64,000 bases of DNA from positions 64,001 to 128,000 of IMG/VR virus record IMGVR_UViG_3300031772_000003; one strand, given 5' to 3'. A program made the position numbers and the translations under genes. Shown one piece after another: positions 1 to 64,000 of this stretch (the stretch's first letter is position 1; each line of letters opens with the position of its first letter). The stretch comes from a virus. The notes below the pieces were generated by a model. It had not been told where the DNA came from and made no database searches. It saw only the letters and a program-made list of their open reading frames with translations.

Positions 1-1
1 T

Positions 2-313
2 GAAGTCATCGAGGTCGCGGCCCAGCGGCGTCTCCCGCTTGTCCTCATCCCCCAGCATCGCCTCGGTCCTCAAGAGGACCCCCACCGCAGTGGCCGCGGT
101 CATGCGGCCCTCCACGAGGGCCTCCACAACGGCCTCAACATCCACGGGAGCCATGAGGTCGAGTCCGCATGAGGGGCATCGGCGGGGGTAGCGGCCGGGG
201 TATCGGGGGACACGGAGCCCACAGGATCGGCAGGTGTGGTGAAGCCGCTCGGGGTCGAGCCTACGGTCGTAGGCCCGGTACATACCGGGCGTCAGGCGTA
301 CCTGTTTGGACAT
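2..313 (-). CDS. Partial zinc-ribbon protein (runs off window edge)
   Basis: Not in ORF track. Manual translation from ATG 313 (GAGGAG RBS): MSKQVRLTPG...CRSCG..YPGRYPRRCPSCG...; open to the window edge. Confidence 0.6.
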   Translation of the reverse strand, partial: MSKQVRLTPGMYRAYDRRLDPERLHHTCRSCGLRVPRYPGRYPRRCPSCGLDLMAPVDVEAVVEALVEGRMTAATAVGVLLRTEAMLGDEDKRETPLGRDLDDF

Positions 314-358
314 GCACGTTCTCCTCGCATAGATCATACTGCGAGGAGACGAGATGCG

Positions 359-823
359 TTAGCTGAGGATGGATTGGATAGCGGCAAGGCAGGAAGGGGA
401 GAGGCGGAACCGCAACTCCGGCTCAGCGGCCCATAGCTGAACTATCCCATCGGGGTTGATGCTGAAGCTGGCAGCGGGTGAGCATACCACCCGCTCCCTG
501 TCGGAGACTCGGATGCACTCCATCCCGATACGCACCACCCCATCGCTCCCCGCGAGGGGGGCATCGACTTCGTCCACAAGCAGGCCGGGGCATGCTGTCT
601 CGATTGCTTGCGCAATGGCTCGCTCGCGCTCCGTTGCGGGGCCTGGGGACCACCCGTACCCATCAAGATAGTTGTCCGCCTCGGCCTCGGTGAGGCCCGG
701 CAGCGCCGCCACAACGTCGTGCTGCTTGTCCCCTGTGTGCAACCTCGCAGAGGACAAGGAACCCTCGGGGGAAAAAATGAGGCTTAGCGTATCACCGTTG
801 GCCCTGTGGAACTCAAGCATCAC
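359..823 (-). CDS. Hypothetical protein
   Basis: 154-aa ORF, GGAGG RBS, fits minus-strand gene packing. Confidence 0.55.
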   Translation of the reverse strand: MMLEFHRANGDTLSLIFSPEGSLSSARLHTGDKQHDVVAALPGLTEAEADNYLDGYGWSPGPATERERAIAQAIETACPGLLVDEVDAPLAGSDGVVRIGMECIRVSDRERVVCSPAASFSINPDGIVQLWAAEPELRFRLSPSCLAAIQSILS

Positions 824-854
824 GTCCCTCCTTCAGCAGGCCCTCCGCAGCGCG

Positions 855-1949
855 TCAGTTCTCCTTCCCTGTAAGTCGCTCGGGCCTGTAGGTCTCCCGC
901 ATCCACGCCCGAGCCCCCAGGGTAGTCTTGCCGGCCCGCCGCAGAAACAACCACGGAGAGAGTGGGGTATCCTTCACTGCCGCGGCAAAGTCCTTCTGGC
1001 TCGGGGCGTCGTGGTGCAGGGTCCACAGTGCCTCCGCGCCGGCGGCCATGCGCTCGACCCTCAACTCATAGCCGGCGATCCTCGCCGCGAACTCCGGGAA
1101 GTAGCCCTTGATCTCCGCGGTGTCTCCGAGCAGCGCGAGGCGGGCGAAGTGCTTCTCCTTCTCGCCGCTGCCGGCATTGACGGCGTGGAAGATAGCGAGA
1201 TAGCTTGGGTCCTTCACCTTGATCCTGTTGCAGGCCCCATCACGTACCACGTAACCCTCAGATAGAGGAGGCAGGGTAGAGAATGATGCTTGTAGCGCCT
1301 CCAAGGTCCGGGGCAGATCGTAGCGGCACGGGCGGCTGAAGGGCCACTCCACTGCGTGCTCAGCCCCTAGCAGTTCTACCTGCCGCCGCCGGTCCATTAA
1401 AGCCAACAAGTACAGGTCCTCGCAGTCGTACCTTGTGACGATGCGATTGTAGGGCCCCACGTACTCGCAGATGAAGCAGTGGTCCTCATTCTCGTCGGCA
1501 AAGAGGCCGTCAGGCGAACCGCCAGTCTCGCGCTCTATGAGAGCCAAAACACACGCCCTGAAGGTGCCCGGTGCATCGCTGAAACCTCCCTCCGCATCCA
1601 GCGTCCCTCGGGTATGGAACGTCCAGTGCTCGCCGTCACGGTAGAAGACGATGAGCGAGCCGTCTACCTTCTCCTCGACCGCGGCGGTCGCCCAGTCGAT
1701 CTTGGCGGCTTGGCCCTCATGGGCGTTGTAGAACCGCTTGAAGCTCATGCTCAACACATCGAAGGACGGCAGGGCCAGCATCAGGGCCCTGCACTCGCCG
1801 TACATGCCGCCCTTCGGGGTATCGAGACCGTAGTTGAGCAGAGCCCGTCTGCCATCAGTCACCACGACGACGCCGTGGGGGGGCTGGCGGATCGCCTCAA
1901 GCGCGACTCGTGGAGTGGGGAACGAGCGCAGGAAGTCCTGGACGATCAT
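855..1949 (-). CDS. RNA ligase, T4 Rnl1-like
   Basis: ECRAL, FKRFYN, motif I EEKVDGSL, EGYVV, RIKVK; start moved to ATG 1949 (GGAG RBS). Confidence 0.85.
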   Translation of the reverse strand: MIVQDFLRSFPTPRVALEAIRQPPHGVVVVTDGRRALLNYGLDTPKGGMYGECRALMLALPSFDVLSMSFKRFYNAHEGQAAKIDWATAAVEEKVDGSLIVFYRDGEHWTFHTRGTLDAEGGFSDAPGTFRACVLALIERETGGSPDGLFADENEDHCFICEYVGPYNRIVTRYDCEDLYLLALMDRRRQVELLGAEHAVEWPFSRPCRYDLPRTLEALQASFSTLPPLSEGYVVRDGACNRIKVKDPSYLAIFHAVNAGSGEKEKHFARLALLGDTAEIKGYFPEFAARIAGYELRVERMAAGAEALWTLHHDAPSQKDFAAAVKDTPLSPWLFLRRAGKTTLGARAWMRETYRPERLTGKEN

Positions 1950-2300
1950 TGTGGCTCCAACGTTGCGATGCGGATCACCAAGTCCTCGTCCTCCCAACCC
2001 TCGTGCTAGCGGCGGCGAGGGGTTCGAGAAGAGGTGACGACGTTGGGGTGAGGGCCGCAATGGATGTTGTGGTAGGAGGGACGGGAGCTCTTGGGTTTGT
2101 CCCCGGCGCGAGCGGCTCGGCCCTTCTCGTATGCGCAGCGACGGTTCACGAGCCATCCTCCAACGTCAGGATGCCGGCGATGTCGGTGATGTTGATGTCG
2201 CAGAAGGTCCGAACAGATTCTCGGAGAGCGAGACTCCCTTGGCCTCGCTCTCCCGGTCGACTCTCGTCACCAACGAGCGCGTGGCCAAAAGGTGCCACTG

Positions 2301-2678
2301 TCACTTGCCATGCTCGGTCTCCTTCTTCGCGGCTCGGTAAGCCGTCTCAGCGTCCCGCAGAGCCAAAATCTGCACGGAGAGGCACCCGTCGACCGCAGCG
2401 CAGTAACCCCGCGCCAGCGCCGACGCGGCGAGCAGGGCCTCGACCGCCGCAGACATTCCCTCGCGCGTGACAGGGCCAGCCCCAGTCGCCACTGCGTAGC
2501 TGGTGATCCGCTCCCAACAGATGGCATTCTCCGCCGCCAACCCGTTGCGGACGGCCTCCAGGTGTGCGACCCGCGCCCGGAGCGCGTCTGCGGCGTGGGC
2601 CTCCGCGAACAACTCCTTCGCGTACTCCTCAATGAAATCATCACCTTCTTCAAGCCGCTTGAGCAGATCAGCGTCCAT
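2301..2678 (-). CDS. Hypothetical coiled-coil protein
   Basis: ORF with AAGGAGG RBS; shares its C-terminal segment with the upstream gene. Confidence 0.55.
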   Translation of the reverse strand: MDADLLKRLEEGDDFIEEYAKELFAEAHAADALRARVAHLEAVRNGLAAENAICWERITSYAVATGAGPVTREGMSAAVEALLAASALARGYCAAVDGCLSVQILALRDAETAYRAAKKETEHGK

Positions 2679-2798
2679 CGGCAGCCTCCTTCTCGGCAGC
2701 GCGGTAAGCTGCGATGAATCCATTCAAGACGCACCGATGGGAACTTGACTCCCAATCGGAGTCCAGTGTGAACTTCGCCAGCGCCGACGCGGCGAGCA
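2412..2798 (+). repeat. 23-bp direct repeat cgccagcgccgacgcggcgagca (2412-2434 and 2776-2798)
   Basis: Exact match read from the sequence; encodes LAASALA in two adjacent genes. Confidence 0.85.
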
Positions 2799-3492
2799 TC
2801 ATGCGCGCGTGGGAGCCACTATCCGGAAGCGCCGACAGCGCGGCATCCGCAATCGTCTTGGCGTGCCCATAGAGGCCAGGGCGCAAGCCGGGGACAACCC
2901 ATTTCTCTGCCGCAATGTCTTGAAGGGCCGCCGTCAGCCTCTGGCACTCGGCCTCCAGTTCCTTGACCCGCCCCTCAAGCGCTCGCATCGGGTGCTTCGC
3001 ACACTGACACTGGGTGTAGTGTTCCTGCGGTGCTGCACTTGTCGGGTGTCCTTTGATCATCATCCCGCACCAAACACAGATGGTCGTGGCCTTGGGGCAT
3101 TGCCTGCTGTGAGCCAGGTAATCCTGCAGAGCGCTCCCGATTTCATTCAGATCGGCTACCGCGAACAGAGCGCCACAAGGGCAACGGAATCCCATGGGAC
3201 TGTGGTGCCACTTCTCCAGTTCAGCCTCCACGGTCTCAAGCCGCCCCCGCAGGGCAGCCATCGGGTGCTTCTCGCAGTGCTCGATGTGGTCCTGCATCAA
3301 CGGGCCGTCGACGGGGCCGGGAACTCGGATGCCGCAGAAGCCGCAGTGGCTGCCCCACGTCACCACGGGGCAGTGCTTAGCGTGTGCCACATAGGCGTCT
3401 ACCGCGGCCACGATACCATGGGGTGGCGGGCCGATCTCGAACTCGGCTCCGCATGCACACCGATAGCCGCACGCCTTCTGCTCGGTCTCCAC
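2668..3492 (-). CDS. Cys/His-rich protein with internal duplication
   Basis: Two copies of CxCG...H..CP...CxxCG...C.KHPM..L..R...EAE. Confidence 0.65.
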   Translation of the reverse strand: METEQKACGYRCACGAEFEIGPPPHGIVAAVDAYVAHAKHCPVVTWGSHCGFCGIRVPGPVDGPLMQDHIEHCEKHPMAALRGRLETVEAELEKWHHSPMGFRCPCGALFAVADLNEIGSALQDYLAHSRQCPKATTICVWCGMMIKGHPTSAAPQEHYTQCQCAKHPMRALEGRVKELEAECQRLTAALQDIAAEKWVVPGLRPGLYGHAKTIADAALSALPDSGSHARMMLAASALAKFTLDSDWESSSHRCVLNGFIAAYRAAEKEAADGR

Positions 3493-3515
3493 CCCTTAGT
3501 CTCCTCATGTCCCTC

Positions 3516-3530
3516 CACCCCTAATCAAGT
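3516..3530 (-). promoter_or_regulatory. Dispersed junction motif, variant copy (ACTTGATTAGGGGTG, 2-nt deletion)
   Basis: Overlaps the stop codon of 3530..3949. Confidence 0.55.
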
Positions 3531-3949
3531 CATTGCGATCTCCCGCCCCCAACACGATGCCCCATGTCATCCAGGGCCTCCCTCACATCCTCGTACCACT
3601 CCTGGCCTAAGCTCTGCCCCATGTCGGCACCAGAAGCGATCAGGGCGGGTTGGGCCGCGGCAAAGCGCTGGCCCACCTCAGACTCGAGGAACGCCGTCAC
3701 TGCCTCAAGGGTAGTGGTGTCGTAGTAGTTGAGGCACAAGGCCAAGGTACTCTCCAGTAGCTGCTGCTCCCACTTCAGTCTGCATCTCTTAATTGCGACG
3801 GCGACGTTGCACACATCCTCTGGGTTAGTGTTCCGGAGAATGGACGCCACGAACTGATCCAACACCAAGTGCAGGTTCCGGGCCGCCCCTGTAGCCTCGA
3901 CGTAACGCCGCACCAACTCATCCCGTGCCTTTCTCCCTTTTGGTTCCAT
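3530..3949 (-). CDS. DUF2059-like hypothetical protein
   Basis: Y...TLEAVTAFLESEVGQRF..AQP resembles the DUF2059 signature. Confidence 0.5.
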   Translation of the reverse strand: MEPKGRKARDELVRRYVEATGAARNLHLVLDQFVASILRNTNPEDVCNVAVAIKRCRLKWEQQLLESTLALCLNYYDTTTLEAVTAFLESEVGQRFAAAQPALIASGADMGQSLGQEWYEDVREALDDMGHRVGGGRSQ

Positions 3950-3961
3950 GTCCTCACTCCT

Positions 3962-4186
3962 TTATGCTTCCCCCCTGCCGCATCGGGTCGCCTGCATGCC
4001 CGGGGGGATAGTGGGGGCCCTGCGCTTGGCCTGCTCCATGTCGTGCATGATCCAGCCCATACTGAACGACACAAAGGCCGCCCCAGCGGGCGACATTCCC
4101 TGAGTGATCCTGGCGAACCACGCCGCGAGCTTGATCGGCCCGTCCTGGCCGAACTCGGCCTCGAACTGGGGCACCAGGACATCCAT
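3962..4186 (-). CDS. Hypothetical protein
   Basis: ATG immediately after a junction motif. Confidence 0.45.
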   Translation of the reverse strand: MDVLVPQFEAEFGQDGPIKLAAWFARITQGMSPAGAAFVSFSMGWIMHDMEQAKRRAPTIPPGMQATRCGRGEA

Positions 4187-4190
4187 CCCT

Positions 4191-4207
4191 CACCCCTAGA
4201 ATCAAGT
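4191..4207 (-). promoter_or_regulatory. Dispersed junction motif ACTTGATTCTAGGGGTG
   Basis: Exact consensus; overlaps the MTase stop codon. Confidence 0.75.
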
Positions 4208-5721
4208 CACTTGAGCGCATGCTTGGCCCGTGGAATAGCGAGGTCGAGGAGGTAGTGGCGGTCGCTATCGATCCCACAGGCCCTGAATCCATCGGCTATA
4301 GCCGCCACGATAGTCGAGCCGCTGCCGACGAAAGGATCGAGGATCTCGCCATCGGGGGGGCAGATGAGACGGCAGAGATACCGGAGCAACGCCTGTGGCT
4401 TAACTGTAGGATGATCTGCCCTCACGTCCTGGGGGAGCCCCTTCCGCCGTTCGCTCCTGGATGCCTTGGAGCAGTAGATGAGGCGCAGGGCCTCCTCGTC
4501 CTCGGGCCCGTAAGGACAGGACTTGAAGAATCTCGCGGCGGAGCCCGCATCCCCTCTCTTAAGAGAGGGGATGCGCCCGTACTCACCGTAGGTAGCGCCG
4601 TTCTCATCGCCGGTATGGCTCGGCTCCGTGCCTTTGACACCCCCTTGCTGGCCTTTGGATTGGGGGAAGCAGGACAGCACGGCCTCTGAGCCATCCAAAA
4701 TGAGATTGGCAGGCCACCTCCCCCTGAGCGGGGGCCGCTGGAACTCCACCCTCTCCATGTCCCGCCCCGCGTCGGGCTCGGCCCCGATGGCCCCTGAGTC
4801 CTTGGAGGTGCAGCGTCCCTGGGGCGTCGCGGATGCCTTATCGGCCTCGGATTCATAGCCGACGCGGCAGGCATCGATGTTCAACCCCCCACAGCGTTGC
4901 TTGAGGGTATTGGCGGCCACGGTGCCGTCGAGGGGCTTGCGGCAGAGCAGGATCGGCTCCCAAGCCGGTTTTAGGGCCGTACCCCAACCCTCCCACTGCT
5001 TCGCTGCATCTGTAGCAGGAGCCGTTACATCCAGCGTCCGCCTGCCACTCGCGGTGAAGCTGCCGGGAGCAGCCTCGGCATCTGGGTCCTTGGCCTGCTT
5101 GAGGTTCCATTCCGGCTGCTCCGGGGGATGGTACTTACCTACAACCTTTCGCTCAGCCCCAGCGGCCTTGTCAATGGCTTTGTCCACAGACAATGACTTC
5201 GGGAAGCCGGAGGAGTACACCCACATCAACGTGTCCCTGATCTCCCATCCCGCATCCTCTATGGCACAGACGAGCCGATGCCAGGTACGGGTGCCACCGA
5301 AGACCAGCATATAGGCACCGGGCTTGGCGACGCGGAGACACTCAGTAGCCCATGTGGTACACCATGCCTGGAACTTCGCCATATCGGCCAAGCGATGGTC
5401 AAGCTCGTCAAACTGCGGCATCTCACAAGTGCAAGGGGTATGGGACTTGCTACCCCGCTTGTGCTTGTGGCAGACCTTGCACATGGGATTGCGTGTGGAC
5501 GTGAAAGATGGTCCGGGGTTCCTGGACTTGCCATCCTTGAAGCCGAACGCCTGCATCCCGTACTTCCACGGTGCATCCCACTCCTGGCCCATGAACTCAA
5601 GGCCATAGGGTGGGTCCGTGACGATGGCATGGAACCTGTTGGCCTCCAAACCAGGCAGGACCTCCAAACAGTCCCCGAGGTACAGGGCCACTCCGGCCTC
5701 AACCCACGGTTCCTTCAGCAT
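4207..5721 (-). CDS. DNA methyltransferase, N6A/N4C beta class (with insertions)
   Basis: LYLGDCLEVL, VTDPPY, SGFPKS, WGTALKPAWEPI, RWPAN, HPTVKP, LDPFVGSGST. Confidence 0.9.
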   Translation of the reverse strand: MLKEPWVEAGVALYLGDCLEVLPGLEANRFHAIVTDPPYGLEFMGQEWDAPWKYGMQAFGFKDGKSRNPGPSFTSTRNPMCKVCHKHKRGSKSHTPCTCEMPQFDELDHRLADMAKFQAWCTTWATECLRVAKPGAYMLVFGGTRTWHRLVCAIEDAGWEIRDTLMWVYSSGFPKSLSVDKAIDKAAGAERKVVGKYHPPEQPEWNLKQAKDPDAEAAPGSFTASGRRTLDVTAPATDAAKQWEGWGTALKPAWEPILLCRKPLDGTVAANTLKQRCGGLNIDACRVGYESEADKASATPQGRCTSKDSGAIGAEPDAGRDMERVEFQRPPLRGRWPANLILDGSEAVLSCFPQSKGQQGGVKGTEPSHTGDENGATYGEYGRIPSLKRGDAGSAARFFKSCPYGPEDEEALRLIYCSKASRSERRKGLPQDVRADHPTVKPQALLRYLCRLICPPDGEILDPFVGSGSTIVAAIADGFRACGIDSDRHYLLDLAIPRAKHALK

Positions 5722-5888
5722 CCTCAGCCTCCGCGTTGCGCCGGGCACTCCTGCCTGGCGAGACCGCGGCTCCGCTGCCACACGCGAGACAGGTACGGTA
5801 TGCCCAAGTGCTTCCCACACCTTGGCTTACCTCTATCACGCTCCCCTATACACGCTGTGGGGTACCAGCATGCTGTGCAACTCATCTC

Positions 5889-6113
5889 TCACGCAGTAAC
5901 TCCGTCAGTCCCCTTCCATTCTCGACCCCCTCCGTACCGTTCCTGTCCTATCACGGTAGCCTCATCATCGGTCCCGTTGTCCCGGAGGATACCACGGAAC
6001 ACAACCACCTCGATCCCGGACTCGAAGCTGATCAGGACGCCCGCCTCCGCGGGCCTGTCCTCATGGGTGTTGACGACTTTGAGCCCAACCAAGTCACGCC
6101 ACTGCATCGTCAT
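5889..6113 (-). CDS. Hypothetical protein
   Basis: AAGGAG RBS before ATG 6113. Confidence 0.4.
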   Translation of the reverse strand: MTMQWRDLVGLKVVNTHEDRPAEAGVLISFESGIEVVVFRGILRDNGTDDEATVIGQERYGGGREWKGTDGVTA

Positions 6114-6666
6114 CTCCTTTGGCCCCCTCCCGCCAGTCCACGAACCGGACCCGCGGGGCGAATGGGTCTTCCCTTGCATCACCCTCAAAGATGACGAGGA
6201 CTGAGGGGAATGGTGCCCCCACTGATCCTGCTACCCCCTCAAAGTGAATGCGTCCGCGGAGAAAGAGGATTTCCTTGGCTGCGGGGGCATTTTCTTGGAA
6301 CCATCGAGTGTCTGTCCTTGCCGGCAACAGGCATACCACGGTTGCCCCTGCTTCTGCTTCGATGCGAGCCTTATCGACCCATTTGCCTATGTCTTTTCCA
6401 TAAGGTGGGTTCAACCAGTTTGCCCCAACATATTCTGTCACGAGCATAGTCTTGAGGTCTATGCTAGGTAGTCCCCTACGATCCCACACCTGCTTCAACC
6501 CGTCCTGTTCCGGGCTGAAGAACTTAGGGGCCTTCGCATTGTCCGCGGTGGCGCACACGTCCAGGATGAACGGTTTGCCGATGTGGTGCTCGCACCTGCG
6601 GACCAGCCACCAAGGAGTTCCCCACTCCTGGTGATGGGAGCTAAAATGAACGGGGGAGACCGGCAT
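6094..6666 (-). CDS. Phage DNA N6-adenine methyltransferase (phage Dam family)
   Basis: EWGTP, LDVCAT, DGLKQ.W, WLNPPYG, VCLLPARTDTRWF, FLRGRIHF, APFPS. Confidence 0.9.
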   Translation of the reverse strand: MPVSPVHFSSHHQEWGTPWWLVRRCEHHIGKPFILDVCATADNAKAPKFFSPEQDGLKQVWDRRGLPSIDLKTMLVTEYVGANWLNPPYGKDIGKWVDKARIEAEAGATVVCLLPARTDTRWFQENAPAAKEILFLRGRIHFEGVAGSVGAPFPSVLVIFEGDAREDPFAPRVRFVDWREGAKGDDDAVA

Positions 6667-6864
6667 CTTTTAGTTCCTTCCTGCTGTTGATTGAGCCACC
6701 ACAGTAGCGAGGCAGTGGAGTAATTTGAGGCCGCTGGGGCTCGTACCCGAACTGGCTCGGCAATTGGCATGCGAACTGGCAACTGCTCTAGCAGCAGTCG
6801 GGTATCTCCTCGGGAGCGGTACAACGGCTTGTGACGGGGCTATAGCCACTTCCCCAAGCTCCCT

Positions 6865-7158
6865 CTAGTTCGACTCCCAGGGCCGTTGCCCCTTATCCTG
6901 AGTGTCCCCGTCACCCTCATTGCCCTCTTCGTCCTCACACCATGCCGCTCCAGCCGCGGAGCATGGAGTGATACACCCGAACGTGGGGTCGTCGCGGGGG
7001 TCCGTGACCCCGCCCTTGGGGTCTACCACCAGGGGTACGACCACACCCGCATCAGTGAGGCCCCAGGCAATGAGGGGCTGGACCTCCATCTCATCACCCC
7101 CTTCGTGCATCACGAACCAGCCGTCTGCCGCGATTATCTGGACCAGTTTGCCACTCAC
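6865..7158 (-). CDS. Hypothetical protein
   Basis: GTG start overlapping the upstream stop; IIAADGW...PLIAWGL pattern. Confidence 0.5.
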   Translation of the reverse strand: MSGKLVQIIAADGWFVMHEGGDEMEVQPLIAWGLTDAGVVVPLVVDPKGGVTDPRDDPTFGCITPCSAAGAAWCEDEEGNEGDGDTQDKGQRPWESN

Positions 7159-7970
7159 TTGAGGTCCCCCTTCCTCCCCCTCTTGCCCCGGAAGTAGCTG
7201 CGGATCGCCAACTCGCCTTCCCGCTGCGGTGCCTCGGGCCGCAGCTTCGTGGGGTGAAACCAAAAGATTCCCTTGTCCTCTAGGCCCCGTGGATCAGTCG
7301 ATGCCCGCCAATGCACGCACATCCCTCTGCCCCCTTCCACGATCCTCAACCCGCACATCCTGCACAGCATCGGGACCAAGTGGTCGTCGGGGATGCTCGT
7401 CACGGTACTCGCGGTCTTGTAGGGCTCCGCGAGCATGCCTTTCCGAGCCATGACCTCCAAAAGGGCTGCCGTGGCAACGAAGCATCCACCCTGAACCCCT
7501 TCCCCCGGTATATAGGCCGGCGGCGGTGGGCCCCACGCCCGCGCGATCTTAGCCTTGTCTTTCTCATATACAAGGGCCCAGTGCTGGTTCTTGTAGTCGG
7601 GGTGGCCGACGAGCCCGATGTCCTCGGCATCGATGAGGCTGAGCAGGTACGCATCCGCTCCCTTCTGGAGCGCCAGGGTGTCGTAGTCGGTACTAAGGAA
7701 GTGGGATACGCCCCACTTCGCTTGGGCATGATGGATCGCATCGACCAGGAGGCCATAGAGCCCGGTGCCCCATCCCCAACGGCGTGTGGAGCAGTAAACT
7801 TCGCACCCCAACCACTTGCGCATCTGCTCCGCAAAACCGGGCCGGCCATCCACTGCGAGCATGATCGACGTAGTGGGGCCGCAGGCCCACTGGAGCGCGT
7901 CATAGGTATCGGCGACGAGGTTGGGGTAGTCGTGGCACCGAATACAAGCCACGAGATCAACGGTACTCAC
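7155..7970 (-). CDS. Glycosyltransferase-like (GT-A) protein
   Basis: DxD (DYD), GG and DDH motifs; paralog of 37996..38760. Confidence 0.6.
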   Translation of the reverse strand: MSTVDLVACIRCHDYPNLVADTYDALQWACGPTTSIMLAVDGRPGFAEQMRKWLGCEVYCSTRRWGWGTGLYGLLVDAIHHAQAKWGVSHFLSTDYDTLALQKGADAYLLSLIDAEDIGLVGHPDYKNQHWALVYEKDKAKIARAWGPPPPAYIPGEGVQGGCFVATAALLEVMARKGMLAEPYKTASTVTSIPDDHLVPMLCRMCGLRIVEGGRGMCVHWRASTDPRGLEDKGIFWFHPTKLRPEAPQREGELAIRSYFRGKRGRKGDLK

Positions 7971-8355
7971 TCAACAATCTCCACAGGGCCTTGGCGACAG
8001 CCTGCTCCTGTCGCTCACCTAACAGCGCAGCGGCGACGGCATCCCACCCCGGGAACCCGCCGAAGTTACGGTCATCGATGTAGACATCGGCATAGACCTT
8101 GCGGCTCTCCCCAAGGTAGGTGAAGGGGTCAAAAAGTCCCGCGGGTAGTTCGTTCGCTCCTGCGATCATAATACCATGCTCGGAGAGCCAGAGCAGAGCA
8201 GCAGAGAGATCCTTGCCCTCCCTACAAGTCCAGAGGATGAGGTGATGCCCCACCGCAGCTAGCCGCTGCAACGTCTCCACGGCACCGGGCAGAGGCTTCC
8301 CGATCTCAGGGTACGAGTGCTCCACCACGGTCCCGTCAAAATCCACAGCGACCAC
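7957..8355 (-). CDS. HAD-family phosphatase (BT0820-like)
   Basis: AVDFDGT, LILWTCR, RKVYADVYIDDRN. Confidence 0.85.
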   Translation of the reverse strand: MVAVDFDGTVVEHSYPEIGKPLPGAVETLQRLAAVGHHLILWTCREGKDLSAALLWLSEHGIMIAGANELPAGLFDPFTYLGESRKVYADVYIDDRNFGGFPGWDAVAAALLGERQEQAVAKALWRLLSEYR

Positions 8356-8374
8356 CAGATGAATGGCTCTCCTC

Positions 8375-8752
8375 CTATCCCCGACCCTTGGGTCTCATAG
8401 GTCCGAGCGGCGTATCGGGTACGACGATCTGGCTCGCGGCCTGCCGCCGCAACTCCCGAAGCTGAGCAATGACGGCGGCAGTAGCGACTTGGAGGGCATT
8501 GGGGAGTTTCGCCACCGCCTCCTGTAGAGTCTTGGCCTCGATTGGAGCGTCGACGGGCACCTGCCCCACGGGGGTCAGCAGTGTTGCGTGGCCGAAGTAC
8601 ACGACCTCCCGATCCGGATCGGGCGAGCCATCTTCCCGCAGAGGCACCAGCACGCGCAGTCGGGCAGATCCCATGTCGGTAAGCGTCTCCTCTCGGTAGA
8701 GATTTTTCGCATCCAACTCAATGATCGGCATTCCCAGTTCCACGGCACTCAT
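8375..8752 (-). CDS. Conserved hypothetical protein
   Basis: LYREETLTD...TPVG.VP....EA.TL.EA pattern; coupled start. Confidence 0.6.
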   Translation of the reverse strand: MSAVELGMPIIELDAKNLYREETLTDMGSARLRVLVPLREDGSPDPDREVVYFGHATLLTPVGQVPVDAPIEAKTLQEAVAKLPNALQVATAAVIAQLRELRRQAASQIVVPDTPLGPMRPKGRG

Positions 8753-9627
8753 TCTCGGCTCCTTGTCTCCGCGACGGCCTTCTCGACTCGCGGCACCGCG
8801 ATGTCCCAGAAGAAATGGGAATCGGCCTCCACACCTATCACTCTGCGGCCCGCACGGGCCGCTGCTTCAATAGTCGTCCCCGATCCCATGAAGGGGTCAC
8901 ACACAACGGTATCGGGTCCGTGTGTGAAGATTTGGATCAGCCGCTCGGGGAGTTCAAGAGGGAATGAAGCTGGGTGGCCTTTGTATCTGCCCGCTGGCAG
9001 CAACCACGCATCCTTGTAGATCGAAAGGTCGGGGATAGCGTTCTTGCCTCTCTGGCCCGTGCCACCACGATGGAACCATTGCCCCTTCGAGCCGAGCAGA
9101 ATCCACTCGTGGCATGGTCTCATGTACGGATCGCTATCACAACCGGCACGGGTCTCATTGGCGAAGCTGTCGGCCCCGTTGCTGCTCTTGACCCACACAA
9201 TGGGTTCTCGGACGTGGGGATCAATGGCGGCCATCATGTCGAAGACGCGGAAGCCCAGGGGCTCGATGCGGGCCTTACCCACGGTCTTCTCACTGCCCCT
9301 ATGGCTCCGGTACGCGGGGTCCCACCCAAACCAAGTGTGGTTGAACTTATGGTCACGCTGCCACCTGATGACGGGCGGGACGTTCACGGCGAGCGTCCCG
9401 CCGGTGCGGAGGAGCCGGTACGCTTGGCGCAACCACTGCTCCGTGAATACGTAGTAGCGGGGCCACGGCATCTCGTCGTTGACGGTGCCGTAGTCCATTC
9501 GGCAGTTATAGGGGGGAGACGTGACAATGAGGTCAACGCTTCCCTCCACTAACTGCGGCAGCACCGTCAAAGCATCACCGCAGTAGAGCGACACGGCCCC
9601 ATCAGAGGAGGACCAATCAGGGCTCAT
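8749..9627 (-). CDS. DNA methyltransferase, N4C/N6A beta class
   Basis: IVTSPPY, HPASFP, CDPFMGSGTT. Confidence 0.9.
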   Translation of the reverse strand: MSPDWSSSDGAVSLYCGDALTVLPQLVEGSVDLIVTSPPYNCRMDYGTVNDEMPWPRYYVFTEQWLRQAYRLLRTGGTLAVNVPPVIRWQRDHKFNHTWFGWDPAYRSHRGSEKTVGKARIEPLGFRVFDMMAAIDPHVREPIVWVKSSNGADSFANETRAGCDSDPYMRPCHEWILLGSKGQWFHRGGTGQRGKNAIPDLSIYKDAWLLPAGRYKGHPASFPLELPERLIQIFTHGPDTVVCDPFMGSGTTIEAAARAGRRVIGVEADSHFFWDIAVPRVEKAVAETRSRE

Positions 9628-10043
9628 TCCGTTTCCTCTTTGACATACATCAACACTGCCCTTTGACGATTAGGGATCGTCAATCCGGGATAGCACTCCT
9701 TGGCCGTGAGGGTCAGCCGCTTCGCCACCACCTCCATCCTCACGGGCCAGCGGCGTAGCGCCCACGCCGCGAACCACCGGGCCTTGAGGGCCTGCCACCA
9801 ATCCTTGGGGTACTCCACCCGCATCTCCTCACTGATCTCATCCACGACGTGGCCCAGGATGAAACTACGGAAATGGAGGGCAAAATGGCTAGTCACGTAG
9901 TCACAATTCACAGACCAACTGCCGTTGCGTAATAGGTCCTCCGCAACCACAGCTTGGGCCTCTATGGCATAGCGATCCAGGACGATCTGCTTGAGACGCA
10001 TCTCGGCCATTTTTGCCACGTCGAGTTTAGTGGTAAGGTTCAT
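9624..10043 (-). CDS. Hypothetical phage protein
   Basis: AGGAAG RBS; YPKDWWQALKARWF motif. Confidence 0.55.
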   Translation of the reverse strand: MNLTTKLDVAKMAEMRLKQIVLDRYAIEAQAVVAEDLLRNGSWSVNCDYVTSHFALHFRSFILGHVVDEISEEMRVEYPKDWWQALKARWFAAWALRRWPVRMEVVAKRLTLTAKECYPGLTIPNRQRAVLMYVKEETE

Positions 10044-10303
10044 TTCTCTTCCTTTAATGGGCCTCCCGCCTTCTTGCGCTTCGCGGTGGGACCATATCTC
10101 AGTAGGATGTCGAGTTGGGTAGCCAGGTACTCCCGAGTATCGTATACCGCGGACCAGCAATTGGTACGGCTCAGGGCCTTGCAGGCTCGGCGGGCCGCCA
10201 GTAACGTTTCCCTGTTGGAAGAGTACAGTGCTCCACCGGCAGCTTCCATCGCCTTATCTAGCAAACAACAGCCGCGACGCCAACCTCGGGGTTTTCTCAT
10301 CAT
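10040..10303 (-). CDS. Hypothetical protein
   Basis: Coupled ORF. Confidence 0.4.
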   Translation of the reverse strand: MMRKPRGWRRGCCLLDKAMEAAGGALYSSNRETLLAARRACKALSRTNCWSAVYDTREYLATQLDILLRYGPTAKRKKAGGPLKEEK

Positions 10304-10611
10304 GCTTTCTCCTTCCTTGCGGCCTCGTTCAGGGGCCGCCGGGCACGGTTGCCTTTGCCGCAACGGCGTTCAGATGGCGGGCCTACCTTTCTCCGCCCAT
10401 CCCGCAACTCCTCCGTGACTTCGAGGCAGCGGCGGATGTGTGCTTCAAGCGGCTCAGGGTCCCCACGCAGGCTCGCCATGAGGGCTCGGACCGCATTTTG
10501 GGCCCAGTGGTGGCCGTTGCACATCACGCCCGCCCCACATTCAATCACGGTCTCGGTGAGGGGGCAGATGATCGCGTAAGCCGCGTTCTCCACGTCATTT
10601 TCGTCCAACAC
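10300..10611 (-). CDS. Hypothetical protein
   Basis: AAGGAG RBS. Confidence 0.45.
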   Translation of the reverse strand: MLDENDVENAAYAIICPLTETVIECGAGVMCNGHHWAQNAVRALMASLRGDPEPLEAHIRRCLEVTEELRDGRRKVGPPSERRCGKGNRARRPLNEAARKEKA

Positions 10612-10614
10612 GCT

Positions 10615-11307
10615 TCACTCCTTCTCAGTCTCCCTCAGCAACAGTCGAAACGGCCGGCTCCCCGGCTCCACGGCGATGCGCCCCAAGACCCCTCTGCCCA
10701 AGTACTTAGCAACGCATACCCTAGCCGTGGCCCCGCTCCTCCAATGATAGTCGATCCCGGCGAGAAGCTCCTTGATGGTACAGAGGGGGTGGGCCGCCAC
10801 GAACGCCTCCGCGGCCTCGCATGTGGCCCGGAAGTCGGTATAGAACCGGTACTTCGAGCCCGCCACGCCCATGCGCTGGTGATCGAGGCCACAGCACTCC
10901 AAGAGTCTCGTTGGCTTCTTCCTCATGAAACGGGCCTTATAGTCAATCTCCACGTCGCCGGCCTTGCCTACCCGCAGCACCCCGATGCCCTCATTCTGCA
11001 AGCACCGGTGCGCCACCGGCCCGATTCGGCTCCCCATCTTCTTGAAGCCCCTGCGGCGCACCTCGGGTATGGCGATGCTGATCCAGTTGGCCTCGTATGC
11101 CCAGTACATCGCCTGCTCCAGCACCGCGAAGCCGAAGGTGGTTTTGCAGGCAATGACCCACGCCACGCCGATGCTGCGGCGCAGCGCCACGAGATCAGCC
11201 CGTGGACACGAGCGGGCCAGTTGGACCTCGGGGTACACCTCCCATCCATCCGCAACGAGCCATGCGGAGACGGCAGCAGCCAACTTCTCCTCCGGCGCGT
11301 TAGGCAC
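10615..11307 (-). CDS. PD-(D/E)xK nuclease-like protein (MmcB-like)
   Basis: GWEVYPEV...RADLVA....IACK....VLEQA...GIGVL; the usual ExK appears as ACK. Confidence 0.6.
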   Translation of the reverse strand: MPNAPEEKLAAAVSAWLVADGWEVYPEVQLARSCPRADLVALRRSIGVAWVIACKTTFGFAVLEQAMYWAYEANWISIAIPEVRRRGFKKMGSRIGPVAHRCLQNEGIGVLRVGKAGDVEIDYKARFMRKKPTRLLECCGLDHQRMGVAGSKYRFYTDFRATCEAAEAFVAAHPLCTIKELLAGIDYHWRSGATARVCVAKYLGRGVLGRIAVEPGSRPFRLLLRETEKE

Positions 11308-11884
11308 CCGCCAGTCTCCGAAAGAGCACCAGGCACCGGAACCTATGGTTGGTGCTGCGGACCACGCCAATCACGCCGTCGAGAGCCCACTGCTTCTTCG
11401 AGTACATGGGCAGGACCTGATCGAACCACGCAACGCAGCCCCCGAGCTTTACAACTTTCCAACATTCTTGTAAAACATGATTGCGGTTCACCACCCGCGT
11501 CCCATAGTGATCCGCATCCTCAACGGAGTATGGTGGGTCAGCAATGATGAGGTCAAAGGAGTAACCAGCCCACTGAGGACACAACGAGAGGTGGTGGGCA
11601 TCGCACCTCACGTCACAGTCCGCGTCCTCACGAATGTCCACCCTCACGTAGTCCCCGGGGGCCAAGGAGCCACTAAAGAGGTGCATCACGTCTTTGGCAT
11701 CGGGGAATAGGGCCATGACACGCTTCACGAAGCCGGGGGGAAACGAGCCGTAGAGTCCGCTGCCCCTGTAGTCGTTGCCAAGCAGCCAGATGCCGTAGAT
11801 GCGGCCCTGCTGCACCACAGGTGGGGGCCACTTGGGGAACGCTGCGGCATAGGCATCAACTCGGTCTTGGAGGCTGAGGGCCAT
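11300..11884 (-). CDS. Small amino-type DNA methyltransferase
   Basis: YGSFP, HLFSG, VRVDI, DLIIADPPY. Confidence 0.75.
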   Translation of the reverse strand: MALSLQDRVDAYAAAFPKWPPPVVQQGRIYGIWLLGNDYRGSGLYGSFPPGFVKRVMALFPDAKDVMHLFSGSLAPGDYVRVDIREDADCDVRCDAHHLSLCPQWAGYSFDLIIADPPYSVEDADHYGTRVVNRNHVLQECWKVVKLGGCVAWFDQVLPMYSKKQWALDGVIGVVRSTNHRFRCLVLFRRLAGA

Positions 11885-12662
11885 TCTGTAGGTCCAGTAG
11901 GGTCCGCGTTACCCGCTCACATGCGAGCGCGAAATAGTCCTGTCTGATCTCGATGCCAATAGCTTTGCGGCCCACCCGTATTGCCGCCTCCATAGCCGTC
12001 CCGGAGCCCATCATCGGATCAAGTACCGTGTCGCCTGGGTTGGAGCTATGCAGGATCGCCCGGGTCGCCAAGGCCATTGGCATCTGCGCGGGGTGAGCCT
12101 TCCGCTTCGTGCCCGGTGCCAGGACCGCCTCCTTCGAGGCCATGCAGCCGCCGCTCACGAACGGGATGTCGTCCCAGATGTCCTTGATGCTGCACCCTTT
12201 GTTAGTCCGCCCCCATGGCAGCGCCGCCTTAGAGACGCGGCGCTGCACCCCATGGTTGAAAATGTAGCTGTGGGGGTCCATGACGTAGTAAAGGATAGGT
12301 TGGTAGCCGAGGCAATATCGAGTCCTGGCCGGCATCGAGGAGTTGAACCAAACGATCAGGTTCCGGAACGCCGCGTAGGTGCCGAGGATCGCCATCATGT
12401 CCCCAACCCGCTCCTGCCGCGTCATCACGTAGATCGACCCGTTGAACGTGACTCGGCTACAGATGTGGCTGAGACAATGCCCAATCCACGCCACGTAAGC
12501 CTCCGGGGCCATCTCATCCTCGTAATCCTTGCCGAGATTGAATGGGGGGTCCACGAAGGCGAGATGGACGCTGCGGGCAGGCAGCTGGGGGAGGACCTCG
12601 CAGCAATCCCTTTTATACAGCGCTACGGAACCATTGGGTGAAGTCCAGTCAGGACTGAGCAT
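11856..12662 (-). CDS. DNA methyltransferase, N6A/N4C beta class
   Basis: FVDPPFN, HPAQMP, VLDPMMGSGT. Confidence 0.9.
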   Translation of the reverse strand: MLSPDWTSPNGSVALYKRDCCEVLPQLPARSVHLAFVDPPFNLGKDYEDEMAPEAYVAWIGHCLSHICSRVTFNGSIYVMTRQERVGDMMAILGTYAAFRNLIVWFNSSMPARTRYCLGYQPILYYVMDPHSYIFNHGVQRRVSKAALPWGRTNKGCSIKDIWDDIPFVSGGCMASKEAVLAPGTKRKAHPAQMPMALATRAILHSSNPGDTVLDPMMGSGTAMEAAIRVGRKAIGIEIRQDYFALACERVTRTLLDLQNGPQPPRPS

Positions 12663-12942
12663 TCAGGGCCTCTCGCTTCCGCCGCAGAGCCTTGAGGACC
12701 GCCGCCTTCATGTCCTGGATACAGTGCCAGCAAGACTCGCAAGCCACAAGGCCCAAAGGCCCGGGGAGGAGCCGCCAGTGGTGGGTGTGCCTGCGGCACG
12801 TCTTGACTTGGCAGACCCGAAATGTAGGTTGCTGGGGCAGCCGATGGCCTTTCCAAGGCCCCTCCCCATTGGGGAGATAGAAGGGGCCCTGCCGCCCCCT
12901 GAGATCGGGCTCCCGTGCGTCAACATCATCTTCAGCCATCAT
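12649..12942 (-). CDS. Zinc-finger hypothetical protein
   Basis: CQVKTC...CESC; coupled ORF. Confidence 0.45.
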   Translation of the reverse strand: MMAEDDVDAREPDLRGRQGPFYLPNGEGPWKGHRLPQQPTFRVCQVKTCRRHTHHWRLLPGPLGLVACESCWHCIQDMKAAVLKALRRKREALNAQS

Positions 12943-13375
12943 CTACTGTCCCGTTGCTGATGAAGACCTGACTCTGCGTTAGGACCGAGTTGATGAGCCT
13001 CCGCATCTCATCCGAGCCGAGGAGTGGCCGCAGGGCCTCAATGAACTCCCCCTCGGTGCTGATGTTAATTTGCGCAGCCTTCCTGGGGTAGCGCGGGGTG
13101 AGGATCAGCGGGTACATCATAACCCCGTGCCTGATGGATAGCAACGGTATCCCAAGGTGGTCCAAGCAGGGAGCTACGAGGTCGAGCGTGTAAATAAAGT
13201 CGGGCTCTGCATCGCTAAGCCGTGGTGGATCAGGCTCTCCCCGATGCACCCGTGCCAGCACGACGTTGCGCATGCGCCGGCCCAGTTCAGCCGCCACTAA
13301 CTGAAGGACCGCGGCGGGGGTACGCTGCTTCACACAGCCAAAAACAGGAGGCCAGAGGTCTAAGACACACATCAC
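12932..13375 (-). CDS. Hypothetical protein
   Basis: GAGGA RBS; Y...LVAP.L......LL.I.HG...YP pattern. Confidence 0.5.
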   Translation of the reverse strand: MMCVLDLWPPVFGCVKQRTPAAVLQLVAAELGRRMRNVVLARVHRGEPDPPRLSDAEPDFIYTLDLVAPCLDHLGIPLLSIRHGVMMYPLILTPRYPRKAAQINISTEGEFIEALRPLLGSDEMRRLINSVLTQSQVFISNGTVDDG

Positions 13376-13384
13376 ACATCTCCT

Positions 13385-14689
13385 CTACGTTTGGATGTCT
13401 TTCAGCTTCTCTACCTCCGCGAGGCCGTGGGAAGCGACCCAGCCCAAGACCTTGCGGAACGCCTCGACGTAGCACCCAATGAGATCAGTCGTGTTGGGAG
13501 GATGCACGCCGCCAATGTAGCTGTGTCGGGCAATGAACTCCGTCGCCACTGGATAATCCTCACCGCGATAGTCGATCCGGCGGCCCCAGGGGCAGGTCCA
13601 CGGGCAGCCCCGGCCATACCCAGCCCGTTGCTGAAACACGTCCTGAGCCGGGACGGGACGGGTCTGCCACTGGCCCAGTGGCACCCCCTCGGCTCGCAGG
13701 GCCTTGACCACGGCGGCCTTGAAGGTGCCGGTGTAGTTGGCGGGGATACCGATGTCCTCGGGCCTCCACGCCACGACGTAGTTGTAGAAGACCTCATGCC
13801 TGCCGTACCGGGGCATAGGGGTAGCGACGCCTCGGATGCCGGTGAGTCCCACCGTGAGGCCCGATGCGAGTTCACGTCTCAGCAGATTCCTCTCCTCCAG
13901 GTGCCGGAGTTGGGACCTACAGAATGCATTGGCCCACTCCGTGGAGCGGTACATCCACCCAATTCCCAGAGCGTTGTAAAGCCGTTCACTACTAGGCCGG
14001 TGGTCTTCCCCGAACTCCCGCATCCTCCGGGCCCTGTCGGCGATTTCGTCGTCGTCGGTCGTAACAAGCCCTCCCTCGGCACTTGAGAGGTTCTTGGAGC
14101 GGTTGGTCGAGAAGGCAGTGGCGCGTGCCACAGAGCCCACCCTACGGCCCTTGTAGGAGGCACCATGGGCCTGGCACGCATCGGCAACGACGACAAGCCC
14201 ATGGATACGGGCGATGGGCAGGATCGCGTCGTAGTCACACGGCATCCCGTGGATGTCCACGGGGACGATGGCGCGGGTGTGGTCCGTGATGGCCGCCTCA
14301 ATGCGGGCGGGGTCCATCGTCCCATCCACGGGGTCGATGTCCACGAACACGGGTATGGCGTTCTGATGGAGGACCGCCGCGGCAGTGGCCCAGTACGTCA
14401 GGGCGGGTACGATGACCTCATCCCCTGGGCCTATGCCAGTAGCGGAGAGGGCGATGTGGATCGCGGCGGTGCCTGAATTGACGACGAGGGCATGCTTCAC
14501 GCCACAGTACTCTGCCCATTCCTTCTGGAGCGCGAGGGCATTGGGGGCGTGGGTGCCGTGCAGGATGCCGCTGTCGAATACGGCCATCACGGCGTCACGG
14601 TCTTCTTGGGTGATAGTGGGCCAAGACTGAACCGCTCCCTCGGGGATGGCTCGGGGGCCACCTAAAATAGCGAGATCGGAACTAGGCAT
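13385..14689 (-). CDS. DegT/DnrJ/EryC1/StrS PLP-dependent sugar aminotransferase
   Basis: NSGTAA, GPGDEVIVP, PVFVDID, DACQAHGA, FSTNRSKNLSSAEGG. Confidence 0.92.
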   Translation of the reverse strand: MPSSDLAILGGPRAIPEGAVQSWPTITQEDRDAVMAVFDSGILHGTHAPNALALQKEWAEYCGVKHALVVNSGTAAIHIALSATGIGPGDEVIVPALTYWATAAAVLHQNAIPVFVDIDPVDGTMDPARIEAAITDHTRAIVPVDIHGMPCDYDAILPIARIHGLVVVADACQAHGASYKGRRVGSVARATAFSTNRSKNLSSAEGGLVTTDDDEIADRARRMREFGEDHRPSSERLYNALGIGWMYRSTEWANAFCRSQLRHLEERNLLRRELASGLTVGLTGIRGVATPMPRYGRHEVFYNYVVAWRPEDIGIPANYTGTFKAAVVKALRAEGVPLGQWQTRPVPAQDVFQQRAGYGRGCPWTCPWGRRIDYRGEDYPVATEFIARHSYIGGVHPPNTTDLIGCYVEAFRKVLGWVASHGLAEVEKLKDIQT

Positions 14690-14713
14690 TGGGAGCCTCC
14701 TTCCAATCCGATT

Positions 14714-14983
14714 CTACTTGGCCCCCACCTTCCCCTTCTGAGATTTGCTCCGCTTCTCCCTGTAGGTCGGAACCTTACACTCGCGGTCCGCCATATTGCG
14801 GCGCGGTGCCCAGACACACTCCAGAACCCCCGCCCCGACAGCGGCGCGGACCCGCTGCCTCATCGCCTCATGGGCTGTATCTGCTGCTCGCGAAAGTTCC
14901 ACGACGGTAAACCCCCCGGAATCAGCCTGCGGCTTCCGAGCCTTCTCCAAGGTCCGCAGCAGCGTCAACACATCCATTGCCAT
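14714..14983 (-). CDS. Small winged-helix-like protein
   Basis: GFTVVEL...VRAAV.AG.LE...VPTY. Confidence 0.45.
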   Translation of the reverse strand: MAMDVLTLLRTLEKARKPQADSGGFTVVELSRAADTAHEAMRQRVRAAVGAGVLECVWAPRRNMADRECKVPTYREKRSKSQKGKVGAK

Positions 14984-15011
14984 TTCGCTATCTCCTCGGT
15001 TCTATCCTCCC

Positions 15012-16145
15012 CTATCCCATAGTCGCCGGCACGATGTCATCAGGCACGGCCCCAAAACCGTGCGGCACCTCAGTCGCGCCCTTGAGGCTCAGCGGCAGCG
15101 TCCACGAGTAGGCCCGACGCTCCGATGTGAGATAGAGCCACTGCTTCGGTTCCGCGAAGGCCCCCATCTCGTCCATCGCCCACGGCCCCGTGGGGCACAT
15201 CGCGCCGTTGATAAACATCAGGTCTTCGAGCAGGTTGGATTGGTGGAAATGGCCGAACTCAATAATCGCCAACCCCTCCTTCTCACGGGCTGCCTTCACC
15301 TGCCTGCTGAGATTCCGCAGGATGTCGCGCGAGAGCCCGTAGATGGGGAGGCCCGCAATGGAGTTGCCGCCCCTCACATGGTCGCCATGTGCCAGCAAGA
15401 CCTTGTGGCCCAGCCGCCTGAACGTGTAGAGCCTGCTGCCCGGAATCGTGATGCCAACGCGCCCGGGGGAGAGGCCACGCACGCCCAGAAGCGAAGCGAG
15501 CCAGCAGTAGATCAGCGTGTCGAGGTTCTCCTCGACGTGGCGCTTCGATTGCGGCTTGTCGTGGAGCCGCCCGTGGTTCCCTGCGACGCACTTGATCTCG
15601 ATGTGCTCGAAGTGTTCGAGCAGCAACAACACTGCTTGGTAAAGGACCCATGAGGTCTGGGCCACCGCGGGAACCGTGGCGAACTCATTGGTGACCTCAT
15701 CATCGAGACGCAACTTACCGTGGGTAATGTCACCCATCAAATCGAGGTGCAGGGTAGAGAGGCCGTAGAGGGGGCGCAGTTCCTCGATCTTGCGGATCAC
15801 GTCGCGGCAGAGGACCCAAAGGGACGAGCAGAACCGGCCGAAATCATACTGGGTCAGTCCATCGGTCTGAGCCTGGGTCCACCGCTCATTGGCGTGGCAG
15901 TCCCCCAGGAGCAGCACCGCATCCATCCGCTCCAGCTTCGGCGTCCCAGAGGCACGCAACTTCCGCGGCATCGGTAGGGTCGGGGCCGCCGCAGCAAACT
16001 CCTGGGCCAGTCTCTTCCAGTCCCCTGACTGCCCCGAGAGCGTTGCGTTCTCACGCCGAAGCCGGCGCACCTCGGCAGCCAGGGCCGCCTGCCCCGAGGC
16101 ATCCGCAACCGCGGCGATACGGCGGGCTTCATTATTCTTGGGCAT
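15012..16145 (-). CDS. Calcineurin-like metallophosphoesterase
   Basis: GDCH, GDI, GNHG, HGD, GHFH motifs. Confidence 0.85.
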   Translation of the reverse strand: MPKNNEARRIAAVADASGQAALAAEVRRLRRENATLSGQSGDWKRLAQEFAAAAPTLPMPRKLRASGTPKLERMDAVLLLGDCHANERWTQAQTDGLTQYDFGRFCSSLWVLCRDVIRKIEELRPLYGLSTLHLDLMGDITHGKLRLDDEVTNEFATVPAVAQTSWVLYQAVLLLLEHFEHIEIKCVAGNHGRLHDKPQSKRHVEENLDTLIYCWLASLLGVRGLSPGRVGITIPGSRLYTFRRLGHKVLLAHGDHVRGGNSIAGLPIYGLSRDILRNLSRQVKAAREKEGLAIIEFGHFHQSNLLEDLMFINGAMCPTGPWAMDEMGAFAEPKQWLYLTSERRAYSWTLPLSLKGATEVPHGFGAVPDDIVPATMG

Positions 16146-16422
16146 CAATTCTTCTCCTGGGCGTTCCCGCCCGCGCTCCCAATCCCCCACCAACCGAAAA
16201 AAGGACCACAGGCAACCAGTGTCCATGTGCGAGCGCCGCTGCGGCGTAGGCAAACACCAGGAGTGCCAGTATATCCTCCACGAAGACGATGAGGCCACAG
16301 AGGTTCCGCTGGCCCCGCATGAGAGCCTGTATGCGGTGCATAGAGAGCCACCAGCCGACGAAGCCAACCGCGGGCAGGCTGATTAGTACCAGGAGGCTGG
16401 GAAGATTCATTGGCGGCCTCAC
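16132..16422 (-). CDS. Small membrane protein
   Basis: Three hydrophobic segments ending in GGGLG. Confidence 0.55.
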   Translation of the reverse strand: MRPPMNLPSLLVLISLPAVGFVGWWLSMHRIQALMRGQRNLCGLIVFVEDILALLVFAYAAAALAHGHWLPVVLFSVGGGLGARAGTPRRRIDAQE

Positions 16423-16425
16423 ACA

Positions 16426-16659
16426 TCAAAGGGCTTCTACTAGAGGAGGCTGCTCCGAGAACCAGGGGCAGCGGGTCACCATCAACGCAAGCTCATTGTT
16501 CTTGCAGACCTCCAGAAGATTAGCGGCGATCCTACACTCCTGGGGGCATCGTGAGCAGTTGAGGCACAAGCATTGGTGCCGGCGCAGCATCTCCATCGGC
16601 ACATTGGTCCAGACCTCCACGCCTTGATGCTCCTGCTTCTCAAGCCTCAAATGGCCCAC
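16426..16659 (-). CDS. Cys-rich hypothetical protein
   Basis: CLCLNC..C...C.IA...C...VTRCP. Confidence 0.55.
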   Translation of the reverse strand: MGHLRLEKQEHQGVEVWTNVPMEMLRRHQCLCLNCSRCPQECRIAANLLEVCKNNELALMVTRCPWFSEQPPLVEAL

Positions 16660-16670
16660 AAGCCATTCTC

Positions 16671-17054
16671 CTAGCCCTGTGGCAGGTAGAAGAACTGGAA
16701 CCCCCCGTCACTCAACGCCGTGAGCCGCTCGATCACGAGGGGGCCTTCATCATCATACCAATCCGCAGTGAGCGCTGCGACGGCTTGGATCTGCTGCTGA
16801 GACAGCACAGGGAAATGGTGCTGATTGAAGTCCCAGGGGCCAACACCGAGGGCCCTCGCCAAGTCCTTGGACTGTGCCGTGGTGACGCAGAAGACACAGC
16901 AGGCAAAAACGAGCGTACCGGGTTTGGTTTCGGCGTAGTAGTTATTGGCGTACTCAAGGTAGTTCTTCACGGCGGGGCTATAGGGGCCGAAGGCAACGAG
17001 TTGAGCATCCATACCCATCAGCCACGTCCTTAAGAAGCCTCGGGTCTGCTGCAT
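16671..17054 (-). CDS. Hypothetical protein
   Basis: MGMDA...S..LA.ALG..PWDFNQH pattern. Confidence 0.55.
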   Translation of the reverse strand: MQQTRGFLRTWLMGMDAQLVAFGPYSPAVKNYLEYANNYYAETKPGTLVFACCVFCVTTAQSKDLARALGVGPWDFNQHHFPVLSQQQIQAVAALTADWYDDEGPLVIERLTALSDGGFQFFYLPQG

Positions 17055-17365
17055 CGTTCTTCATGATCACACGCGATCGTGAGACGGACGTAGTTGATCG
17101 CGTCCAGATACGTGTCCCACACACCCTCATTTTGAGGCTTGCGATCATCCAAGTTCTGGAGGCGGTCGATCTTGAGGCACAAGAGGATCGCTGCCATCTG
17201 CGAGGGCCGAACAGTGGTGCGGAGCAGCGGCGAGATCATCGCGGCCATCCGCTTGAAGTTGCTGAGCTTATCGGCGGTGGCATAGTCGGCGCTCTTACGC
17301 CGCGAGAGTACCAACGCCTCCTGCTCTAACTGCGTGATGAGAGCCTCGAACTCCATCCCGGTCAT
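17030..17365 (-). CDS. Nucleotide-modification-associated domain 1 (Nmad1/DUF1599-like) protein
   Basis: K..DY....SNF...K..RL.N....E...DT..D..NY. Confidence 0.65.
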   Translation of the reverse strand: MTGMEFEALITQLEQEALVLSRRKSADYATADKLSNFKRMAAMISPLLRTTVRPSQMAAILLCLKIDRLQNLDDRKPQNEGVWDTYLDAINYVRLTIACDHEERCSRPEAS

Positions 17366-18168
17366 GCCGCCCCTCCTATCCGACCGATGCACTCACGATA
17401 GAGCCTCACGCAGTTCCCACAGTCCCGGCACAGCGGCGACTTGGGGGAGCCGCAGAGATGGATGAGCCCCGAGCGGCCCACACGATACTGAATATCAGAT
17501 GTGACCTGCAATTGCCGCTGTCCCAACAGGGACCAGTAGGAGTTGAGGATGTGGGCCTTATGCCCATACTCTACCCACAGTAACACCGGGGGGATCATCC
17601 GGGCATCGGTGTACCGCATCGCCGTGAGCAGCACAGGGACGCCTTGGGCGACGTAGTGGTCGGCTAACGCAACCAAGGTATTCATCTCCCATGAGTTGAA
17701 CCTGATCCTCACCGCCATGACGTTGGGCGGGCAGTCTACGAACAGGGGGATGCGCCCGTTGCAGGTGAACACCACGGGGCCGGGGAAATCAAAGCGCGGT
17801 ATCGAGGTGTTCCAGTAAGGCTGCCTGTAGTAGTACCTGGCCATCTCAATCAGGGTCCCGCGCGTGAACATGATGGCTTTGTCAGCGGGTAGGCCGAGGT
17901 CAGGCAGCAACCAGTGGCCCTGTGGCAGCCTGATCTTGCCGTCTTGGTTACTGTCATGGCCATCATTGATCCTGCAGATTTTTCCCTCGGCCTCCTCGGG
18001 TGAGGGGAATCGGCTGTAGCGGACCGACTCGTAGTAGCCTGGAGCGTTGAAGTAACAGCAGGGGCAAGGTGCAGCCTGCATCGGCGTACCCCCACCGGGG
18101 CATGGCCCGATCTGGGGTCTGCATGTCACGATCTCACTGCCTGCGGTCTTGGGGTTCTCTGTCAACAC
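17362..18168 (-). CDS. Radical-SAM-like Fe-S protein (atypical Cys spacing)
   Basis: GPCP-x10-CPCCYFN near the N-terminus; LCG...CRDCGNC at the C-terminus. Confidence 0.5.
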   Translation of the reverse strand: MLTENPKTAGSEIVTCRPQIGPCPGGGTPMQAAPCPCCYFNAPGYYESVRYSRFPSPEEAEGKICRINDGHDSNQDGKIRLPQGHWLLPDLGLPADKAIMFTRGTLIEMARYYYRQPYWNTSIPRFDFPGPVVFTCNGRIPLFVDCPPNVMAVRIRFNSWEMNTLVALADHYVAQGVPVLLTAMRYTDARMIPPVLLWVEYGHKAHILNSYWSLLGQRQLQVTSDIQYRVGRSGLIHLCGSPKSPLCRDCGNCVRLYRECIGRIGGAA

Positions 18169-18778
18169 TTGCCGCTCCTTTCAGGCGTGCCACAGACCCA
18201 GCGAATACTGTGGGGTCCACCTCCATCCCAATACACTGTCGCCCCGTCTCCAAGCACGCCATGGCAGTCGTTCCACCACCCAAAAACGGATCACACACTA
18301 ACTCGCCGGGCTCGGTGAGGTTGGTGATCCAATGAGCGAACCAGTAGACCGGTTGCCCCCACTTGTGGTAGCGCTTGTCTTTGCCCCCACCCAGGATGAG
18401 GTCAAACGGCGTCCGGGTGCCTTTGCGTTCGGTCTTGACAAACCACACCGCAGGCTTCCACATGACCGTAACCCACTTGCCGGGCAGCCTCTTATAGGCC
18501 GTATGGCGCATCCCCCCAACCCACCAGTATCGTAGACCTGATGCCCGCAGCACATCGAGAATATCAGGTAGAATGACGTGCCCCGTGAGGGCAACCAACG
18601 AGCGGCCTGGCTTGAGGAGCCTGTAGGCTTGGGCTGCGAACGGTGCCCATACCGGCAGGTCATCTACGCGGTAGGGTGGGTCGGTCAGGAACATGTCAAT
18701 ACTGTCGCTCGCCATCCGTTCCAGCAACGGAACGCAGTCAGAGCAGTAGAGCTTGAGGCCGCCGCGCTCCCATGACAT
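18134..18778 (-). CDS. DNA methyltransferase, N6A/N4C beta class
   Basis: FLTDPPY, HKWGQP, VCDPFLGGGTT. Confidence 0.88.
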   Translation of the reverse strand: MSWERGGLKLYCSDCVPLLERMASDSIDMFLTDPPYRVDDLPVWAPFAAQAYRLLKPGRSLVALTGHVILPDILDVLRASGLRYWWVGGMRHTAYKRLPGKWVTVMWKPAVWFVKTERKGTRTPFDLILGGGKDKRYHKWGQPVYWFAHWITNLTEPGELVCDPFLGGGTTAMACLETGRQCIGMEVDPTVFAGSVARLKGAASVDREPQDRRQ

Positions 18779-18779
18779 C

Positions 18780-19145
18780 TCAGCCAAGCCTCTGCTCCTC
18801 TCGCTCAACCTTCAACCTAGCGATAGCCGCCGCCCTGACTTCGGGGGCGACGACGGCACAGCGGCTCTTGTAGTTCTCGTGGCAGAACCAGCAGGTGAGC
18901 CCGGCGCGCCACGCCACGCCATCCAACCCTACGTCCACACCACAAAAGCGGCACACCCCGATCTGGTGGTGCCACATCCGCCTGGCGATGCGGCGGGTCA
19001 GACGATACAGGCCCAGCCACAACGAGAGTCGCCGGCGGAGGCTGTGCCCCACCCACTGGCCACGAGCATCAAACCGGGAGGGGCTGTATTTCCGCAACTC
19101 GCGCCACTTGCTCACCGCTTCCTCCTCCTTGCCCCCCGAAGCCAC
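18780..19145 (-). CDS. Hypothetical zinc-binding protein
   Basis: CRFC...CWFC. Confidence 0.4.
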   Translation of the reverse strand: MASGGKEEEAVSKWRELRKYSPSRFDARGQWVGHSLRRRLSLWLGLYRLTRRIARRMWHHQIGVCRFCGVDVGLDGVAWRAGLTCWFCHENYKSRCAVVAPEVRAAAIARLKVEREEQRLG

Positions 19146-19498
19146 TCCTCCACGGTCTTGATTTCAACGCCCTCACCAGCGTCTCGGAGGAGGCGGCCCA
19201 CCCTGACCTCTACGGCGGCCCCATGTGACTTCCGCCAGCCTTTGAGCAGTGCCATACCGTCGCACCGGCAGATCGCGGCCACGTCTCGGCGCATGATCCG
19301 GCGGAACAATCCTCTAGGAAGGCCGGGCGTGAACTCATGGAGGTGGAGGAAGACCCTATCCATCTCGGGAGGACTGATTACCCGATAGCCTGCTTTACGG
19401 AGCTCGCGGGCCGCGGCGTCGAATGCGGGGTAGCCCCACTGCCGCTGGCCCCGAATTGGCCCAGAGAGGTACAGGAGCTTGGATCTGGCTCGTTTCAC
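19112..19498 (-). CDS. DUF4406 (nucleoside 2-deoxyribosyltransferase-like) protein
   Basis: YLSGP...F..AA..LR..GY.V.SP...CD....L.GW..S.GA..E. Confidence 0.85.
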   Translation of the reverse strand: MKRARSKLLYLSGPIRGQRQWGYPAFDAAARELRKAGYRVISPPEMDRVFLHLHEFTPGLPRGLFRRIMRRDVAAICRCDGMALLKGWRKSHGAAVEVRVGRLLRDAGEGVEIKTVEEWLRGARRRKR

Positions 19499-19740
19499 TG
19501 TGGTTTCCTAATGCGTAGCCACCGTTTATGAACCCACCTGTGGTCGCAGATGAGGCAGGCAAATCCATGTCCCGTAAAGGCGGACCAAAAGGTCAGCAAT
19601 TCAAGGCTAAGTGCGCGGCCTCCACACTTAGGGCAGGGGGGCCACCAAACTTGCGGGGACCAAATATCCTTGCTCTCTATCGTAGTCACAGACACTGCCC
19701 ATCCCCAATGGATGTTCAGTTCCACCAGAGACCGTATCAC
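19495..19740 (-). CDS. Zinc-ribbon protein
   Basis: CPKC...CLIC. Confidence 0.4.
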   Translation of the reverse strand: MIRSLVELNIHWGWAVSVTTIESKDIWSPQVWWPPCPKCGGRALSLELLTFWSAFTGHGFACLICDHRWVHKRWLRIRKPQ

Positions 19741-20207
19741 GACAGCGTGCTATCAGGTACAGTCGTCCCCTCTACTTGGGGCGCGACCTCGCGGGCCACG
19801 AAGGCTGCAACGTCTGGGCCATAGGCCCCAGGGAGAGGATCAGTGGGCAGGAGATCGCGGACCCAGCGCCAGCCTGTTTCGGGGGGCATCTGAACAAGAG
19901 CCTCGGCCTCACCCACCATGTTCCCAAGTTCCACGCTCTCCGGTGGCATCACCCTAGCTACTTTGGGCTTGGGTTTCCCGGTCCAGGAAAGGGTACAGAT
20001 CAACAGCCTGTTGTTGGCATCGCCCCATACAGTAACGCGCTTGTGGAAGCAGCCCCAACGCCTGACGGTATAGATGCCAGGCTGCATCGGCAACCATTGC
20101 TGGCCCTCACTACCAACCCATCGAGCCAACCAGAGACAGATCGGTCGGGGGGCGCGGTAGACTTCCTCGACGGTGTATTTGTGAAACTGCATCACCATTC
20201 TCCTCAA
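19737..20207 (-). CDS. Hypothetical protein
   Basis: GAGGAG RBS near the start. Confidence 0.45.
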   Translation of the reverse strand: MRRMVMQFHKYTVEEVYRAPRPICLWLARWVGSEGQQWLPMQPGIYTVRRWGCFHKRVTVWGDANNRLLICTLSWTGKPKPKVARVMPPESVELGNMVGEAEALVQMPPETGWRWVRDLLPTDPLPGAYGPDVAAFVAREVAPQVEGTTVPDSTLS

Positions 20208-20216
20208 AGAGTGTTT

Positions 20217-20245
20217 TCGTATCCTCCCCTATGGGGAGGATACGA
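20217..20245. other. 13-bp perfect inverted repeat (hairpin)
   Basis: tcgtatcctcccc-tat-ggggaggatacga. Confidence 0.7.
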
Positions 20246-20382
20246 GAGATACCCAGGCTTGGTTGCTCTCAAGATAGTGACCGCACCATTTGTTGTACCT
20301 CACAGCAGCGAGTAGCTCCGTATACGCTGCCTCGTCCGATACGGCTCTGTAGACTAGACACTCTGAAATTGGGGTACTCATA
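20230..20382 (-). CDS. Small hypothetical protein (50 aa)
   Basis: Manual translation MSTPISECLVYRAV...VSSP*; fills the gap between genes. Confidence 0.35.
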
Positions 20383-20682
20383 TGCTACTCCACGGGACAC
20401 TTGCTCACGGCTCGGGGGCTCGTTGCTTTCCTCCACGCATCATTCATGTCCTTGATGAACCTACGTTCAAGGGAATCGCCTTCAATCCCAGTATCGGGCC
20501 GCAGGAGCAGCATAGGGACATGGCCGCGTCCCCACGCCGCATGTTCTACGTCCCGTGCCTGCTTCAGGGTATGGACGGTCTTCACGCCCCCATAAGGCCG
20601 CCATGTCCCGCCCCAGACCGATCCCTGCATCTCCTGGAAGCGAGCAGTGGGCATCCGTTTGGCCTTCCTCATCAGGTTCTCT

Positions 20683-21492
20683 TCACGCGAGCCGTCGTGA
20701 CTGGCAAAGTGACCGCAGACGGTCGCACCATGCGCAAATGGACACGGGACAGAGCGTACCATCCACGACAGCAACGATGTTCCGACCCCTAAGATTAGAA
20801 TCATAATGCTCAAGGGTACAGAGGCCGGCCCTTGAGCGTTGGGCAGTGGCCCCCGAATCATCCGCCTCCAACTCCACAACGACAACGGGGTCCGGGCTTG
20901 GGATGCCCGTTGGCCCTGTGGGGCCACCTGAGCATCCTACGGTCCCTGTTGGGCCTGTACTACCCGTGTGCAGGATCGGGGTGCCGCAGCAGGAGCACAG
21001 CCGCCTCAGACACCCTACATCGATTGCCCCACGACCCCCTGCGGAGCGGACGCCATCAGGGCACCCCTCACCACAGGGTGCCACAAGCCAGTGGGGATCA
21101 ACGTGGATGTCCACGGCATCGGGTGGGAACGTAGCAGGAGACGCGGGCTCCAGCACGGTGCCTTTGGTCCCCACGGGAATCTTGATGTGGGCGCTGTACT
21201 TTCGCTCACCCTCAATGAACTCCACCCGATCACCCACGGCGAAGCCGGAGGGGTAGACGTAGGGCTCTTTCGGTTTCCTGCTGGGCTTCTTGACCAGCTT
21301 CTTGTTAGAGCATAACTCAAGCACCGTTGCGGGGAGATGCCGCTGTAACTCATGGATCAAGAACGAGACAACCTCCGAGGTCGCGTCAATTTGGAGGGTG
21401 TCCCACATCTCCTGAGCGCACTCATCATTGAGATTGACCCCGAAAGGCACCCTTACATTGCCACACACCAGTTCAATCGGGATTCGGGACAT
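20683..21492 (-). CDS. Hypothetical protein with KOW/SH3-like segment
   Basis: FAVGDRVEF...GTKGTV; Gly/Pro/Thr-rich tract. Confidence 0.5.
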   Translation of the reverse strand: MSRIPIELVCGNVRVPFGVNLNDECAQEMWDTLQIDATSEVVSFLIHELQRHLPATVLELCSNKKLVKKPSRKPKEPYVYPSGFAVGDRVEFIEGERKYSAHIKIPVGTKGTVLEPASPATFPPDAVDIHVDPHWLVAPCGEGCPDGVRSAGGRGAIDVGCLRRLCSCCGTPILHTGSTGPTGTVGCSGGPTGPTGIPSPDPVVVVELEADDSGATAQRSRAGLCTLEHYDSNLRGRNIVAVVDGTLCPVSICAWCDRLRSLCQSRRLA

Positions 21493-22753
21493 TACTTGCG
21501 TTCCTTCCTAAAACACGGTGATGCCACGTCGCCTTATCCCGGAACTTGGCGACGAGGCGGGTCTGCCACGCCTTGAGTTCGGCATTGGTCAGTGCCTCCG
21601 TGAGCCAAAAGTCGTTTGAGCACTCATCAGTCGTCCCCCACGCCACATCCTTGAACCGGGCAGGGTCGGCCTTGTAGACCGCGGTGCCGGGGTAGGGGCA
21701 GAAGAGCGTGAAGCTGTACTCATCGAGGTCGAGGCCAGCCGCGAACTCCTCGGTGTCCAGCAGGGTCTCGTTGGTCTCTCCGGGCAACCCAATGAGGAAG
21801 TAGCCACGGACTTTGATGCCGGCGCGGTGAGCTAGCAGACGAGCCTTATAGATCATCTTGCGGGTCGTGCCCTTCCCACAGGACCGCAGGATCTCGGAGG
21901 CCCCGCTCTCCACACCAATCCCTACCGCTTCACAGCCAGCCTCCCGCATGAGGCTCATCATCTCGGCATCGACGGGGCCCGCATGGAGGTCGGCGAAGAA
22001 GGGGAGGCGGAAGTCCCGCTTGATCTTCCCGTGGCAGAACTCTTTGACCCATCGCTTGTCCACGTTCCAAGTGGCATCACAGAACCTGGCAAAGTCGAGC
22101 CTGTACTCCTCCGCCACGCTCTGCATCTCATCGAGTAGATCACCTACTGGGCGATGGATCATGTCGTGGCGGCCCAAGACTCTCTGGCCATCGGCACAGA
22201 AGATGCAGTGGTAGGGGCAACCCCTGTGGGCCTGGAACGAGGTGATCCGCTTACCCGTATCCTTCTGGGCTACGGCGATGTTCCGCTCGCACTTGATGAG
22301 CTTGCGGTCGGGCCAGGGGAGATCAGGCCATGATAAGATGCTGCGGGGGCCATAGGTGATCCGCAACTTAGCCCCCGGTTCAATGGGGCCTTGCCCCAAA
22401 ATACTCGACATGGCCTGCTCACCCTCCCCACAAACTACGTAATCAAAGTCCGTGCAGTCCTGTGGCACCGCTGAAGCATGGTAGCCCCCAATGACAGTCA
22501 GGGTATGGGGCGAAGCTTCCTTGATCTGCTTCGCAACGTCGCGGCACCACGCATAAGTAGGAGACGTTGCAGAGAACGCCACGACATCAGCCCCACAAGA
22601 AGCGTAGACGATCAGTGAGCGGTCATCGAAGCAGCCTTGGAAGAATCGGAGGTCAACATTGGGTACATGCTTGCGGAGGTAGGCCCCAATGTAGCCGAGC
22701 CCCAGGGCCTCCCAGGAGTTGAAGTAGGCACCGTGAACTAGGACGACGCGCAT
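21473..22753 (-). CDS. B12-binding radical SAM enzyme (class B methyltransferase type)
   Basis: LGLGYI, VIGGYHAS, GEGE, RGCPYHCIFC, GVESG, FLIGLPGET, PYPGT. Confidence 0.92.
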   Translation of the reverse strand: MRVVLVHGAYFNSWEALGLGYIGAYLRKHVPNVDLRFFQGCFDDRSLIVYASCGADVVAFSATSPTYAWCRDVAKQIKEASPHTLTVIGGYHASAVPQDCTDFDYVVCGEGEQAMSSILGQGPIEPGAKLRITYGPRSILSWPDLPWPDRKLIKCERNIAVAQKDTGKRITSFQAHRGCPYHCIFCADGQRVLGRHDMIHRPVGDLLDEMQSVAEEYRLDFARFCDATWNVDKRWVKEFCHGKIKRDFRLPFFADLHAGPVDAEMMSLMREAGCEAVGIGVESGASEILRSCGKGTTRKMIYKARLLAHRAGIKVRGYFLIGLPGETNETLLDTEEFAAGLDLDEYSFTLFCPYPGTAVYKADPARFKDVAWGTTDECSNDFWLTEALTNAELKAWQTRLVAKFRDKATWHHRVLGRNASNVPNPD

Positions 22754-22884
22754 GGGCAGTCACTCCTCTGCCTTAACTTCCTTGACAGGAGATGCCACAA
22801 ACTTCACCATGTCCTCCGGCAGGTGCGTGTTGTGGAAGGGTGCATAATCGGGTGACACTTCAATGGTCCACTTACAGTTGAGCT

Positions 22885-23313
22885 TCATGCCTTTGCCTCG
22901 ATCTGCTCCGAAATCGCCACAACCCTGCCCTTCTCGTCCTTGATGAGCTTGATGAGTTTGATCCGGCCCGACTTGACCGCCCTGTCCCACCGGAGTTTCT
23001 GCGGCTCAGGGAGAAGCCGGTAAGGGCAGCAGATGGTGCAGAACTCATCTCGATAGTAGTCGTCCGGGATACGGTGATCGCGGACCACGGCAACTCCAGG
23101 AGCCAGGACAGCGAGCCCCATGGGGTAGGTGAGGATACCTGTCTCCAAGAGGTGCTCCAGATTCTCCGCGAAGAAGTTGACGATCCTATAGGGCCTGCCA
23201 TCTGATGCGGCCACGGAGAAGCAGTTCCCGTGCTTTGAGGGGAACCCCATCTCCAAATAACCCACGAGAGTTTGCCCCGTGATCTCCGAAAATGTCAGTA
23301 GTTTCCTCTGCAT
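22885..23313 (-). CDS. Hypothetical protein
   Basis: GAGGAG RBS, intact ORF. Confidence 0.5.
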   Translation of the reverse strand: MQRKLLTFSEITGQTLVGYLEMGFPSKHGNCFSVAASDGRPYRIVNFFAENLEHLLETGILTYPMGLAVLAPGVAVVRDHRIPDDYYRDEFCTICCPYRLLPEPQKLRWDRAVKSGRIKLIKLIKDEKGRVVAISEQIEAKA

Positions 23314-23509
23314 TGGGTTTCTCTCCTCAACAATGATCGAGCCAGAGTTCCTCCAGCTTGTCCTGCTGCCTGTCCGTCAGATCATCCCCTCGTCGGTCAT
23401 CGAGGGATTCAATGAAATCGAGTTCCCATTTCGAGAGCCCCGACTCCACCTCCAAGAGGTCATCCAACATGTCCTCCCAATTAACGGGGATGTCCATTGT
23501 GGCTCACCC

Positions 23510-23842
23510 TCAAAGGGGCCGGGTCTGATCCGTCGCCTCCCCACATCTGCACAAACCCTCATCGCGGGGCACCTTCTCTAGCTTTTCGCCCCTATGGTAG
23601 TGCTCCTCGCAGTGTGTCCACGCGATCCCATCATTGGTCAACACCGCAAGATGAGCAGGTGGAGGGCTTACGAGGATGTAGTCGCTCCGCCGCCCGACAA
23701 GCCCGAAGGCGGGCTCAGCGTCAAGCTCGGCTTGGAGTATGTCGTAATCGGCTTGGGTCGGGGGGTGATCGAGGCCGCAGAGGTGCAGGATCTGAAAGCT
23801 ATGGCTCAGCGCAACGATGCCGTGCTTGGGTTGATCCACCAC
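23510..23842 (-). CDS. Hypothetical protein
   Basis: AAGGAG RBS. Confidence 0.45.
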   Translation of the reverse strand: MVDQPKHGIVALSHSFQILHLCGLDHPPTQADYDILQAELDAEPAFGLVGRRSDYILVSPPPAHLAVLTNDGIAWTHCEEHYHRGEKLEKVPRDEGLCRCGEATDQTRPL

Positions 23843-23844
23843 TT

Positions 23845-24252
23845 CTATCTCTCCTTCTGACTCACGTCAACGATACAGGCATTGCCGGGGATAGTTGCGT
23901 TCAGCAATGCCTTCTTGCCCCCCTCTGGCCTCCGCCGCTCGATGACATCCTTGAGTTCTTGCAGCACAACATCTGCCTCATTCGGTGCCCGTGCTTCGGT
24001 CTGGGCCGCGATCCTGCGAGCCACGGACCTGCTGGGGCAGGGGGCGAGCCCCAGCGTCTCCAGGGATACCTCAGCCTCGGGGATGCCGGCATGGCGGTCG
24101 AACCACCCCGATACATTAAGGACACCTTTGCGCCGGTCCACGATGATGTTGATCCCCATCGCTCCATTAAAGTGGTCAATGATGACGTGAACGAAGCGGC
24201 GTCCGTTTACCTTGGTCTTGAGGACGTAACTGGGGGGGAGTTCAGGTGGCAT
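23845..24252 (-). CDS. Hypothetical protein
   Basis: Overlaps the upstream ligase stop. Confidence 0.45.
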   Translation of the reverse strand: MPPELPPSYVLKTKVNGRRFVHVIIDHFNGAMGINIIVDRRKGVLNVSGWFDRHAGIPEAEVSLETLGLAPCPSRSVARRIAAQTEARAPNEADVVLQELKDVIERRRPEGGKKALLNATIPGNACIVDVSQKER

Positions 24253-25222
24253 GCTTTGTCTCTTTCCGCAGGAGATAATCCTCCCCATGCAGCTTGAGGA
24301 TGACCCTACCCACACGCTCATCAAACCGCTCGTGAACAGGTTTGATCACGATGCCCTCGCGCACATGATCGGCACCAGGCATTGTGGTCTTGCCGTTAGC
24401 CAAGGCAGTTAGGTCCGGCGACCAGGGGCCGCGGTAGAGCAAGGGCACCAGGGGTAGCCCGAGCCGCTGCACCAACTCCACCATTGAGTCATAATCAAGG
24501 TAGGTGCGGGTCATTGTGTCCAATGCATCGAACACGGTGAGCAGGTACTCGTCACGACCCGCTCCATACTTGAGGTCCTGCACCTGGCCATAGACCTCGC
24601 CGTAGATGGCAATGTTGGGGGTAGCTTGCAGGCAGTTGGCCAAGGCGTATCGTTCCGCAACTCTCCACCACATGTTGGCGGCATCTTGCTTCTTGATACA
24701 GGTGTGTGAGCCAACCCACAACCTACCATCGCGGTGTAGGAATCTGCTACATGCCCCATGGACTTTCTCGGTGATCACTACCTCCTCCCCAGGCACCAGC
24801 ACCTCACCCCACCTGCGCAGCCCCTCAATGTCGGTGTAGACCGGCAGGAAGCCTGGGTCCTTCTCATTCTCACCCCCCATCGTGGCAGGATCAGGTGGCT
24901 CATACTTAGTAATGCCAAGTATGTCCGCTACATCTTGCCCCTCAATCCATGTGGGTTCAGCAGGGGTCAGCAAGCCCATTGAGAAGATACCGCGAAGCCG
25001 CTTGGCCTTGATCCTGTTGTGTCCGTCAAGGAACGCCCACCTGGGGTCAGCAACGGGGACAAGCGAGTCCACAGGGACGTAGACGGCAAGCCCCCCTTCC
25101 TGGAAGTCACCTGTACGGACAACGAGGGGGTAGTCCCAGACGTGGGTGATCGAGAGGGTATCCGCGTTGGGGTGCTTCATTATGGGGCCAACACGGACGA
25201 CTTGGACGTGGAACTCACTCAT
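24242..25222 (-). CDS. RNA ligase, DRB0094 family
   Basis: HPNADTL, VYVPVDS, LRGIFSMGL, LGITKYEPP, ITEKVHG, YGEVYG, VFD, REGIVIKP, ILKL. Confidence 0.9.
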   Translation of the reverse strand: MSEFHVQVVRVGPIMKHPNADTLSITHVWDYPLVVRTGDFQEGGLAVYVPVDSLVPVADPRWAFLDGHNRIKAKRLRGIFSMGLLTPAEPTWIEGQDVADILGITKYEPPDPATMGGENEKDPGFLPVYTDIEGLRRWGEVLVPGEEVVITEKVHGACSRFLHRDGRLWVGSHTCIKKQDAANMWWRVAERYALANCLQATPNIAIYGEVYGQVQDLKYGAGRDEYLLTVFDALDTMTRTYLDYDSMVELVQRLGLPLVPLLYRGPWSPDLTALANGKTTMPGADHVREGIVIKPVHERFDERVGRVILKLHGEDYLLRKETKHAT

Positions 25223-26126
25223 GATCTGTCTTCGCCAGTTTACGGAGCTTATCCAGTGGTACGTAGTACTCGGGGTAGAGCCCACGTAGCCAATTCTCAA
25301 ATGCGATCAACCCCATGCCCATTGGTAGAACATTATGGCATGCCCTATCAGTTAGATTTGATAGGAACATCATGTCCCGGTAACCCTTGGGAGTATCAGC
25401 GGGGTGGTTTTGGCTCGGCGTCGGTGCTCCTGGGTTGCCAGGATGCCCAGACGGTCCTCTAGCGCCACACTTGCAGCTTCCGTACTTGTGCTTGTAGTCC
25501 ACGTGGCAGATAGGGCAGATGTATGTCCCCGGAGGAGGGGCAGGGTGGGGGGTTAGAATGTCGCCTATGTGCCACTTGACCTCCTCGGCGATGTACTCCC
25601 CAAGCCTGCGGAGCTCATGTGCACGATCCTCCGCGGCTTCGGGCAGCAGGGTAGCAGCCTGCGGAATGGAGAGAGGAGGCGGCGATCCCTGAGAACCTGG
25701 ACGGCCGGCTGGCTTCGGTCCTATCGGAGGCCCGTTCACCCCGCCTTTACACACCAGCCCCTCGGAGAGAGTTGACGGCGGAGGTAATGCGGGATCGGGG
25801 GGCTCGATCCGTTCGGTTGGCGGGGGGTTGTAGCCCCGGCGGGCCTTGCTTTCAGGGCTCTCGGGGTAACTACCGGTCATCGCATGCTTCAGCCACACCT
25901 CACGAACCCGCAGCGCCGCGAGCTTGCCGCGCCTGTCGGCGATGCGCCGCCACACTCTCATGGATAAGCCAAGGGGCTTGTCATGAACAATAGTAACACC
26001 CATCTCGAAATCCTGCGTGGCAGTGACCCGAAGGCTGGAGAGGGTTTCAAGTTCGGTCTCAAGGGCGGCGATCCGCTCCCTGGTGTGGTTGAGACGATGC
26101 TCCAAGAACCAATGGCGCAGACTCAT
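25215..26126 (-). CDS. Pro-rich hypothetical protein with zinc ribbon
   Basis: Coiled N-terminus, Pro tracts, CPIC..CKC. Confidence 0.45.
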   Translation of the reverse strand: MSLRHWFLEHRLNHTRERIAALETELETLSSLRVTATQDFEMGVTIVHDKPLGLSMRVWRRIADRRGKLAALRVREVWLKHAMTGSYPESPESKARRGYNPPPTERIEPPDPALPPPSTLSEGLVCKGGVNGPPIGPKPAGRPGSQGSPPPLSIPQAATLLPEAAEDRAHELRRLGEYIAEEVKWHIGDILTPHPAPPPGTYICPICHVDYKHKYGSCKCGARGPSGHPGNPGAPTPSQNHPADTPKGYRDMMFLSNLTDRACHNVLPMGMGLIAFENWLRGLYPEYYVPLDKLRKLAKTDHE

Positions 26127-26448
26127 GCCTTGCTCCCTCTATGGGCTTCGCGGACCTTCACCGCCTCGGGGTCGTGCTGCCTGCAATAGGGCTTGCCACC
26201 ACGCTCGACCGCGGCGCTGCGGGGGCAGGGGTGGAAACTCGCCACTGAGGCGAGGCCATCGCCGCGGTCGTGTACCCGCTCACAACACCGTTCTTTCTCA
26301 CTCATCATCACCTGGGTCCTGCACCTCCTCCCTTGCAGCCTCCAAGCATACCTCGCATGCCTCCACCTCAATAGTCGTCCCATCCCGCAGGACCGTGGCC
26401 TGCAAGTTCGCTCCACATCGGCAGACGACATCGACGCTCACCGTGATC

Positions 26449-27762
26449 TCAAGCACGGGCCCTCTCCTTCTCTCCCCAGAAATGATCCAAGGCAACTTGG
26501 GTACACAATTCCTGGAACTGCGCTCCTGTCATGCCCTCCCCCCTTCCCACATGCTCCTTGATCCGTTCGGGGCAATCAGCGAGGATGCGCTGAGCCACCT
26601 GCATCCGCTCCTCGGCCCCCAAAGGGCCCAGAGCTATGATCCGGTCAATTCGACCCGGCCTGGTTGCCCCATTGCCTCCTAAAGCTGGATCGAGCAGATC
26701 GGGCCTGTTCGTCGTGATGATCGTCACGACCCCATCGGAGTTCTCGACGCCGTCGATGACATTGAGCAGCGTATCGAAGCTCACGGGACTGCCAAGCTCC
26801 CCGCCCCTCGTCACGTTCTTCCTGTGCTCAAACGTGGCATCGATGTCCTCGATCAAGGCAATGCAGGGGGTCCTGTTCTTGAGCCAATCCCAGTTGCGTT
26901 GAAGGTCGCGGCTGGAATGGCTCGGCAGGTGCAACACGATGATGGGGAGGTCAAGGGCTTGGCCGATCCCACGGACCAGCGATGTCTTGCCCGTGCCGGG
27001 AGCGCCCTTAATGAGCCAGCCTCGATGCCACGGGATGCCGCGGCTCCTGTGCCAGTCCGCGGCGGCGAGCCACCGCCTCAGTTCAGCCACGGCGGCCCAG
27101 ACCTCAGACGGAAAAGCCAAACGGGCCAGTGGGTCGGCGTCAACCGAAAGAGCCTCCCCCACATCTCCCGCGGCCCATCCCACGAGGTGCTTGTCCCAGA
27201 ACCAAGCTCCATCAGCCGCGGGGGTCTCGGGCTGAGGAGGACCGAAGGATGCCGCGCGCTCCTGCCCATTTCCATCCCCGATGGACCCATAAAGCCTGGA
27301 CACGGTGTACCGCCGGTCCGTGGAGCCTGAGTCCTTGTGGCGATTGTAGTCTTCGACAGCAGCGATCAAAAGAGGCTCAATCCGCATGAAGCCCCGCGGC
27401 ACCAGCAGAACTAGTGCCCCCAACCCCTTCCCCTTCTCGCCGTTGTAGCTAACGTGAAGCGGAACGATACCCCGCCAGAATACTTGGGTGGTTCGCCCCC
27501 GAGCCTCATACGCAACCATCTGCCTCCTCCCCCTGGGCCTGACATGGGGCCAGTAGGCACTGTAGCATCTAGTGGTGCCACGGGTGGCCCTGCACGTCCG
27601 GACCAGATGCCCCACCAAGGCTACACCCAATTGATCCTCAAGTTCAACTCGGATGAGGACGAGGTTCCGGAGCCACGCAAAGAGGGCCTTGACTTGGCCC
27701 AGCAAGGCCCCGAACAGACCCCCTATGGCCCCACCGGCCAAGAAAGATGTGCCCGCATTCAT
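26449..27762 (-). CDS. AAA+ ATPase, BCS1-like
   Basis: N-terminal TM; RGIPWHRGWLIKGAPGTGKTS, IEDID, LLNVIDG, ITTN, LDPAL..RPGRID. Confidence 0.88.
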   Translation of the reverse strand: MNAGTSFLAGGAIGGLFGALLGQVKALFAWLRNLVLIRVELEDQLGVALVGHLVRTCRATRGTTRCYSAYWPHVRPRGRRQMVAYEARGRTTQVFWRGIVPLHVSYNGEKGKGLGALVLLVPRGFMRIEPLLIAAVEDYNRHKDSGSTDRRYTVSRLYGSIGDGNGQERAASFGPPQPETPAADGAWFWDKHLVGWAAGDVGEALSVDADPLARLAFPSEVWAAVAELRRWLAAADWHRSRGIPWHRGWLIKGAPGTGKTSLVRGIGQALDLPIIVLHLPSHSSRDLQRNWDWLKNRTPCIALIEDIDATFEHRKNVTRGGELGSPVSFDTLLNVIDGVENSDGVVTIITTNRPDLLDPALGGNGATRPGRIDRIIALGPLGAEERMQVAQRILADCPERIKEHVGRGEGMTGAQFQELCTQVALDHFWGEKERARA

Positions 27763-28256
27763 CTTGAGCCCCCAACGGGACAATCCACTTCAATAGCACC
27801 CGAGTACAAGAACCTAGCCTTGCCGTCCCAGATACCCGTATACAAGGCCCGCCCCTTCAGTGGTGCGAGCCCCACGTCCTCTAAAAGGACTTCCGCTCCA
27901 ACGGGAATGGAATACAGGAGCAGGGCTGGGGGTGCGCTGACCGTAAGGGACCTGCGCCCCTGAACGTAATGAGGGTAGGGTATCCACCCAGGGTCAGGGA
28001 CGTAGCGCGGCTCCACCACGTCCCCACAACGCAGGCACACCAACTCCACTTCCTCATGTTCGTCCAAGCAGTCCTCGCACCGGTGGGTGTAGCGCCGCTC
28101 ATGACACGACCGCTTGAGTCCCTTGTGGGTATGTACCCTACCGCATCCACAAGTGCCCCGCCACTCCGGATCGGGTATGAGGTCGGGGCCCCTTCTATTG
28201 ATCTCGGCCATTTCTTGTCGTGTCTCCACGACGACACCGGGCGGCATCATCCTCAC
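27759..28256 (-). CDS. Zinc-binding hypothetical protein
   Basis: CGCG..H, CEDC, CLRC. Confidence 0.45.
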   Translation of the reverse strand: MRMMPPGVVVETRQEMAEINRRGPDLIPDPEWRGTCGCGRVHTHKGLKRSCHERRYTHRCEDCLDEHEEVELVCLRCGDVVEPRYVPDPGWIPYPHYVQGRRSLTVSAPPALLLYSIPVGAEVLLEDVGLAPLKGRALYTGIWDGKARFLYSGAIEVDCPVGGSR

Positions 28257-28262
28257 TTCCCC

Positions 28263-28505
28263 TTACCATTTTGCATACGGCCACTCCCGCCCCGTCATTC
28301 TCTCATAGCGTAGTCGCGCGCGGCGGCGGGACTCCGGGTGCCAGTACGCCCATTGCCTCGGCGACGGATGAGCGGCGCGGAGGAGGCGCATAAGTTCCTC
28401 ACACGCATAGGTGAGGGCGGCCTGGCCGACGAAGCGTCGAACCCAGTACCGGGCGAAGACCTCGGCCCGGAGATCGCATAGAGCATCAAAACCGGCGAAG
28501 GTCAC
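28263..28505 (-). CDS. Hypothetical protein
   Basis: GGAGGAG RBS. Confidence 0.45.
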   Translation of the reverse strand: MTFAGFDALCDLRAEVFARYWVRRFVGQAALTYACEELMRLLRAAHPSPRQWAYWHPESRRRARLRYERMTGREWPYAKW

Positions 28506-28597
28506 TTACTCCTCCCCCGGGTCATGTTGTAATTGAACCCACAGCCCGCTCGCCTCCACACCGTGCAGTAGCTCCTCAAGATTATTGTCATTTGTCA

Positions 28598-29044
28598 TCA
28601 GCGGCTCTCCTTGCAGGCACGGCGCAGCCGTGCAAGCTCATCTGTAAGAGCAGCACACTCCGCCGCGGATAGGTGAACCCCGGTCAAGACACACCTGCTG
28701 GGTGCTTCAATACTTTGTTCTGCAGTCTCAAGAGCAGCCATAGAGCATACATGCCCAGCGGTGTAGCAGAACTCTACCCCACAACGGTGACACCGGCCCA
28801 CATCGACTTTTTCCCCGTGGAATCTGTGCGTCTCGAATACGCCCCAGTCCTTCGCCTCAAGGTCAGCCATGCTGAGGCAATAAACTGCACCGTGCCTGCC
28901 GACCTGCTCTGGCTTCGCTGGATCAACCGGCAAGCACCAGCGCAACACGTTGTCCAGCCCGTGGCATAAGACGTTTGTCCATTGGCCTCTACGAACCGCC
29001 ATATCTCTACGCTTGCCCTCTAAGATTGCGTCAGGTAAGTTCAT
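28598..29044 (-). CDS. Hypothetical protein
   Basis: AGGAG RBS; DLEAKDW motif. Confidence 0.45.
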   Translation of the reverse strand: MNLPDAILEGKRRDMAVRRGQWTNVLCHGLDNVLRWCLPVDPAKPEQVGRHGAVYCLSMADLEAKDWGVFETHRFHGEKVDVGRCHRCGVEFCYTAGHVCSMAALETAEQSIEAPSRCVLTGVHLSAAECAALTDELARLRRACKESR

Positions 29045-29293
29045 GGCTTCTCTCCTACTTTCTCTGTAGTAGTCGCTTCGCAACCAGGGCATCGAATCTG
29101 CCCACCCTGGGGATGGTCAATTACCCTAGTGCCTTTGCATCGAGGGCCGCCCCCATTCTCTTGTTAATATCGGCGACGGTATCCCACGAGCCCCGTCCCT
29201 CCAAGTATCGCTCGAAATCCAACAAGGCATCCAGTTCCCACTTCAATTTCTTGAAGGTTTCAAGGTGGCTCGGCACAAGTTCAGCCTTGCTGT

Positions 29294-29845
29294 TCAATGC
29301 GGTCTCTCCTTCGGGTAGCCCACCAAGGCCACCTGGTACGTCACGTTCACGGGTGGCCACTCCAAAATGACCCTCACTGATGCCATAGTCGCCGTGACGT
29401 TGACGCCCATGGCCTCGGGGCAGTAGATAACTATGGTACGAGGGGTTTGAGGATAGGGACCAGGAGGCGGGGGCTGATGTACCAGGTGCTTGGGGGCCAA
29501 CCGGATAGCATCTTCCAGGTAGGTTAGGTACTGCCTGACACGAACCTCCTCCTTGAGTTTCTTCCGAGAGCCACTCTGCCAGTAGAGGCAGTTCCTACAC
29601 TGTCTCTCTGTCCAGTTGGGATGCTTGGCTCGCATCTTCTCGACATGGGAGGCAAGATCAAACATGGTCCAGACGGCCCAGATGGGCTTGTCGAGATCCA
29701 GCACATCCCCCAACAGTGGGGCCTGTGGGGGGCATGAGGGACGCTTGCCGTGGTTAGGGCAACCGTACTTATGGCCGGGGTATGGCCTGTAGCAAAGGCC
29801 GCGGACCGAGGAGTCAATGACTGGGATCACGAGTTGGTAGGGCAT
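29294..29845 (-). CDS. DUF2284-like metal-binding protein
   Basis: C..PYP.H..GCPN.GK..SCPP, PEAMGVNV..T. Confidence 0.65.
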   Translation of the reverse strand: MPYQLVIPVIDSSVRGLCYRPYPGHKYGCPNHGKRPSCPPQAPLLGDVLDLDKPIWAVWTMFDLASHVEKMRAKHPNWTERQCRNCLYWQSGSRKKLKEEVRVRQYLTYLEDAIRLAPKHLVHQPPPPGPYPQTPRTIVIYCPEAMGVNVTATMASVRVILEWPPVNVTYQVALVGYPKERPH

Positions 29846-30345
29846 CACACAGCCCCTCCATTTTTCCCGCTTTGTGGCCCGGAGAACGGCAGCAGCGGCG
29901 GGGTGCTGCCGCTCGCAAGCAATTCGGAGATTCCACTGGCCATCCGCTTGCCCACGGTCCCGCCAGTGGGCAGGAGCAGCCACGGAAGGAATGCTTCCCA
30001 AGCCTCCCATATCCCATTCTCAACAGCCTCAAGTTGGGCCTTGAGAAGCAGGAGCAGGACCCGCCATTGCTGGCGGCACTCGCGCTCCCATTCAATCAAA
30101 GCGTCAACCTCGGAGCGGCGTCGCCGCTTGCCGGGGGTGAGGCGGAACCGCTCGGCAGCCGCATCGGGCAGGGTCAGGCTCACCTCCAAGTGGAGACTGC
30201 GGTAGCAGAACTGGACGAAGGCCCGCCGCGACCGCACGCTCTGGCCCACCACGATGTCATCGCAGCCGTACCGGCGCAGCGTCCCCTCGATCTCAATGCG
30301 GGAGCGCTCGACCGAAACATGGGTTGAATTGGCAAAGTGGCTCAT
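29845..30345 (-). CDS. Conserved phage hypothetical protein
   Basis: T.VSVERSR.EIE..L.RYG...WR.L.L..KA.LEAVE.GI....EAFL. Confidence 0.7.
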   Translation of the reverse strand: MSHFANSTHVSVERSRIEIEGTLRRYGCDDIVVGQSVRSRRAFVQFCYRSLHLEVSLTLPDAAAERFRLTPGKRRRRSEVDALIEWERECRQQWRVLLLLLKAQLEAVENGIWEAWEAFLPWLLLPTGGTVGKRMASGISELLASGSTPPLLPFSGPQSGKNGGAV

Positions 30346-30623
30346 TTCACACCCTTCCGGTGAAGCCATCCCGGCTCCATCCGCCAGCGCGAGCAGTTAC
30401 GCCAAGCCGCCTCGGCCCGCCTCTGGGCCCACTCCCGAGACAGGGCATAGCCCCTAATGAGGACGGTGCGGCCCGTCTTGTTCCGCCGCTCCACCAGCCA
30501 GCCCCAGCATTGGTGGTCCCCAGACCACCACGTGATGGCCACAAGACTGCCGGGGCCTCGGGGCTCCTCCTCAACCACGACGTTGGTTCCACGCCCACTG
30601 GTATCGCGCCAGTCCAAGTCCAC
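30342..30623 (-). CDS. Trp-rich hypothetical protein
   Basis: Coupled ORF. Confidence 0.4.
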   Translation of the reverse strand: MDLDWRDTSGRGTNVVVEEEPRGPGSLVAITWWSGDHQCWGWLVERRNKTGRTVLIRGYALSREWAQRRAEAAWRNCSRWRMEPGWLHRKGVK

Positions 30624-31870
30624 GTCGCGCTCCGGACCGGCTCAGAGCCCCAAGCCGTCCCTGATCTCCTGGGCCGCCTTGTAGTAGAGTTGCTCGATCA
30701 AGGCGAAGTGGGCCGTATATTTCTCCTCGTTATCAGGATCACCACGGAGGTTATTCACTCGGTCCAGCGCCTCGGCGACCGCCGCGATCTTGAGGGCGTT
30801 GTCGAGGTGACCCCGCTGCACCACAGGGGGGCTGACCGAACCTGTGCCCGATGGGGGCTGTCCGACACCACTTCCATTCGACATCTCAGACGCTCCTTTC
30901 CTTGTGTGGAACAAAAGGCTCACTCCTACATAACACGAAACTGGGAAGCATACAAGTGATCCACCTCGGCTCTTTCCACCCACACGCGCTCCATGCTAGC
31001 CTCCTGCTCTCGAAACTGGCGGTGCAGGGTATCTCTGTGGGTATCTGCCAGAGCCTCTGTGCTACACACGGAGCAAACACATAGGGCATCGAACCCTCTG
31101 CCACCAATCGTACCACGAAAGACGAGCCACACATAGGCAGACTGTCGGCCCTGGTTGAGCACAAGGGGGAGGTTGACATGGGTTGCGCGTTTGGATCTAG
31201 CCACATCTGGCCTCCTTACTAGACGTTACGGTAACGTCCCCTGATCTCCTCGCCGTAGTCATGACCATCCACCCTAATGCCCCTCCGTATCTCGGCCCGC
31301 TTGTGGGCCCCAATAGGAATGTGGGCCGTGGTAGAGTGGGTATGGATGGACCTGCCGCAGATATGGCAGACCCACACAAGGGGCTCGCCCAAACTCTTCC
31401 TGCCGTCTCGGCCCAAGCCATCATGCCTCAATGACTGCTCTCCCTTTCTTAGGAGTCGAGCGGCGACGATGCAGGAGGAACAGGCCGTAGAGACTCGTGG
31501 ATGGAGTCCCGAGAATCGCCACGAGTTCCTCCACGAGCGGGCCGACCCGGGCCCAGCACCGGGGACAGACCCAGATGGAGTCCCCGTCATCTATGGGGAC
31601 CCAGAACCAGCCCGTGGCATCCATTACCGCCCCCACGGCGCAACTGGGGCCGGTCTCGTATGGGTGGGTCGCTCCACAATGACAAATCAGCATCGCTATC
31701 TCCTCACTTCAAGAAGCATGCGCCCCCAGCAATCATCACAGTATCGTCCTGCGGTGAGGCCGTAGCCGCTCCTGGGCTTGCCGGGCTTGTCACATGGCAC
31801 CCACTCCCCCGTGGCAGCACGGACATAACACTGACAGTGGTTGCACCCGCATGGGGTCAACGCTAGGGGC

Positions 31871-32242
31871 TCACAATGCACGGCGAACTTGGCCATCATC
31901 TATTCCTCGCTCAAGAGGCTTATCGTCAACATCCACAATGACGACCCGGCGTGAGCCAATCATTTTCTTGACACGCTCCTCATCCCCCCACCAGCATTGC
32001 ATCCCCCAAACCACAACGCCGCTGTCGAGCCTGATGCAGGGATTAACGTAGGCGTCACAGAACGCCTGGGCCAACTCCGCGGAATCGAAGCCAAGAGCCC
32101 AGTCCCTCACAATCTCGTCATAGGAAAATCCGAAAGGACCGAAGGGAGGGTGCTGCTCGCCAAGATAGGCGCCGTAGCCCAGAAGCCGCACCTCCTCGTC
32201 GCTGGCGGAGAGAATAGCACCAACCCTACGCGGTTCGCTCAA
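31871..32242 (-). CDS. Hypothetical phage protein
   Basis: RVGAI....V.L.GYG.Y.G...NP.I.LDSG.VVWG.QCWW. Confidence 0.6.
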   Translation of the reverse strand: MSEPRRVGAILSASDEEVRLLGYGAYLGEQHPPFGPFGFSYDEIVRDWALGFDSAELAQAFCDAYVNPCIRLDSGVVVWGMQCWWGDEERVKKMIGSRRVVIVDVDDKPLERGIDDGQVRRAL

Positions 32243-32934
32243 CCCCCTCTCTCCTCCTGTTCAGCGGCCTGCGCGGCCACTTTGGCATTATGTGGGTCAA
32301 AACTGAGCACGTGGTCCAGCCCACTGAAGGCACATGCCGCCTTCTTCTGCCACGCAGTCTTCTGGCCACCTCTGTACGTCTTTACCAGGAGGGCCCGCAG
32401 AGCCTCACGCTGCTGCGCCGCCCTCAACCTGATCTTCTCAAACTCCCGACAGACTTCGTTCAACGTCCCACCTCCTTTGCCAACCGAGCCTCCTCGGCCT
32501 TGAACCTCCTGCCGAGCTTGCGGAGCGTTGCCAGCCATGCTTCACGGGCATCATGGGGCACCTCACGGAACCGGGTCGCCCCAGGGCACATCTCATTCAA
32601 GGTAGCTGAGGCGTGCTTGGCCAAGGCAAGAGCGGCAATGAGATAGTCGTCGTACACACTCCGCTTAGACATGTCACAACTCCATCAAGTGTCCAGGTAT
32701 TGTTTCCGCCGTCCGCCATCACGGCCCAAACGCCTCGCGTGGATACCGTCATCCGAGGCATGGCGGAGAGTATGCAGGGCTCGCTCCTCCCCCTCTATTA
32801 CCGCCTCGATCTCCGGAGCGAACCCATTAGAGTACTGGGGCCTCCGGCACGCGACGCAGCAGTCGTGCCAACGCCAACCGTGGTTCGGTTTCCCGCAAAT
32901 GAAGCACGGCTTCGCCGGCATCCCATTCTCCTCA

Positions 32935-33309
32935 CTATCCATCCCCACCCCTAGAATCAAGTTGGGTCACGATAACCCTCTTCTTGACCCCAAACCTCAG
33001 AGCTTCGGCATGTGTGGGAAACCACACATCAAGCCGCCGTCCCTTGATTGCCCCTCCCTTATCGAGGACCACGAAGGTCTGGCCCGGGAAGCAGGATAGT
33101 GCGATCCGAGTCCCCCGTGGCAGCACCCCCCAGTCCGCTGCAACGACACCCCACCTCGCACGCTGGCCCGAGGCCGTGATGCCGTAGAGTTTATGAGCAG
33201 GGGGCTTACCGCAGCACCGCTCGCAGGAGCAGAATGCCGTCACGGTGTATGAGTCCGCAGGGGCCAGGGGCGAGTTGAACATGAGGCAGTAGAGCAACAG
33301 GCACAGCAT
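32935..33309 (-). CDS. 3D-domain (MltA-like) lytic transglycosylase with signal peptide
   Basis: VTAFC, GITASG, VAAD, GTRI, VLDKGGAIKGRRLDVWF..H.EA..FG. Confidence 0.88.
   Translation of the reverse strand: MLCLLLYCLMFNSPLAPADSYTVTAFCSCERCCGKPPAHKLYGITASGQRARWGVVAADWGVLPRGTRIALSCFPGQTFVVLDKGGAIKGRRLDVWFPTHAEALRFGVKKRVIVTQLDSRGGDG
32946..32962 (-). promoter_or_regulatory. Dispersed junction motif ACTTGATTCTAGGGGTG
   Basis: Exact consensus; an ATG follows 3 nt later. Confidence 0.75.
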
Positions 33310-33332
33310 CACTGCTCCTCTCTCTCTCCTCC

Positions 33333-33348
33333 CACACCTAGAATCAAC
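33333..33348 (-). promoter_or_regulatory. Dispersed junction motif, variant (GTTGATTCTAGGTGTG)
   Basis: Upstream of the 3D-domain gene. Confidence 0.65.
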
Positions 33349-33413
33349 CCGGGAGCGGCCTCTACAAGCCCCAAGGACGCACATGGCAGCCCCTTGGCTG
33401 CATCCGGGAGGGA

Positions 33414-33827
33414 TCATTGGGCCTCTGGTGCCTCTAAGGCCCCACATCGCCTCTTGAGGGCCTCTATGTCTTCCTGCTGTAACGCTGCAAGGCCCAGCAG
33501 AAGCTCCTCGTTGCGCCGCTCCTGCTCGATGGTAGAGTCAATCGTGGCCAGGATCGAGTCGAGGAGGCCATTGAACCGAGCGTGACTCTCGGTGTCCACA
33601 GCCTCACTCCACCATCTGTGCTTCAGGGGCTCGATCTCGGCCTCGACATCCATGATCGACCGCAAGAGCTCGCCCTTGCGGGCGAAGAGAGAGACACAGC
33701 GGTCGAAGCCATCCCCACTTTCGAGGATAGCGCCCTGCTCCCGTGTGATGGCCAGAAGCTCTCTGTAGACCCCTGCTTCCGCTGCATAGGCAGCGGGGAG
33801 TGAATCGGCCAAGCTAGCCATTGCCAT
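33414..33827 (-). CDS. FlgN-like helical chaperone
   Basis: Y.ELL.IT.EQ..IL....L...K.ELL..I..VE.EI...E..N..LL heptad pattern. Confidence 0.5.
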   Translation of the reverse strand: MAMASLADSLPAAYAAEAGVYRELLAITREQGAILESGDGFDRCVSLFARKGELLRSIMDVEAEIEPLKHRWWSEAVDTESHARFNGLLDSILATIDSTIEQERRNEELLLGLAALQQEDIEALKRRCGALEAPEAQ

Positions 33828-34059
33828 ATCTCCTGACCAAGATGGGGCTTAAAGCTCAAAGATGCTCCTACAGGTCAGACCAGCGACCTGCTCGATGGTC
33901 AGCGGTGTCCCCCGCCGTGACCAATAGAGGTCGCAGCGATCACACTGGTAGTAAGCCGCTCCATCGTAGAGCCTCCGCACCTCAACGGTGACAGTGGGGC
34001 CACCGCAGCGCGGGCAAGAGCCTAGCTCTACGTCGAGCCTGTCATGGGTAACCACGGTC

Positions 34060-34521
34060 CTACTCCTCCTTCGGCTCCATGGCGTCAAATGCCTCTTGGC
34101 ACTTCCTGCACCATCTCCACCCGTGGCAATCGCGTCGGGTCTGCGGGTCGGCGGCATCCCCACACTGCGGGCAGGGTGGGAGGATACCGGCAAGCTCAAG
34201 CCTAGCCTCCAAGAACCCCTGTATCCATGCCGTTGTCACGGCTCCGGAGCCAACGTTTCGGAGCACGATCCCAATCGCTTTCCGCAGGGCATCGCGCTGG
34301 GCCTCTATGTCACAGAGGTAGTGGCACACCATCCAACCCTGTCCATCAGGAACGGCATCGGGGGTGCCCTCGGGGCACGGGGCCCAGGAGGAGGTAAAGC
34401 AGACCTCGCACACTTGCATCCGCGCCCTCCACTCCTCCAGGACGGCCCGAAGGTCCGGAGCCATTGATGCATCGCGGAGGTAGCGGGTAAGCTCGGCGTT
34501 GGACATCTCTTTGGGGTTCAT
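34060..34521 (-). CDS. Zinc-binding hypothetical protein
   Basis: Several CxxC pairs. Confidence 0.45.
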   Translation of the reverse strand: MNPKEMSNAELTRYLRDASMAPDLRAVLEEWRARMQVCEVCFTSSWAPCPEGTPDAVPDGQGWMVCHYLCDIEAQRDALRKAIGIVLRNVGSGAVTTAWIQGFLEARLELAGILPPCPQCGDAADPQTRRDCHGWRWCRKCQEAFDAMEPKEE

Positions 34522-34541
34522 TGCACCACATCCTTCCAAAG

Positions 34542-35195
34542 TCACGCTGCGAAGTCGCGCAGCTTGAGCTTCCACATCAAGCGTTCGCCCCCACGGGTCA
34601 GGAGCAGCGGCACGGTGCGGGCCACGATGCCCTCTGCCATGCCACCGCAACCACCCTCAGCAGGTCCAATGGCCGTTTGGCCGCCATGCAGGATGTCGAG
34701 AAGCTCTTCGCGGCTCGCAGGCAGCGCTCCAATAGTCCCGAGATACGGCACGACCATCAGGCCCAACTTGTTCGCCACGTCCTGGACATTAGCGGGCTCA
34801 AGCCACCACTCCCCCACCAGCGCGTCGAAGATGCGGAGGGCCATGTTGGGGCGGTAGATGCCACCCCTCTGGATACCTGCCCCGTAGCCCTCGCCGTAGA
34901 TCGTGACAGCGGTGCAGGCACAATCAGGAAACGCGGCCCGAACCCTGTCGGCAGGGAGCGTGTTCGCCAGATACTCAAAGAACTTGGCAGGCAGTTGGGC
35001 AGTGTCCGTCCTGCCCGTGTAAGCAACCGAACCATCGTCGCGCAGGCAAACACGGACGTTGGTGCCGTCAATCTTCTCCGTGACGGCCCACGAACGGGGC
35101 AGGGCGAACTCGGGCAGGCGCAATGCCTTGGGCACAACCTTAAAACGCTCGTCGCGGTCGTAGAGGGTCTCGATCTTTGGATACTCAGTATCCAC
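34542..35195 (-). CDS. RNA ligase, minimal Rnl2-type adenylyltransferase
   Basis: EYPKIETLY, VTEKIDGTN, IYGEGYG, IFD, AEGIV, WKLK..DF. Confidence 0.88.
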   Translation of the reverse strand: MDTEYPKIETLYDRDERFKVVPKALRLPEFALPRSWAVTEKIDGTNVRVCLRDDGSVAYTGRTDTAQLPAKFFEYLANTLPADRVRAAFPDCACTAVTIYGEGYGAGIQRGGIYRPNMALRIFDALVGEWWLEPANVQDVANKLGLMVVPYLGTIGALPASREELLDILHGGQTAIGPAEGGCGGMAEGIVARTVPLLLTRGGERLMWKLKLRDFAA

Positions 35196-35267
35196 TGTAT
35201 CTCTCCTATCAAACCCCTCCCCCAGCCCCAGCCCGCACGGATTCTCACCGTGGGCGTTGGCCAGCAC

Positions 35268-35450
35268 TCAATTCGCCTCCCGCCGCCGAGCCACACGCTC
35301 CGAGGCCAGGGCCTGCGCCTCCAAATCATTCAATGCCTCTACCATGTCCTGGCAGAGGAGCCGAACCGCCACACGCTCCCGCCGCGTGAGACGGTCCAGT
35401 TCGACCCGCTGGTCATTCTTGTCCATGATCTCCAGATGCAGCGTCTTCAC
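35268..35450 (-). CDS. Small hypothetical protein
   Basis: GGAGGAG RBS downstream of a junction motif. Confidence 0.4.
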   Translation of the reverse strand: MKTLHLEIMDKNDQRVELDRLTRRERVAVRLLCQDMVEALNDLEAQALASERVARRREAN

Positions 35451-35471
35451 AACATACTCCTCCTTCCCTCC

Positions 35472-35487
35472 CACCCCCAGAATCAAG
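35472..35487 (-). promoter_or_regulatory. Dispersed junction motif, variant (CTTGATTCTGGGGGTG)
   Basis: Contains the stop codon of 35483..35827. Confidence 0.65.
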
Positions 35488-35827
35488 CCGGCGGCCCATT
35501 CTGATAGAGGGCGTAGCCATCCAGGGCTGCCCGCAGCAGCGGGCTCCCCGGCAATGAGTCGATTCCCGCCTGCTTCTGGGCCCACACGAGGTAGGCACTC
35601 ATCAAGGCGATGAGATAGATGCTGGACCGGGGGCCGAAGTAGGGGACATCGTAGGTCGGGAACCGGCCCTTCTTGTCGCGCTGCCACAGCGGGTACTCAC
35701 CGCTCCGTTCGGAGGCGAAATCCGCGGCCTCCTGGGCCTGAGCCGGGGTGAGCGTGGCGAACCTGCCGTAGCAGTCGGCGGCGTAGAACATCACAGCACC
35801 GGCCATCATGGGGTCCATCTGAGCCAT
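35483..35827 (-). CDS. Hypothetical protein
   Basis: GAGGAG RBS. Confidence 0.5.
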   Translation of the reverse strand: MAQMDPMMAGAVMFYAADCYGRFATLTPAQAQEAADFASERSGEYPLWQRDKKGRFPTYDVPYFGPRSSIYLIALMSAYLVWAQKQAGIDSLPGSPLLRAALDGYALYQNGPPA

Positions 35828-35843
35828 CTTGGGGTCTCCTCTC

Positions 35844-36242
35844 TCAGTACTCACTCGGCAGCATGACGACCCAAAGCCTGCCGCTCGGGCGGTCCTGGGC
35901 CGCGACGTAGAATGTCCACTCCCCCTCCTCGAAGTCGACGTAGTTGAAGTCCTGTTGGGCCAGGACCGCGGTTCCCGTATCGAGTCTGCACGCGAGCCGC
36001 GCTGTCTTGTCGGGACGGACCGTCAGGGTCCAGACCTGGAACACCGCGCCAGGGCCGCCCTTGCGGATCACGTCGGGGAGGTGGGATGCGATTGCCTGCA
36101 TCAGCCAGAACGCCCCACTCTCGCCCCCGTGCTCGGCCACGTAGAGCGCCCCATCGGTCAGCACGACGTTGCGGAACGGGAAGCCGAGGCGGGTATACCC
36201 CTCCGATCCCGTGAACTGGCTCAACTCGGTCTGGTCGATCAT
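35844..36242 (-). CDS. DUF6876-like protein
   Basis: LSQFTGSE.Y...LTDG..YVAE..G.AFWL...IAS...FQVW.L...MLPSEY. Confidence 0.75.
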   Translation of the reverse strand: MIDQTELSQFTGSEGYTRLGFPFRNVVLTDGALYVAEHGGESGAFWLMQAIASHLPDVIRKGGPGAVFQVWTLTVRPDKTARLACRLDTGTAVLAQQDFNYVDFEEGEWTFYVAAQDRPSGRLWVVMLPSEY

Positions 36243-36279
36243 CGGTAGCTCCTCCTACAGACAGGCATTCTCCTCCCCC

Positions 36280-36296
36280 CACCCCTAGAATCAAGT
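36280..36296 (-). promoter_or_regulatory. Dispersed junction motif ACTTGATTCTAGGGGTG
   Basis: Exact consensus; contains the stop codon of 36291..36974. Confidence 0.75.
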
Positions 36297-36974
36297 GGGC
36301 CTAACTAGCCGGCCAAGAGTAGCCACAAGGTTGCGGCAGCCGCCGACCACCCCAACGACGAGCAGGGCGGCCTTGGAGATGAACCATCGCCGCCATTGGT
36401 GAGACAGGGGCGGTGGGACCGCGGGCAGTGGTGGGGGCAGAATGGCTGGCCCTGTGGCCGGCAGCAGAATGTCCGACTGAACGATCACGGCGGGGTGGAG
36501 GGCGTCGCTCACGGTACGGATGACGGGGACAACGGGCTCGATTGGCTTCGCCCGCTCCAGGGGCTTGGCTCTCGCCGTCGGCCGGCGTTCCCACTTCACC
36601 CGCTGCACATTCTCCTCTACCGTCCTAGAAGGGAGGAACGTGATTGTGCGGGGTGGCCGCTCGGCCCAAGGAGCCTCAAAAAGGATAACGCTCTTCATCT
36701 CGTCCACCTCGGCGGGAAAGGCCCAATGGCCTCTCCGTTCCCCTGTGGGTAGCCCCTCATCCCACAGATTGACCGAGATGGCTCCACCCCGCATCTTGAA
36801 CCCATTGGGGTGGTGGGCCATTGTGCAGAGCCCATCAGGCTCCATCGTCAGCGACCACCGCTGGCCATCCCCCGCATGGCTTATCTCGACCGTCACCCGC
36901 AGTTCGAGGTACGGACCCCTCGCGGTTCCCAGCCTGCTTCTGAATGTGCCAGCAGGGTAGTACAGTCCTGTCAC
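36291..36974 (-). CDS. Hypothetical membrane-anchored protein
   Basis: AAGGAG RBS; Pro-rich linker, C-terminal hydrophobic segment. Confidence 0.5.
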   Translation of the reverse strand: MTGLYYPAGTFRSRLGTARGPYLELRVTVEISHAGDGQRWSLTMEPDGLCTMAHHPNGFKMRGGAISVNLWDEGLPTGERRGHWAFPAEVDEMKSVILFEAPWAERPPRTITFLPSRTVEENVQRVKWERRPTARAKPLERAKPIEPVVPVIRTVSDALHPAVIVQSDILLPATGPAILPPPLPAVPPPLSHQWRRWFISKAALLVVGVVGGCRNLVATLGRLVRPT

Positions 36975-37097
36975 CCGCGCGCTCCTTAGACAAGCCCAAG
37001 AAGCTCAAAATAGTGCCTTCTCCCTCCACTGGGTGTACCTGAATAACGGTCAACCCAGCTTGTAGGCGTGCGCTGACGCCTCGTTAGTCGGAGAAGC

Positions 37098-37263
37098 AGG
37101 GGGTGGGGGGACTCGAACCCCATCCTCGCAGCCCCACACCCATGGTGGCGAAACCGGTAGCTAGTCGGCCCCACCACAACAGGATGAAGGTGACAGGCAG
37201 GTAGCTAATCCTCCTGTGCCTCTACAAGGGGCTGCGCGCTCTAACCCTATGAGCTACACCCCC
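37098..37263 (-). ncRNA. tRNA-like RNA with the anticodon loop replaced by a 100-nt two-hairpin insert
   Basis: Acceptor GGGGGTG/CACCCCC, T8A9, D arm GCTC-ATAGGGTTA-GAGC, anticodon stem CGCAG/CTGCG (+CCCC/GGGG), T arm GGGG-TTCGAGT-CCCC; no encoded CCA. Confidence 0.8.
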
Positions 37264-37296
37264 GCGGGATTCCAAAGAGCCTTCGATCTTCCCTCT

Positions 37297-37313
37297 CACC
37301 CCTAGAATCAAGT
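37297..37313 (-). promoter_or_regulatory. Dispersed junction motif ACTTGATTCTAGGGGTG
   Basis: Exact consensus; 33 nt upstream of the tRNA-like RNA. Confidence 0.75.
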
Positions 37314-37483
37314 GGGCTCAGGAAACCTTGCAGGCAGCACCCGACGGTTCTCTGGGAAGCCTCTCCAGAGGCCCTGGCAGCCCCGTGGCTGCGTCCGGGG
37401 GAGGCTGGTGGGCTTCTGATACCTCCGGGCGGGTATGGGCCCTGAAAGTGGCTCCTGGGAGGGGTGTTTCGCCGCCACTGTCC

Positions 37484-37801
37484 TCAATTCAAGGTGAAGC
37501 TGAGGTCAGGCTGGAACGCCTGCCGCACGGCGGCACTGTCCTCCTTGATCTCCGCCGCCATGGCCTCGTCGTTCCGGCAGGACTGACAAAGGACATAGAA
37601 CGGCACCAGGACGTGCCCGTTGGGCAGGATGGCCCCCGCGAGACCCCCTGGCAGGTAGCTGACCACACCGACAATGGGCTTGGCACCACATCGCCCACAG
37701 CCGCAGCCCCGGCCCTGGAGGACAGCGAACGCTGTGGCGGCGGCGAGGCTCAGTGCCTCATCGGCCAGGGGCAGCGGAAGCTCAATGCAGGCTGAGGTCA
37801 A
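37484..37801 (-). CDS. Zinc-binding hypothetical protein
   Basis: CGRCG...Y.LCQSC. Confidence 0.5.
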   Translation of the reverse strand: MTSACIELPLPLADEALSLAAATAFAVLQGRGCGCGRCGAKPIVGVVSYLPGGLAGAILPNGHVLVPFYVLCQSCRNDEAMAAEIKEDSAAVRQAFQPDLSFTLN

Positions 37802-37829
37802 TGGCTCGCTCCTCGGGTTACCCTCCCCT

Positions 37830-37846
37830 CACCCCTAGAATCAGGT
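37830..37846 (-). promoter_or_regulatory. Dispersed junction motif, variant (ACCTGATTCTAGGGGTG)
   Basis: One mismatch to consensus; supplies the stop for the truncated gene 37841..37999. Confidence 0.7.
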
Positions 37847-37999
37847 GAGCTTGCCCAGGAAGCAGCGGGACCAGTCCCAGCCAAGACAGCCGAGGTCCAC
37901 CACGGGGCCTTTGTGCTCCCATATCCTGGGGTGAAACCTGTAGTAGGGCAGGGTACCGGAGCCCTGCTGCAACTTGGCTAGAATGTCCTGAGCCGTCAT
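37841..37999 (-). pseudogene. Probable truncated SAM-methyltransferase fragment (52 aa)
   Basis: ATGA-coupled to the GT gene; MTAQDIL...VVDLGCLGWDWSRCFLGKLT* ends just after SAM motif I. Confidence 0.5.
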
Positions 38000-38760
38000 C
38001 GCTCTCCCCCTACTCGCTGCCGCTGGAAGTAGTCACGGTCAGCGGACAGCACGGGGTGGAAAACCTTGTAACCCTCGTTCTCTGCCCCTCGTGGGCTACG
38101 CCTTGGCTTGCACGTAGACCAGATGGGCTTACCGAGGCACACCATACTCAACCCCAGAGACTTACACACCAAAGGCAGCAAGTGGTCGTCGGGCAAACCA
38201 GTCCACCGTCTCGCCTGTCTACCCGATTGCAACAAACCACTCTCACTCAGTCGTTCCAAGAGTGATACGGTGAGTAGGGTACAGCTACCATGCAGCCCCT
38301 CACCAGGTACGTAGGTCGGAGGGGTAGGCCCAAGAACCCTGCTCAACCTCGCCCTATCCTGACCGAACAGGCGAGCCCAGTTCGCATTCACCCTATACTT
38401 GCCAACCAGCCCAATGCCATCCGAGGTGACATGTCCGAGCAGAGCGGCGTCTGCGCCCCGCCCTATGGCGAGCGTGTCATAATCAACGGAGAGCGTGTGG
38501 ACCCAGCCGTAGTGTTGGTGCAGCCACGCAACGGACTCCATCTGTAGCTCAAATAGCCCCGTACCCCAACCATGCTGCCGCGGTGAGCAGTATGTTGGGA
38601 TGCCATTCTGGATTAACTTAGCAGCAAGAGCGGGGTTGCCGTCTACGGCACAAAAGACAAGGGTACCCTTCGACTCGGTGGACCACAACCATGACTCGCA
38701 GGCATCACGAACCAGAGCCACGTCGCGGTGGCAGCGGATGCACACGGCAAGATCAAGCAA
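37996..38760 (-). CDS. Glycosyltransferase-like (GT-A) protein, paralog of 7155..7970
   Basis: CIRCH, GWGTGL, DYDTLA, Y.PGEG..G, PDDHL, FHP. Confidence 0.6.
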   Translation of the reverse strand: MLDLAVCIRCHRDVALVRDACESWLWSTESKGTLVFCAVDGNPALAAKLIQNGIPTYCSPRQHGWGTGLFELQMESVAWLHQHYGWVHTLSVDYDTLAIGRGADAALLGHVTSDGIGLVGKYRVNANWARLFGQDRARLSRVLGPTPPTYVPGEGLHGSCTLLTVSLLERLSESGLLQSGRQARRWTGLPDDHLLPLVCKSLGLSMVCLGKPIWSTCKPRRSPRGAENEGYKVFHPVLSADRDYFQRQRVGGER

Positions 38761-38795
38761 AAAGCCACTCCATGAGAGCTACACCACCCACGGGG

Positions 38796-39629
38796 TCAAT
38801 CATGGTAGCTCTCCACCAGCGCCCGGGCGTTGCCACCCATGATGCGCTCAAGTATCCTGGGGGGAAGCCCCAATGAGTTGATATGACTAATCTGCGGAAC
38901 GTCCTGGTCATCCCTCACGAGGTCGGACCCAAAGAGAAGCCGGTCACTCCATGCTTCCAAGAAGGCACGCCCCCCATCCTGCAAACGCCGTAACGCACCA
39001 TAGCCCGACATGGCAGACAGGTCGCCGTAGGCATTGGGGTAGCCACCCAAGACAGACTCAAGTGCCCCTGGACGTATGGCAGGTCGGTCGATCTTGTTAC
39101 TGTTGAGATCGTCCTCAGTAATATCCTGGCTAATTTCTGCCCACCAATGCGTGGCATGCAGGATGAATGCAGTCTCCTTGCACTGAGCAAGGACTCTCCT
39201 AAGCCCAGGGAGTCCTACTGTATCAACCCCTCTATTCCCCGCCAAGTGGATCAATACAGGGAGCTTGAACTCTGCACAGATGTGATAAACCTCAATCAGC
39301 CTGGGGTCATCCACACCTAAGTCCATCATGACCTCACCAAAGCCCTTGGCACCCTGCTCTACCCACTGCTCAATCAGGCTTCGCCACAAACCACGATCCA
39401 CTACCCTAGTGTCCAAGCAGCAAAAAGGTATGAGCCTGGACTCCCCCGCCGTCGCAGCAAGAACTTCAGCCGACGTAACGGGGTAGAGAGCATCGAGGCT
39501 ATCGTAAGACATCACGCACGCGGTACCAATACCATGCCCATCCATCCATCGCAGGAGCGAAGTAGAGGTGAAGTAACCCCATCTCTCTCGTATACGCCCT
39601 ATGTGGGTGTGGATGTCTAACACAATCAT
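38796..39629 (-). CDS. Amidohydrolase-2 family metallohydrolase
   Basis: DIHTH, GFGE, PVLIH, FILH, YGDLSA, DRLLFGSD, GGNA. Confidence 0.88.
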   Translation of the reverse strand: MIVLDIHTHIGRIRERWGYFTSTSLLRWMDGHGIGTACVMSYDSLDALYPVTSAEVLAATAGESRLIPFCCLDTRVVDRGLWRSLIEQWVEQGAKGFGEVMMDLGVDDPRLIEVYHICAEFKLPVLIHLAGNRGVDTVGLPGLRRVLAQCKETAFILHATHWWAEISQDITEDDLNSNKIDRPAIRPGALESVLGGYPNAYGDLSAMSGYGALRRLQDGGRAFLEAWSDRLLFGSDLVRDDQDVPQISHINSLGLPPRILERIMGGNARALVESYHD

Positions 39630-40273
39630 CGCCTCAGCACCATGCCAATGAGTTGACCTTCTACTGCGTCACACCGTACTGGGAAGACTAGGCGACGGCC
39701 TACGTACCAACCATCCTCCCAAGCCCTCCAATAAGTGAGGTCGATCATGGAGTCGAAAAGGGTAGACCACCTCTGCACATCCTCTGCGCAGATAGTTCGG
39801 CAGCCGGGGGTCGCTGCTTCCACGCTCTGCCGAACGTAGCCACTCCCTGTCTTCGTCCTGTGATCATGACTATAGCCACAGGTTATGACAATCACGGCTC
39901 CTGGCTTGGCAACCCGAGCGATGTGACCAAGAGCGGCGTCTTTATCGTACACATGTGGAAGGGCACTGACGCAAAACACTGCGTCATAGGCTGCACCAGG
40001 CAACTTACTTTTACAGATGTCATCCTGGGTCACCACCCCCGTCGACGGAGAAAAGTCAGTAACCGTAACGTCGTAGTTGATGCACATAAGCATTTGAGAG
40101 AGAACGCAGTATGGCCCGCAACCCACATCGAGAACTCGTCTTCCCCTAGCCTCCTTTAGCCAAGACAGGGCGTAGGGGTACTCGACAACGCGCTCGAATA
40201 CTTCAGGAGCCCTCCAAGTACGCCAGCCGCCCTCTTTTGAGCCATACGCTGCTGCTCTTATTTGCACATTCAC
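39626..40273 (-). CDS. Class I SAM-dependent methyltransferase
   Basis: ER.VEYP, VLDVGCG, YDAVFCVSAL.H, KPG. Confidence 0.85.
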   Translation of the reverse strand: MNVQIRAAAYGSKEGGWRTWRAPEVFERVVEYPYALSWLKEARGRRVLDVGCGPYCVLSQMLMCINYDVTVTDFSPSTGVVTQDDICKSKLPGAAYDAVFCVSALPHVYDKDAALGHIARVAKPGAVIVITCGYSHDHRTKTGSGYVRQSVEAATPGCRTICAEDVQRWSTLFDSMIDLTYWRAWEDGWYVGRRLVFPVRCDAVEGQLIGMVLRR

Positions 40274-41820
40274 TTCGGTCTCCTTACTACAATCCCAAGC
40301 CAGTGTTTAGACTTGCCAGACACCAAGCGAATGCTCGTAACAAGCTCAAACTGATGCCTGCAGCACAGAGCCAAAATCGAGCCTCGGTCATAGACCCTCA
40401 AGTGATCGGCACTCATCACACCACCTTCCGGCACTGTGACCACAACTACACCACCGGGTCGGAGTACTCTCTTTGCCTCAGCCAGGGCTTTACCATCATC
40501 CATCACATGTTCCAAAACCTCGCCCATTAGAACTGTATCAAAGCTGTGGTCATCGAGTGGCAAAGACTCCGCCAAGGCAGGAAGAAGTTTGGCGTGGACA
40601 CCCACGCTCATCAAATTGAGCTTGGCTTGTACGAGAGCCTCCCGACACACATCTACTCCTACAAGCTGTTCCACGCCGGTAACACGAGACGCCACAGCTA
40701 GCCCCACCCCATTAGAGCAACCCACATCCAATACGGCGGGTCCGTGGATGTACTTCGACATCCAATCGAACCGTGCGCGCAAGTGGGGATAGTGCTTATC
40801 GCCCGGAGACGACCACCGCTGCCACACTGTGTCAAGACGGGTCGTGCCGTTATTTCGGTCCCTTACGAATGCAGCCTCGTCAGCAGTCAACACAGTAGTA
40901 ATGTCAGGGAAGATTTCTCTATACCTCACTCTATGTGTATGGTTAGCCATTGCCGGGAGTGCCTTATCCCAATAGGTCTCGAATGGGTGGGAGAGGAGAG
41001 ATTCGAGGTCAGTTAGGCTATCGTAGTGGATAACATACGGGTCGAGGTCGCTCAAGCCATTACCAATAAGGTTACAGTTCGTGATAACAGCCGCGCCACT
41101 GGCAAGATACTCCATCAGCTTCGCCGGAATGAAATCACCATAACCACTCTCCGTAGGGCACACCAGTGCAGCAGCTTTGTACAAGGCATCCCAATAGGAA
41201 TCTTGGTCAAGCACGTCATTTATCGGTGGTGTAAACCCAATAACATGCCCCATCTTGCGGTAGAGGTCAAGGCGCTTCTCATAAGCCCCTGTTCTGCTCC
41301 TATAGCCACCAACAAACCAAACGCCCGACCTGCCTGGGTAGCCGTTGACAATACGCTGCTCTGACACTGACCATCGAAGGCACGGCACCCCCTCCCATGA
41401 TGCTGCATTCTCAAGACGTTGATAGTATTTCTGCTCCGTACCCATCTTAGGACAATACTCCGCAGACCTACGATTCCATACAGGCTGCCTACAATAGAGC
41501 TTATCAAACTGCCGATACCATTTGTCATCCTTCCTATAGTTCCATGAGTCACACTCCACGAAAACTTTGACAGTTCCTCTAACTTGCCGAAGGTCTGGCA
41601 ACCATTTTGCATAACGACGGCGCACCGTCCCGTAGAGGTAGTGGGGCTGGAAGGTGTCAATAGCGCGGTAGAGAGCCGACAGCGAGAGGTCGTGAACAAA
41701 GCCGGGTCCCCATAGACCAACCTCGACATCGGGTCCAACCTCATACATCCAATCGCTGTGGGAGGCGGCATTGAAGTTGGCTAGAGATGCTTTAGGGTAC
41801 AGGAAAAGAACACGTACCAT
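40270..41820 (-). CDS. GT-B (CgeB-like) glycosyltransferase fused to a class I methyltransferase
   Basis: N-terminal KLMEYLASG...NHTH.VR; C-terminal VLDVGCSNG, FDTV..GEVLEHV, RVLRPGG. Confidence 0.82.
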   Translation of the reverse strand: MVRVLFLYPKASLANFNAASHSDWMYEVGPDVEVGLWGPGFVHDLSLSALYRAIDTFQPHYLYGTVRRRYAKWLPDLRQVRGTVKVFVECDSWNYRKDDKWYRQFDKLYCRQPVWNRRSAEYCPKMGTEQKYYQRLENAASWEGVPCLRWSVSEQRIVNGYPGRSGVWFVGGYRSRTGAYEKRLDLYRKMGHVIGFTPPINDVLDQDSYWDALYKAAALVCPTESGYGDFIPAKLMEYLASGAAVITNCNLIGNGLSDLDPYVIHYDSLTDLESLLSHPFETYWDKALPAMANHTHRVRYREIFPDITTVLTADEAAFVRDRNNGTTRLDTVWQRWSSPGDKHYPHLRARFDWMSKYIHGPAVLDVGCSNGVGLAVASRVTGVEQLVGVDVCREALVQAKLNLMSVGVHAKLLPALAESLPLDDHSFDTVLMGEVLEHVMDDGKALAEAKRVLRPGGVVVVTVPEGGVMSADHLRVYDRGSILALCCRHQFELVTSIRLVSGKSKHWLGIVVRRPK

Positions 41821-42449
41821 TACTGCCCCCTCCGAAACACAGCACCAATAAAGTCAGGCGAGGTCGGCACCATCCTCTCCAAAGTGAAGCTCTCACTAAT
41901 CTTGTCTATGACAACCGAGGGACTAGCCCATATCATCGACTCGAAGTTCCCCAGTTCGACGTGGCTTCTCCCCCTCTTATCCTTCCACCGTGTGGTCAAT
42001 TTCATACTCGTGGATAGCTCCAAGAGGAAATAGCCGCCAGGCATTAGAACTCTAACAACCTGCCCAATCACCTTATCTAGGTCGAATGAGTGGTCCAAGC
42101 AATTGGTGTAGACAATACACAAGGAAGAGTCAGCCGCAGGTATTGAATGGAAATCCCCCACAGTCACGTAGGGGTTACTCTCGCCAGGATACAAATCAAT
42201 GCCCTTAGCGCCCACGAACCCAAGCTGCCTCAACGCAACGACTTCTTCCCCCAGCCTAGCCCCCAAGCACAACACCCCAGGGCTTCTAGGTAAGCCCCCA
42301 GTAAGTATCCCAAGCCTGTCCACAATCCGAGATAACCTCTGGTTGAATGCAGCCTTGAACTCTGCTATTCCTGTCTGGAGTTTCGCGGCTTGGTGCTTGA
42401 TGTATGACTCGTAGTCAGGGTAATTTCGGTAGACAATGGGATTAGCCAC
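41820..42449 (-). CDS. Class I SAM-dependent methyltransferase
   Basis: LCLGARLGEEV, GIDL, GDFH, YTNCLDH, RVL.PGG. Confidence 0.82.
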   Translation of the reverse strand: MANPIVYRNYPDYESYIKHQAAKLQTGIAEFKAAFNQRLSRIVDRLGILTGGLPRSPGVLCLGARLGEEVVALRQLGFVGAKGIDLYPGESNPYVTVGDFHSIPAADSSLCIVYTNCLDHSFDLDKVIGQVVRVLMPGGYFLLELSTSMKLTTRWKDKRGRSHVELGNFESMIWASPSVVIDKISESFTLERMVPTSPDFIGAVFRRGQ

Positions 42450-43257
42450 GCCGGGACTCCTTGAACAGCCGTTGGGCAGTTGCTACCATAGACGGAATCT
42501 CCAAGAGAGGGAACCGAGTACAAACACTTTGGTAGTCAGTCGTGTGACTACAAGACAAGAAATAGTCAAAGTAGCCCATGTAGTAAGCGTAGAAGAAGCT
42601 ATCCATCGGGTCAGGATTGGGGCGTCTGACTCGCCACAATCCGGTATGAACACCGTGGTGTGGACCAGACCCCTCCCAGTCTATTCGGTTTTCTTCTTTA
42701 GGTAGTCCAATCCCGGACTCTACCATAAGGTGGTAGAGAACCTCCTCGTTTCGCTGCTTCCCAAAAGCACCTGCGAGGAGCCTTCGCCTATAATCCTTGA
42801 GCAAGCCGCCCACAGCTTCATAGTAAGGACGCCTTCTAATGAAGTGCAGGCCAGACAACCGCTCCTGCCTTGGTCGCAAGCAGTTACTATAGGGTAACCC
42901 GTTAGCTTCACAGTGGCTTATATGGACAGCCTCAATACCCCGCTCCTCTGGGCAGAGCAAAATGTCTACGTCACCGATGTAAGCATTCTCATACGGCTCA
43001 AACACCAACTCATCCAGGAGCCAACGCAGTGTCTTGAGTGGCTGCCCTTTCAAAGGCAACTCTGATATGGGGTCTACGACAAAGCGATAGTCATGATCTA
43101 CAGGTACAGATGCTCGTATCTCCGCTGATACTCTATCCCGAGGGGTTGTCACCACCCGCAACCCGTAATCTGGATAGACCCGTGACAGGAACCACATGAA
43201 GTGCGGGAGGTATCGCTCATAGCCGCCACCAACTACCAAACCCACACAAGTACTCAT
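42442..43257 (-). CDS. Putative glycosyltransferase (GT-A, DxD)
   Basis: YIGDVDI, LPYSN, RLSGLHF, E..LY; operon context. Confidence 0.6.
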   Translation of the reverse strand: MSTCVGLVVGGGYERYLPHFMWFLSRVYPDYGLRVVTTPRDRVSAEIRASVPVDHDYRFVVDPISELPLKGQPLKTLRWLLDELVFEPYENAYIGDVDILLCPEERGIEAVHISHCEANGLPYSNCLRPRQERLSGLHFIRRRPYYEAVGGLLKDYRRRLLAGAFGKQRNEEVLYHLMVESGIGLPKEENRIDWEGSGPHHGVHTGLWRVRRPNPDPMDSFFYAYYMGYFDYFLSCSHTTDYQSVCTRFPLLEIPSMVATAQRLFKESRRG

Positions 43258-44219
43258 GCCCACACCATATTACTTTCGATGTAGTCCACGGTCTGCTTGT
43301 ATCCCAAACGCTGACCCCACAGGTGGCTTGCGTCAGCCACATCCCTATAATACGCAGGATCATCCCTCAATCGCTGGAGAGCTACGTACAACTCCTGTTC
43401 AGTGCAGGCTTTGACCACAGGGCAGCCCCCATAGTAACCAACGAACTGGCACTTGCCCCCACCGTAAACCGTGGGCAGACCCAGCCTCATTGCCTCCAAC
43501 CCGCTCTTGCCCACACCACCAAGCGGCATAATCTGGTCCACAAAGACATGGCACCTCGACTTGGTTTCGATAGCCTGGACATAGGGGACACCCCGTAGTA
43601 TCTCAATCGGGGTATGCAGTTGCTTGCAGACACTCTCAATAAGGTCAGTCCCTTTATCCTGCCCCACAACATGATACTTGGCTCCTGGGGTGTGGCAGAC
43701 CGTAAACTTCCTGAAGGGTGTGGAAGTATTGACAAGCTCAAAGGGCTGCATCAACGGCACCGCATCGGGGTCGCACCACAGAAGGTCGCACATGGCGAAC
43801 CTGCGAAGGCATGGCAGCCCGCCAACGTAACTATTGATCTTGTCGTGCCCAGCCCTGTACCTCGTACCTGACCAGAAAAAGATCAGGCTCTTACCGGCGA
43901 GCCACTTCGCTACAACGCTATTGCCTGCATCAGGAGCATGCGATAGCCTCATGCCCGTCTTCTTACTGAGGTACGCCGCAACAGTGATCAGCCCATGATA
44001 GTCACAGATAAACAGCTTCTTCACTCTGGACATTAGCCGGTCCACTGCCGCAAAGTCCTTGCCAACCATGAGACCGTCGCCAAACTGGTAGGGGGATGGT
44101 ATCGCCGTAATGAGGTGCGTCTTGTACCGAGCCGAGTAATTGCTGAACGCCTGGTTCAGGTTGACTGCACCGCCAAACCCGCCGTGGTGGGATACAAAGA
44201 GCATCTCTTCTTCACGCAT
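43254..44219 (-). CDS. GT-B (GT4-like) glycosyltransferase
   Basis: H.P...KGT, VFVDQ....G.SGLEAM.LG.P. Confidence 0.75.
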   Translation of the reverse strand: MREEEMLFVSHHGGFGGAVNLNQAFSNYSARYKTHLITAIPSPYQFGDGLMVGKDFAAVDRLMSRVKKLFICDYHGLITVAAYLSKKTGMRLSHAPDAGNSVVAKWLAGKSLIFFWSGTRYRAGHDKINSYVGGLPCLRRFAMCDLLWCDPDAVPLMQPFELVNTSTPFRKFTVCHTPGAKYHVVGQDKGTDLIESVCKQLHTPIEILRGVPYVQAIETKSRCHVFVDQIMPLGGVGKSGLEAMRLGLPTVYGGGKCQFVGYYGGCPVVKACTEQELYVALQRLRDDPAYYRDVADASHLWGQRLGYKQTVDYIESNMVWA

Positions 44220-44985
44220 CCCAATACTCCGTTGTGAGCCAAGACTCACCCACGTTGATATAGTCGAAGACCGCCCGTGCCATCTCGTGGTCTACCTGCC
44301 CCACCCGCTTACTCTCAACCTGTATAGCAGTAAGAATGTCATCCAGTCCCCCCCACGGGATCGCGCTCGGCTGTCCTCCATTGTAAATCGACCTACGACC
44401 CATAAGCCCCAACTCCACCACGCTATTGGCGATCCCATCATGGGGCGTCAAGCGTATCCCCAAGAAGCACCGCTCGTAGATACCTCGAAGGGCAACGCGG
44501 TCAAACTGGTACGGACTCTCCACGACGTTGACGCCGAAGCCACACCGCTCCACAACGCGGTCAAGAAGGTCTTGGCGATAAAACTTGGGCTTGGTCTTAG
44601 GTGCGTAGGCGTAGATTTCTGAACCTAGCGGGGTCGGTGAGAAACCATTCATGTCCGACCCCACAATCGGAACGACCTTGCAGGGGACGTTAGCCTTTGC
44701 GAGATCGTCCTGTATAAATGAGGATATGGCAAGGTGCCTCACGTTAGGCTTGGTCATGACTTTCAATGCCGTGGGTGGGAACTTCATGATGTCGGAACCC
44801 CGCCATAGCACTATGGCTAGCCCTTTGTGCCTAGATAAGGCTTGGGCATCGTCAGGTGTGTACAGCCCATAGAAAACAACGGGGGCGGAGGGATCGGTGT
44901 AAGGACTCAAGCCATGCCGATCCACGAAGGGTCCAAATGACTTCTTCACGATCGCACTCATCCTACACTGACCGATCCTACTCAC
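44212..44985 (-). CDS. GT-B-like glycosyltransferase
   Basis: W.GSD, Y..CFLGIRLT.HDG.AN.V.ELGLMGR. Confidence 0.65.
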   Translation of the reverse strand: MSRIGQCRMSAIVKKSFGPFVDRHGLSPYTDPSAPVVFYGLYTPDDAQALSRHKGLAIVLWRGSDIMKFPPTALKVMTKPNVRHLAISSFIQDDLAKANVPCKVVPIVGSDMNGFSPTPLGSEIYAYAPKTKPKFYRQDLLDRVVERCGFGVNVVESPYQFDRVALRGIYERCFLGIRLTPHDGIANSVVELGLMGRRSIYNGGQPSAIPWGGLDDILTAIQVESKRVGQVDHEMARAVFDYINVGESWLTTEYWDA

Positions 44986-45686
44986 GCCTTGCCCCTCATG
45001 TATTCTAGCGACCTCTGCCGAATCAGCTTATCACACGCCTTTTGCTTCGCCCTACCCGACGTTGACATGCTACCAGGTCGTGGGTGCCGATACACGTAGG
45101 TCACCACGGGTACATGCTTAGTCGCACAGCCCGTCTCCCCAAGTAGGACGGCTATCTGATAGTCTACCGCTGAGGAAATCGAGGTATCGAGACCCCGGCT
45201 TTTGCGGTAAAAATCCAGGGACCAGAACTGCTGACACCCCGCTCCCCACCACCCACAGTTACAAATCGCGCTCCATAGGGTAGTACCAGGAGGGAGGGGT
45301 TTGCTCCACCCGTGCCTATCGGTTCCCATAAACTTCCAGGCCGTCCATACATAACCGACAGACGTATCTTGAAAGGGGGGTACACCCACGGACAAGCTAT
45401 TAGACATCAGGGTATCATCACTGCCCAAGAACGTCACCACGTCGCCTGTGGCAGCGTCCAGGGCAGCTTTGAGGGCGGCGGCACAACCGCCGTGGGGGAG
45501 CTTGAGCAGGGTAACAGGCTGGCCCGCTATGAGGCTTTCCACAACGTCGGCAGTATCATCCGTCGAGCCGTCATCGGCGATGATCAACTCCCACTGCTTA
45601 TGGGTCTGGGCGAACACAGAGCGGATCGCCTCAGCTATATAGGGGGCAGTGTTGTAACATGGAACCAACACGCTTACCACTTTCAT
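44982..45686 (-). CDS. GT2 family glycosyltransferase
   Basis: VSVLVPCYN..YI.EAI.SV..QT...WELII.DDGSTD, FL.SDD. Confidence 0.9.
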   Translation of the reverse strand: MKVVSVLVPCYNTAPYIAEAIRSVFAQTHKQWELIIADDGSTDDTADVVESLIAGQPVTLLKLPHGGCAAALKAALDAATGDVVTFLGSDDTLMSNSLSVGVPPFQDTSVGYVWTAWKFMGTDRHGWSKPLPPGTTLWSAICNCGWWGAGCQQFWSLDFYRKSRGLDTSISSAVDYQIAVLLGETGCATKHVPVVTYVYRHPRPGSMSTSGRAKQKACDKLIRQRSLEYMRGKA

Positions 45687-48600
45687 GCTCTCGCTCTGAT
45701 ATTCACAGGCTGCCATTCCCCTGATGGAAGCTGAATGCCGGTGACATGGACGGAACGGCCTTTGAGCAATCGAATCTCCTGCTCCTCCTCACCCAAGGAT
45801 GGTTGGCAGCGGGCGAACAGCGTCCCCTTCCAGTCAACACTCTTTGATGGAACCGACGCCCGGAGGACGACGCAGGGGCCCCCATGCCCCCAATGGCACT
45901 CCGCTTTGTCCTCCTCGTCAGCCCAGTAGACTCCAATCCCCCGTGTCCGGATGTGCTGCCACACCGTAGCGGGATCAACCGGGTCAACGTCGATGGCCCG
46001 GTACAGCACCAGGGGGTCGGACATCCCAGCAATGCCCTCAAGAGCATCGTCCAGAGCCCGCTCGATCTCTTCCCGAACCATCTTCTCCGCACGAGCATCC
46101 ACCTCCACATCCGTCGCGTCGTCCCCAAGATCCTCCCGGGCGAGGTCAGCATAATTGTTTATCTCGTCCACGGAGTCGTGCAGCACCGCTGCAACCATCT
46201 CCTCCCGCTCCTCGTCGGTCAGTTCAGGGGCGAGGCTATAGGTGCTGGGCTGGAATGACTCCGCGACCTGCTGCCCCTGGTCAACCACCCGTTTCACAAC
46301 GCCAGCCCGACGTACAGTAGGGGGTCGTCGCTTACTTGCTTGCCTTGCCATATCATCATTCACCCATGCAGGAGCTACGTCATAATCCTGCTCTCGCCAA
46401 ATATCCGCACGGTGGTTCCCATCATTGATCACGACACTACCATCCACCTCACGAGTAACTACGATAGGAGGGAAGCCCCTACCAAAACTCCGCTGAAGCT
46501 CATCCTCTGGGTAGGACTCAACCTCAGAGCGAGCCTGCAGCTCACGGGCGAGTAGTTCCACGTCGCTGTCATCATACCCATCATCGGGGTCCCACGGCAA
46601 GAAATCGCGCCAGTTATCAAACCCAGAGCGATGATATTGCGTCTCCCCCGCGGTCCACCTCTCCAGCATCTCCTCAGCCTGCTCCATAAAAACAGGGTCA
46701 AGCTCTCCCTCGCCCTTACGTAGGGCTTCTGCACCCTGCTTCTCCACACGCTGCGGCTTCAGGTCAGCTAGGTCAACCATAGCGGTATAGACAAAACGGT
46801 CTGGCTTAACACCCACGAATTGAGCCACCGTCTGCTGCGTCCACTTACCGTAATTGTCCGTAGCATCCCAATCATGCTCCGGCGCTTTTCCCTCGTAGTC
46901 ATCCACGGGCTGACCAAGAGGGGGCACCGCAGCTTCAAGCAGGCTCTCGGTTACTTGCTCCCCCTGCTCGACCAACTTCTGGATCTGGTCATACCCGTTC
47001 TCGACCACAACCTCAGCGACCGGGTGCTGGTCAATGTACCTTCGGGCATTCACCAGCTTGCCCGTGTGCTTCAACGCCCGCAACGGCTCACGCGACGTGA
47101 TCGCTCCCAACTGAATCATCTGTGTGGTTACGTCCGCGAGCTTCCCCTTGTCCTTACCTACCAACACCCTCCTTCGAACTTCCTCTCCTTCCACGTCCAC
47201 CTCATCCCCAACAAGGAAACCACTACGTTCCTGGGGGTTCTTGAGGATCACACGAAAGGTCTTGCCGTCTGGGGTCTTGGCAGTAACTTGCTCGAACGGG
47301 AAGGGAGCTAGATCAGGATGATCTATGCCTACTTGTTCCTGTATCCCGGACTCGTCCCGCTCGACCAGCTTCTGAATCTGCTCATGTGCGTTCTTCAACA
47401 GTGCGGCAAGTCCGAAGTGTTGGGGCTTGACCCGGTACATCTCCTCCCACGTCACCCACCTATGGCCCTCCGTCTCCCAACCATGTCCAGGCTCGAACTC
47501 CTCCGGGACGATGCCGAGGAAATTGGAGTACTGGAACCCCTCAGTAGTATAGACATAACTCGGCACTAGCTCCATCGAGCCCGTGTACCCCGTCTCCTCA
47601 ATGAACTCGCGTCGAGCCGCGGTCTCCGGTGCCTCGTCCTCGATGCGACCCCCCCAGATGCCCCAAGTGTGGGGCTCGTTGACCTCGGAGCTACGGTAGG
47701 CCAGCAGGAACCGGCCCGTGGAGGTGCAGAGGGGGAGGATGCCTGCACCTTGATCGCCCCAGAAATGGCGGCCAGCAGTATTCGCGTAGTAGGTGCCGTG
47801 GGGGGTAAGAGCTTCGATAAGGGCACCGGCATTGACACAGCGGTCCAGATAATCCACCGCGTCCTCCTGGGACAGGTAGCGATGGTGGTGGGTTATGTTA
47901 GAGTCCCACCACTCAAACTCCACCTCTGGGCAGTCATCAGGAGATTGGCCAGCCACAAGCTCCCGGAGGGTCTGGAGAGCGGCCACGGCAAATGGTGCTT
48001 TGCTGCTGCCTATCTGTACCTTGAACCCTGAACCATCGTCTCCGGGACGGATACGGATGCTCCCCGCATCCAGGGCAGCCTGGAAGCCATCCTTGCCATA
48101 CTTACGCTCAGCCCTAGCGACATGGTGTAGCCCACCACCCCAGGCATTGGTGCCGTGGTCAAACGAACCATCAGACCATACCCATGCACCATAGGGACCA
48201 ATCTCGTAGGGGCTGAGGCGGGCTTCCTGCACACTCTCCTCCTGCACCTGCCCCGCGATCTGAATCCACTGCCGCACCAGGTTCTTCATCTCCCACACAG
48301 TCATCGTCTCACCGGGAACCTCGGACTCAACACCGACCTCTGTAGTTAGCTCCACCGTAAAATGTGCGGAGGTGTGGGCAAGAAGGTTCAAGAGGGTGAG
48401 GTATGCAGCATTGGACGTAAGCCCCGCCATTGGGGGGGCACAACGCACGAACAAAGTAAGGTCCTCTAAATTGACAAGGATGCCCCCATGCTCAATACCC
48501 AAGCGGATGCCGGCGGCGTCATCCCGATCATCATCCGGGACAGCGGGCGCATACTTGTCATAAGCCGCCTTTGCATGGAAATAGCCGGTCTCAATCTCCC

Positions 48601-51600
48601 CATCACCCCATATCCACGTCCCATTCTCAGCCACGTCCTCAATGCTCGCGTAGGCTTCGGAGAGAGATTCCACCACACTACTAGCCTTTATCCGTAGCTC
48701 ACGGAGCCTGTCCTCAAGGGGGGTCCAATCTACCGCCTGACCAGCGATCACCCGTATATCCACGTCAGACTCCCCATATGGCCTCTCAAACTGGCCTGTC
48801 TCCTGATTTAGCTTTGCACCACCACCGGCAGGTTGGCGATGATTAGATAGTCTAATCTCTAGCCCATCCTCTCCATCAAACAACTCAAATTGTAGATACC
48901 ATGAGTCTGCGAAATCATGACAGTTATCTTGCCCGCCTAAGTGAATCAAACCCACAGACTCACACCGCTGAATCACCTCATCTGCTGCCAGAAGCAGGGC
49001 ATCTCTATATGCAAGAGCCGCTTGGTAAGTCTCCTCCGCCTCCTGCTTCTTTGCAGCATCCTCTTCGTCTTGCTCGCTATCACGTAATGCAGCATCATAG
49101 AGACTTGCCTCCCACGCCTCGTCCGAATCGTAGTCTCGCCTTGGGAAGGCATCCAGGAGATCGGGTAAGTACTGCCTTAGCTCATCCGGCCAGTCATCCC
49201 CTATAACCTCACACACCACCCTGTCCAACTGCCCCACGTCATCCACGACTTTGCTCTGCTTGAACCAGGCACGGAACTCCGGGGTGTCCGTGGCGAGCCT
49301 GGGGTCGGTAGCCTCCGTCAGGGCTTCTGCCGTCCAACCGGGTTGAAATGGGATACCAGCCGCGGGCGCTATGCGGGGGAAGTCCATGTAGAAGTCATCG
49401 GGCAACCCCGCCCGCTTCGCATGCCTCTTGGCCAGCGCCAGGAGCTTAGCGGCCTTGCGCTCACACTCCTCAGCATCCTTTGGGTAGCCCAGCCGCTTCC
49501 ACTCCTCCACCTCATCCTGTTCCTTGATCGCCATCAAGTAGTAGTGCGTCGCAAGAGAGTAGGACGGAATCCTGTAAGCCCCCTCACTCAGCGCCATGTC
49601 CAGCGAGCCCACGGTGCGGGCATCCACCACGAACCGCCCTTTGCCCATCAAGAACTGCACCGCCAGTTCATACTGAGCCTTCCAGTCAGCCCGCTGCCGA
49701 TCCTGCCAATGGGTGAGAAAGTCCCGGTCAGTCCGCTCGATTGCGGAGTAACCCGGCATGCTCCTGCCCTGGAAGTAGGAGAGGTCCTGCCACTGCTCCC
49801 CCAATTTGATCTCAGTCTTCTTGCCATCTTTCCCACTGAACGTCACGGTGCCAATGGTGAACTCTTTGCCTGTCAAGGAGCCGTCACCCACGTATCGTGT
49901 GATAGCTTCTGGCTTCAGGTAGGCAACCGTTGCGTGGGCGTGGTACTCGGGGTGCGTGTCGGTACACTTGAGGTTATCCGAGACGAGCTTGTTGAGCCGG
50001 TCCAAGCCGGCACTCTCGATGTCGTACTTCAACACAGCGGCGTTATCCGAGGATTCGCTAGGAGGGAAGGATGAAAGCTTGCCAAACTTGATCGTGACCC
50101 GCTCCTCGCCCTTGAGGGGCTTCTTCACTTCCTCCGGGTCGGAGGTGTGCAGCCCGTACTTTATCGTAATGTGGGCCTCTGTCTCCCGACCATCCCCCAT
50201 CAAGTCTTCGTCCTTGACCCGCATACCCTGCGCGAGTATGCCCTCCTTAGCCCCACCAATGAGGTCGGCTTGCAGGCAACCATAATCGTGGGTCTCCTCA
50301 TTTAGAGCCGCGTCCAACGCACCGATGGTGCGAGCCTCAAACGTAACGATCTTCTTGGGATTAAATGCGTCCTTTAAGTCGCGCAGCAACGCCTCGGGAA
50401 TGGGCCGATAGCGCTGTGCCTCCGGGGGCACTACAGAGACCCAACCAGTCCGCGCATCGTACCTGCCTTTGTAGAGTTTACCTGCTACTCCTGGACCAAA
50501 CTCTATGTCGTGTGATCCAGGAAGGTTGATCCCCTCGTGATCCCTAACATTGATTACCAAACCCCCCGGCCCAGTCCACATCCAGATGGTATGGATAAGA
50601 CTTTCTTCATCTTCGTCCTCTCCCCCCTGATCGTGCCCGATCTGAAAATAGAGTTCAGCGGCTTGATCCGCAGGGTCCTGATCCTCATAGGGATCAAAAT
50701 TGGGGTAAATAGTAGATCCCCGCTCGGTGGCTTTTGCAACTTCCCGCTTCCACGATACCGGCCTCTTGGCCTCACTCAGCATGCGGTCTAGCCCCCCTAC
50801 TGTGGCCTCAGCGGGCACCCCTCGGGGCTCGGGCCTGGCCCGACTTGGGTCATAAGCGGCGGGTCCCGCTGTAGACAAGCGCTGGAACTCCTGCTTCGCC
50901 AGTTCCATGATCTGGTCTACCAGAGCCTTCGCCTCCGGATCGCCCTCCACGGACTGGTACAGGACCCGGTACTTCCGGGTATCCTCCCACCGGGCCTCCG
51001 GCCCCTTCTCCCGCACCAGTTCCCAGTACTCAGCCGCCAGTTCCGTGGCATACGCCCGCTGCTCCCCCGGCCATGAGAAGTAGTAGCCGGCATTCCTGGA
51101 GCCGGCGTAGGTCGTGGGCCAGTCCCCTAAGTCCGTCCGTGCCTTGTCTTCGATGGCGTGGTAGGTCTCGTGCGTCATGATGCCAGCAAACTCTTCCACG
51201 AATCTCCTATCGGACACCCAAAGATAAATTGCGCCCTCACCGGGCGAGTACATGCCCCCACTTCCAGCCCCGGAATCAGCCCCCGGCGTATACGTGAGTC
51301 CGCCCCCATGCGTCTTGATGTGGACCCGCATCCCAAACAGGTCCCAGCGAAACTTGTCCAGCACCTTCGGGTCTTTGGGCGTAGGAAGCCCCGATGCTTC
51401 CAAGTCCTGGATTATGATGTCGATGGTCCGCTGGCCGATGACCTCACGTAGAGTAACGGTATAGTCCACACCTACCGGAATCTTCCCATTGAGTTCCTGC
51501 GCCCATCTGCGGGCCTTCTGATAGATCAATGCTGGGACCAAAGATTCGACCAGCAAGTCCAGTTCGCCCACGGTGTGGGCATCAGCGGACATCGCATCCT

Positions 51601-54600
51601 CAATCACAGGGGCCTCGCCTGCCGGGGTGACGGAGTCCAGGGCGATCTCCTGAATGCCGGCCCTACCGGGCTGCTTGTCTGGGTGCCACGAGCCTGTCCG
51701 CCTAACGCGCCACACCCGCGTCGGCGTCGCAGAGGCCAAACTCGCCAAGGGCTTGCCCTTGAGGACCCGGAGGAGCTCTGCCCTGTCATAACGGGTGAGG
51801 GCCCGGAGGATTTGCTTGCCGGCCATCGGCACCGCGGGGTAATCCCCACCAAGTGCGAGGCGGAGAACCCTGGGGGTAACGTGCCGCTTAGCAAAGTCGA
51901 GGAGCCAATCAAGGCTCTTGAGAGTCTCGGCAGGGGTGTAGCCCATGTCGGGATGTACCCGCACGAGCTCGGCATAATGCTCCGGCCTCTCTTGAACCAT
52001 CTCGATCCACAGGAGAAGGCCCCCCACATCATCCTCATCAGGGTCCACGTCGGTCAAGGCGGACCCTGGCACCTCGAAGACATAACCCCATGGCTCCTCC
52101 TCCACAGGTATGCCGGGGTGGTTAGCGTAGGAAACGGCCTCCCCAAAAGACGGAGTCAGGTAGACCGCTTCCCGCCGAGCCTGTTGCCATCCCCGTTCCC
52201 TGCTCCCCCCTAACGGCTTGAGGCCCTCCCGGACAATGGCATCCGCTGCGGCTTGAGTGGGGCACCCGTGGTAGTAGGCCGTGGCCCGCATCGGCTCATC
52301 GGGGGTTGGGGCCTCCATGAGGGATTCAACGAGGTGGGCCAAGCTGCCGATGGACTCCTCAACACCCACGTCATATTCCTCATCATTCAGCTTTGCCCCA
52401 TAGTAGCCAGGCTTCTCGTAATACTGGTGGGTCCAGTAGTCCAGCATGTCCTCTGGTACTGTGTCGGCCCGTTGCCACCGACCGCCGATGAGAATATCGT
52501 ACTGGCTGGGCTCAAGCACTCGTTCCTCATAGTCGCCAGTGTCCACATATCTATCATTTGGGAATGCCCCACACTGTTGCAGCCTATCGTCCAAGAAATG
52601 AGCGGGGATACGGACGGCGACCCTACTCCGCGCGAGGGACGCATCATCGAGCCAATTAGCCTCGGTAGTAACATAGAACCTGTAGGTTCCCTCCTCATCG
52701 GGGTCCTGATCCGCCCACCTGTTCTCCTCCCGGGGGATGTCCACAAAAGAGCCGGGCATATCACCGGGATGGGCGGTGTAGAGGCCCTGCCGCAACAACG
52801 CTCGCATATCACCTTTGGGATGATAGCGGTAGTAATAGCTTCCCCTGTGCTGCTGATGTGCAACCGTGTCCTCGGCCAAGGACTCCTCAGCCCTACCCAC
52901 GAGCAAGGAGGACATGGGGACTCGTTCCCAGCCGTCTTGTGGGTAAAGGTTCTGCTCCGGGCCCTGGATCAGGTCCTTCCGCCACATCCTATCCGGCCTC
53001 AACACCCCGTGGTGAGCAATGACAATAGGGCTCAGGGCAATAAGCTCCTGCTTCTGCTCCGGTGTCATCAGGGTAAGCAGACACTTCGTGTTCGCTGCCA
53101 AGGGGTTCTCCGGGTTATCCTGCTCAGCCATCTGCCACAACCAGTCAGGGCATGTCTGCCCGTACTGCCCATCCCACGAAAGAATATAGGACACCTCGGA
53201 GTCATCAGGCTCAACATCCATGAGAGCGGAGCCGGACACCCCAAACACGTATCCATACCGCTCGTCACTATTCGAGGCATAGTCCGCGGCGACCCCAAAA
53301 TCAGGTGTCAAGTACACCCTACCACGAGTTGGGCAGGCTGCGGGTCCACCCATCTTATCCCACGGTTGACTATACGATCTATCGGGTTGAATCCCAGACC
53401 TCGCAATCGCCCGTGCCTTCCGGGTCGTGGGGCAGCCGTGGTAGTACATCTTCTCGGCCTGCTCCTGTGACGGAGGAGGGGATTCCTGAAGAGCCTCTGA
53501 GAGCAGGGAGGACAAGGGGTACGCTTTCCAACCAGACTGATCCCAATAGTGCCCCTCACCAGGATGACGCAAGCGCCAGACCCGTGTAGGCACCACAGGC
53601 CCCAGATGGGCCACGGTCAATGGCCTCTCCCGCATCACCTCCTGCTTTTGCTCCGGGGTCATTCGCCGGAGGATTTCACGGGGATCGGCCATGTGGGGGC
53701 TACCAGGATCGACCGCAGCAGCTATATCATGGAGCCAATCGGGGGTATCATCACCCCACAGGAGGCTGCCCACCCTATCCTCATCGGGCTCCACGTCCTG
53801 CAGGGCCGAACCGGGCACCTCGAAGATGTAGCCATCAGGCGGGTAGTCATCGGGGATTCGCGGGTCATGCCCGGACGTAAGAGCATATTCCACAGCAACC
53901 CCAAAATCAGGTGTGAGGTACACGCGCCCCTGCATCGGCTCCACCCGCGGAGACCAATGACGACTCGGTAACTGATCCGGTCTGATCCCAAATCGAGCGA
54001 TCTCATTGGCCCTTCTTGCGCTGGAACAACCATGGTAATAGGTCTGCTGGGTCTGTGTCTCAGAAGGGGGCGGGGCCTCGATGAGCATGGCCCGGTCAAG
54101 GGACCCAATAGATTCGCCTACCAACTCAAACAATAACTCCCCACCCGTTCCTCTTACAGGTGCCCCCTGCATCTCAGGGAACCGCTGCTCGATTGCCTCT
54201 ACAGCATGATGCACCTTCAGTTTCGCCCCACGATCCCACCTCTCCCACATACCATAGAACTCAATTCCCCACTCCGCCTCCACAGCATCAGGTGGGTAGA
54301 AGCAACCCCGCTGAGATATGATTTCCTGCTGATCCACATCACACAGCAGCCCACCTCCCTCAGTGTAGCCCAAGACATCCCCACGCTTGTGTCCCGCCCT
54401 CCGAAGCAACCAATCCAGGAGTATTGGCACATGATCTTCCACTGTGGTCATCGTGACCCTGTAGGTGTCCTCATCGCTACCCTCCTCATCATACTCCTCA
54501 TCATCTTCTATCCCCCACTCCCGCGGCTCCCCTTTGACAGACACCCGCAACAATGTTAGCAGGGCTTTACTGCCGTCCATTGTCAAGAGCCCAGTCTCGC

Positions 54601-54955
54601 GTGACCATACAAAGTAGACCTCGCCCAGCTTGCGGGAGAGCAGGGCTTCCATGGTCGGTCGCTGCCGGTAGCGCCGCTCCACCTCCGTAGCCGCAGCGTG
54701 CGCCCGCTCGTAGTCCCATCCCTGAAGCATCAGAGATCGCTCATAAGTTTCGTGGACCAGCACAGCGGGCATCTCAACGGGCTGGACGCCGTTGTCGATC
54801 CAGATTTCGTCTTGGGGGATGAAGGCGTAGCGGCAGCCATTCCCGCCCTGAGAGAAATCCAAGTCGTAGGTATCGCGGACGGCCCTGCCGTCCACGATCC
54901 AGACTTTGAGGCCCTGTGTCGTGCCCCAGTAATGGATGTAGGGGGAGGGCAGCAT
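45683..54955 (-). CDS. Giant multidomain (polyvalent) protein, ~3090 aa: ART-like x4-5, zincin, 2H phosphoesterase (Acb1-like), Nudix, ParB/Srx and unknown domains
   Basis: YYHGC..VYLTP x3; HETYH; HIT..HAT; GGRIEDE..ETAARREFIEETG; PPIVV..DGNHR; LYR..EEEQE; repeated linkers. Start moved to ATG 54955 (GAGG RBS). Confidence 0.85.
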   Translation of the reverse strand: MLPSPYIHYWGTTQGLKVWIVDGRAVRDTYDLDFSQGGNGCRYAFIPQDEIWIDNGVQPVEMPAVLVHETYERSLMLQGWDYERAHAAATEVERRYRQRPTMEALLSRKLGEVYFVWSRETGLLTMDGSKALLTLLRVSVKGEPREWGIEDDEEYDEEGSDEDTYRVTMTTVEDHVPILLDWLLRRAGHKRGDVLGYTEGGGLLCDVDQQEIISQRGCFYPPDAVEAEWGIEFYGMWERWDRGAKLKVHHAVEAIEQRFPEMQGAPVRGTGGELLFELVGESIGSLDRAMLIEAPPPSETQTQQTYYHGCSSARRANEIARFGIRPDQLPSRHWSPRVEPMQGRVYLTPDFGVAVEYALTSGHDPRIPDDYPPDGYIFEVPGSALQDVEPDEDRVGSLLWGDDTPDWLHDIAAAVDPGSPHMADPREILRRMTPEQKQEVMRERPLTVAHLGPVVPTRVWRLRHPGEGHYWDQSGWKAYPLSSLLSEALQESPPPSQEQAEKMYYHGCPTTRKARAIARSGIQPDRSYSQPWDKMGGPAACPTRGRVYLTPDFGVAADYASNSDERYGYVFGVSGSALMDVEPDDSEVSYILSWDGQYGQTCPDWLWQMAEQDNPENPLAANTKCLLTLMTPEQKQELIALSPIVIAHHGVLRPDRMWRKDLIQGPEQNLYPQDGWERVPMSSLLVGRAEESLAEDTVAHQQHRGSYYYRYHPKGDMRALLRQGLYTAHPGDMPGSFVDIPREENRWADQDPDEEGTYRFYVTTEANWLDDASLARSRVAVRIPAHFLDDRLQQCGAFPNDRYVDTGDYEERVLEPSQYDILIGGRWQRADTVPEDMLDYWTHQYYEKPGYYGAKLNDEEYDVGVEESIGSLAHLVESLMEAPTPDEPMRATAYYHGCPTQAAADAIVREGLKPLGGSRERGWQQARREAVYLTPSFGEAVSYANHPGIPVEEEPWGYVFEVPGSALTDVDPDEDDVGGLLLWIEMVQERPEHYAELVRVHPDMGYTPAETLKSLDWLLDFAKRHVTPRVLRLALGGDYPAVPMAGKQILRALTRYDRAELLRVLKGKPLASLASATPTRVWRVRRTGSWHPDKQPGRAGIQEIALDSVTPAGEAPVIEDAMSADAHTVGELDLLVESLVPALIYQKARRWAQELNGKIPVGVDYTVTLREVIGQRTIDIIIQDLEASGLPTPKDPKVLDKFRWDLFGMRVHIKTHGGGLTYTPGADSGAGSGGMYSPGEGAIYLWVSDRRFVEEFAGIMTHETYHAIEDKARTDLGDWPTTYAGSRNAGYYFSWPGEQRAYATELAAEYWELVREKGPEARWEDTRKYRVLYQSVEGDPEAKALVDQIMELAKQEFQRLSTAGPAAYDPSRARPEPRGVPAEATVGGLDRMLSEAKRPVSWKREVAKATERGSTIYPNFDPYEDQDPADQAAELYFQIGHDQGGEDEDEESLIHTIWMWTGPGGLVINVRDHEGINLPGSHDIEFGPGVAGKLYKGRYDARTGWVSVVPPEAQRYRPIPEALLRDLKDAFNPKKIVTFEARTIGALDAALNEETHDYGCLQADLIGGAKEGILAQGMRVKDEDLMGDGRETEAHITIKYGLHTSDPEEVKKPLKGEERVTIKFGKLSSFPPSESSDNAAVLKYDIESAGLDRLNKLVSDNLKCTDTHPEYHAHATVAYLKPEAITRYVGDGSLTGKEFTIGTVTFSGKDGKKTEIKLGEQWQDLSYFQGRSMPGYSAIERTDRDFLTHWQDRQRADWKAQYELAVQFLMGKGRFVVDARTVGSLDMALSEGAYRIPSYSLATHYYLMAIKEQDEVEEWKRLGYPKDAEECERKAAKLLALAKRHAKRAGLPDDFYMDFPRIAPAAGIPFQPGWTAEALTEATDPRLATDTPEFRAWFKQSKVVDDVGQLDRVVCEVIGDDWPDELRQYLPDLLDAFPRRDYDSDEAWEASLYDAALRDSEQDEEDAAKKQEAEETYQAALAYRDALLLAADEVIQRCESVGLIHLGGQDNCHDFADSWYLQFELFDGEDGLEIRLSNHRQPAGGGAKLNQETGQFERPYGESDVDIRVIAGQAVDWTPLEDRLRELRIKASSVVESLSEAYASIEDVAENGTWIWGDGEIETGYFHAKAAYDKYAPAVPDDDRDDAAGIRLGIEHGGILVNLEDLTLFVRCAPPMAGLTSNAAYLTLLNLLAHTSAHFTVELTTEVGVESEVPGETMTVWEMKNLVRQWIQIAGQVQEESVQEARLSPYEIGPYGAWVWSDGSFDHGTNAWGGGLHHVARAERKYGKDGFQAALDAGSIRIRPGDDGSGFKVQIGSSKAPFAVAALQTLRELVAGQSPDDCPEVEFEWWDSNITHHHRYLSQEDAVDYLDRCVNAGALIEALTPHGTYYANTAGRHFWGDQGAGILPLCTSTGRFLLAYRSSEVNEPHTWGIWGGRIEDEAPETAARREFIEETGYTGSMELVPSYVYTTEGFQYSNFLGIVPEEFEPGHGWETEGHRWVTWEEMYRVKPQHFGLAALLKNAHEQIQKLVERDESGIQEQVGIDHPDLAPFPFEQVTAKTPDGKTFRVILKNPQERSGFLVGDEVDVEGEEVRRRVLVGKDKGKLADVTTQMIQLGAITSREPLRALKHTGKLVNARRYIDQHPVAEVVVENGYDQIQKLVEQGEQVTESLLEAAVPPLGQPVDDYEGKAPEHDWDATDNYGKWTQQTVAQFVGVKPDRFVYTAMVDLADLKPQRVEKQGAEALRKGEGELDPVFMEQAEEMLERWTAGETQYHRSGFDNWRDFLPWDPDDGYDDSDVELLARELQARSEVESYPEDELQRSFGRGFPPIVVTREVDGSVVINDGNHRADIWREQDYDVAPAWVNDDMARQASKRRPPTVRRAGVVKRVVDQGQQVAESFQPSTYSLAPELTDEEREEMVAAVLHDSVDEINNYADLAREDLGDDATDVEVDARAEKMVREEIERALDDALEGIAGMSDPLVLYRAIDVDPVDPATVWQHIRTRGIGVYWADEEDKAECHWGHGGPCVVLRASVPSKSVDWKGTLFARCQPSLGEEEQEIRLLKGRSVHVTGIQLPSGEWQPVNIRARA

Positions 54956-54965
54956 GTCGTTGCCC

Positions 54966-55343
54966 TCAATTAGGTGGGCCACTACGCATCTGCGTAGCAA
55001 TGAGCAACCGAAGTGATTCTATTTCCTTTGTCTGACTCTTGATCGCGTCCTTAATCTCTTTGAGGCTTTCATGAACCACCGTAGCTATGACCTCTGCTGC
55101 GACGGCCTTATGTTCTGCTACGGTCAAGCGCGCACTCACTTGTGACGACACGGCCCATGTAAAGGCGTAGGCCCCGCAAGGAAGAACGATGAGGAAGCCG
55201 AGCGCGGTGAGGAACGCCCATAAAGGCGTCCTACCCTTGACGCAAGCGGTGCGGTGCTGCTCACAAGTCTCGGTTGTCACAGGCGTAGGCATCATGGCCC
55301 CCCCCCCTTCTCTAATGTAGCCCGCTCGTGCTGGCTGTGGCAA
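54966..55343 (-). CDS. Membrane protein with coiled coil
   Basis: One TM segment followed by a heptad tail. Confidence 0.55.
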   Translation of the reverse strand: MPQPARAGYIREGGGAMMPTPVTTETCEQHRTACVKGRTPLWAFLTALGFLIVLPCGAYAFTWAVSSQVSARLTVAEHKAVAAEVIATVVHESLKEIKDAIKSQTKEIESLRLLIATQMRSGPPN

Positions 55344-55425
55344 GGATATACTCCTTAGCTGTTAGATCACAGGGGACTGTGACACTCCACAACCAACCTT
55401 GAACAAGGTGCATTTTCCTAGCACG

Positions 55426-55776
55426 TCAAATGACCGGAGACTGCCACACATGTCCTGAATCAGCCTCGGGGTCGAGCAACGCTACCATGAGGTCGCGCGC
55501 CGCCGCCCCACCCGATCCAATGATGCGGAGGACCTTGGCCGAGGTGACCTTCTCCACGCGCAGATCGGTCCCACCCCCATAGGCACCGAGGTTAAACGTG
55601 GTCACGAGATCGGTCCACGTTGAGCCATCCACGGAGCCCTGAATCTTGAGTGCGAGGGTGCCGGTGGTGAGGTTCCACAGGACGAGACAACGCGACGAGG
55701 GGTTGGCGGAGTGGATATTCAAGACGGTGCCGGAGGCCGCGGGCACGGGGAGGATGTCGAAGCTGACGCCGATCAT
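55426..55776 (-). CDS. Small beta-rich protein, possibly structural
   Basis: LKIQGSVDGSTWTDL pattern. Confidence 0.55.
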   Translation of the reverse strand: MIGVSFDILPVPAASGTVLNIHSANPSSRCLVLWNLTTGTLALKIQGSVDGSTWTDLVTTFNLGAYGGGTDLRVEKVTSAKVLRIIGSGGAAARDLMVALLDPEADSGHVWQSPVI

Positions 55777-58070
55777 CGGGGTCTCCTCTCCAGACGCTCC
55801 ATGAGAACGCCCTCACGCCACCGCTGGGAGGATTCCAGGATGAGACGAACCGCCGCAGCGGGGTTACGGAGGACCGTGCTGTTGAGGTAATTTCGAGCCC
55901 GAGCCAAGCGCTCAGGAGTCAAGTTCCAGAGACGTTGGGCTTTGGCATCCCACTCACAGGACCCGGGCGCGTCGTCCTCAAGTCCCGCGGGGCCAAGTCG
56001 CATTATGTTCTCCGGCACAGCCACGGGACCAATACGGTCGATGCCGACCCACTGGGCCTCACCGGTCTCAAGCTCCACGAGGCACTTCAGCCTACGGGCG
56101 TCCACAACGACGCCTTCGAGAGGGCTGCCGTCCTCCATGATGACGAGGACGGGCATGCGGGGGGTGAGACCCTCGCGCGGTAAATCATCCACGAAATGCT
56201 CGGCGTCGCCCTTCGAGACGCCCTGCCCACCCTGGCCCCCCTCCAAGGGGTCACAGGGGGCCGCGAGGTCGTGGCCGGGGGCCTTGATGTCGAGCACCTG
56301 AAGCACGGTCTGGATCGCCCCGGGGGCGTAGTGAATCGTGACCGTGGGCCTGCCAGGATCATTGTCGCACCTGATTCCGTGGCCCTCAAGCTCCGCGATC
56401 AGGGCGGCACGGGCCGCCAGAGGGACGGTAACGGCATGTGACTTGCTGCCTCCCTCGGGATCGTTAGTAGCAGGCACGGGCTTGGGAGGAGGAACGGACA
56501 TCGGGTCCACGGCCTCCTTAACAGCCTCGCCCCGTGAACCACGCGCCCAATTTCGCTGCCCACACCGCAAGCATGTACGCGGCGTGAACATTCCCTCTCC
56601 CTCTGGGTCCCACAAAAATGCTCGTCTGCACTTCTCACACTGAAGCCGCATGAGCCCACGCGCTTCGGCACCGGGCCATATTGTCCCCCGCTCCCCCTGC
56701 GCTACGACCTTTTCACTTACCCTCTCCTCAGCCAGCAACTTGTCCACATCCGCGAGCAGGCCCTCTCCGCCCTCCCATCCCATCACGTCCCGTCCCGTAA
56801 AGTAGCCTCTGGGATTCGATGGAATAGGCTCCTCGGGTTCCTCCTCATCATCTTCGTCTTGAAGTTCACCCTCGGGTTCCTCACCCCCCACACCCGGCGG
56901 CTCGGCAACGCTCAGGTACTCATCGGGCAGGCTCGTGATGTCCTCCAAGTGGCCCCACCAATCCTCCGGGAGCGTCGAGGGCCTGCCGTCCCAGTCATCT
57001 GGAGCCTCTACCACACCAGCAGCGACAGCCAGCGCCGCTTGGTCCCAGACAGAATCGACATAGAGCGTCGATCCATCCTCAAAGTAGACCTCAATGGCCC
57101 CACCCGTCCCCGGTAGGGTCCAGACCTCGCAGGGGACGTGGCCGGGAGGCAGATCACTGGCCTCCTCCTCGTCCCTGCCTACAGTGAGAGACGCGAAATG
57201 GGGGTCACCCGCGGCGACCTCGGCCAAATAGCGGTCCACCTCCTCCTCAACAGGAATCTCGCCCTTCAACTCCACATCCTTGCCACCACGCTTGGGCCAG
57301 CCACCCTTCCCCTTGGGCTTCTTACCCTTCTTGCCCTTGCCACGGAGCCACGGCGGCAGGCCCTTGCCTCTTTTCTTCGGGGTGGGCTCCTCCTCATCAT
57401 CCTCACCGCGGTCCATGGGACCCTTGCCCTTGAGCAGCTTGGCAATCGCGTCGGAGTCCTTGCCCTTGGGCTTATCCTTGGGGCGAACGTCTTTACCCCC
57501 TGGCTTCGGCTTCAGCGGAGGTTTACCCCCCATACCACCAGACCCCTGCAACTTGTCTTTGGGCAGTTCCGTCCCATCCTCTTCGTCCTCTGGCTCCTCC
57601 TTGCCCTTGGCCCACTTAGTCTTGAGAGCGGCGGGCATGGGCGGGCCGGGCCGTTTCTTACGACGTTCCTCGATGGACTCTATGATGGGAGCCGCTGCAA
57701 GTTGGTCCTCCACGGTCGTATCCTCAATAGACGAAGCAGGGTCAGCAGGGGGCTCGTCCCCCCGCAGATCAATCTCCGTGAGAGCATCGGCAGGGTCCGC
57801 ATCCCCATCCACGGCGGCGGGAGGGGACGGAGCAAATGCCTCCACGATCTTGGGAAAGGGACGGGGCGCGGGAACAGGAGCAGGAATCCCGCCCAGCATC
57901 CCAAGCGTGCCTTCATCCAGGCCAAGTTCCCCAACGGGAGCAACGGACTCCACGATGGATTCACCGCCACTTGGGCCCATCATCTCCAAGAGGCCCGCCT
58001 GGTCATCGGGAGCAGGCTCGGGCGGGGTCGGTCCTGGCATAGGGGGGAGGGGTGGCATATCAACCATCAA
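55773..58070 (-). CDS. Acidic/Pro-rich low-complexity protein with zinc ribbon and SH3-like segment (possible head internal protein)
   Basis: Lys/Gly and Glu tracts; CEKC..CLRC; many L/I/V-x-E motifs. Confidence 0.6.
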   Translation of the reverse strand: MMVDMPPLPPMPGPTPPEPAPDDQAGLLEMMGPSGGESIVESVAPVGELGLDEGTLGMLGGIPAPVPAPRPFPKIVEAFAPSPPAAVDGDADPADALTEIDLRGDEPPADPASSIEDTTVEDQLAAAPIIESIEERRKKRPGPPMPAALKTKWAKGKEEPEDEEDGTELPKDKLQGSGGMGGKPPLKPKPGGKDVRPKDKPKGKDSDAIAKLLKGKGPMDRGEDDEEEPTPKKRGKGLPPWLRGKGKKGKKPKGKGGWPKRGGKDVELKGEIPVEEEVDRYLAEVAAGDPHFASLTVGRDEEEASDLPPGHVPCEVWTLPGTGGAIEVYFEDGSTLYVDSVWDQAALAVAAGVVEAPDDWDGRPSTLPEDWWGHLEDITSLPDEYLSVAEPPGVGGEEPEGELQDEDDEEEPEEPIPSNPRGYFTGRDVMGWEGGEGLLADVDKLLAEERVSEKVVAQGERGTIWPGAEARGLMRLQCEKCRRAFLWDPEGEGMFTPRTCLRCGQRNWARGSRGEAVKEAVDPMSVPPPKPVPATNDPEGGSKSHAVTVPLAARAALIAELEGHGIRCDNDPGRPTVTIHYAPGAIQTVLQVLDIKAPGHDLAAPCDPLEGGQGGQGVSKGDAEHFVDDLPREGLTPRMPVLVIMEDGSPLEGVVVDARRLKCLVELETGEAQWVGIDRIGPVAVPENIMRLGPAGLEDDAPGSCEWDAKAQRLWNLTPERLARARNYLNSTVLRNPAAAVRLILESSQRWREGVLMERLERRPR

Positions 58071-58151
58071 ATAAACTCCTGCACGTATTGGCAGAGCACG
58101 ACGACAGCTACAAGGTATTCTACGGGGCAGGGGCAGGCCGCGTTTCCCCTA

Positions 58152-59423
58152 CTACGGCTCGGGAGCGGCGACAAGGGATGCCCACCGGATGATGTAGTCA
58201 GCGATGCCGTTGAGGATGCTCACCGTCCCATCGTTCCTAATGAAGTGATAGACCCCCTCCGCCAGCACCCCCATGGAGACCCTGGGGAGGTTGCAGTGGG
58301 CACGGAAGCTCGGGGGCAGATCGACCTCGACCAGGCATAGCTCATCCAGAGGGAGTTGCAGGCTATAGCGGCGGACCCCCATCGCTATCCCCGGGCCCCC
58401 CTTGCGCCGGTTGGGGAGCAATACGTAGGTGGGTTCCTCCTCCAAGTCCCCCTCCACCAAAGCGGGCAGCGTAGCCCCAAAGCGCACATCTATCGGGGCG
58501 ACACCCGCCGTGATTGCGAAGCCGCGCCGCTTGGTCTTCGAGCGCGAGGGGATCATGCCGCCCACGACTTGGCTGGGGTCCATGAATACATGAAACCGCT
58601 TCCAATCCGGCTTTTCGATAGGCTCACCACTACCCGTCGCGTACACCATCCCGGACCCCTCACCATCGGTCCAGGTGAAGCTCTTTTGGAAATACTGCGC
58701 CGCGATCTCCAGGGCGTCCGCAAACCCGATCCCGATCACGGTGAACCCCGGCTGCTCGTAGACTTTCGGGGGCGTTGCGTCTGTGTCCGTGTAGGTGCCG
58801 CGGGTAGGAACGAAGCTGAAGCCCCTGTTCCACAGCACCCAGGCTAACTGGGCGTTCCGGGGATCATTCTGGGCATTGGTATCCTCATCAATATAGGCAG
58901 TGAGCACCGCCATCGGGGTGTGCTTGAAGTGCTGGAGGAATCGGTACAGGCTCGCCTCAAAAACAGAGGCTTTCCCCATTATGCGGCCCACAGCCCGTTC
59001 GACTAACGGGTCCACAGCACTCTCCTTCGATTCCCTCGTGGATTCATTCATTGCGTCCCGATTCTTCCACCTCGTGTTGAGGTCCAGGACCGCCGCTGCT
59101 GTCACCGCATCGATGCGGCGGGTATCCGTGGGCCATGTCTTGGGTGTATAACGAACCGTGGCCCCACCAATCAACGAGGTGACATCGGCCCTGCCACCCT
59201 GCGTCATCTTACCGGCCCGGCCCAATTCGCTGCGTGGTGGCGGGAAGTAGAGATAGTCACCGACCCGGACATCCGCAAGTGCGACACGGGGCAGGGCCTG
59301 TAGGGCCGCCCGCATCTGCTTCGCCTCAGCCCGGAGATCGAGGTGTTGGGTCTCGGAGCGCAGACGCTCGACATTGAGCCCATGCCCCTCTGGAGGATGC
59401 AGCGACGGTCTCCACGTCTTCAC
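58152..59423 (-). CDS. Phage protein with DUF3293-like central domain
   Basis: EASL.R..QH...AVLTAY...N..RN..L...L...G......G.Y...E..F.V.....A..Y.Q.S. Confidence 0.55.
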   Translation of the reverse strand: MKTWRPSLHPPEGHGLNVERLRSETQHLDLRAEAKQMRAALQALPRVALADVRVGDYLYFPPPRSELGRAGKMTQGGRADVTSLIGGATVRYTPKTWPTDTRRIDAVTAAAVLDLNTRWKNRDAMNESTRESKESAVDPLVERAVGRIMGKASVFEASLYRFLQHFKHTPMAVLTAYIDEDTNAQNDPRNAQLAWVLWNRGFSFVPTRGTYTDTDATPPKVYEQPGFTVIGIGFADALEIAAQYFQKSFTWTDGEGSGMVYATGSGEPIEKPDWKRFHVFMDPSQVVGGMIPSRSKTKRRGFAITAGVAPIDVRFGATLPALVEGDLEEEPTYVLLPNRRKGGPGIAMGVRRYSLQLPLDELCLVEVDLPPSFRAHCNLPRVSMGVLAEGVYHFIRNDGTVSILNGIADYIIRWASLVAAPEP

Positions 59424-60112
59424 TCAACGCCCCCCTCCAGATCAACGTGCTTGTCACAGACCTCCTCCCCGCCGTCGAGGCACATCCAGCCCGATTCCAA
59501 CTCGTCCCCACAAATCGAACACTCCCCAGGCTCCTGCTCCGCAAAAGCGTCAACCTCGAACTGTACCCATTTGTTGCCATCATCATCGGTGCCGCTCTTG
59601 CGGGCCATGCCTTCGATGTCATGGAGGATGATCTTCTCATCCCCATCCTCGTCAGGTTGGGCTAAGGCCCGCTCTGTTTCGTCAACATCGTCAGCCACTT
59701 GGGCCGCGAGACCATCCTCCTCCGCGGTGTTGGTGGCGCACTCGTCACAGATCCCGTCGTTGTTCTCAAGCTCGTCCGCATCGATCTCGCCGTGGCACCG
59801 CCGGCAGTGGTCGAGGTCATGGAGGACGGCTTGGTTGTAGTCGACATGCCCCTCCTCATCCCCGATGTCACCGGGGAGGGGAAGATCGAGGGGGCCGAGA
59901 TCATCATCACCGGGGTCCACGTCCTCAACCCGTGGCCGCCGCCTCTTAAGGGAGAAGTCGGTGGCGCAGTGGCGGCATCGGCAGTGGACGAGGTTGCCCA
60001 GGGTGCCCATGACACACTCCGCCGCCCTCTGCTCGGAGCCGCAGGCGGGGCAGGTCATCACCCACTCATCCTCAACGGCCCCGATACTGCGACGAACATC
60101 TGCTTCACTCAT
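59420..60112 (-). CDS. Acidic multi-zinc-ribbon protein
   Basis: CPAC, CRHC, CRRC, CDEC, CSIC. Confidence 0.55.
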   Translation of the reverse strand: MSEADVRRSIGAVEDEWVMTCPACGSEQRAAECVMGTLGNLVHCRCRHCATDFSLKRRRPRVEDVDPGDDDLGPLDLPLPGDIGDEEGHVDYNQAVLHDLDHCRRCHGEIDADELENNDGICDECATNTAEEDGLAAQVADDVDETERALAQPDEDGDEKIILHDIEGMARKSGTDDDGNKWVQFEVDAFAEQEPGECSICGDELESGWMCLDGGEEVCDKHVDLEGGVE

Positions 60113-60467
60113 TGGATTTCTCCACGACAGTTGCGGCTCGCTTGAGGAGCGCCAGTGCCCTGCCCTGATTCCGGCCCAAGAGGCACAGGAACTCAGCGTA
60201 AAGCTCCACGTCAATGCCAAAGTAAGTATACGCTCGGGCCCCAATCCGCACCACGGCCTCTTGGGCATCGGCCCTGTAGCGGATCGGAGTGAGCCATCGC
60301 TGCCGAGGCGGGACTCGGACCCGCGCCGCGGACGATTCCGCGGTTCCACCCCCGGCTGCCTCTCGGCAGGTGGAGGATTCGGCAACTAGCCCCACTTTAG
60401 ATGGGGCGGGATGCATCTCACACACCCCCTTTCCTTAGACCACTCAGAATGATGTGCTATATCCTTC

Positions 60468-60484
60468 CACCCCTAGAATCAAGT
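60468..60484 (-). promoter_or_regulatory. Dispersed junction motif ACTTGATTCTAGGGGTG
   Basis: Exact consensus; intergenic. Confidence 0.75.
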
Positions 60485-60508
60485 GAGGTAGGGCCAAGTA
60501 GTGGAAGT

Positions 60509-61228
60509 TTAACAGCATGGCATCCAACGGGCCCTGCGCCGACGCGCGATGCCACGAGCCACGAAGGCCAACTCGTCGCAAATCGTCACGAGCCTAGTGG
60601 TCCTGTCGAGGCCGTTAGGCGTTGTGGCCCTATCCGCCTCCTCGCAAGGGTCCCACAAGGCGCAGCGCCTGATAAAAAAGCTCGTAGACTGGCTACACAT
60701 GAAGCGGCGGTACGTTCGCTCCAACTGCTCGTCGGTCATCGCATCAATATCGGCGGGGTCAATCGTAGGAGCACCGAAGATGGCATATTCAGCATTGGCC
60801 AGCAGGTAACGGTAGGAATAACCCCACAAGCCGCAGACCCTGGCAGCGAGGTCGCCCAAACGGTCCCGCCAGCCCTCGGGGAGATGCACTGGCTCGCCCG
60901 CATAGACATCGGGGATACGGCGGACCCTGATCTTGTAGCCAGCGGCCACCCACTCCTCCAGAGGGGAGGCCCACAGCCCATCCGCGTCGGCGCTGGCACA
61001 CCATATCCGCTCCGGGTCCGGTGCCTCGTTCAGGATCGGCTCGTGCTCGCGCCTCACCACGAGCCAGCCCGCATCGTATGCCTCGCGGATGTGCCGCTCC
61101 TCCACAGCAGTCATCGCGTGGGACCTGTCGCCTCCGGTGAAAAATGTGATGATGTCCCCCAGGATGCCGCTGCGGCGTACTCCCAGAGCATCGCCTGTCA
61201 GGATAGTGGTGTTGAATGGGCTAGGCAC
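60509..61228 (-). CDS. Permuted papain-like NlpC/P60 (YiiX/YebB-like) protein
   Basis: GD...I..FT....SHA near the N-terminus; G..Y and FMCSQ near the C-terminus; TPN.L. Confidence 0.65.
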   Translation of the reverse strand: MPSPFNTTILTGDALGVRRSGILGDIITFFTGGDRSHAMTAVEERHIREAYDAGWLVVRREHEPILNEAPDPERIWCASADADGLWASPLEEWVAAGYKIRVRRIPDVYAGEPVHLPEGWRDRLGDLAARVCGLWGYSYRYLLANAEYAIFGAPTIDPADIDAMTDEQLERTYRRFMCSQSTSFFIRRCALWDPCEEADRATTPNGLDRTTRLVTICDELAFVARGIARRRRARWMPCC

Positions 61229-61229
61229 G

Positions 61230-62105
61230 TCAAATCCCCAGGAGGGTGCGGCAGGTCTGGTCGATCTTGCCTCCCTCGGCCTGTGGCTCCTGGGCATAGT
61301 GCGCGGCACGTAGGGCCACGCGAGCCGCCGCGACGACATCACAAAACCGCTTGCCAAGGCCAAGGGACAGTTGTTCGAGGAAGTAGTGGGTCATTGCCCC
61401 ACAGGGCCGCCCGTTCACCTCCGTATCCGCCGCGGTCTGATCGGACTTACAGCCTGACACGTAGGCTAGTGGGGCAGTGGTCAGATTCGGAGTGGCACCA
61501 CTGGCGGGCTTCTTGGGTCCGAACAGGACGTTCCAGAAGTCAGTGAGGATCGAGAGGATGCCCCTCGGTGCGAAGCCGAGCTTGCGGGCAGCGGCAAGGC
61601 TCCACGCAATGTCAGGAGGCACGGGATACGACCTCGGAACAATGATGAGGGGGTTGGCGAGGGGCATATTCCGCATGAGATCACTGCTTGAGCAGGAATC
61701 CGACATCACGAATACGTTGACCCCAGGAGGGACCCGCGAGAAGTAGTCCGCGAACTCCTTGTCCCTGACCGCTGTGCCATCGATGTCATTCCAAGCGAAC
61801 GGCCTAAGCGCGTACACCTCATCCATTCCGTCCAACTCTTGCCTCGGATTACGGGTCACTACCTGTGCCCCATGACCCGACTGCGCGTAGAAGATGCTAT
61901 CCCCCGGTTCGACATCCACGAGCCACGCCATACGCTTGGCCCACTCCTCCTTAACTGCTCTATCATCCAGCAGGAGACGGAGATCAGCCTCCCTCCATCC
62001 CACGGACACGAGAGCATGAGCGTCATCGAGCACATCATTGACGCACCCACGAAGTGGGGCCGTCGGGTACGTATTGATCCCACACAAGAAGCCCTTGCGA
62101 GCCAT
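61230..62105 (-). CDS. Metacaspase (peptidase C14)
   Basis: GIN.Y...LRGCVND, SGHG.Q, E.DG.DE, DSC, SGCKSDQTAAD, GAMT, QEPQ. Confidence 0.92.
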   Translation of the reverse strand: MARKGFLCGINTYPTAPLRGCVNDVLDDAHALVSVGWREADLRLLLDDRAVKEEWAKRMAWLVDVEPGDSIFYAQSGHGAQVVTRNPRQELDGMDEVYALRPFAWNDIDGTAVRDKEFADYFSRVPPGVNVFVMSDSCSSSDLMRNMPLANPLIIVPRSYPVPPDIAWSLAAARKLGFAPRGILSILTDFWNVLFGPKKPASGATPNLTTAPLAYVSGCKSDQTAADTEVNGRPCGAMTHYFLEQLSLGLGKRFCDVVAAARVALRAAHYAQEPQAEGGKIDQTCRTLLGI

Positions 62106-62116
62106 CAGGGAAGCCC

Positions 62117-62347
62117 CTACCAGGGGAAACGGCCTATCAACAGCCGCCGCGTTTCCGCGTTCTCAGCAGTGACATGGCTAGCGACGAAGACCCCCTCCAG
62201 GATACCGCACAGCCCCGTAGCGAAGGTGAGCCCCGCTTTGAGGGCGGGGTGGGCATCGAAGTAGAAGGCGAAGCAGGTGCCCGCCAGCCCCAAGGTGGCC
62301 ACGACGGCGGCCCAGAAAATCTTCTGCTTGTACCACGGCATCGGCAA
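62117..62347 (-). CDS. Holin-like small membrane protein
   Basis: PWYKQKIFW followed by two TM helices. Confidence 0.55.
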   Translation of the reverse strand: MPMPWYKQKIFWAAVVATLGLAGTCFAFYFDAHPALKAGLTFATGLCGILEGVFVASHVTAENAETRRLLIGRFPW

Positions 62348-62354
62348 GCTCCTC

Positions 62355-62573
62355 TCATTCTACCTTGCTGTACTCATAGACCCCCCGTATATTCGCCCAC
62401 ATGAAGCGACCGGGTGAGGGCGCAGCGAGAAAGGCATCATAAACTTCTTGGGGGACGCCTGAGTACCTATAGAGGCTCGCGTTGTGGAAGCGGACCTCCA
62501 GAACCTGCTCATCAGGGTCATAGGCAATGGAGGCCACATTCGAGGACGTTAGCGGAACATGGTCACCCATCAT
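62355..62573 (-). CDS. KTSC domain protein
   Basis: SSNVASIAYD....LEVRF.....YRY.GVP..VY..FL.A.S.G.F. Confidence 0.9.
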   Translation of the reverse strand: MMGDHVPLTSSNVASIAYDPDEQVLEVRFHNASLYRYSGVPQEVYDAFLAAPSPGRFMWANIRGVYEYSKVE

Positions 62574-62848
62574 GCGCGTATCTCCTCTTCTATTCTACGG
62601 CTCTCCCCAAGCCAAGCATGCGACCAGAATGTGTAGTGCCACTCGGGACACCCCGCACGGCATCTAAATGTGGCCACACATCCATTGTGGCCAGCCAGTT
62701 CCCCAGGACACGAGCAATCGGGGCAATAGGCAGCGGCCACACAATGAGCCAACCTGGATTCGCACGTGTCCCCCCGCGGTGCCTTCCTGATGAAGACGCC
62801 CACGCTCGTATGGGTAACAGGTGTAGGCATCTCACCTCGATCCTCCAA
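62570..62848 (-). CDS. Cys-rich hypothetical protein
   Basis: CPDC, C..GC. Confidence 0.4.
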   Translation of the reverse strand: MEDRGEMPTPVTHTSVGVFIRKAPRGDTCESRLAHCVAAAYCPDCSCPGELAGHNGCVATFRCRAGCPEWHYTFWSHAWLGESRRIEEEIRA

Positions 62849-63004
62849 GGGCAGTGGCAGTGGGTTCGGGAGCCGCCATCATCGGTAGCGGCATGTTCCC
62901 GGCCGGTTTTTACGACCTCTCCACCCCCACTGCCACGCCGGGGACAACGAGCCAAAGATCATCGGAATTATGCCTTTGGCAAAGCAGACGCTACCTATAG
63001 GGGC

Positions 63005-63034
63005 TTGACAAGCAAGCCACGAACCCTGTACCCT
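63005..63034 (+). promoter_or_regulatory. Possible sigma70-type promoter (TTGACA-18-TACCCT)
   Basis: Perfect -35, weak -10, upstream of the plus-strand gene. Confidence 0.4.
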
Positions 63035-63077
63035 GTCGCCGGTTGGTATCACCCCGCCCCTCTTGAGGAGAGCGTAC

Positions 63078-63350
63078 ATGCTGCCTGAGATGGTTCCTGG
63101 TTGGGTTTTGTACGTCATCCTTCCTGTCCTCGCCGTGTGTGTTGGCTACACCCTGCTCTCACATCAGGCGGTCGCGGAAAGCAAGGTAAGCCAAACGGCA
63201 CTTGAGAAGGAAAATACGAGCCTTCAGGCAAAGGTTCGTGAGCTTGAGTCGGTAGTAGCGAAGTACGGGGTCATAATGGACAAGTTTGACACAATTGGGT
63301 GTATCCATGATCCCGTCACCGGCAACGTCAGGTACATCTCCAGAAGGTAA
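63078..63350 (+). CDS. Membrane protein with coiled coil (the only convincing plus-strand gene)
   Basis: GAGGAG RBS, TM segment, heptads. Confidence 0.55.
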   Translation: MLPEMVPGWVLYVILPVLAVCVGYTLLSHQAVAESKVSQTALEKENTSLQAKVRELESVVAKYGVIMDKFDTIGCIHDPVTGNVRYISRR

Positions 63351-63494
63351 ACGCCAGACCCGCATCATCCTCCTATGTAGGATGTAGCTGTACACAAGCA
63401 TCACAGGGGTAGCAGAGAACAAGACTGCGACGACCCAAAGCTGACAGTCTGTCGCGTCTGCCCCAAGCCAGTCCATTGTAAGCAATCGCCACAT
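63159..63494 (-). CDS. Hypothetical membrane protein overlapping the plus-strand gene
   Basis: AAGGAGG RBS, TM segment. Confidence 0.35.
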   Translation of the reverse strand: MWRLLTMDWLGADATDCQLWVVAVLFSATPVMLVYSYILHRRMMRVWRLPSGDVPDVAGDGIMDTPNCVKLVHYDPVLRYYRLKLTNLCLKARIFLLKCRLAYLAFRDRLM

Positions 63495-63748
63495 CGCTCG
63501 ACCTCCTTAGCTACTACCTGTAGGGGTTGCTTTGTCAAAGGCGTAATTCCGAAGATCATTCGTCGTGGTGTGCTGTTACGCCAAAAGACTCAGGTAAATC
63601 CCGCCCTTACTCGCCACTGTGTCGCGGCCGGTACGGGTCACGAGGACGTATCGCTTTCGGCGTCCCCCGAGTCTACTCCTTAGCCGATGGCTGCTTCTAA
63701 GCCTACGGTCCGCGGCGAATGAGTTGTCAAGGAGCCAATCCATCCTCC

Positions 63749-63765
63749 CACACCTAGAATCAAGT
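63749..63765 (-). promoter_or_regulatory. Dispersed junction motif, variant (ACTTGATTCTAGGTGTG)
   Basis: 12 nt after the stop of 63777..63986; GGAGG-ATG follows. Confidence 0.7.
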
Positions 63766-63776
63766 CGTCTCACCAC

Positions 63777-63986
63777 CTATACTCCTGCGGCGCTCCAAGG
63801 CAGGCCCATCAAGCGGCGGGCCCACGCCACGGGGACAAGGCTCTCCCCCGATCCATGCTTGATGTGCAGCCACTTGATCCGAGCCCGCTCCGCCCCACAC
63901 CACTCGCACCTCTCGATCAAGAGGACAGCCGTGGCTCCCTCCGGGACCACGGCCCCTCCCGTCAGAGGCAGCGGGGTTGGTTCCAT
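63777..63986 (-). CDS. Small hypothetical protein
   Basis: CEWCG. Confidence 0.4.
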   Translation of the reverse strand: MEPTPLPLTGGAVVPEGATAVLLIERCEWCGAERARIKWLHIKHGSGESLVPVAWARRLMGLPWSAAGV

Positions 63987-64000
63987 TAGTTCAACCCTGG

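Follow-up and report, generated by a model that had tools for sequence, protein, structure and literature searches.

The phage genome in IMG/VR record IMGVR_UViG_3300031772_000003 (163.7 kb, 192 ORFs) encodes a portal, a gp23-type capsid protein, sheath and baseplate genes, and two giant proteins, the first of which, ORF A, lies within the stretch of 64,000 nucleotides analysed here (positions 64,001 to 128,000 of the record; 'the window'). ORF A is a single uninterrupted reading frame on the minus strand (window 45683-54955) which, from an ATG at 54955, encodes the 3090 residues proposed in a preliminary description of this DNA, and is thus identical in length to database entry P0002. An upstream TTG offers an alternative start (45683-55000, minus strand) with 3105 open codons, and residue positions below follow this 3105-residue numbering. 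The second giant, ORF B (4069 residues), is encoded by the same phage outside the window, at genome positions 140539-152748. Two small ORFs upstream of ORF A, a gene for a 765-residue protein is found (55773-58070, minus strand), and a Peptidase_C14 (caspase-like) ORF is located at window positions 61230-62105 (Pfam, 8e-10).

ORF A is a chain of ∼17 small modules, most of them enzymatic, and ∼20 were counted in ORF B. Three paralogous Y-Y-H-G-C modules, which resemble ADP-ribosyltransferases (ARTs) of the H-Y-E type, span residues ∼309-500, 507-705 and 897-1140 (51581-54076, minus strand), a stretch that also houses a further module at residues 712-880. A profile of eight ART-like paralogues yields weak matches to Tpt1 (E 0.0028), cholix toxin (0.0038) and PARP10 (0.2), and Pfam returns Arr-ms, PTS_2-RNA and PARP at 5e-4 to 2e-3, all below family cut-offs. 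The zincin-like module (residues 1153-1397; 50810-51544, minus strand) is recognised by the motif H-E-T-Y-H at residue 1277 and is paralogous to two modules of ORF B, with no match to a known family. Further along lies a 2H phosphoesterase module (residues 1569-1735; 49796-50296, minus strand), which matches phrog_755 at 1.3e-6, has 2191 homologues at E<=1e-10 and is common to thousands of polyvalent-type giants, one of which carries Pfam PF18796 (LPD1). Further downstream are units with a W-x-W-x-D-G motif, a Nudix hydrolase module (residues 2408-2546; 47363-47779, minus strand; Pfam 2.5e-13) preceded by A-L-I-E and followed by L-V-E / I-Q-E, and a ParB/Srx-type module (46259-46930, minus strand) recognised by the motif D-G-N-H-R at residue 2860 and ending in V-A-E-S-F. 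Among the domain identities named in the preliminary description, Nudix and 2H are supported and the ART assignment is weakly supported by profile E-values of about 0.003, with ParB/Srx and metallopeptidase being assignments by motif (DGNHR and HETYH, respectively). A Pfam search of ORF A and ORF B gave no match to MuF, MPTase-PolyVal or LPD, which, together with ART and DdrB-ParB, count as hallmarks of polyvalent proteins.

These modules are joined by linkers of two forms. The long form has the consensus E-S-[IV]-G-x-L-D-R-x-L-x-E, and all seven copies previously reported for ORF A under the pattern [TSD][IV]GxL...E were recovered where they had been placed. The regular expression [TSD][IV]G.L matches ORF A eight times (mean of 0.405 and maximum of 5 in 2000 shuffles), the eighth match (residue 991) being located inside an ART-like domain and thus not a linker. 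A position-specific scoring matrix (PSSM) derived from 14 linker copies assigns 24-42 bits to the copies, with 16.6 bits for the best of 20 shuffled proteomes, and across the genome it exceeds the shuffled level in ORF A and ORF B only; the long linker is confined to these two giants among the 192 ORFs, with ∼11 further copies residing in ORF B. On the minus strand of the window, the copies of ORF A are (1) S-I-G-S-L-D-R...L-I-E, residues 297-308 (54077-54112; 33.4 bits by PSSM), (2) residues 883-896 (52313-52354), the tail of which includes the short linker E-S-L-M-E-A, (3) T-V-G-E-L-D...L-V-E-S-L, residues 1143-1152 (51545-51574; 23.8 bits), (4) residues 1400-1410 (50771-50803), with E-A-T just before, (5) residues 1558-1568 (50297-50329), where L-N-E adjoins the start of the 2H domain, (6) T-V-G-S-L-D...L-S-E, residues 1796-1806 (49583-49615), and (7) D-V-G-Q-L-D-R...V-C-E, residues 1921-1931 (49208-49240); all seven were identified by both regular expression and PSSM. 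Synonymous codon choice varies at random from copy to copy (36% identical, 35% expected), which shows that the linker is conserved at the protein level and rules out a recent DNA duplication or a recombination signal as its source. [LV]-x-E follows G-x-L at constant spacing in 13 of the 14 long linkers.

The short form reads E-S-[LIV]-x-E-[A/S/D], with the Glu fixed, and every short linker ends in [LIV]-x-E. In ORF A it occurs on the minus strand, as found by motif search, at residues 706-711 (E-S-L-A-E-D; 52868-52885) after the second ART-like module, at 2111-2116 (E-S-L-S-E-A; 48653-48670), at 2255-2260 (E-S-V-Q-E-A; 48221-48238) between two W-x-W-x-D-G modules, and at 2685-2690 (E-S-L-L-E-A; 46931-46948). 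The preliminary description had listed ten short L/V/I-x-E motifs as module boundaries, which was overstated: plain [LIV]xE is a common tripeptide and not enriched in ORF A (59 seen, 52 ± 6 expected), which counts against a cleavage reading, so that the list as written does no better than chance. What stands is a tighter class to which four of the ten belong (ESLAED, ESLSEA, ESVQEA and ESLLEA). [LIVM]xES[LIVMF] is found seven times in ORF A where 0.7 are expected, and ES[LIVM]xE[ASDE] five times in ORF A, once in ORF B and once in the 765-residue protein (residue 37), being absent from the phage's other ∼44,000 residues (0.42 expected over all 45,126 residues outside the two giants). The copy in the 765-residue protein (residues 37-42) lies in a Pro-rich N-terminal region that also contains I-V-E|A-F-A-P, which makes this protein a candidate for an additional protease substrate.

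Linkers located within folded domains would be difficult to reconcile with processing. Those that were tested lie outside: homology of the 2H module to 151 relatives begins at residues 1567-1570, right after linker Glu 1568, and stops at 1733-1736, at the L-G-E which ends at 1735, and in an AlphaFold model three linker helices exhibit pLDDT values of 38-61, as for flexible regions, compared with values above 90 for the 2H domain. Paralogue alignments likewise begin at the first residue after the putative cut. A second AlphaFold model (residues 2095-2700, 7-row alignment) is of low confidence (mean pLDDT 48), and the dips around two short linkers (residues 2105-2125 and 2248-2260) thus provide weak support.

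Both linker forms terminate in [L/I/V]-x-E, the signal of T4-type prohead proteases (gp21, MEROPS S77), and the phage encodes such an enzyme, as the preliminary interpretation called for. A protease-scaffold fusion of 534 residues (P0006) is encoded at genome positions 57335-58939, ∼5 kb ahead of the window. It matches phrog_207 'head maturation protease' at 6e-19 and, in BLASTP, T4 gp21 at 6e-9 (26% identity), with its catalytic His85 and Ser140 aligned to identical residues of gp21 in L-E-H-P and S-S-R-G. The Pfam scores for S77 (3e-4; 20.7 bits, under the 27-bit cut-off) and S80 (7e-3) are low, and orthologues on related contigs reach PF03420 (Peptidase_S77). The gene of this protease, which carries a scaffold-like tail, is located directly upstream of that of the capsid protein (Pfam Gp23, 1e-44); the portal, in turn, has a match to phrog_213 (9e-25). 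Among 49 capsid proteins from the clade, Glu75 never varies; it lies in L-[D/E/K]-E|[S/A]-T, directly before the conserved N-arm, and the propeptide keeps two more L-x-E motifs. Since the junction of T4 gp23 reads L-T-E|A, the clade junctions fit a T4-like L-x-E specificity. Across the whole proteome, the hexamer [IV]G[SGA][LF][DE][KR] is restricted to six linkers and to residue 82 of the capsid protein, seven residues past Glu75, which implies that the long linker copies the capsid protein's own maturation junction; linker 4 is the copy closest to it.

As the linkers end in the signal at which the phage's own head protease would cut, it is probable that the ORF A chain is packaged, cut and injected. 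We thus favour, with moderate confidence and from sequence comparison, the view that this T4-like myovirus makes ORF A and ORF B as polyvalent effector polyproteins which are cut at their linkers by the head protease. The polyproteins would enter the prohead core, and the gp21-like protease would cut after the linker Glu during head maturation, thereby freeing some 15-20 proteins of 12-25 kDa per chain. Leaving the capsid together with the viral DNA, the products would then target nucleic acids, nucleotide signals and proteins of the host, either for takeover or for counter-defence. From the preliminary interpretation, this view retains a real linker, the presence of the head protease and the location of the tested linkers outside of folds, and it dispenses with the overstated list of short L-x-E motifs. 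With less confidence, the G-x-L half of the long linker, which is invariant, might be a docking or targeting element, since a protease that reads P3-P1 would have no use for it: G and L (roughly P9 and P7) are the sole invariant residues, beyond what T4-type specificity alone explains.

The same invariance could instead point to a recognition sequence longer than a T4-type protease needs, and thus to a different enzyme acting in the capsid or after injection. Candidates would be the embedded zincin-like modules (HExxH; one in ORF A and two in ORF B), a JAMM-like motif in ORF B (H-x-H...S-x-x-D), or the C14 ORF in the window, for which it may be quoted that Asp follows G-x-L in 10 of the 14 long linkers; embedded metallopeptidases have indeed been proposed to free the domains of polyvalent proteins (Iyer et al. 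2017). We regard cutting by such an enzyme as rather improbable, because the linker sequence [LV]-x-E|[AS] equals the invariant capsid junction, the substrate of the head protease, and because a second phage, G004, has 12 short linkers and an S77-like protease but no homologue of the C14 ORF and, in Pfam, no peptidase domain in its giants. As a general rule, we reject caspase cleavage behind the conserved Asp, since the short linkers vary at the position where it would be required, with the next Glu being fixed, and since G004 manages without this C14.

Head-protease cutting is also favoured by the occurrence of the short linker in other phages with a T4-type capsid and this type of protease. 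The two giants of G004 carry nine and three short linkers reading [VL]-D-E|A, and its capsid junction is L-D-E|T; homologues P0258-P0262 contain two to five each (0.05 expected), and in these relatives the short linker sits where homologous blocks end and different modules start. To date, the long linker is known from the phage described here alone. A back-translated E-S-I-G-x-L-D-R-x-L-x-E pattern produced two single matches in IMG/VR and 110 single matches in JGI metagenomes, with no multi-copy giant among them, and IMG/VR contained no close relatives of ORF A residues 290-900 or of the portal. A word-indexed search with the whole of ORF A returned just three giants, which share the 2H module and lack such a linker. 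No homologue of ORF A was detectable in five related IMG/VR phages, whose capsid proteins are 29-39% identical, and the closest of the five, G001, has no ORF longer than 950 residues.

The linkers might also stay uncut, as short amphipathic-helix spacers or repeated docking peptides which tether an intact giant chain to the capsid interior, the scaffold or another partner. That only G and L are invariant would agree with this proposal, as would (i) the similarity of the core [ST][IV]G[SG]L to the encapsulin peptides GSLxIGSLK, LTVGSLRR and TVGSLIQ (PMC10960027, PMC7925596), (ii) the uncleaved-looking Pro-rich spacers or recurrent I-D-x-A-I-G-P helix of other polyvalent giants, and (iii) the N4 virion RNA polymerase, which is packaged unprocessed. 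However, the linker Glu is kept in at least 90% of the long copies at constant spacing and is the fixed residue of the short linker, module edges lie exactly at L-x-E, the same tripeptide is the capsid maturation junction in clade relatives, and an intact chain of 340-440 kDa would be hard to thread through the tail channel. Hence, we consider uncut chains unlikely.

Related to this is the thought, which we offer by analogy and with little confidence, that the [ST]-[IV]-G-x-L half might be a repeated cargo-loading peptide, which would attach to the gp23-type (HK97-fold) procapsid on its luminal side, as encapsulin targeting peptides do with their shells, by mimicking the junction of the capsid N-arm (E|A-T...V-G-S-F-E-K). 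The core is nearly identical to the TVGSL / IGSL sequences which bind the lumen of HK97-fold shells; yet an encapsulin peptide occurs once, at a terminus, with Lys or Arg next to the core, whereas the linker recurs internally, has Asp-Arg in the following positions and is a predicted helix. With a gp23-type capsid as the shell, it does not qualify as an encapsulin cargo-loading peptide proper. A complex prediction for the capsid protein (49-row alignment) and a linker segment of 39 residues (14-row alignment) returned no answer (score 0.02) and speaks neither for nor against binding. If the cargo-loading proposal were true, each polyprotein would be anchored to the shell multivalently and released by the L-x-E cut, and the two-part 'load and release' tag would represent a phage counterpart, perhaps an ancestor, of encapsulin loading.

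The surroundings of gene A count against the protein being capsid cargo at all: its neighbours are glycosyltransferase, methyltransferase and unknown genes, and the head-gene cluster is located elsewhere. Nor was a capsid-targeting sequence recognised. The first 80 residues of ORF A contain no T4-like N-terminal tag ending in L-x-E; downstream of the ATG, [LIVM]-x-E first appears at residue 82, which already belongs to the first module. Should the linker serve as the capsid-targeting tag, such a tag would be internal. The giants could thus be conceived as cytoplasmic multi-enzyme proteins of the infection, with a lineage-specific connector devoid of a role in processing. Such a location is very unlikely in our judgment: gp21-type proteases work inside proheads, so that the match to the capsid junction would be a coincidence, ORF B lies ∼2.4 kb downstream of the portal gene, and the repertoire of ART-like, ParB-like, zincin-like, Nudix and 2H modules resembles that of polyvalent proteins, inferred to be delivered along with DNA (Iyer et al.).

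Polyvalent proteins have been described for phages and conjugative elements (Iyer, Burroughs, Anand, de Souza, Aravind 2017, PMC5512222) as giant chains of unrelated conflict-type domains (ART, ParB-like, zincin) thought to be DNA-borne and released by proteolysis. ORF A resembles them in combining ∼17 modules, where 'many (2-15 or more) unrelated domains in one polypeptide' are expected, and in being encoded by a phage with portal and gp23-type capsid genes, where portal-terminase packaging by a phage or conjugative element is expected. It differs by its conserved linker of 6-16 residues, which matches both the head-protease site and the capsid junction; most other giants with a 2H module have Pro-rich spacers instead, and PMC5512222 proposes release by embedded peptidases without any mention of linkers.

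A functional parallel to head-protease cutting is offered by T4, where internal proteins IPI-III and Alt carry capsid targeting sequences which are removed by gp21 (PMC9026906, PMC5694885). The protease family is the same, and the cut after [L/I]-x-E and an ADP-ribosyltransferase cargo that is packaged, processed and ejected would be alike. However, T4 cargo is encoded by separate small genes, each with a single N-terminal tag of 10-20 residues, whereas the present phage combines ∼17 plus 20 modules into two genes, with an internal tag-plus-site element that recurs. Compared with known S77 substrates, the phage thus has a gp21-family protease with its His and Ser and [L/I]-x-E sites at low-pLDDT module edges, but ORF A has no recognisable T4-like N-terminal targeting sequence. 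Phages phiKZ, 201phi2-1 and SPN3US likewise process many ejection and inner-body proteins of the head with a gp21-related protease (gp175/gp245), which cuts after x-x-Glu, often at several sites (PMC5694885, PMC9026906), but their motifs are S/A/G-x-E, propeptides are removed, and a domain-linker-domain polyprotein is not described there. Eukaryotic RNA viruses also cut one translation product at conserved junctions with a viral protease, which yields many functional proteins, but there is no homology, and the protease proposed here is separately encoded and would act within a DNA phage capsid during its assembly.

Provided that the linkers are cut, the phage would deliver some 35-40 separate small enzymes from two genes, and the linker would constitute a 'cleavage code' from which mature products can be predicted from sequence alone. 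Polyvalent proteins would then have a concrete route of release, namely the head protease rather than embedded peptidases, and T4-style cargo packaging would widen from single tagged proteins to polyproteins. The element of 12-16 residues could also serve as a load-and-release tag for foreign proteins in T4-type capsids. Finally, since ES[LIV]xE[A/D] recurs in the giants of other uncultured phages, the linker rule may turn out to annotate a whole class of opaque giant phage genes.

The giant ORF A is open over 3105 codons (window 45683-55000, minus strand), and an ATG at 54955 yields a protein of 3090 residues that is also present in a public protein collection. Seven copies of a long linker, E-S-[IV]-G-x-L-D-R-x-[LV]-x-E (numbered 1-7 along A), had been reported in the preliminary description, and each was found where it had been placed; a loose regular expression for this linker gives 8 matches in A vs 0.4 in shuffles. 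The same phage encodes a second giant ORF, B, of 4069 codons (genome 140539-152748, minus strand; L006:39-12248), outside the window and ~2.4 kb downstream of the portal gene. Its first ~95 codons look non-coding, so that the true start is probably later, and it contains ~11 copies of the long linker in the sharper form E-S-I-G-G-L-D-R-M-L-S-E. A PSSM built from 14 copies scores these at 24-42 bits, vs a shuffle ceiling of ~16 bits, and detects four weaker copies in B; in a scan of the other 190 ORFs no match exceeded that ceiling. Gly and Leu are invariant among the 14 aligned copies, and the Glu at Leu+6 is kept in at least 90%. Codon identity at identical residues (36%) is no higher than codon usage predicts (35%), so selection acts on the peptide and not on the DNA. 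A linker-like stretch (residues 21-36, E-S-I-G-T-L...I-V-E-S-L-E) in a 316-aa protein of the baseplate/tail-fibre cluster, outside the window (genome 37072-38022, minus strand), scores 10 bits, that is, at chance level.

The linkers lie between modules. An exhaustive phmmer search with residues 1140-2330 of A returned 3747 relatives, and for the best 150 of these the match is confined to a 2H phosphoesterase module. When these 150 were combined with P0003, a giant from a word-indexed search, homology in the 151 relatives starts at A1567-1570, directly after the L-N-E of linker 5, and ends at A1733-1736, at an L-G-E ending at 1735; free-standing 2H homologues of 175-250 aa span exactly this module. 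In an AlphaFold2 model of residues 1385-1830, calculated with an alignment of 66 of the 2H homologues, residues 1574-1734 reach pLDDT values of 85-98, and linkers 4, 5 and 6 are predicted as isolated helices of 9-12 residues (pLDDT 38-61) surrounded by disordered stretches. In a further model, of low overall confidence (mean pLDDT 48), the values drop at its three short linkers. Furthermore, alignments of paralogues among the linker-cut segments start in five cases with the first residue past the cut, and jumbo-phage Nudix homologues start 12 residues past A-L-I-E and stop just ahead of L-V-E / I-Q-E.

In total, A comprises ~17 modules. Three Y-Y-H-G-C units yield weak but consistent profile matches (Tpt1 at 0.003, cholix toxin at 0.004), which suggest that they may be H-Y-E ADP-ribosyltransferases (ARTs). 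The others are a zincin-like unit (H-E-x-x-H), the 2H unit, two W-x-W-x-D-G units, a Nudix unit (Pfam 2.5e-13), a unit with the ParB/Srx motif D-G-N-H-R, and several without assignment. In B, we found five Y-H-G-type ART-like modules, two with HExxH, three with W-x-W-x-D/N-G and a JAMM-like motif (H-x-H-x8-S-x2-D), along with weak Pfam matches to Arr-ms, Tpt1 and PARP at 5e-4 to 2e-3 that likewise suggest ARTs. We consider it very unlikely that A and B are cytoplasmic multi-enzymes, a reading that would reduce the motif shared with the capsid junction, described below, to a coincidence.

The window spans bases 64001-128000 of a single IMG/VR virus record (163,716 bp, 92% complete according to CheckV), which is that of a myovirus with T4-type structural genes, including a tail sheath (phrog_23 at 1e-83), a baseplate wedge gene, a portal (phrog_213 at 9e-25) and a major capsid protein (Pfam Gp23 at 1e-44) which aligns with solved structures of T4 gp23; the closest cultured relatives by capsid protein, Listeria LIS04 and Bacillus SP-15, are merely ~32% identical. 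Minus-strand genes in the window encode an RNA ligase/tail-fibre attachment catalyst (phrog_562; 855-2156), a DNA methyltransferase (phrog_67; 4207-5820), an RNA ligase (phrog_968; 24242-25300), a methyltransferase-domain protein (40270-41820) and, directly downstream of A, a GT2 glycosyltransferase (44982-45716). Outside the window, genome 13044-14336 (minus strand) strongly matched phrog_1211 (adenylosuccinate synthetase, PurZ type; 6e-74), and the phage DNA may contain 2-aminoadenine in place of adenine. Likewise outside, the portal (genome 155129-157279, minus strand) carries an insert at about residues 353-510 matching ribonucleotide reductase regions and phrog_28563, the latter being common also to a radical SAM/HNH protein (genome 23684-26272); the adjoining 794-aa protein (genome 157279-159663, minus strand) matches Pfam Intein_splicing at 1e-11, and head and packaging genes likely contain inteins.

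The preliminary description had named the lack of a T4-type head protease as a refutation, but a 534-aa protease-scaffold protein encoded directly upstream of the capsid gene (genome 57335-58939, ~5 kb before the window) supplies one: its first ~215 residues are 26% identical to the T4 prohead protease gp21 (E 6e-9) and the active site is intact, with the catalytic His85 and Ser140 kept in L-E-H-P and S-S-R-G. This region also matches phrog_207 at 6e-19, Pfam S77 at 3e-4 (below the cut-off) and S80 at 7e-3. Beyond it, the protein is rich in Ala, Glu, Lys and Pro, resembles a scaffold and contains ten [LIVM]-x-E sites. The gene at the equivalent position in related contigs matches Peptidase_S77 in a precomputed Pfam table. 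T4 gp23 is cleaved at L-T-E↓A. An alignment of 49 capsid proteins of the clade shows an invariant Glu75, part of L-[D/E/K]-E↓[S/A]-T and placed seven residues before the conserved arm V-G-S-F-E-K-F-V-F-P, and two more L-x-E motifs are conserved in the propeptide; [L]-x-E, as in this junction, is probably the specificity of the gp21-type protease. The linkers end in [LV]-x-E↓[A/S], as does the capsid junction, and linker 4 starts with E-A-T, again like that junction. Moreover, within this proteome the hexamer [IV]-G-[SGA]-[LF]-[DE]-[KR] is confined to six linkers and to residue 82 of the capsid protein (chance expectation for the rest of the proteome, 0.17). Judged by these sequences, the long linker resembles a compressed version of the maturation junction of the capsid protein, with a second L-x-E site behind it.

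A different protease, either a zincin or JAMM-like module embedded in the giants or a caspase-like C14 enzyme encoded in the window, appears quite unlikely to us as the agent of cleavage. Release of domains by embedded peptidases has been suggested for polyvalent proteins (Iyer et al. 2017; PMC5512222). The C14 candidate is an ORF of 291 aa (window 61230-62105, minus strand; Pfam Peptidase_C14 at 8e-10) that overlaps longer plus-strand ORFs, and no homologue of it was detected in the related phages G001 and G004.

The further proposal, that the remaining boundaries are marked by shorter L/V/I-x-E motifs, is, as written, at chance level, because [LIV]-x-E is observed 59 times vs 52 expected. 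Strong enrichment is seen for a tighter form: A has 7 copies of [LIVM]-x-E-S-[LIVMF] and B has 8, vs ~1 expected, and E-S-[LIVM]-x-E-[ASDE], the short linker, is present five times in A and in single copies in B and in a 765-aa protein encoded shortly upstream of A (at residue 37), while the other ~44,000 residues contain none (chance expectation 0.42 across all 45,126 residues outside both giants). The long linker may be regarded as a short one in which G-x-L-D-R-x separates E-S-[IV] from L-x-E. Near the C-terminus of A, a third type of junction, Q-I-Q-K-L-V-E, is found twice. The 765-aa protein (window 55773-58070, minus strand) belongs to no known family; its Pro-rich N-terminal region of ~80 residues carries L-L-E, E-S-I-V-E-S and I-V-E↓A-F-A-P, and resembles a propeptide that carries sites for the head protease.

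Searches of IMG/VR and JGI metagenomes gave no relative that carries the long linker; the short linker is present in some other phages. In G004 (IMGVR_UViG_3300037478_000708; 156 kb, complete; capsid protein ~32% identical), two adjacent giants of 2314 and 2619 aa (25113-39808, plus strand; L226), the first with a zeta-toxin/AAA_33 kinase domain, contain 3 and 9 copies of E-S-[VLI]-[DE]-E-[AD]. An S77-like protease adjoins the capsid gene of G004, and the capsid junction, L-D-E↓T, has the same tripeptide as the linkers. Five more giants from other metagenomes, homologous to the larger one, have 2-5 strict short-linker copies each vs 0.05 expected, and in their alignment the short linker stands where conserved blocks stop and unrelated modules or gaps start (at one junction, 70% identity upstream and 0% downstream). 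The closest homologue of the 2H module (P0008, 52% identical) has three strict short linkers and six E-S-[LI] sites overall. Most other giants with a 2H module have Pro-rich spacers instead, and a few have a recurrent helix I-D-x-A-I-G-P (in full [DA]-x-[LIV]-[LVW]-x-x-[IV]-D-x-A-[IL]-[GA]-P, with Pro/Ala-rich flanks), in 3-5 copies per protein in P0033, P0100 and P0073 and 2 in P0103. Motif-punctuated giants may hence use several junction 'dialects'.

The invariant G-x-L goes beyond the P3-P1 specificity of a protease, and the core of the long linker resembles the encapsulin targeting peptides TVGSL and IGSL, which bind to the inside of an HK97-fold shell (PMC10960027, PMC7925596); by this analogy, a loading function is possible. 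We regard it as unlikely that the linkers serve as docking helices and stay uncut, their ends being those of the capsid junction. Processing of A and B would combine two known things, namely polyvalent proteins and the gp21 processing of internal proteins in T4 (PMC9026906, PMC5694885). Loading, cleavage, the exact bond at which it would occur, ejection and the functions of the modules are all inferred. No account of this linker, or of a polyprotein regularly jointed by prohead-protease-type sites, was found in the literature searched: Iyer et al. do not describe linkers, a word absent from PMC5512222, and 'polyprotein' is absent from PMC5694885. The best reading, which has good circumstantial support and to which we are somewhat inclined, is that A and B are polyvalent effector polyproteins: they would be loaded into the prohead, the gp21-type protease would cleave them at the linkers, and the pieces would be ejected together with the DNA.
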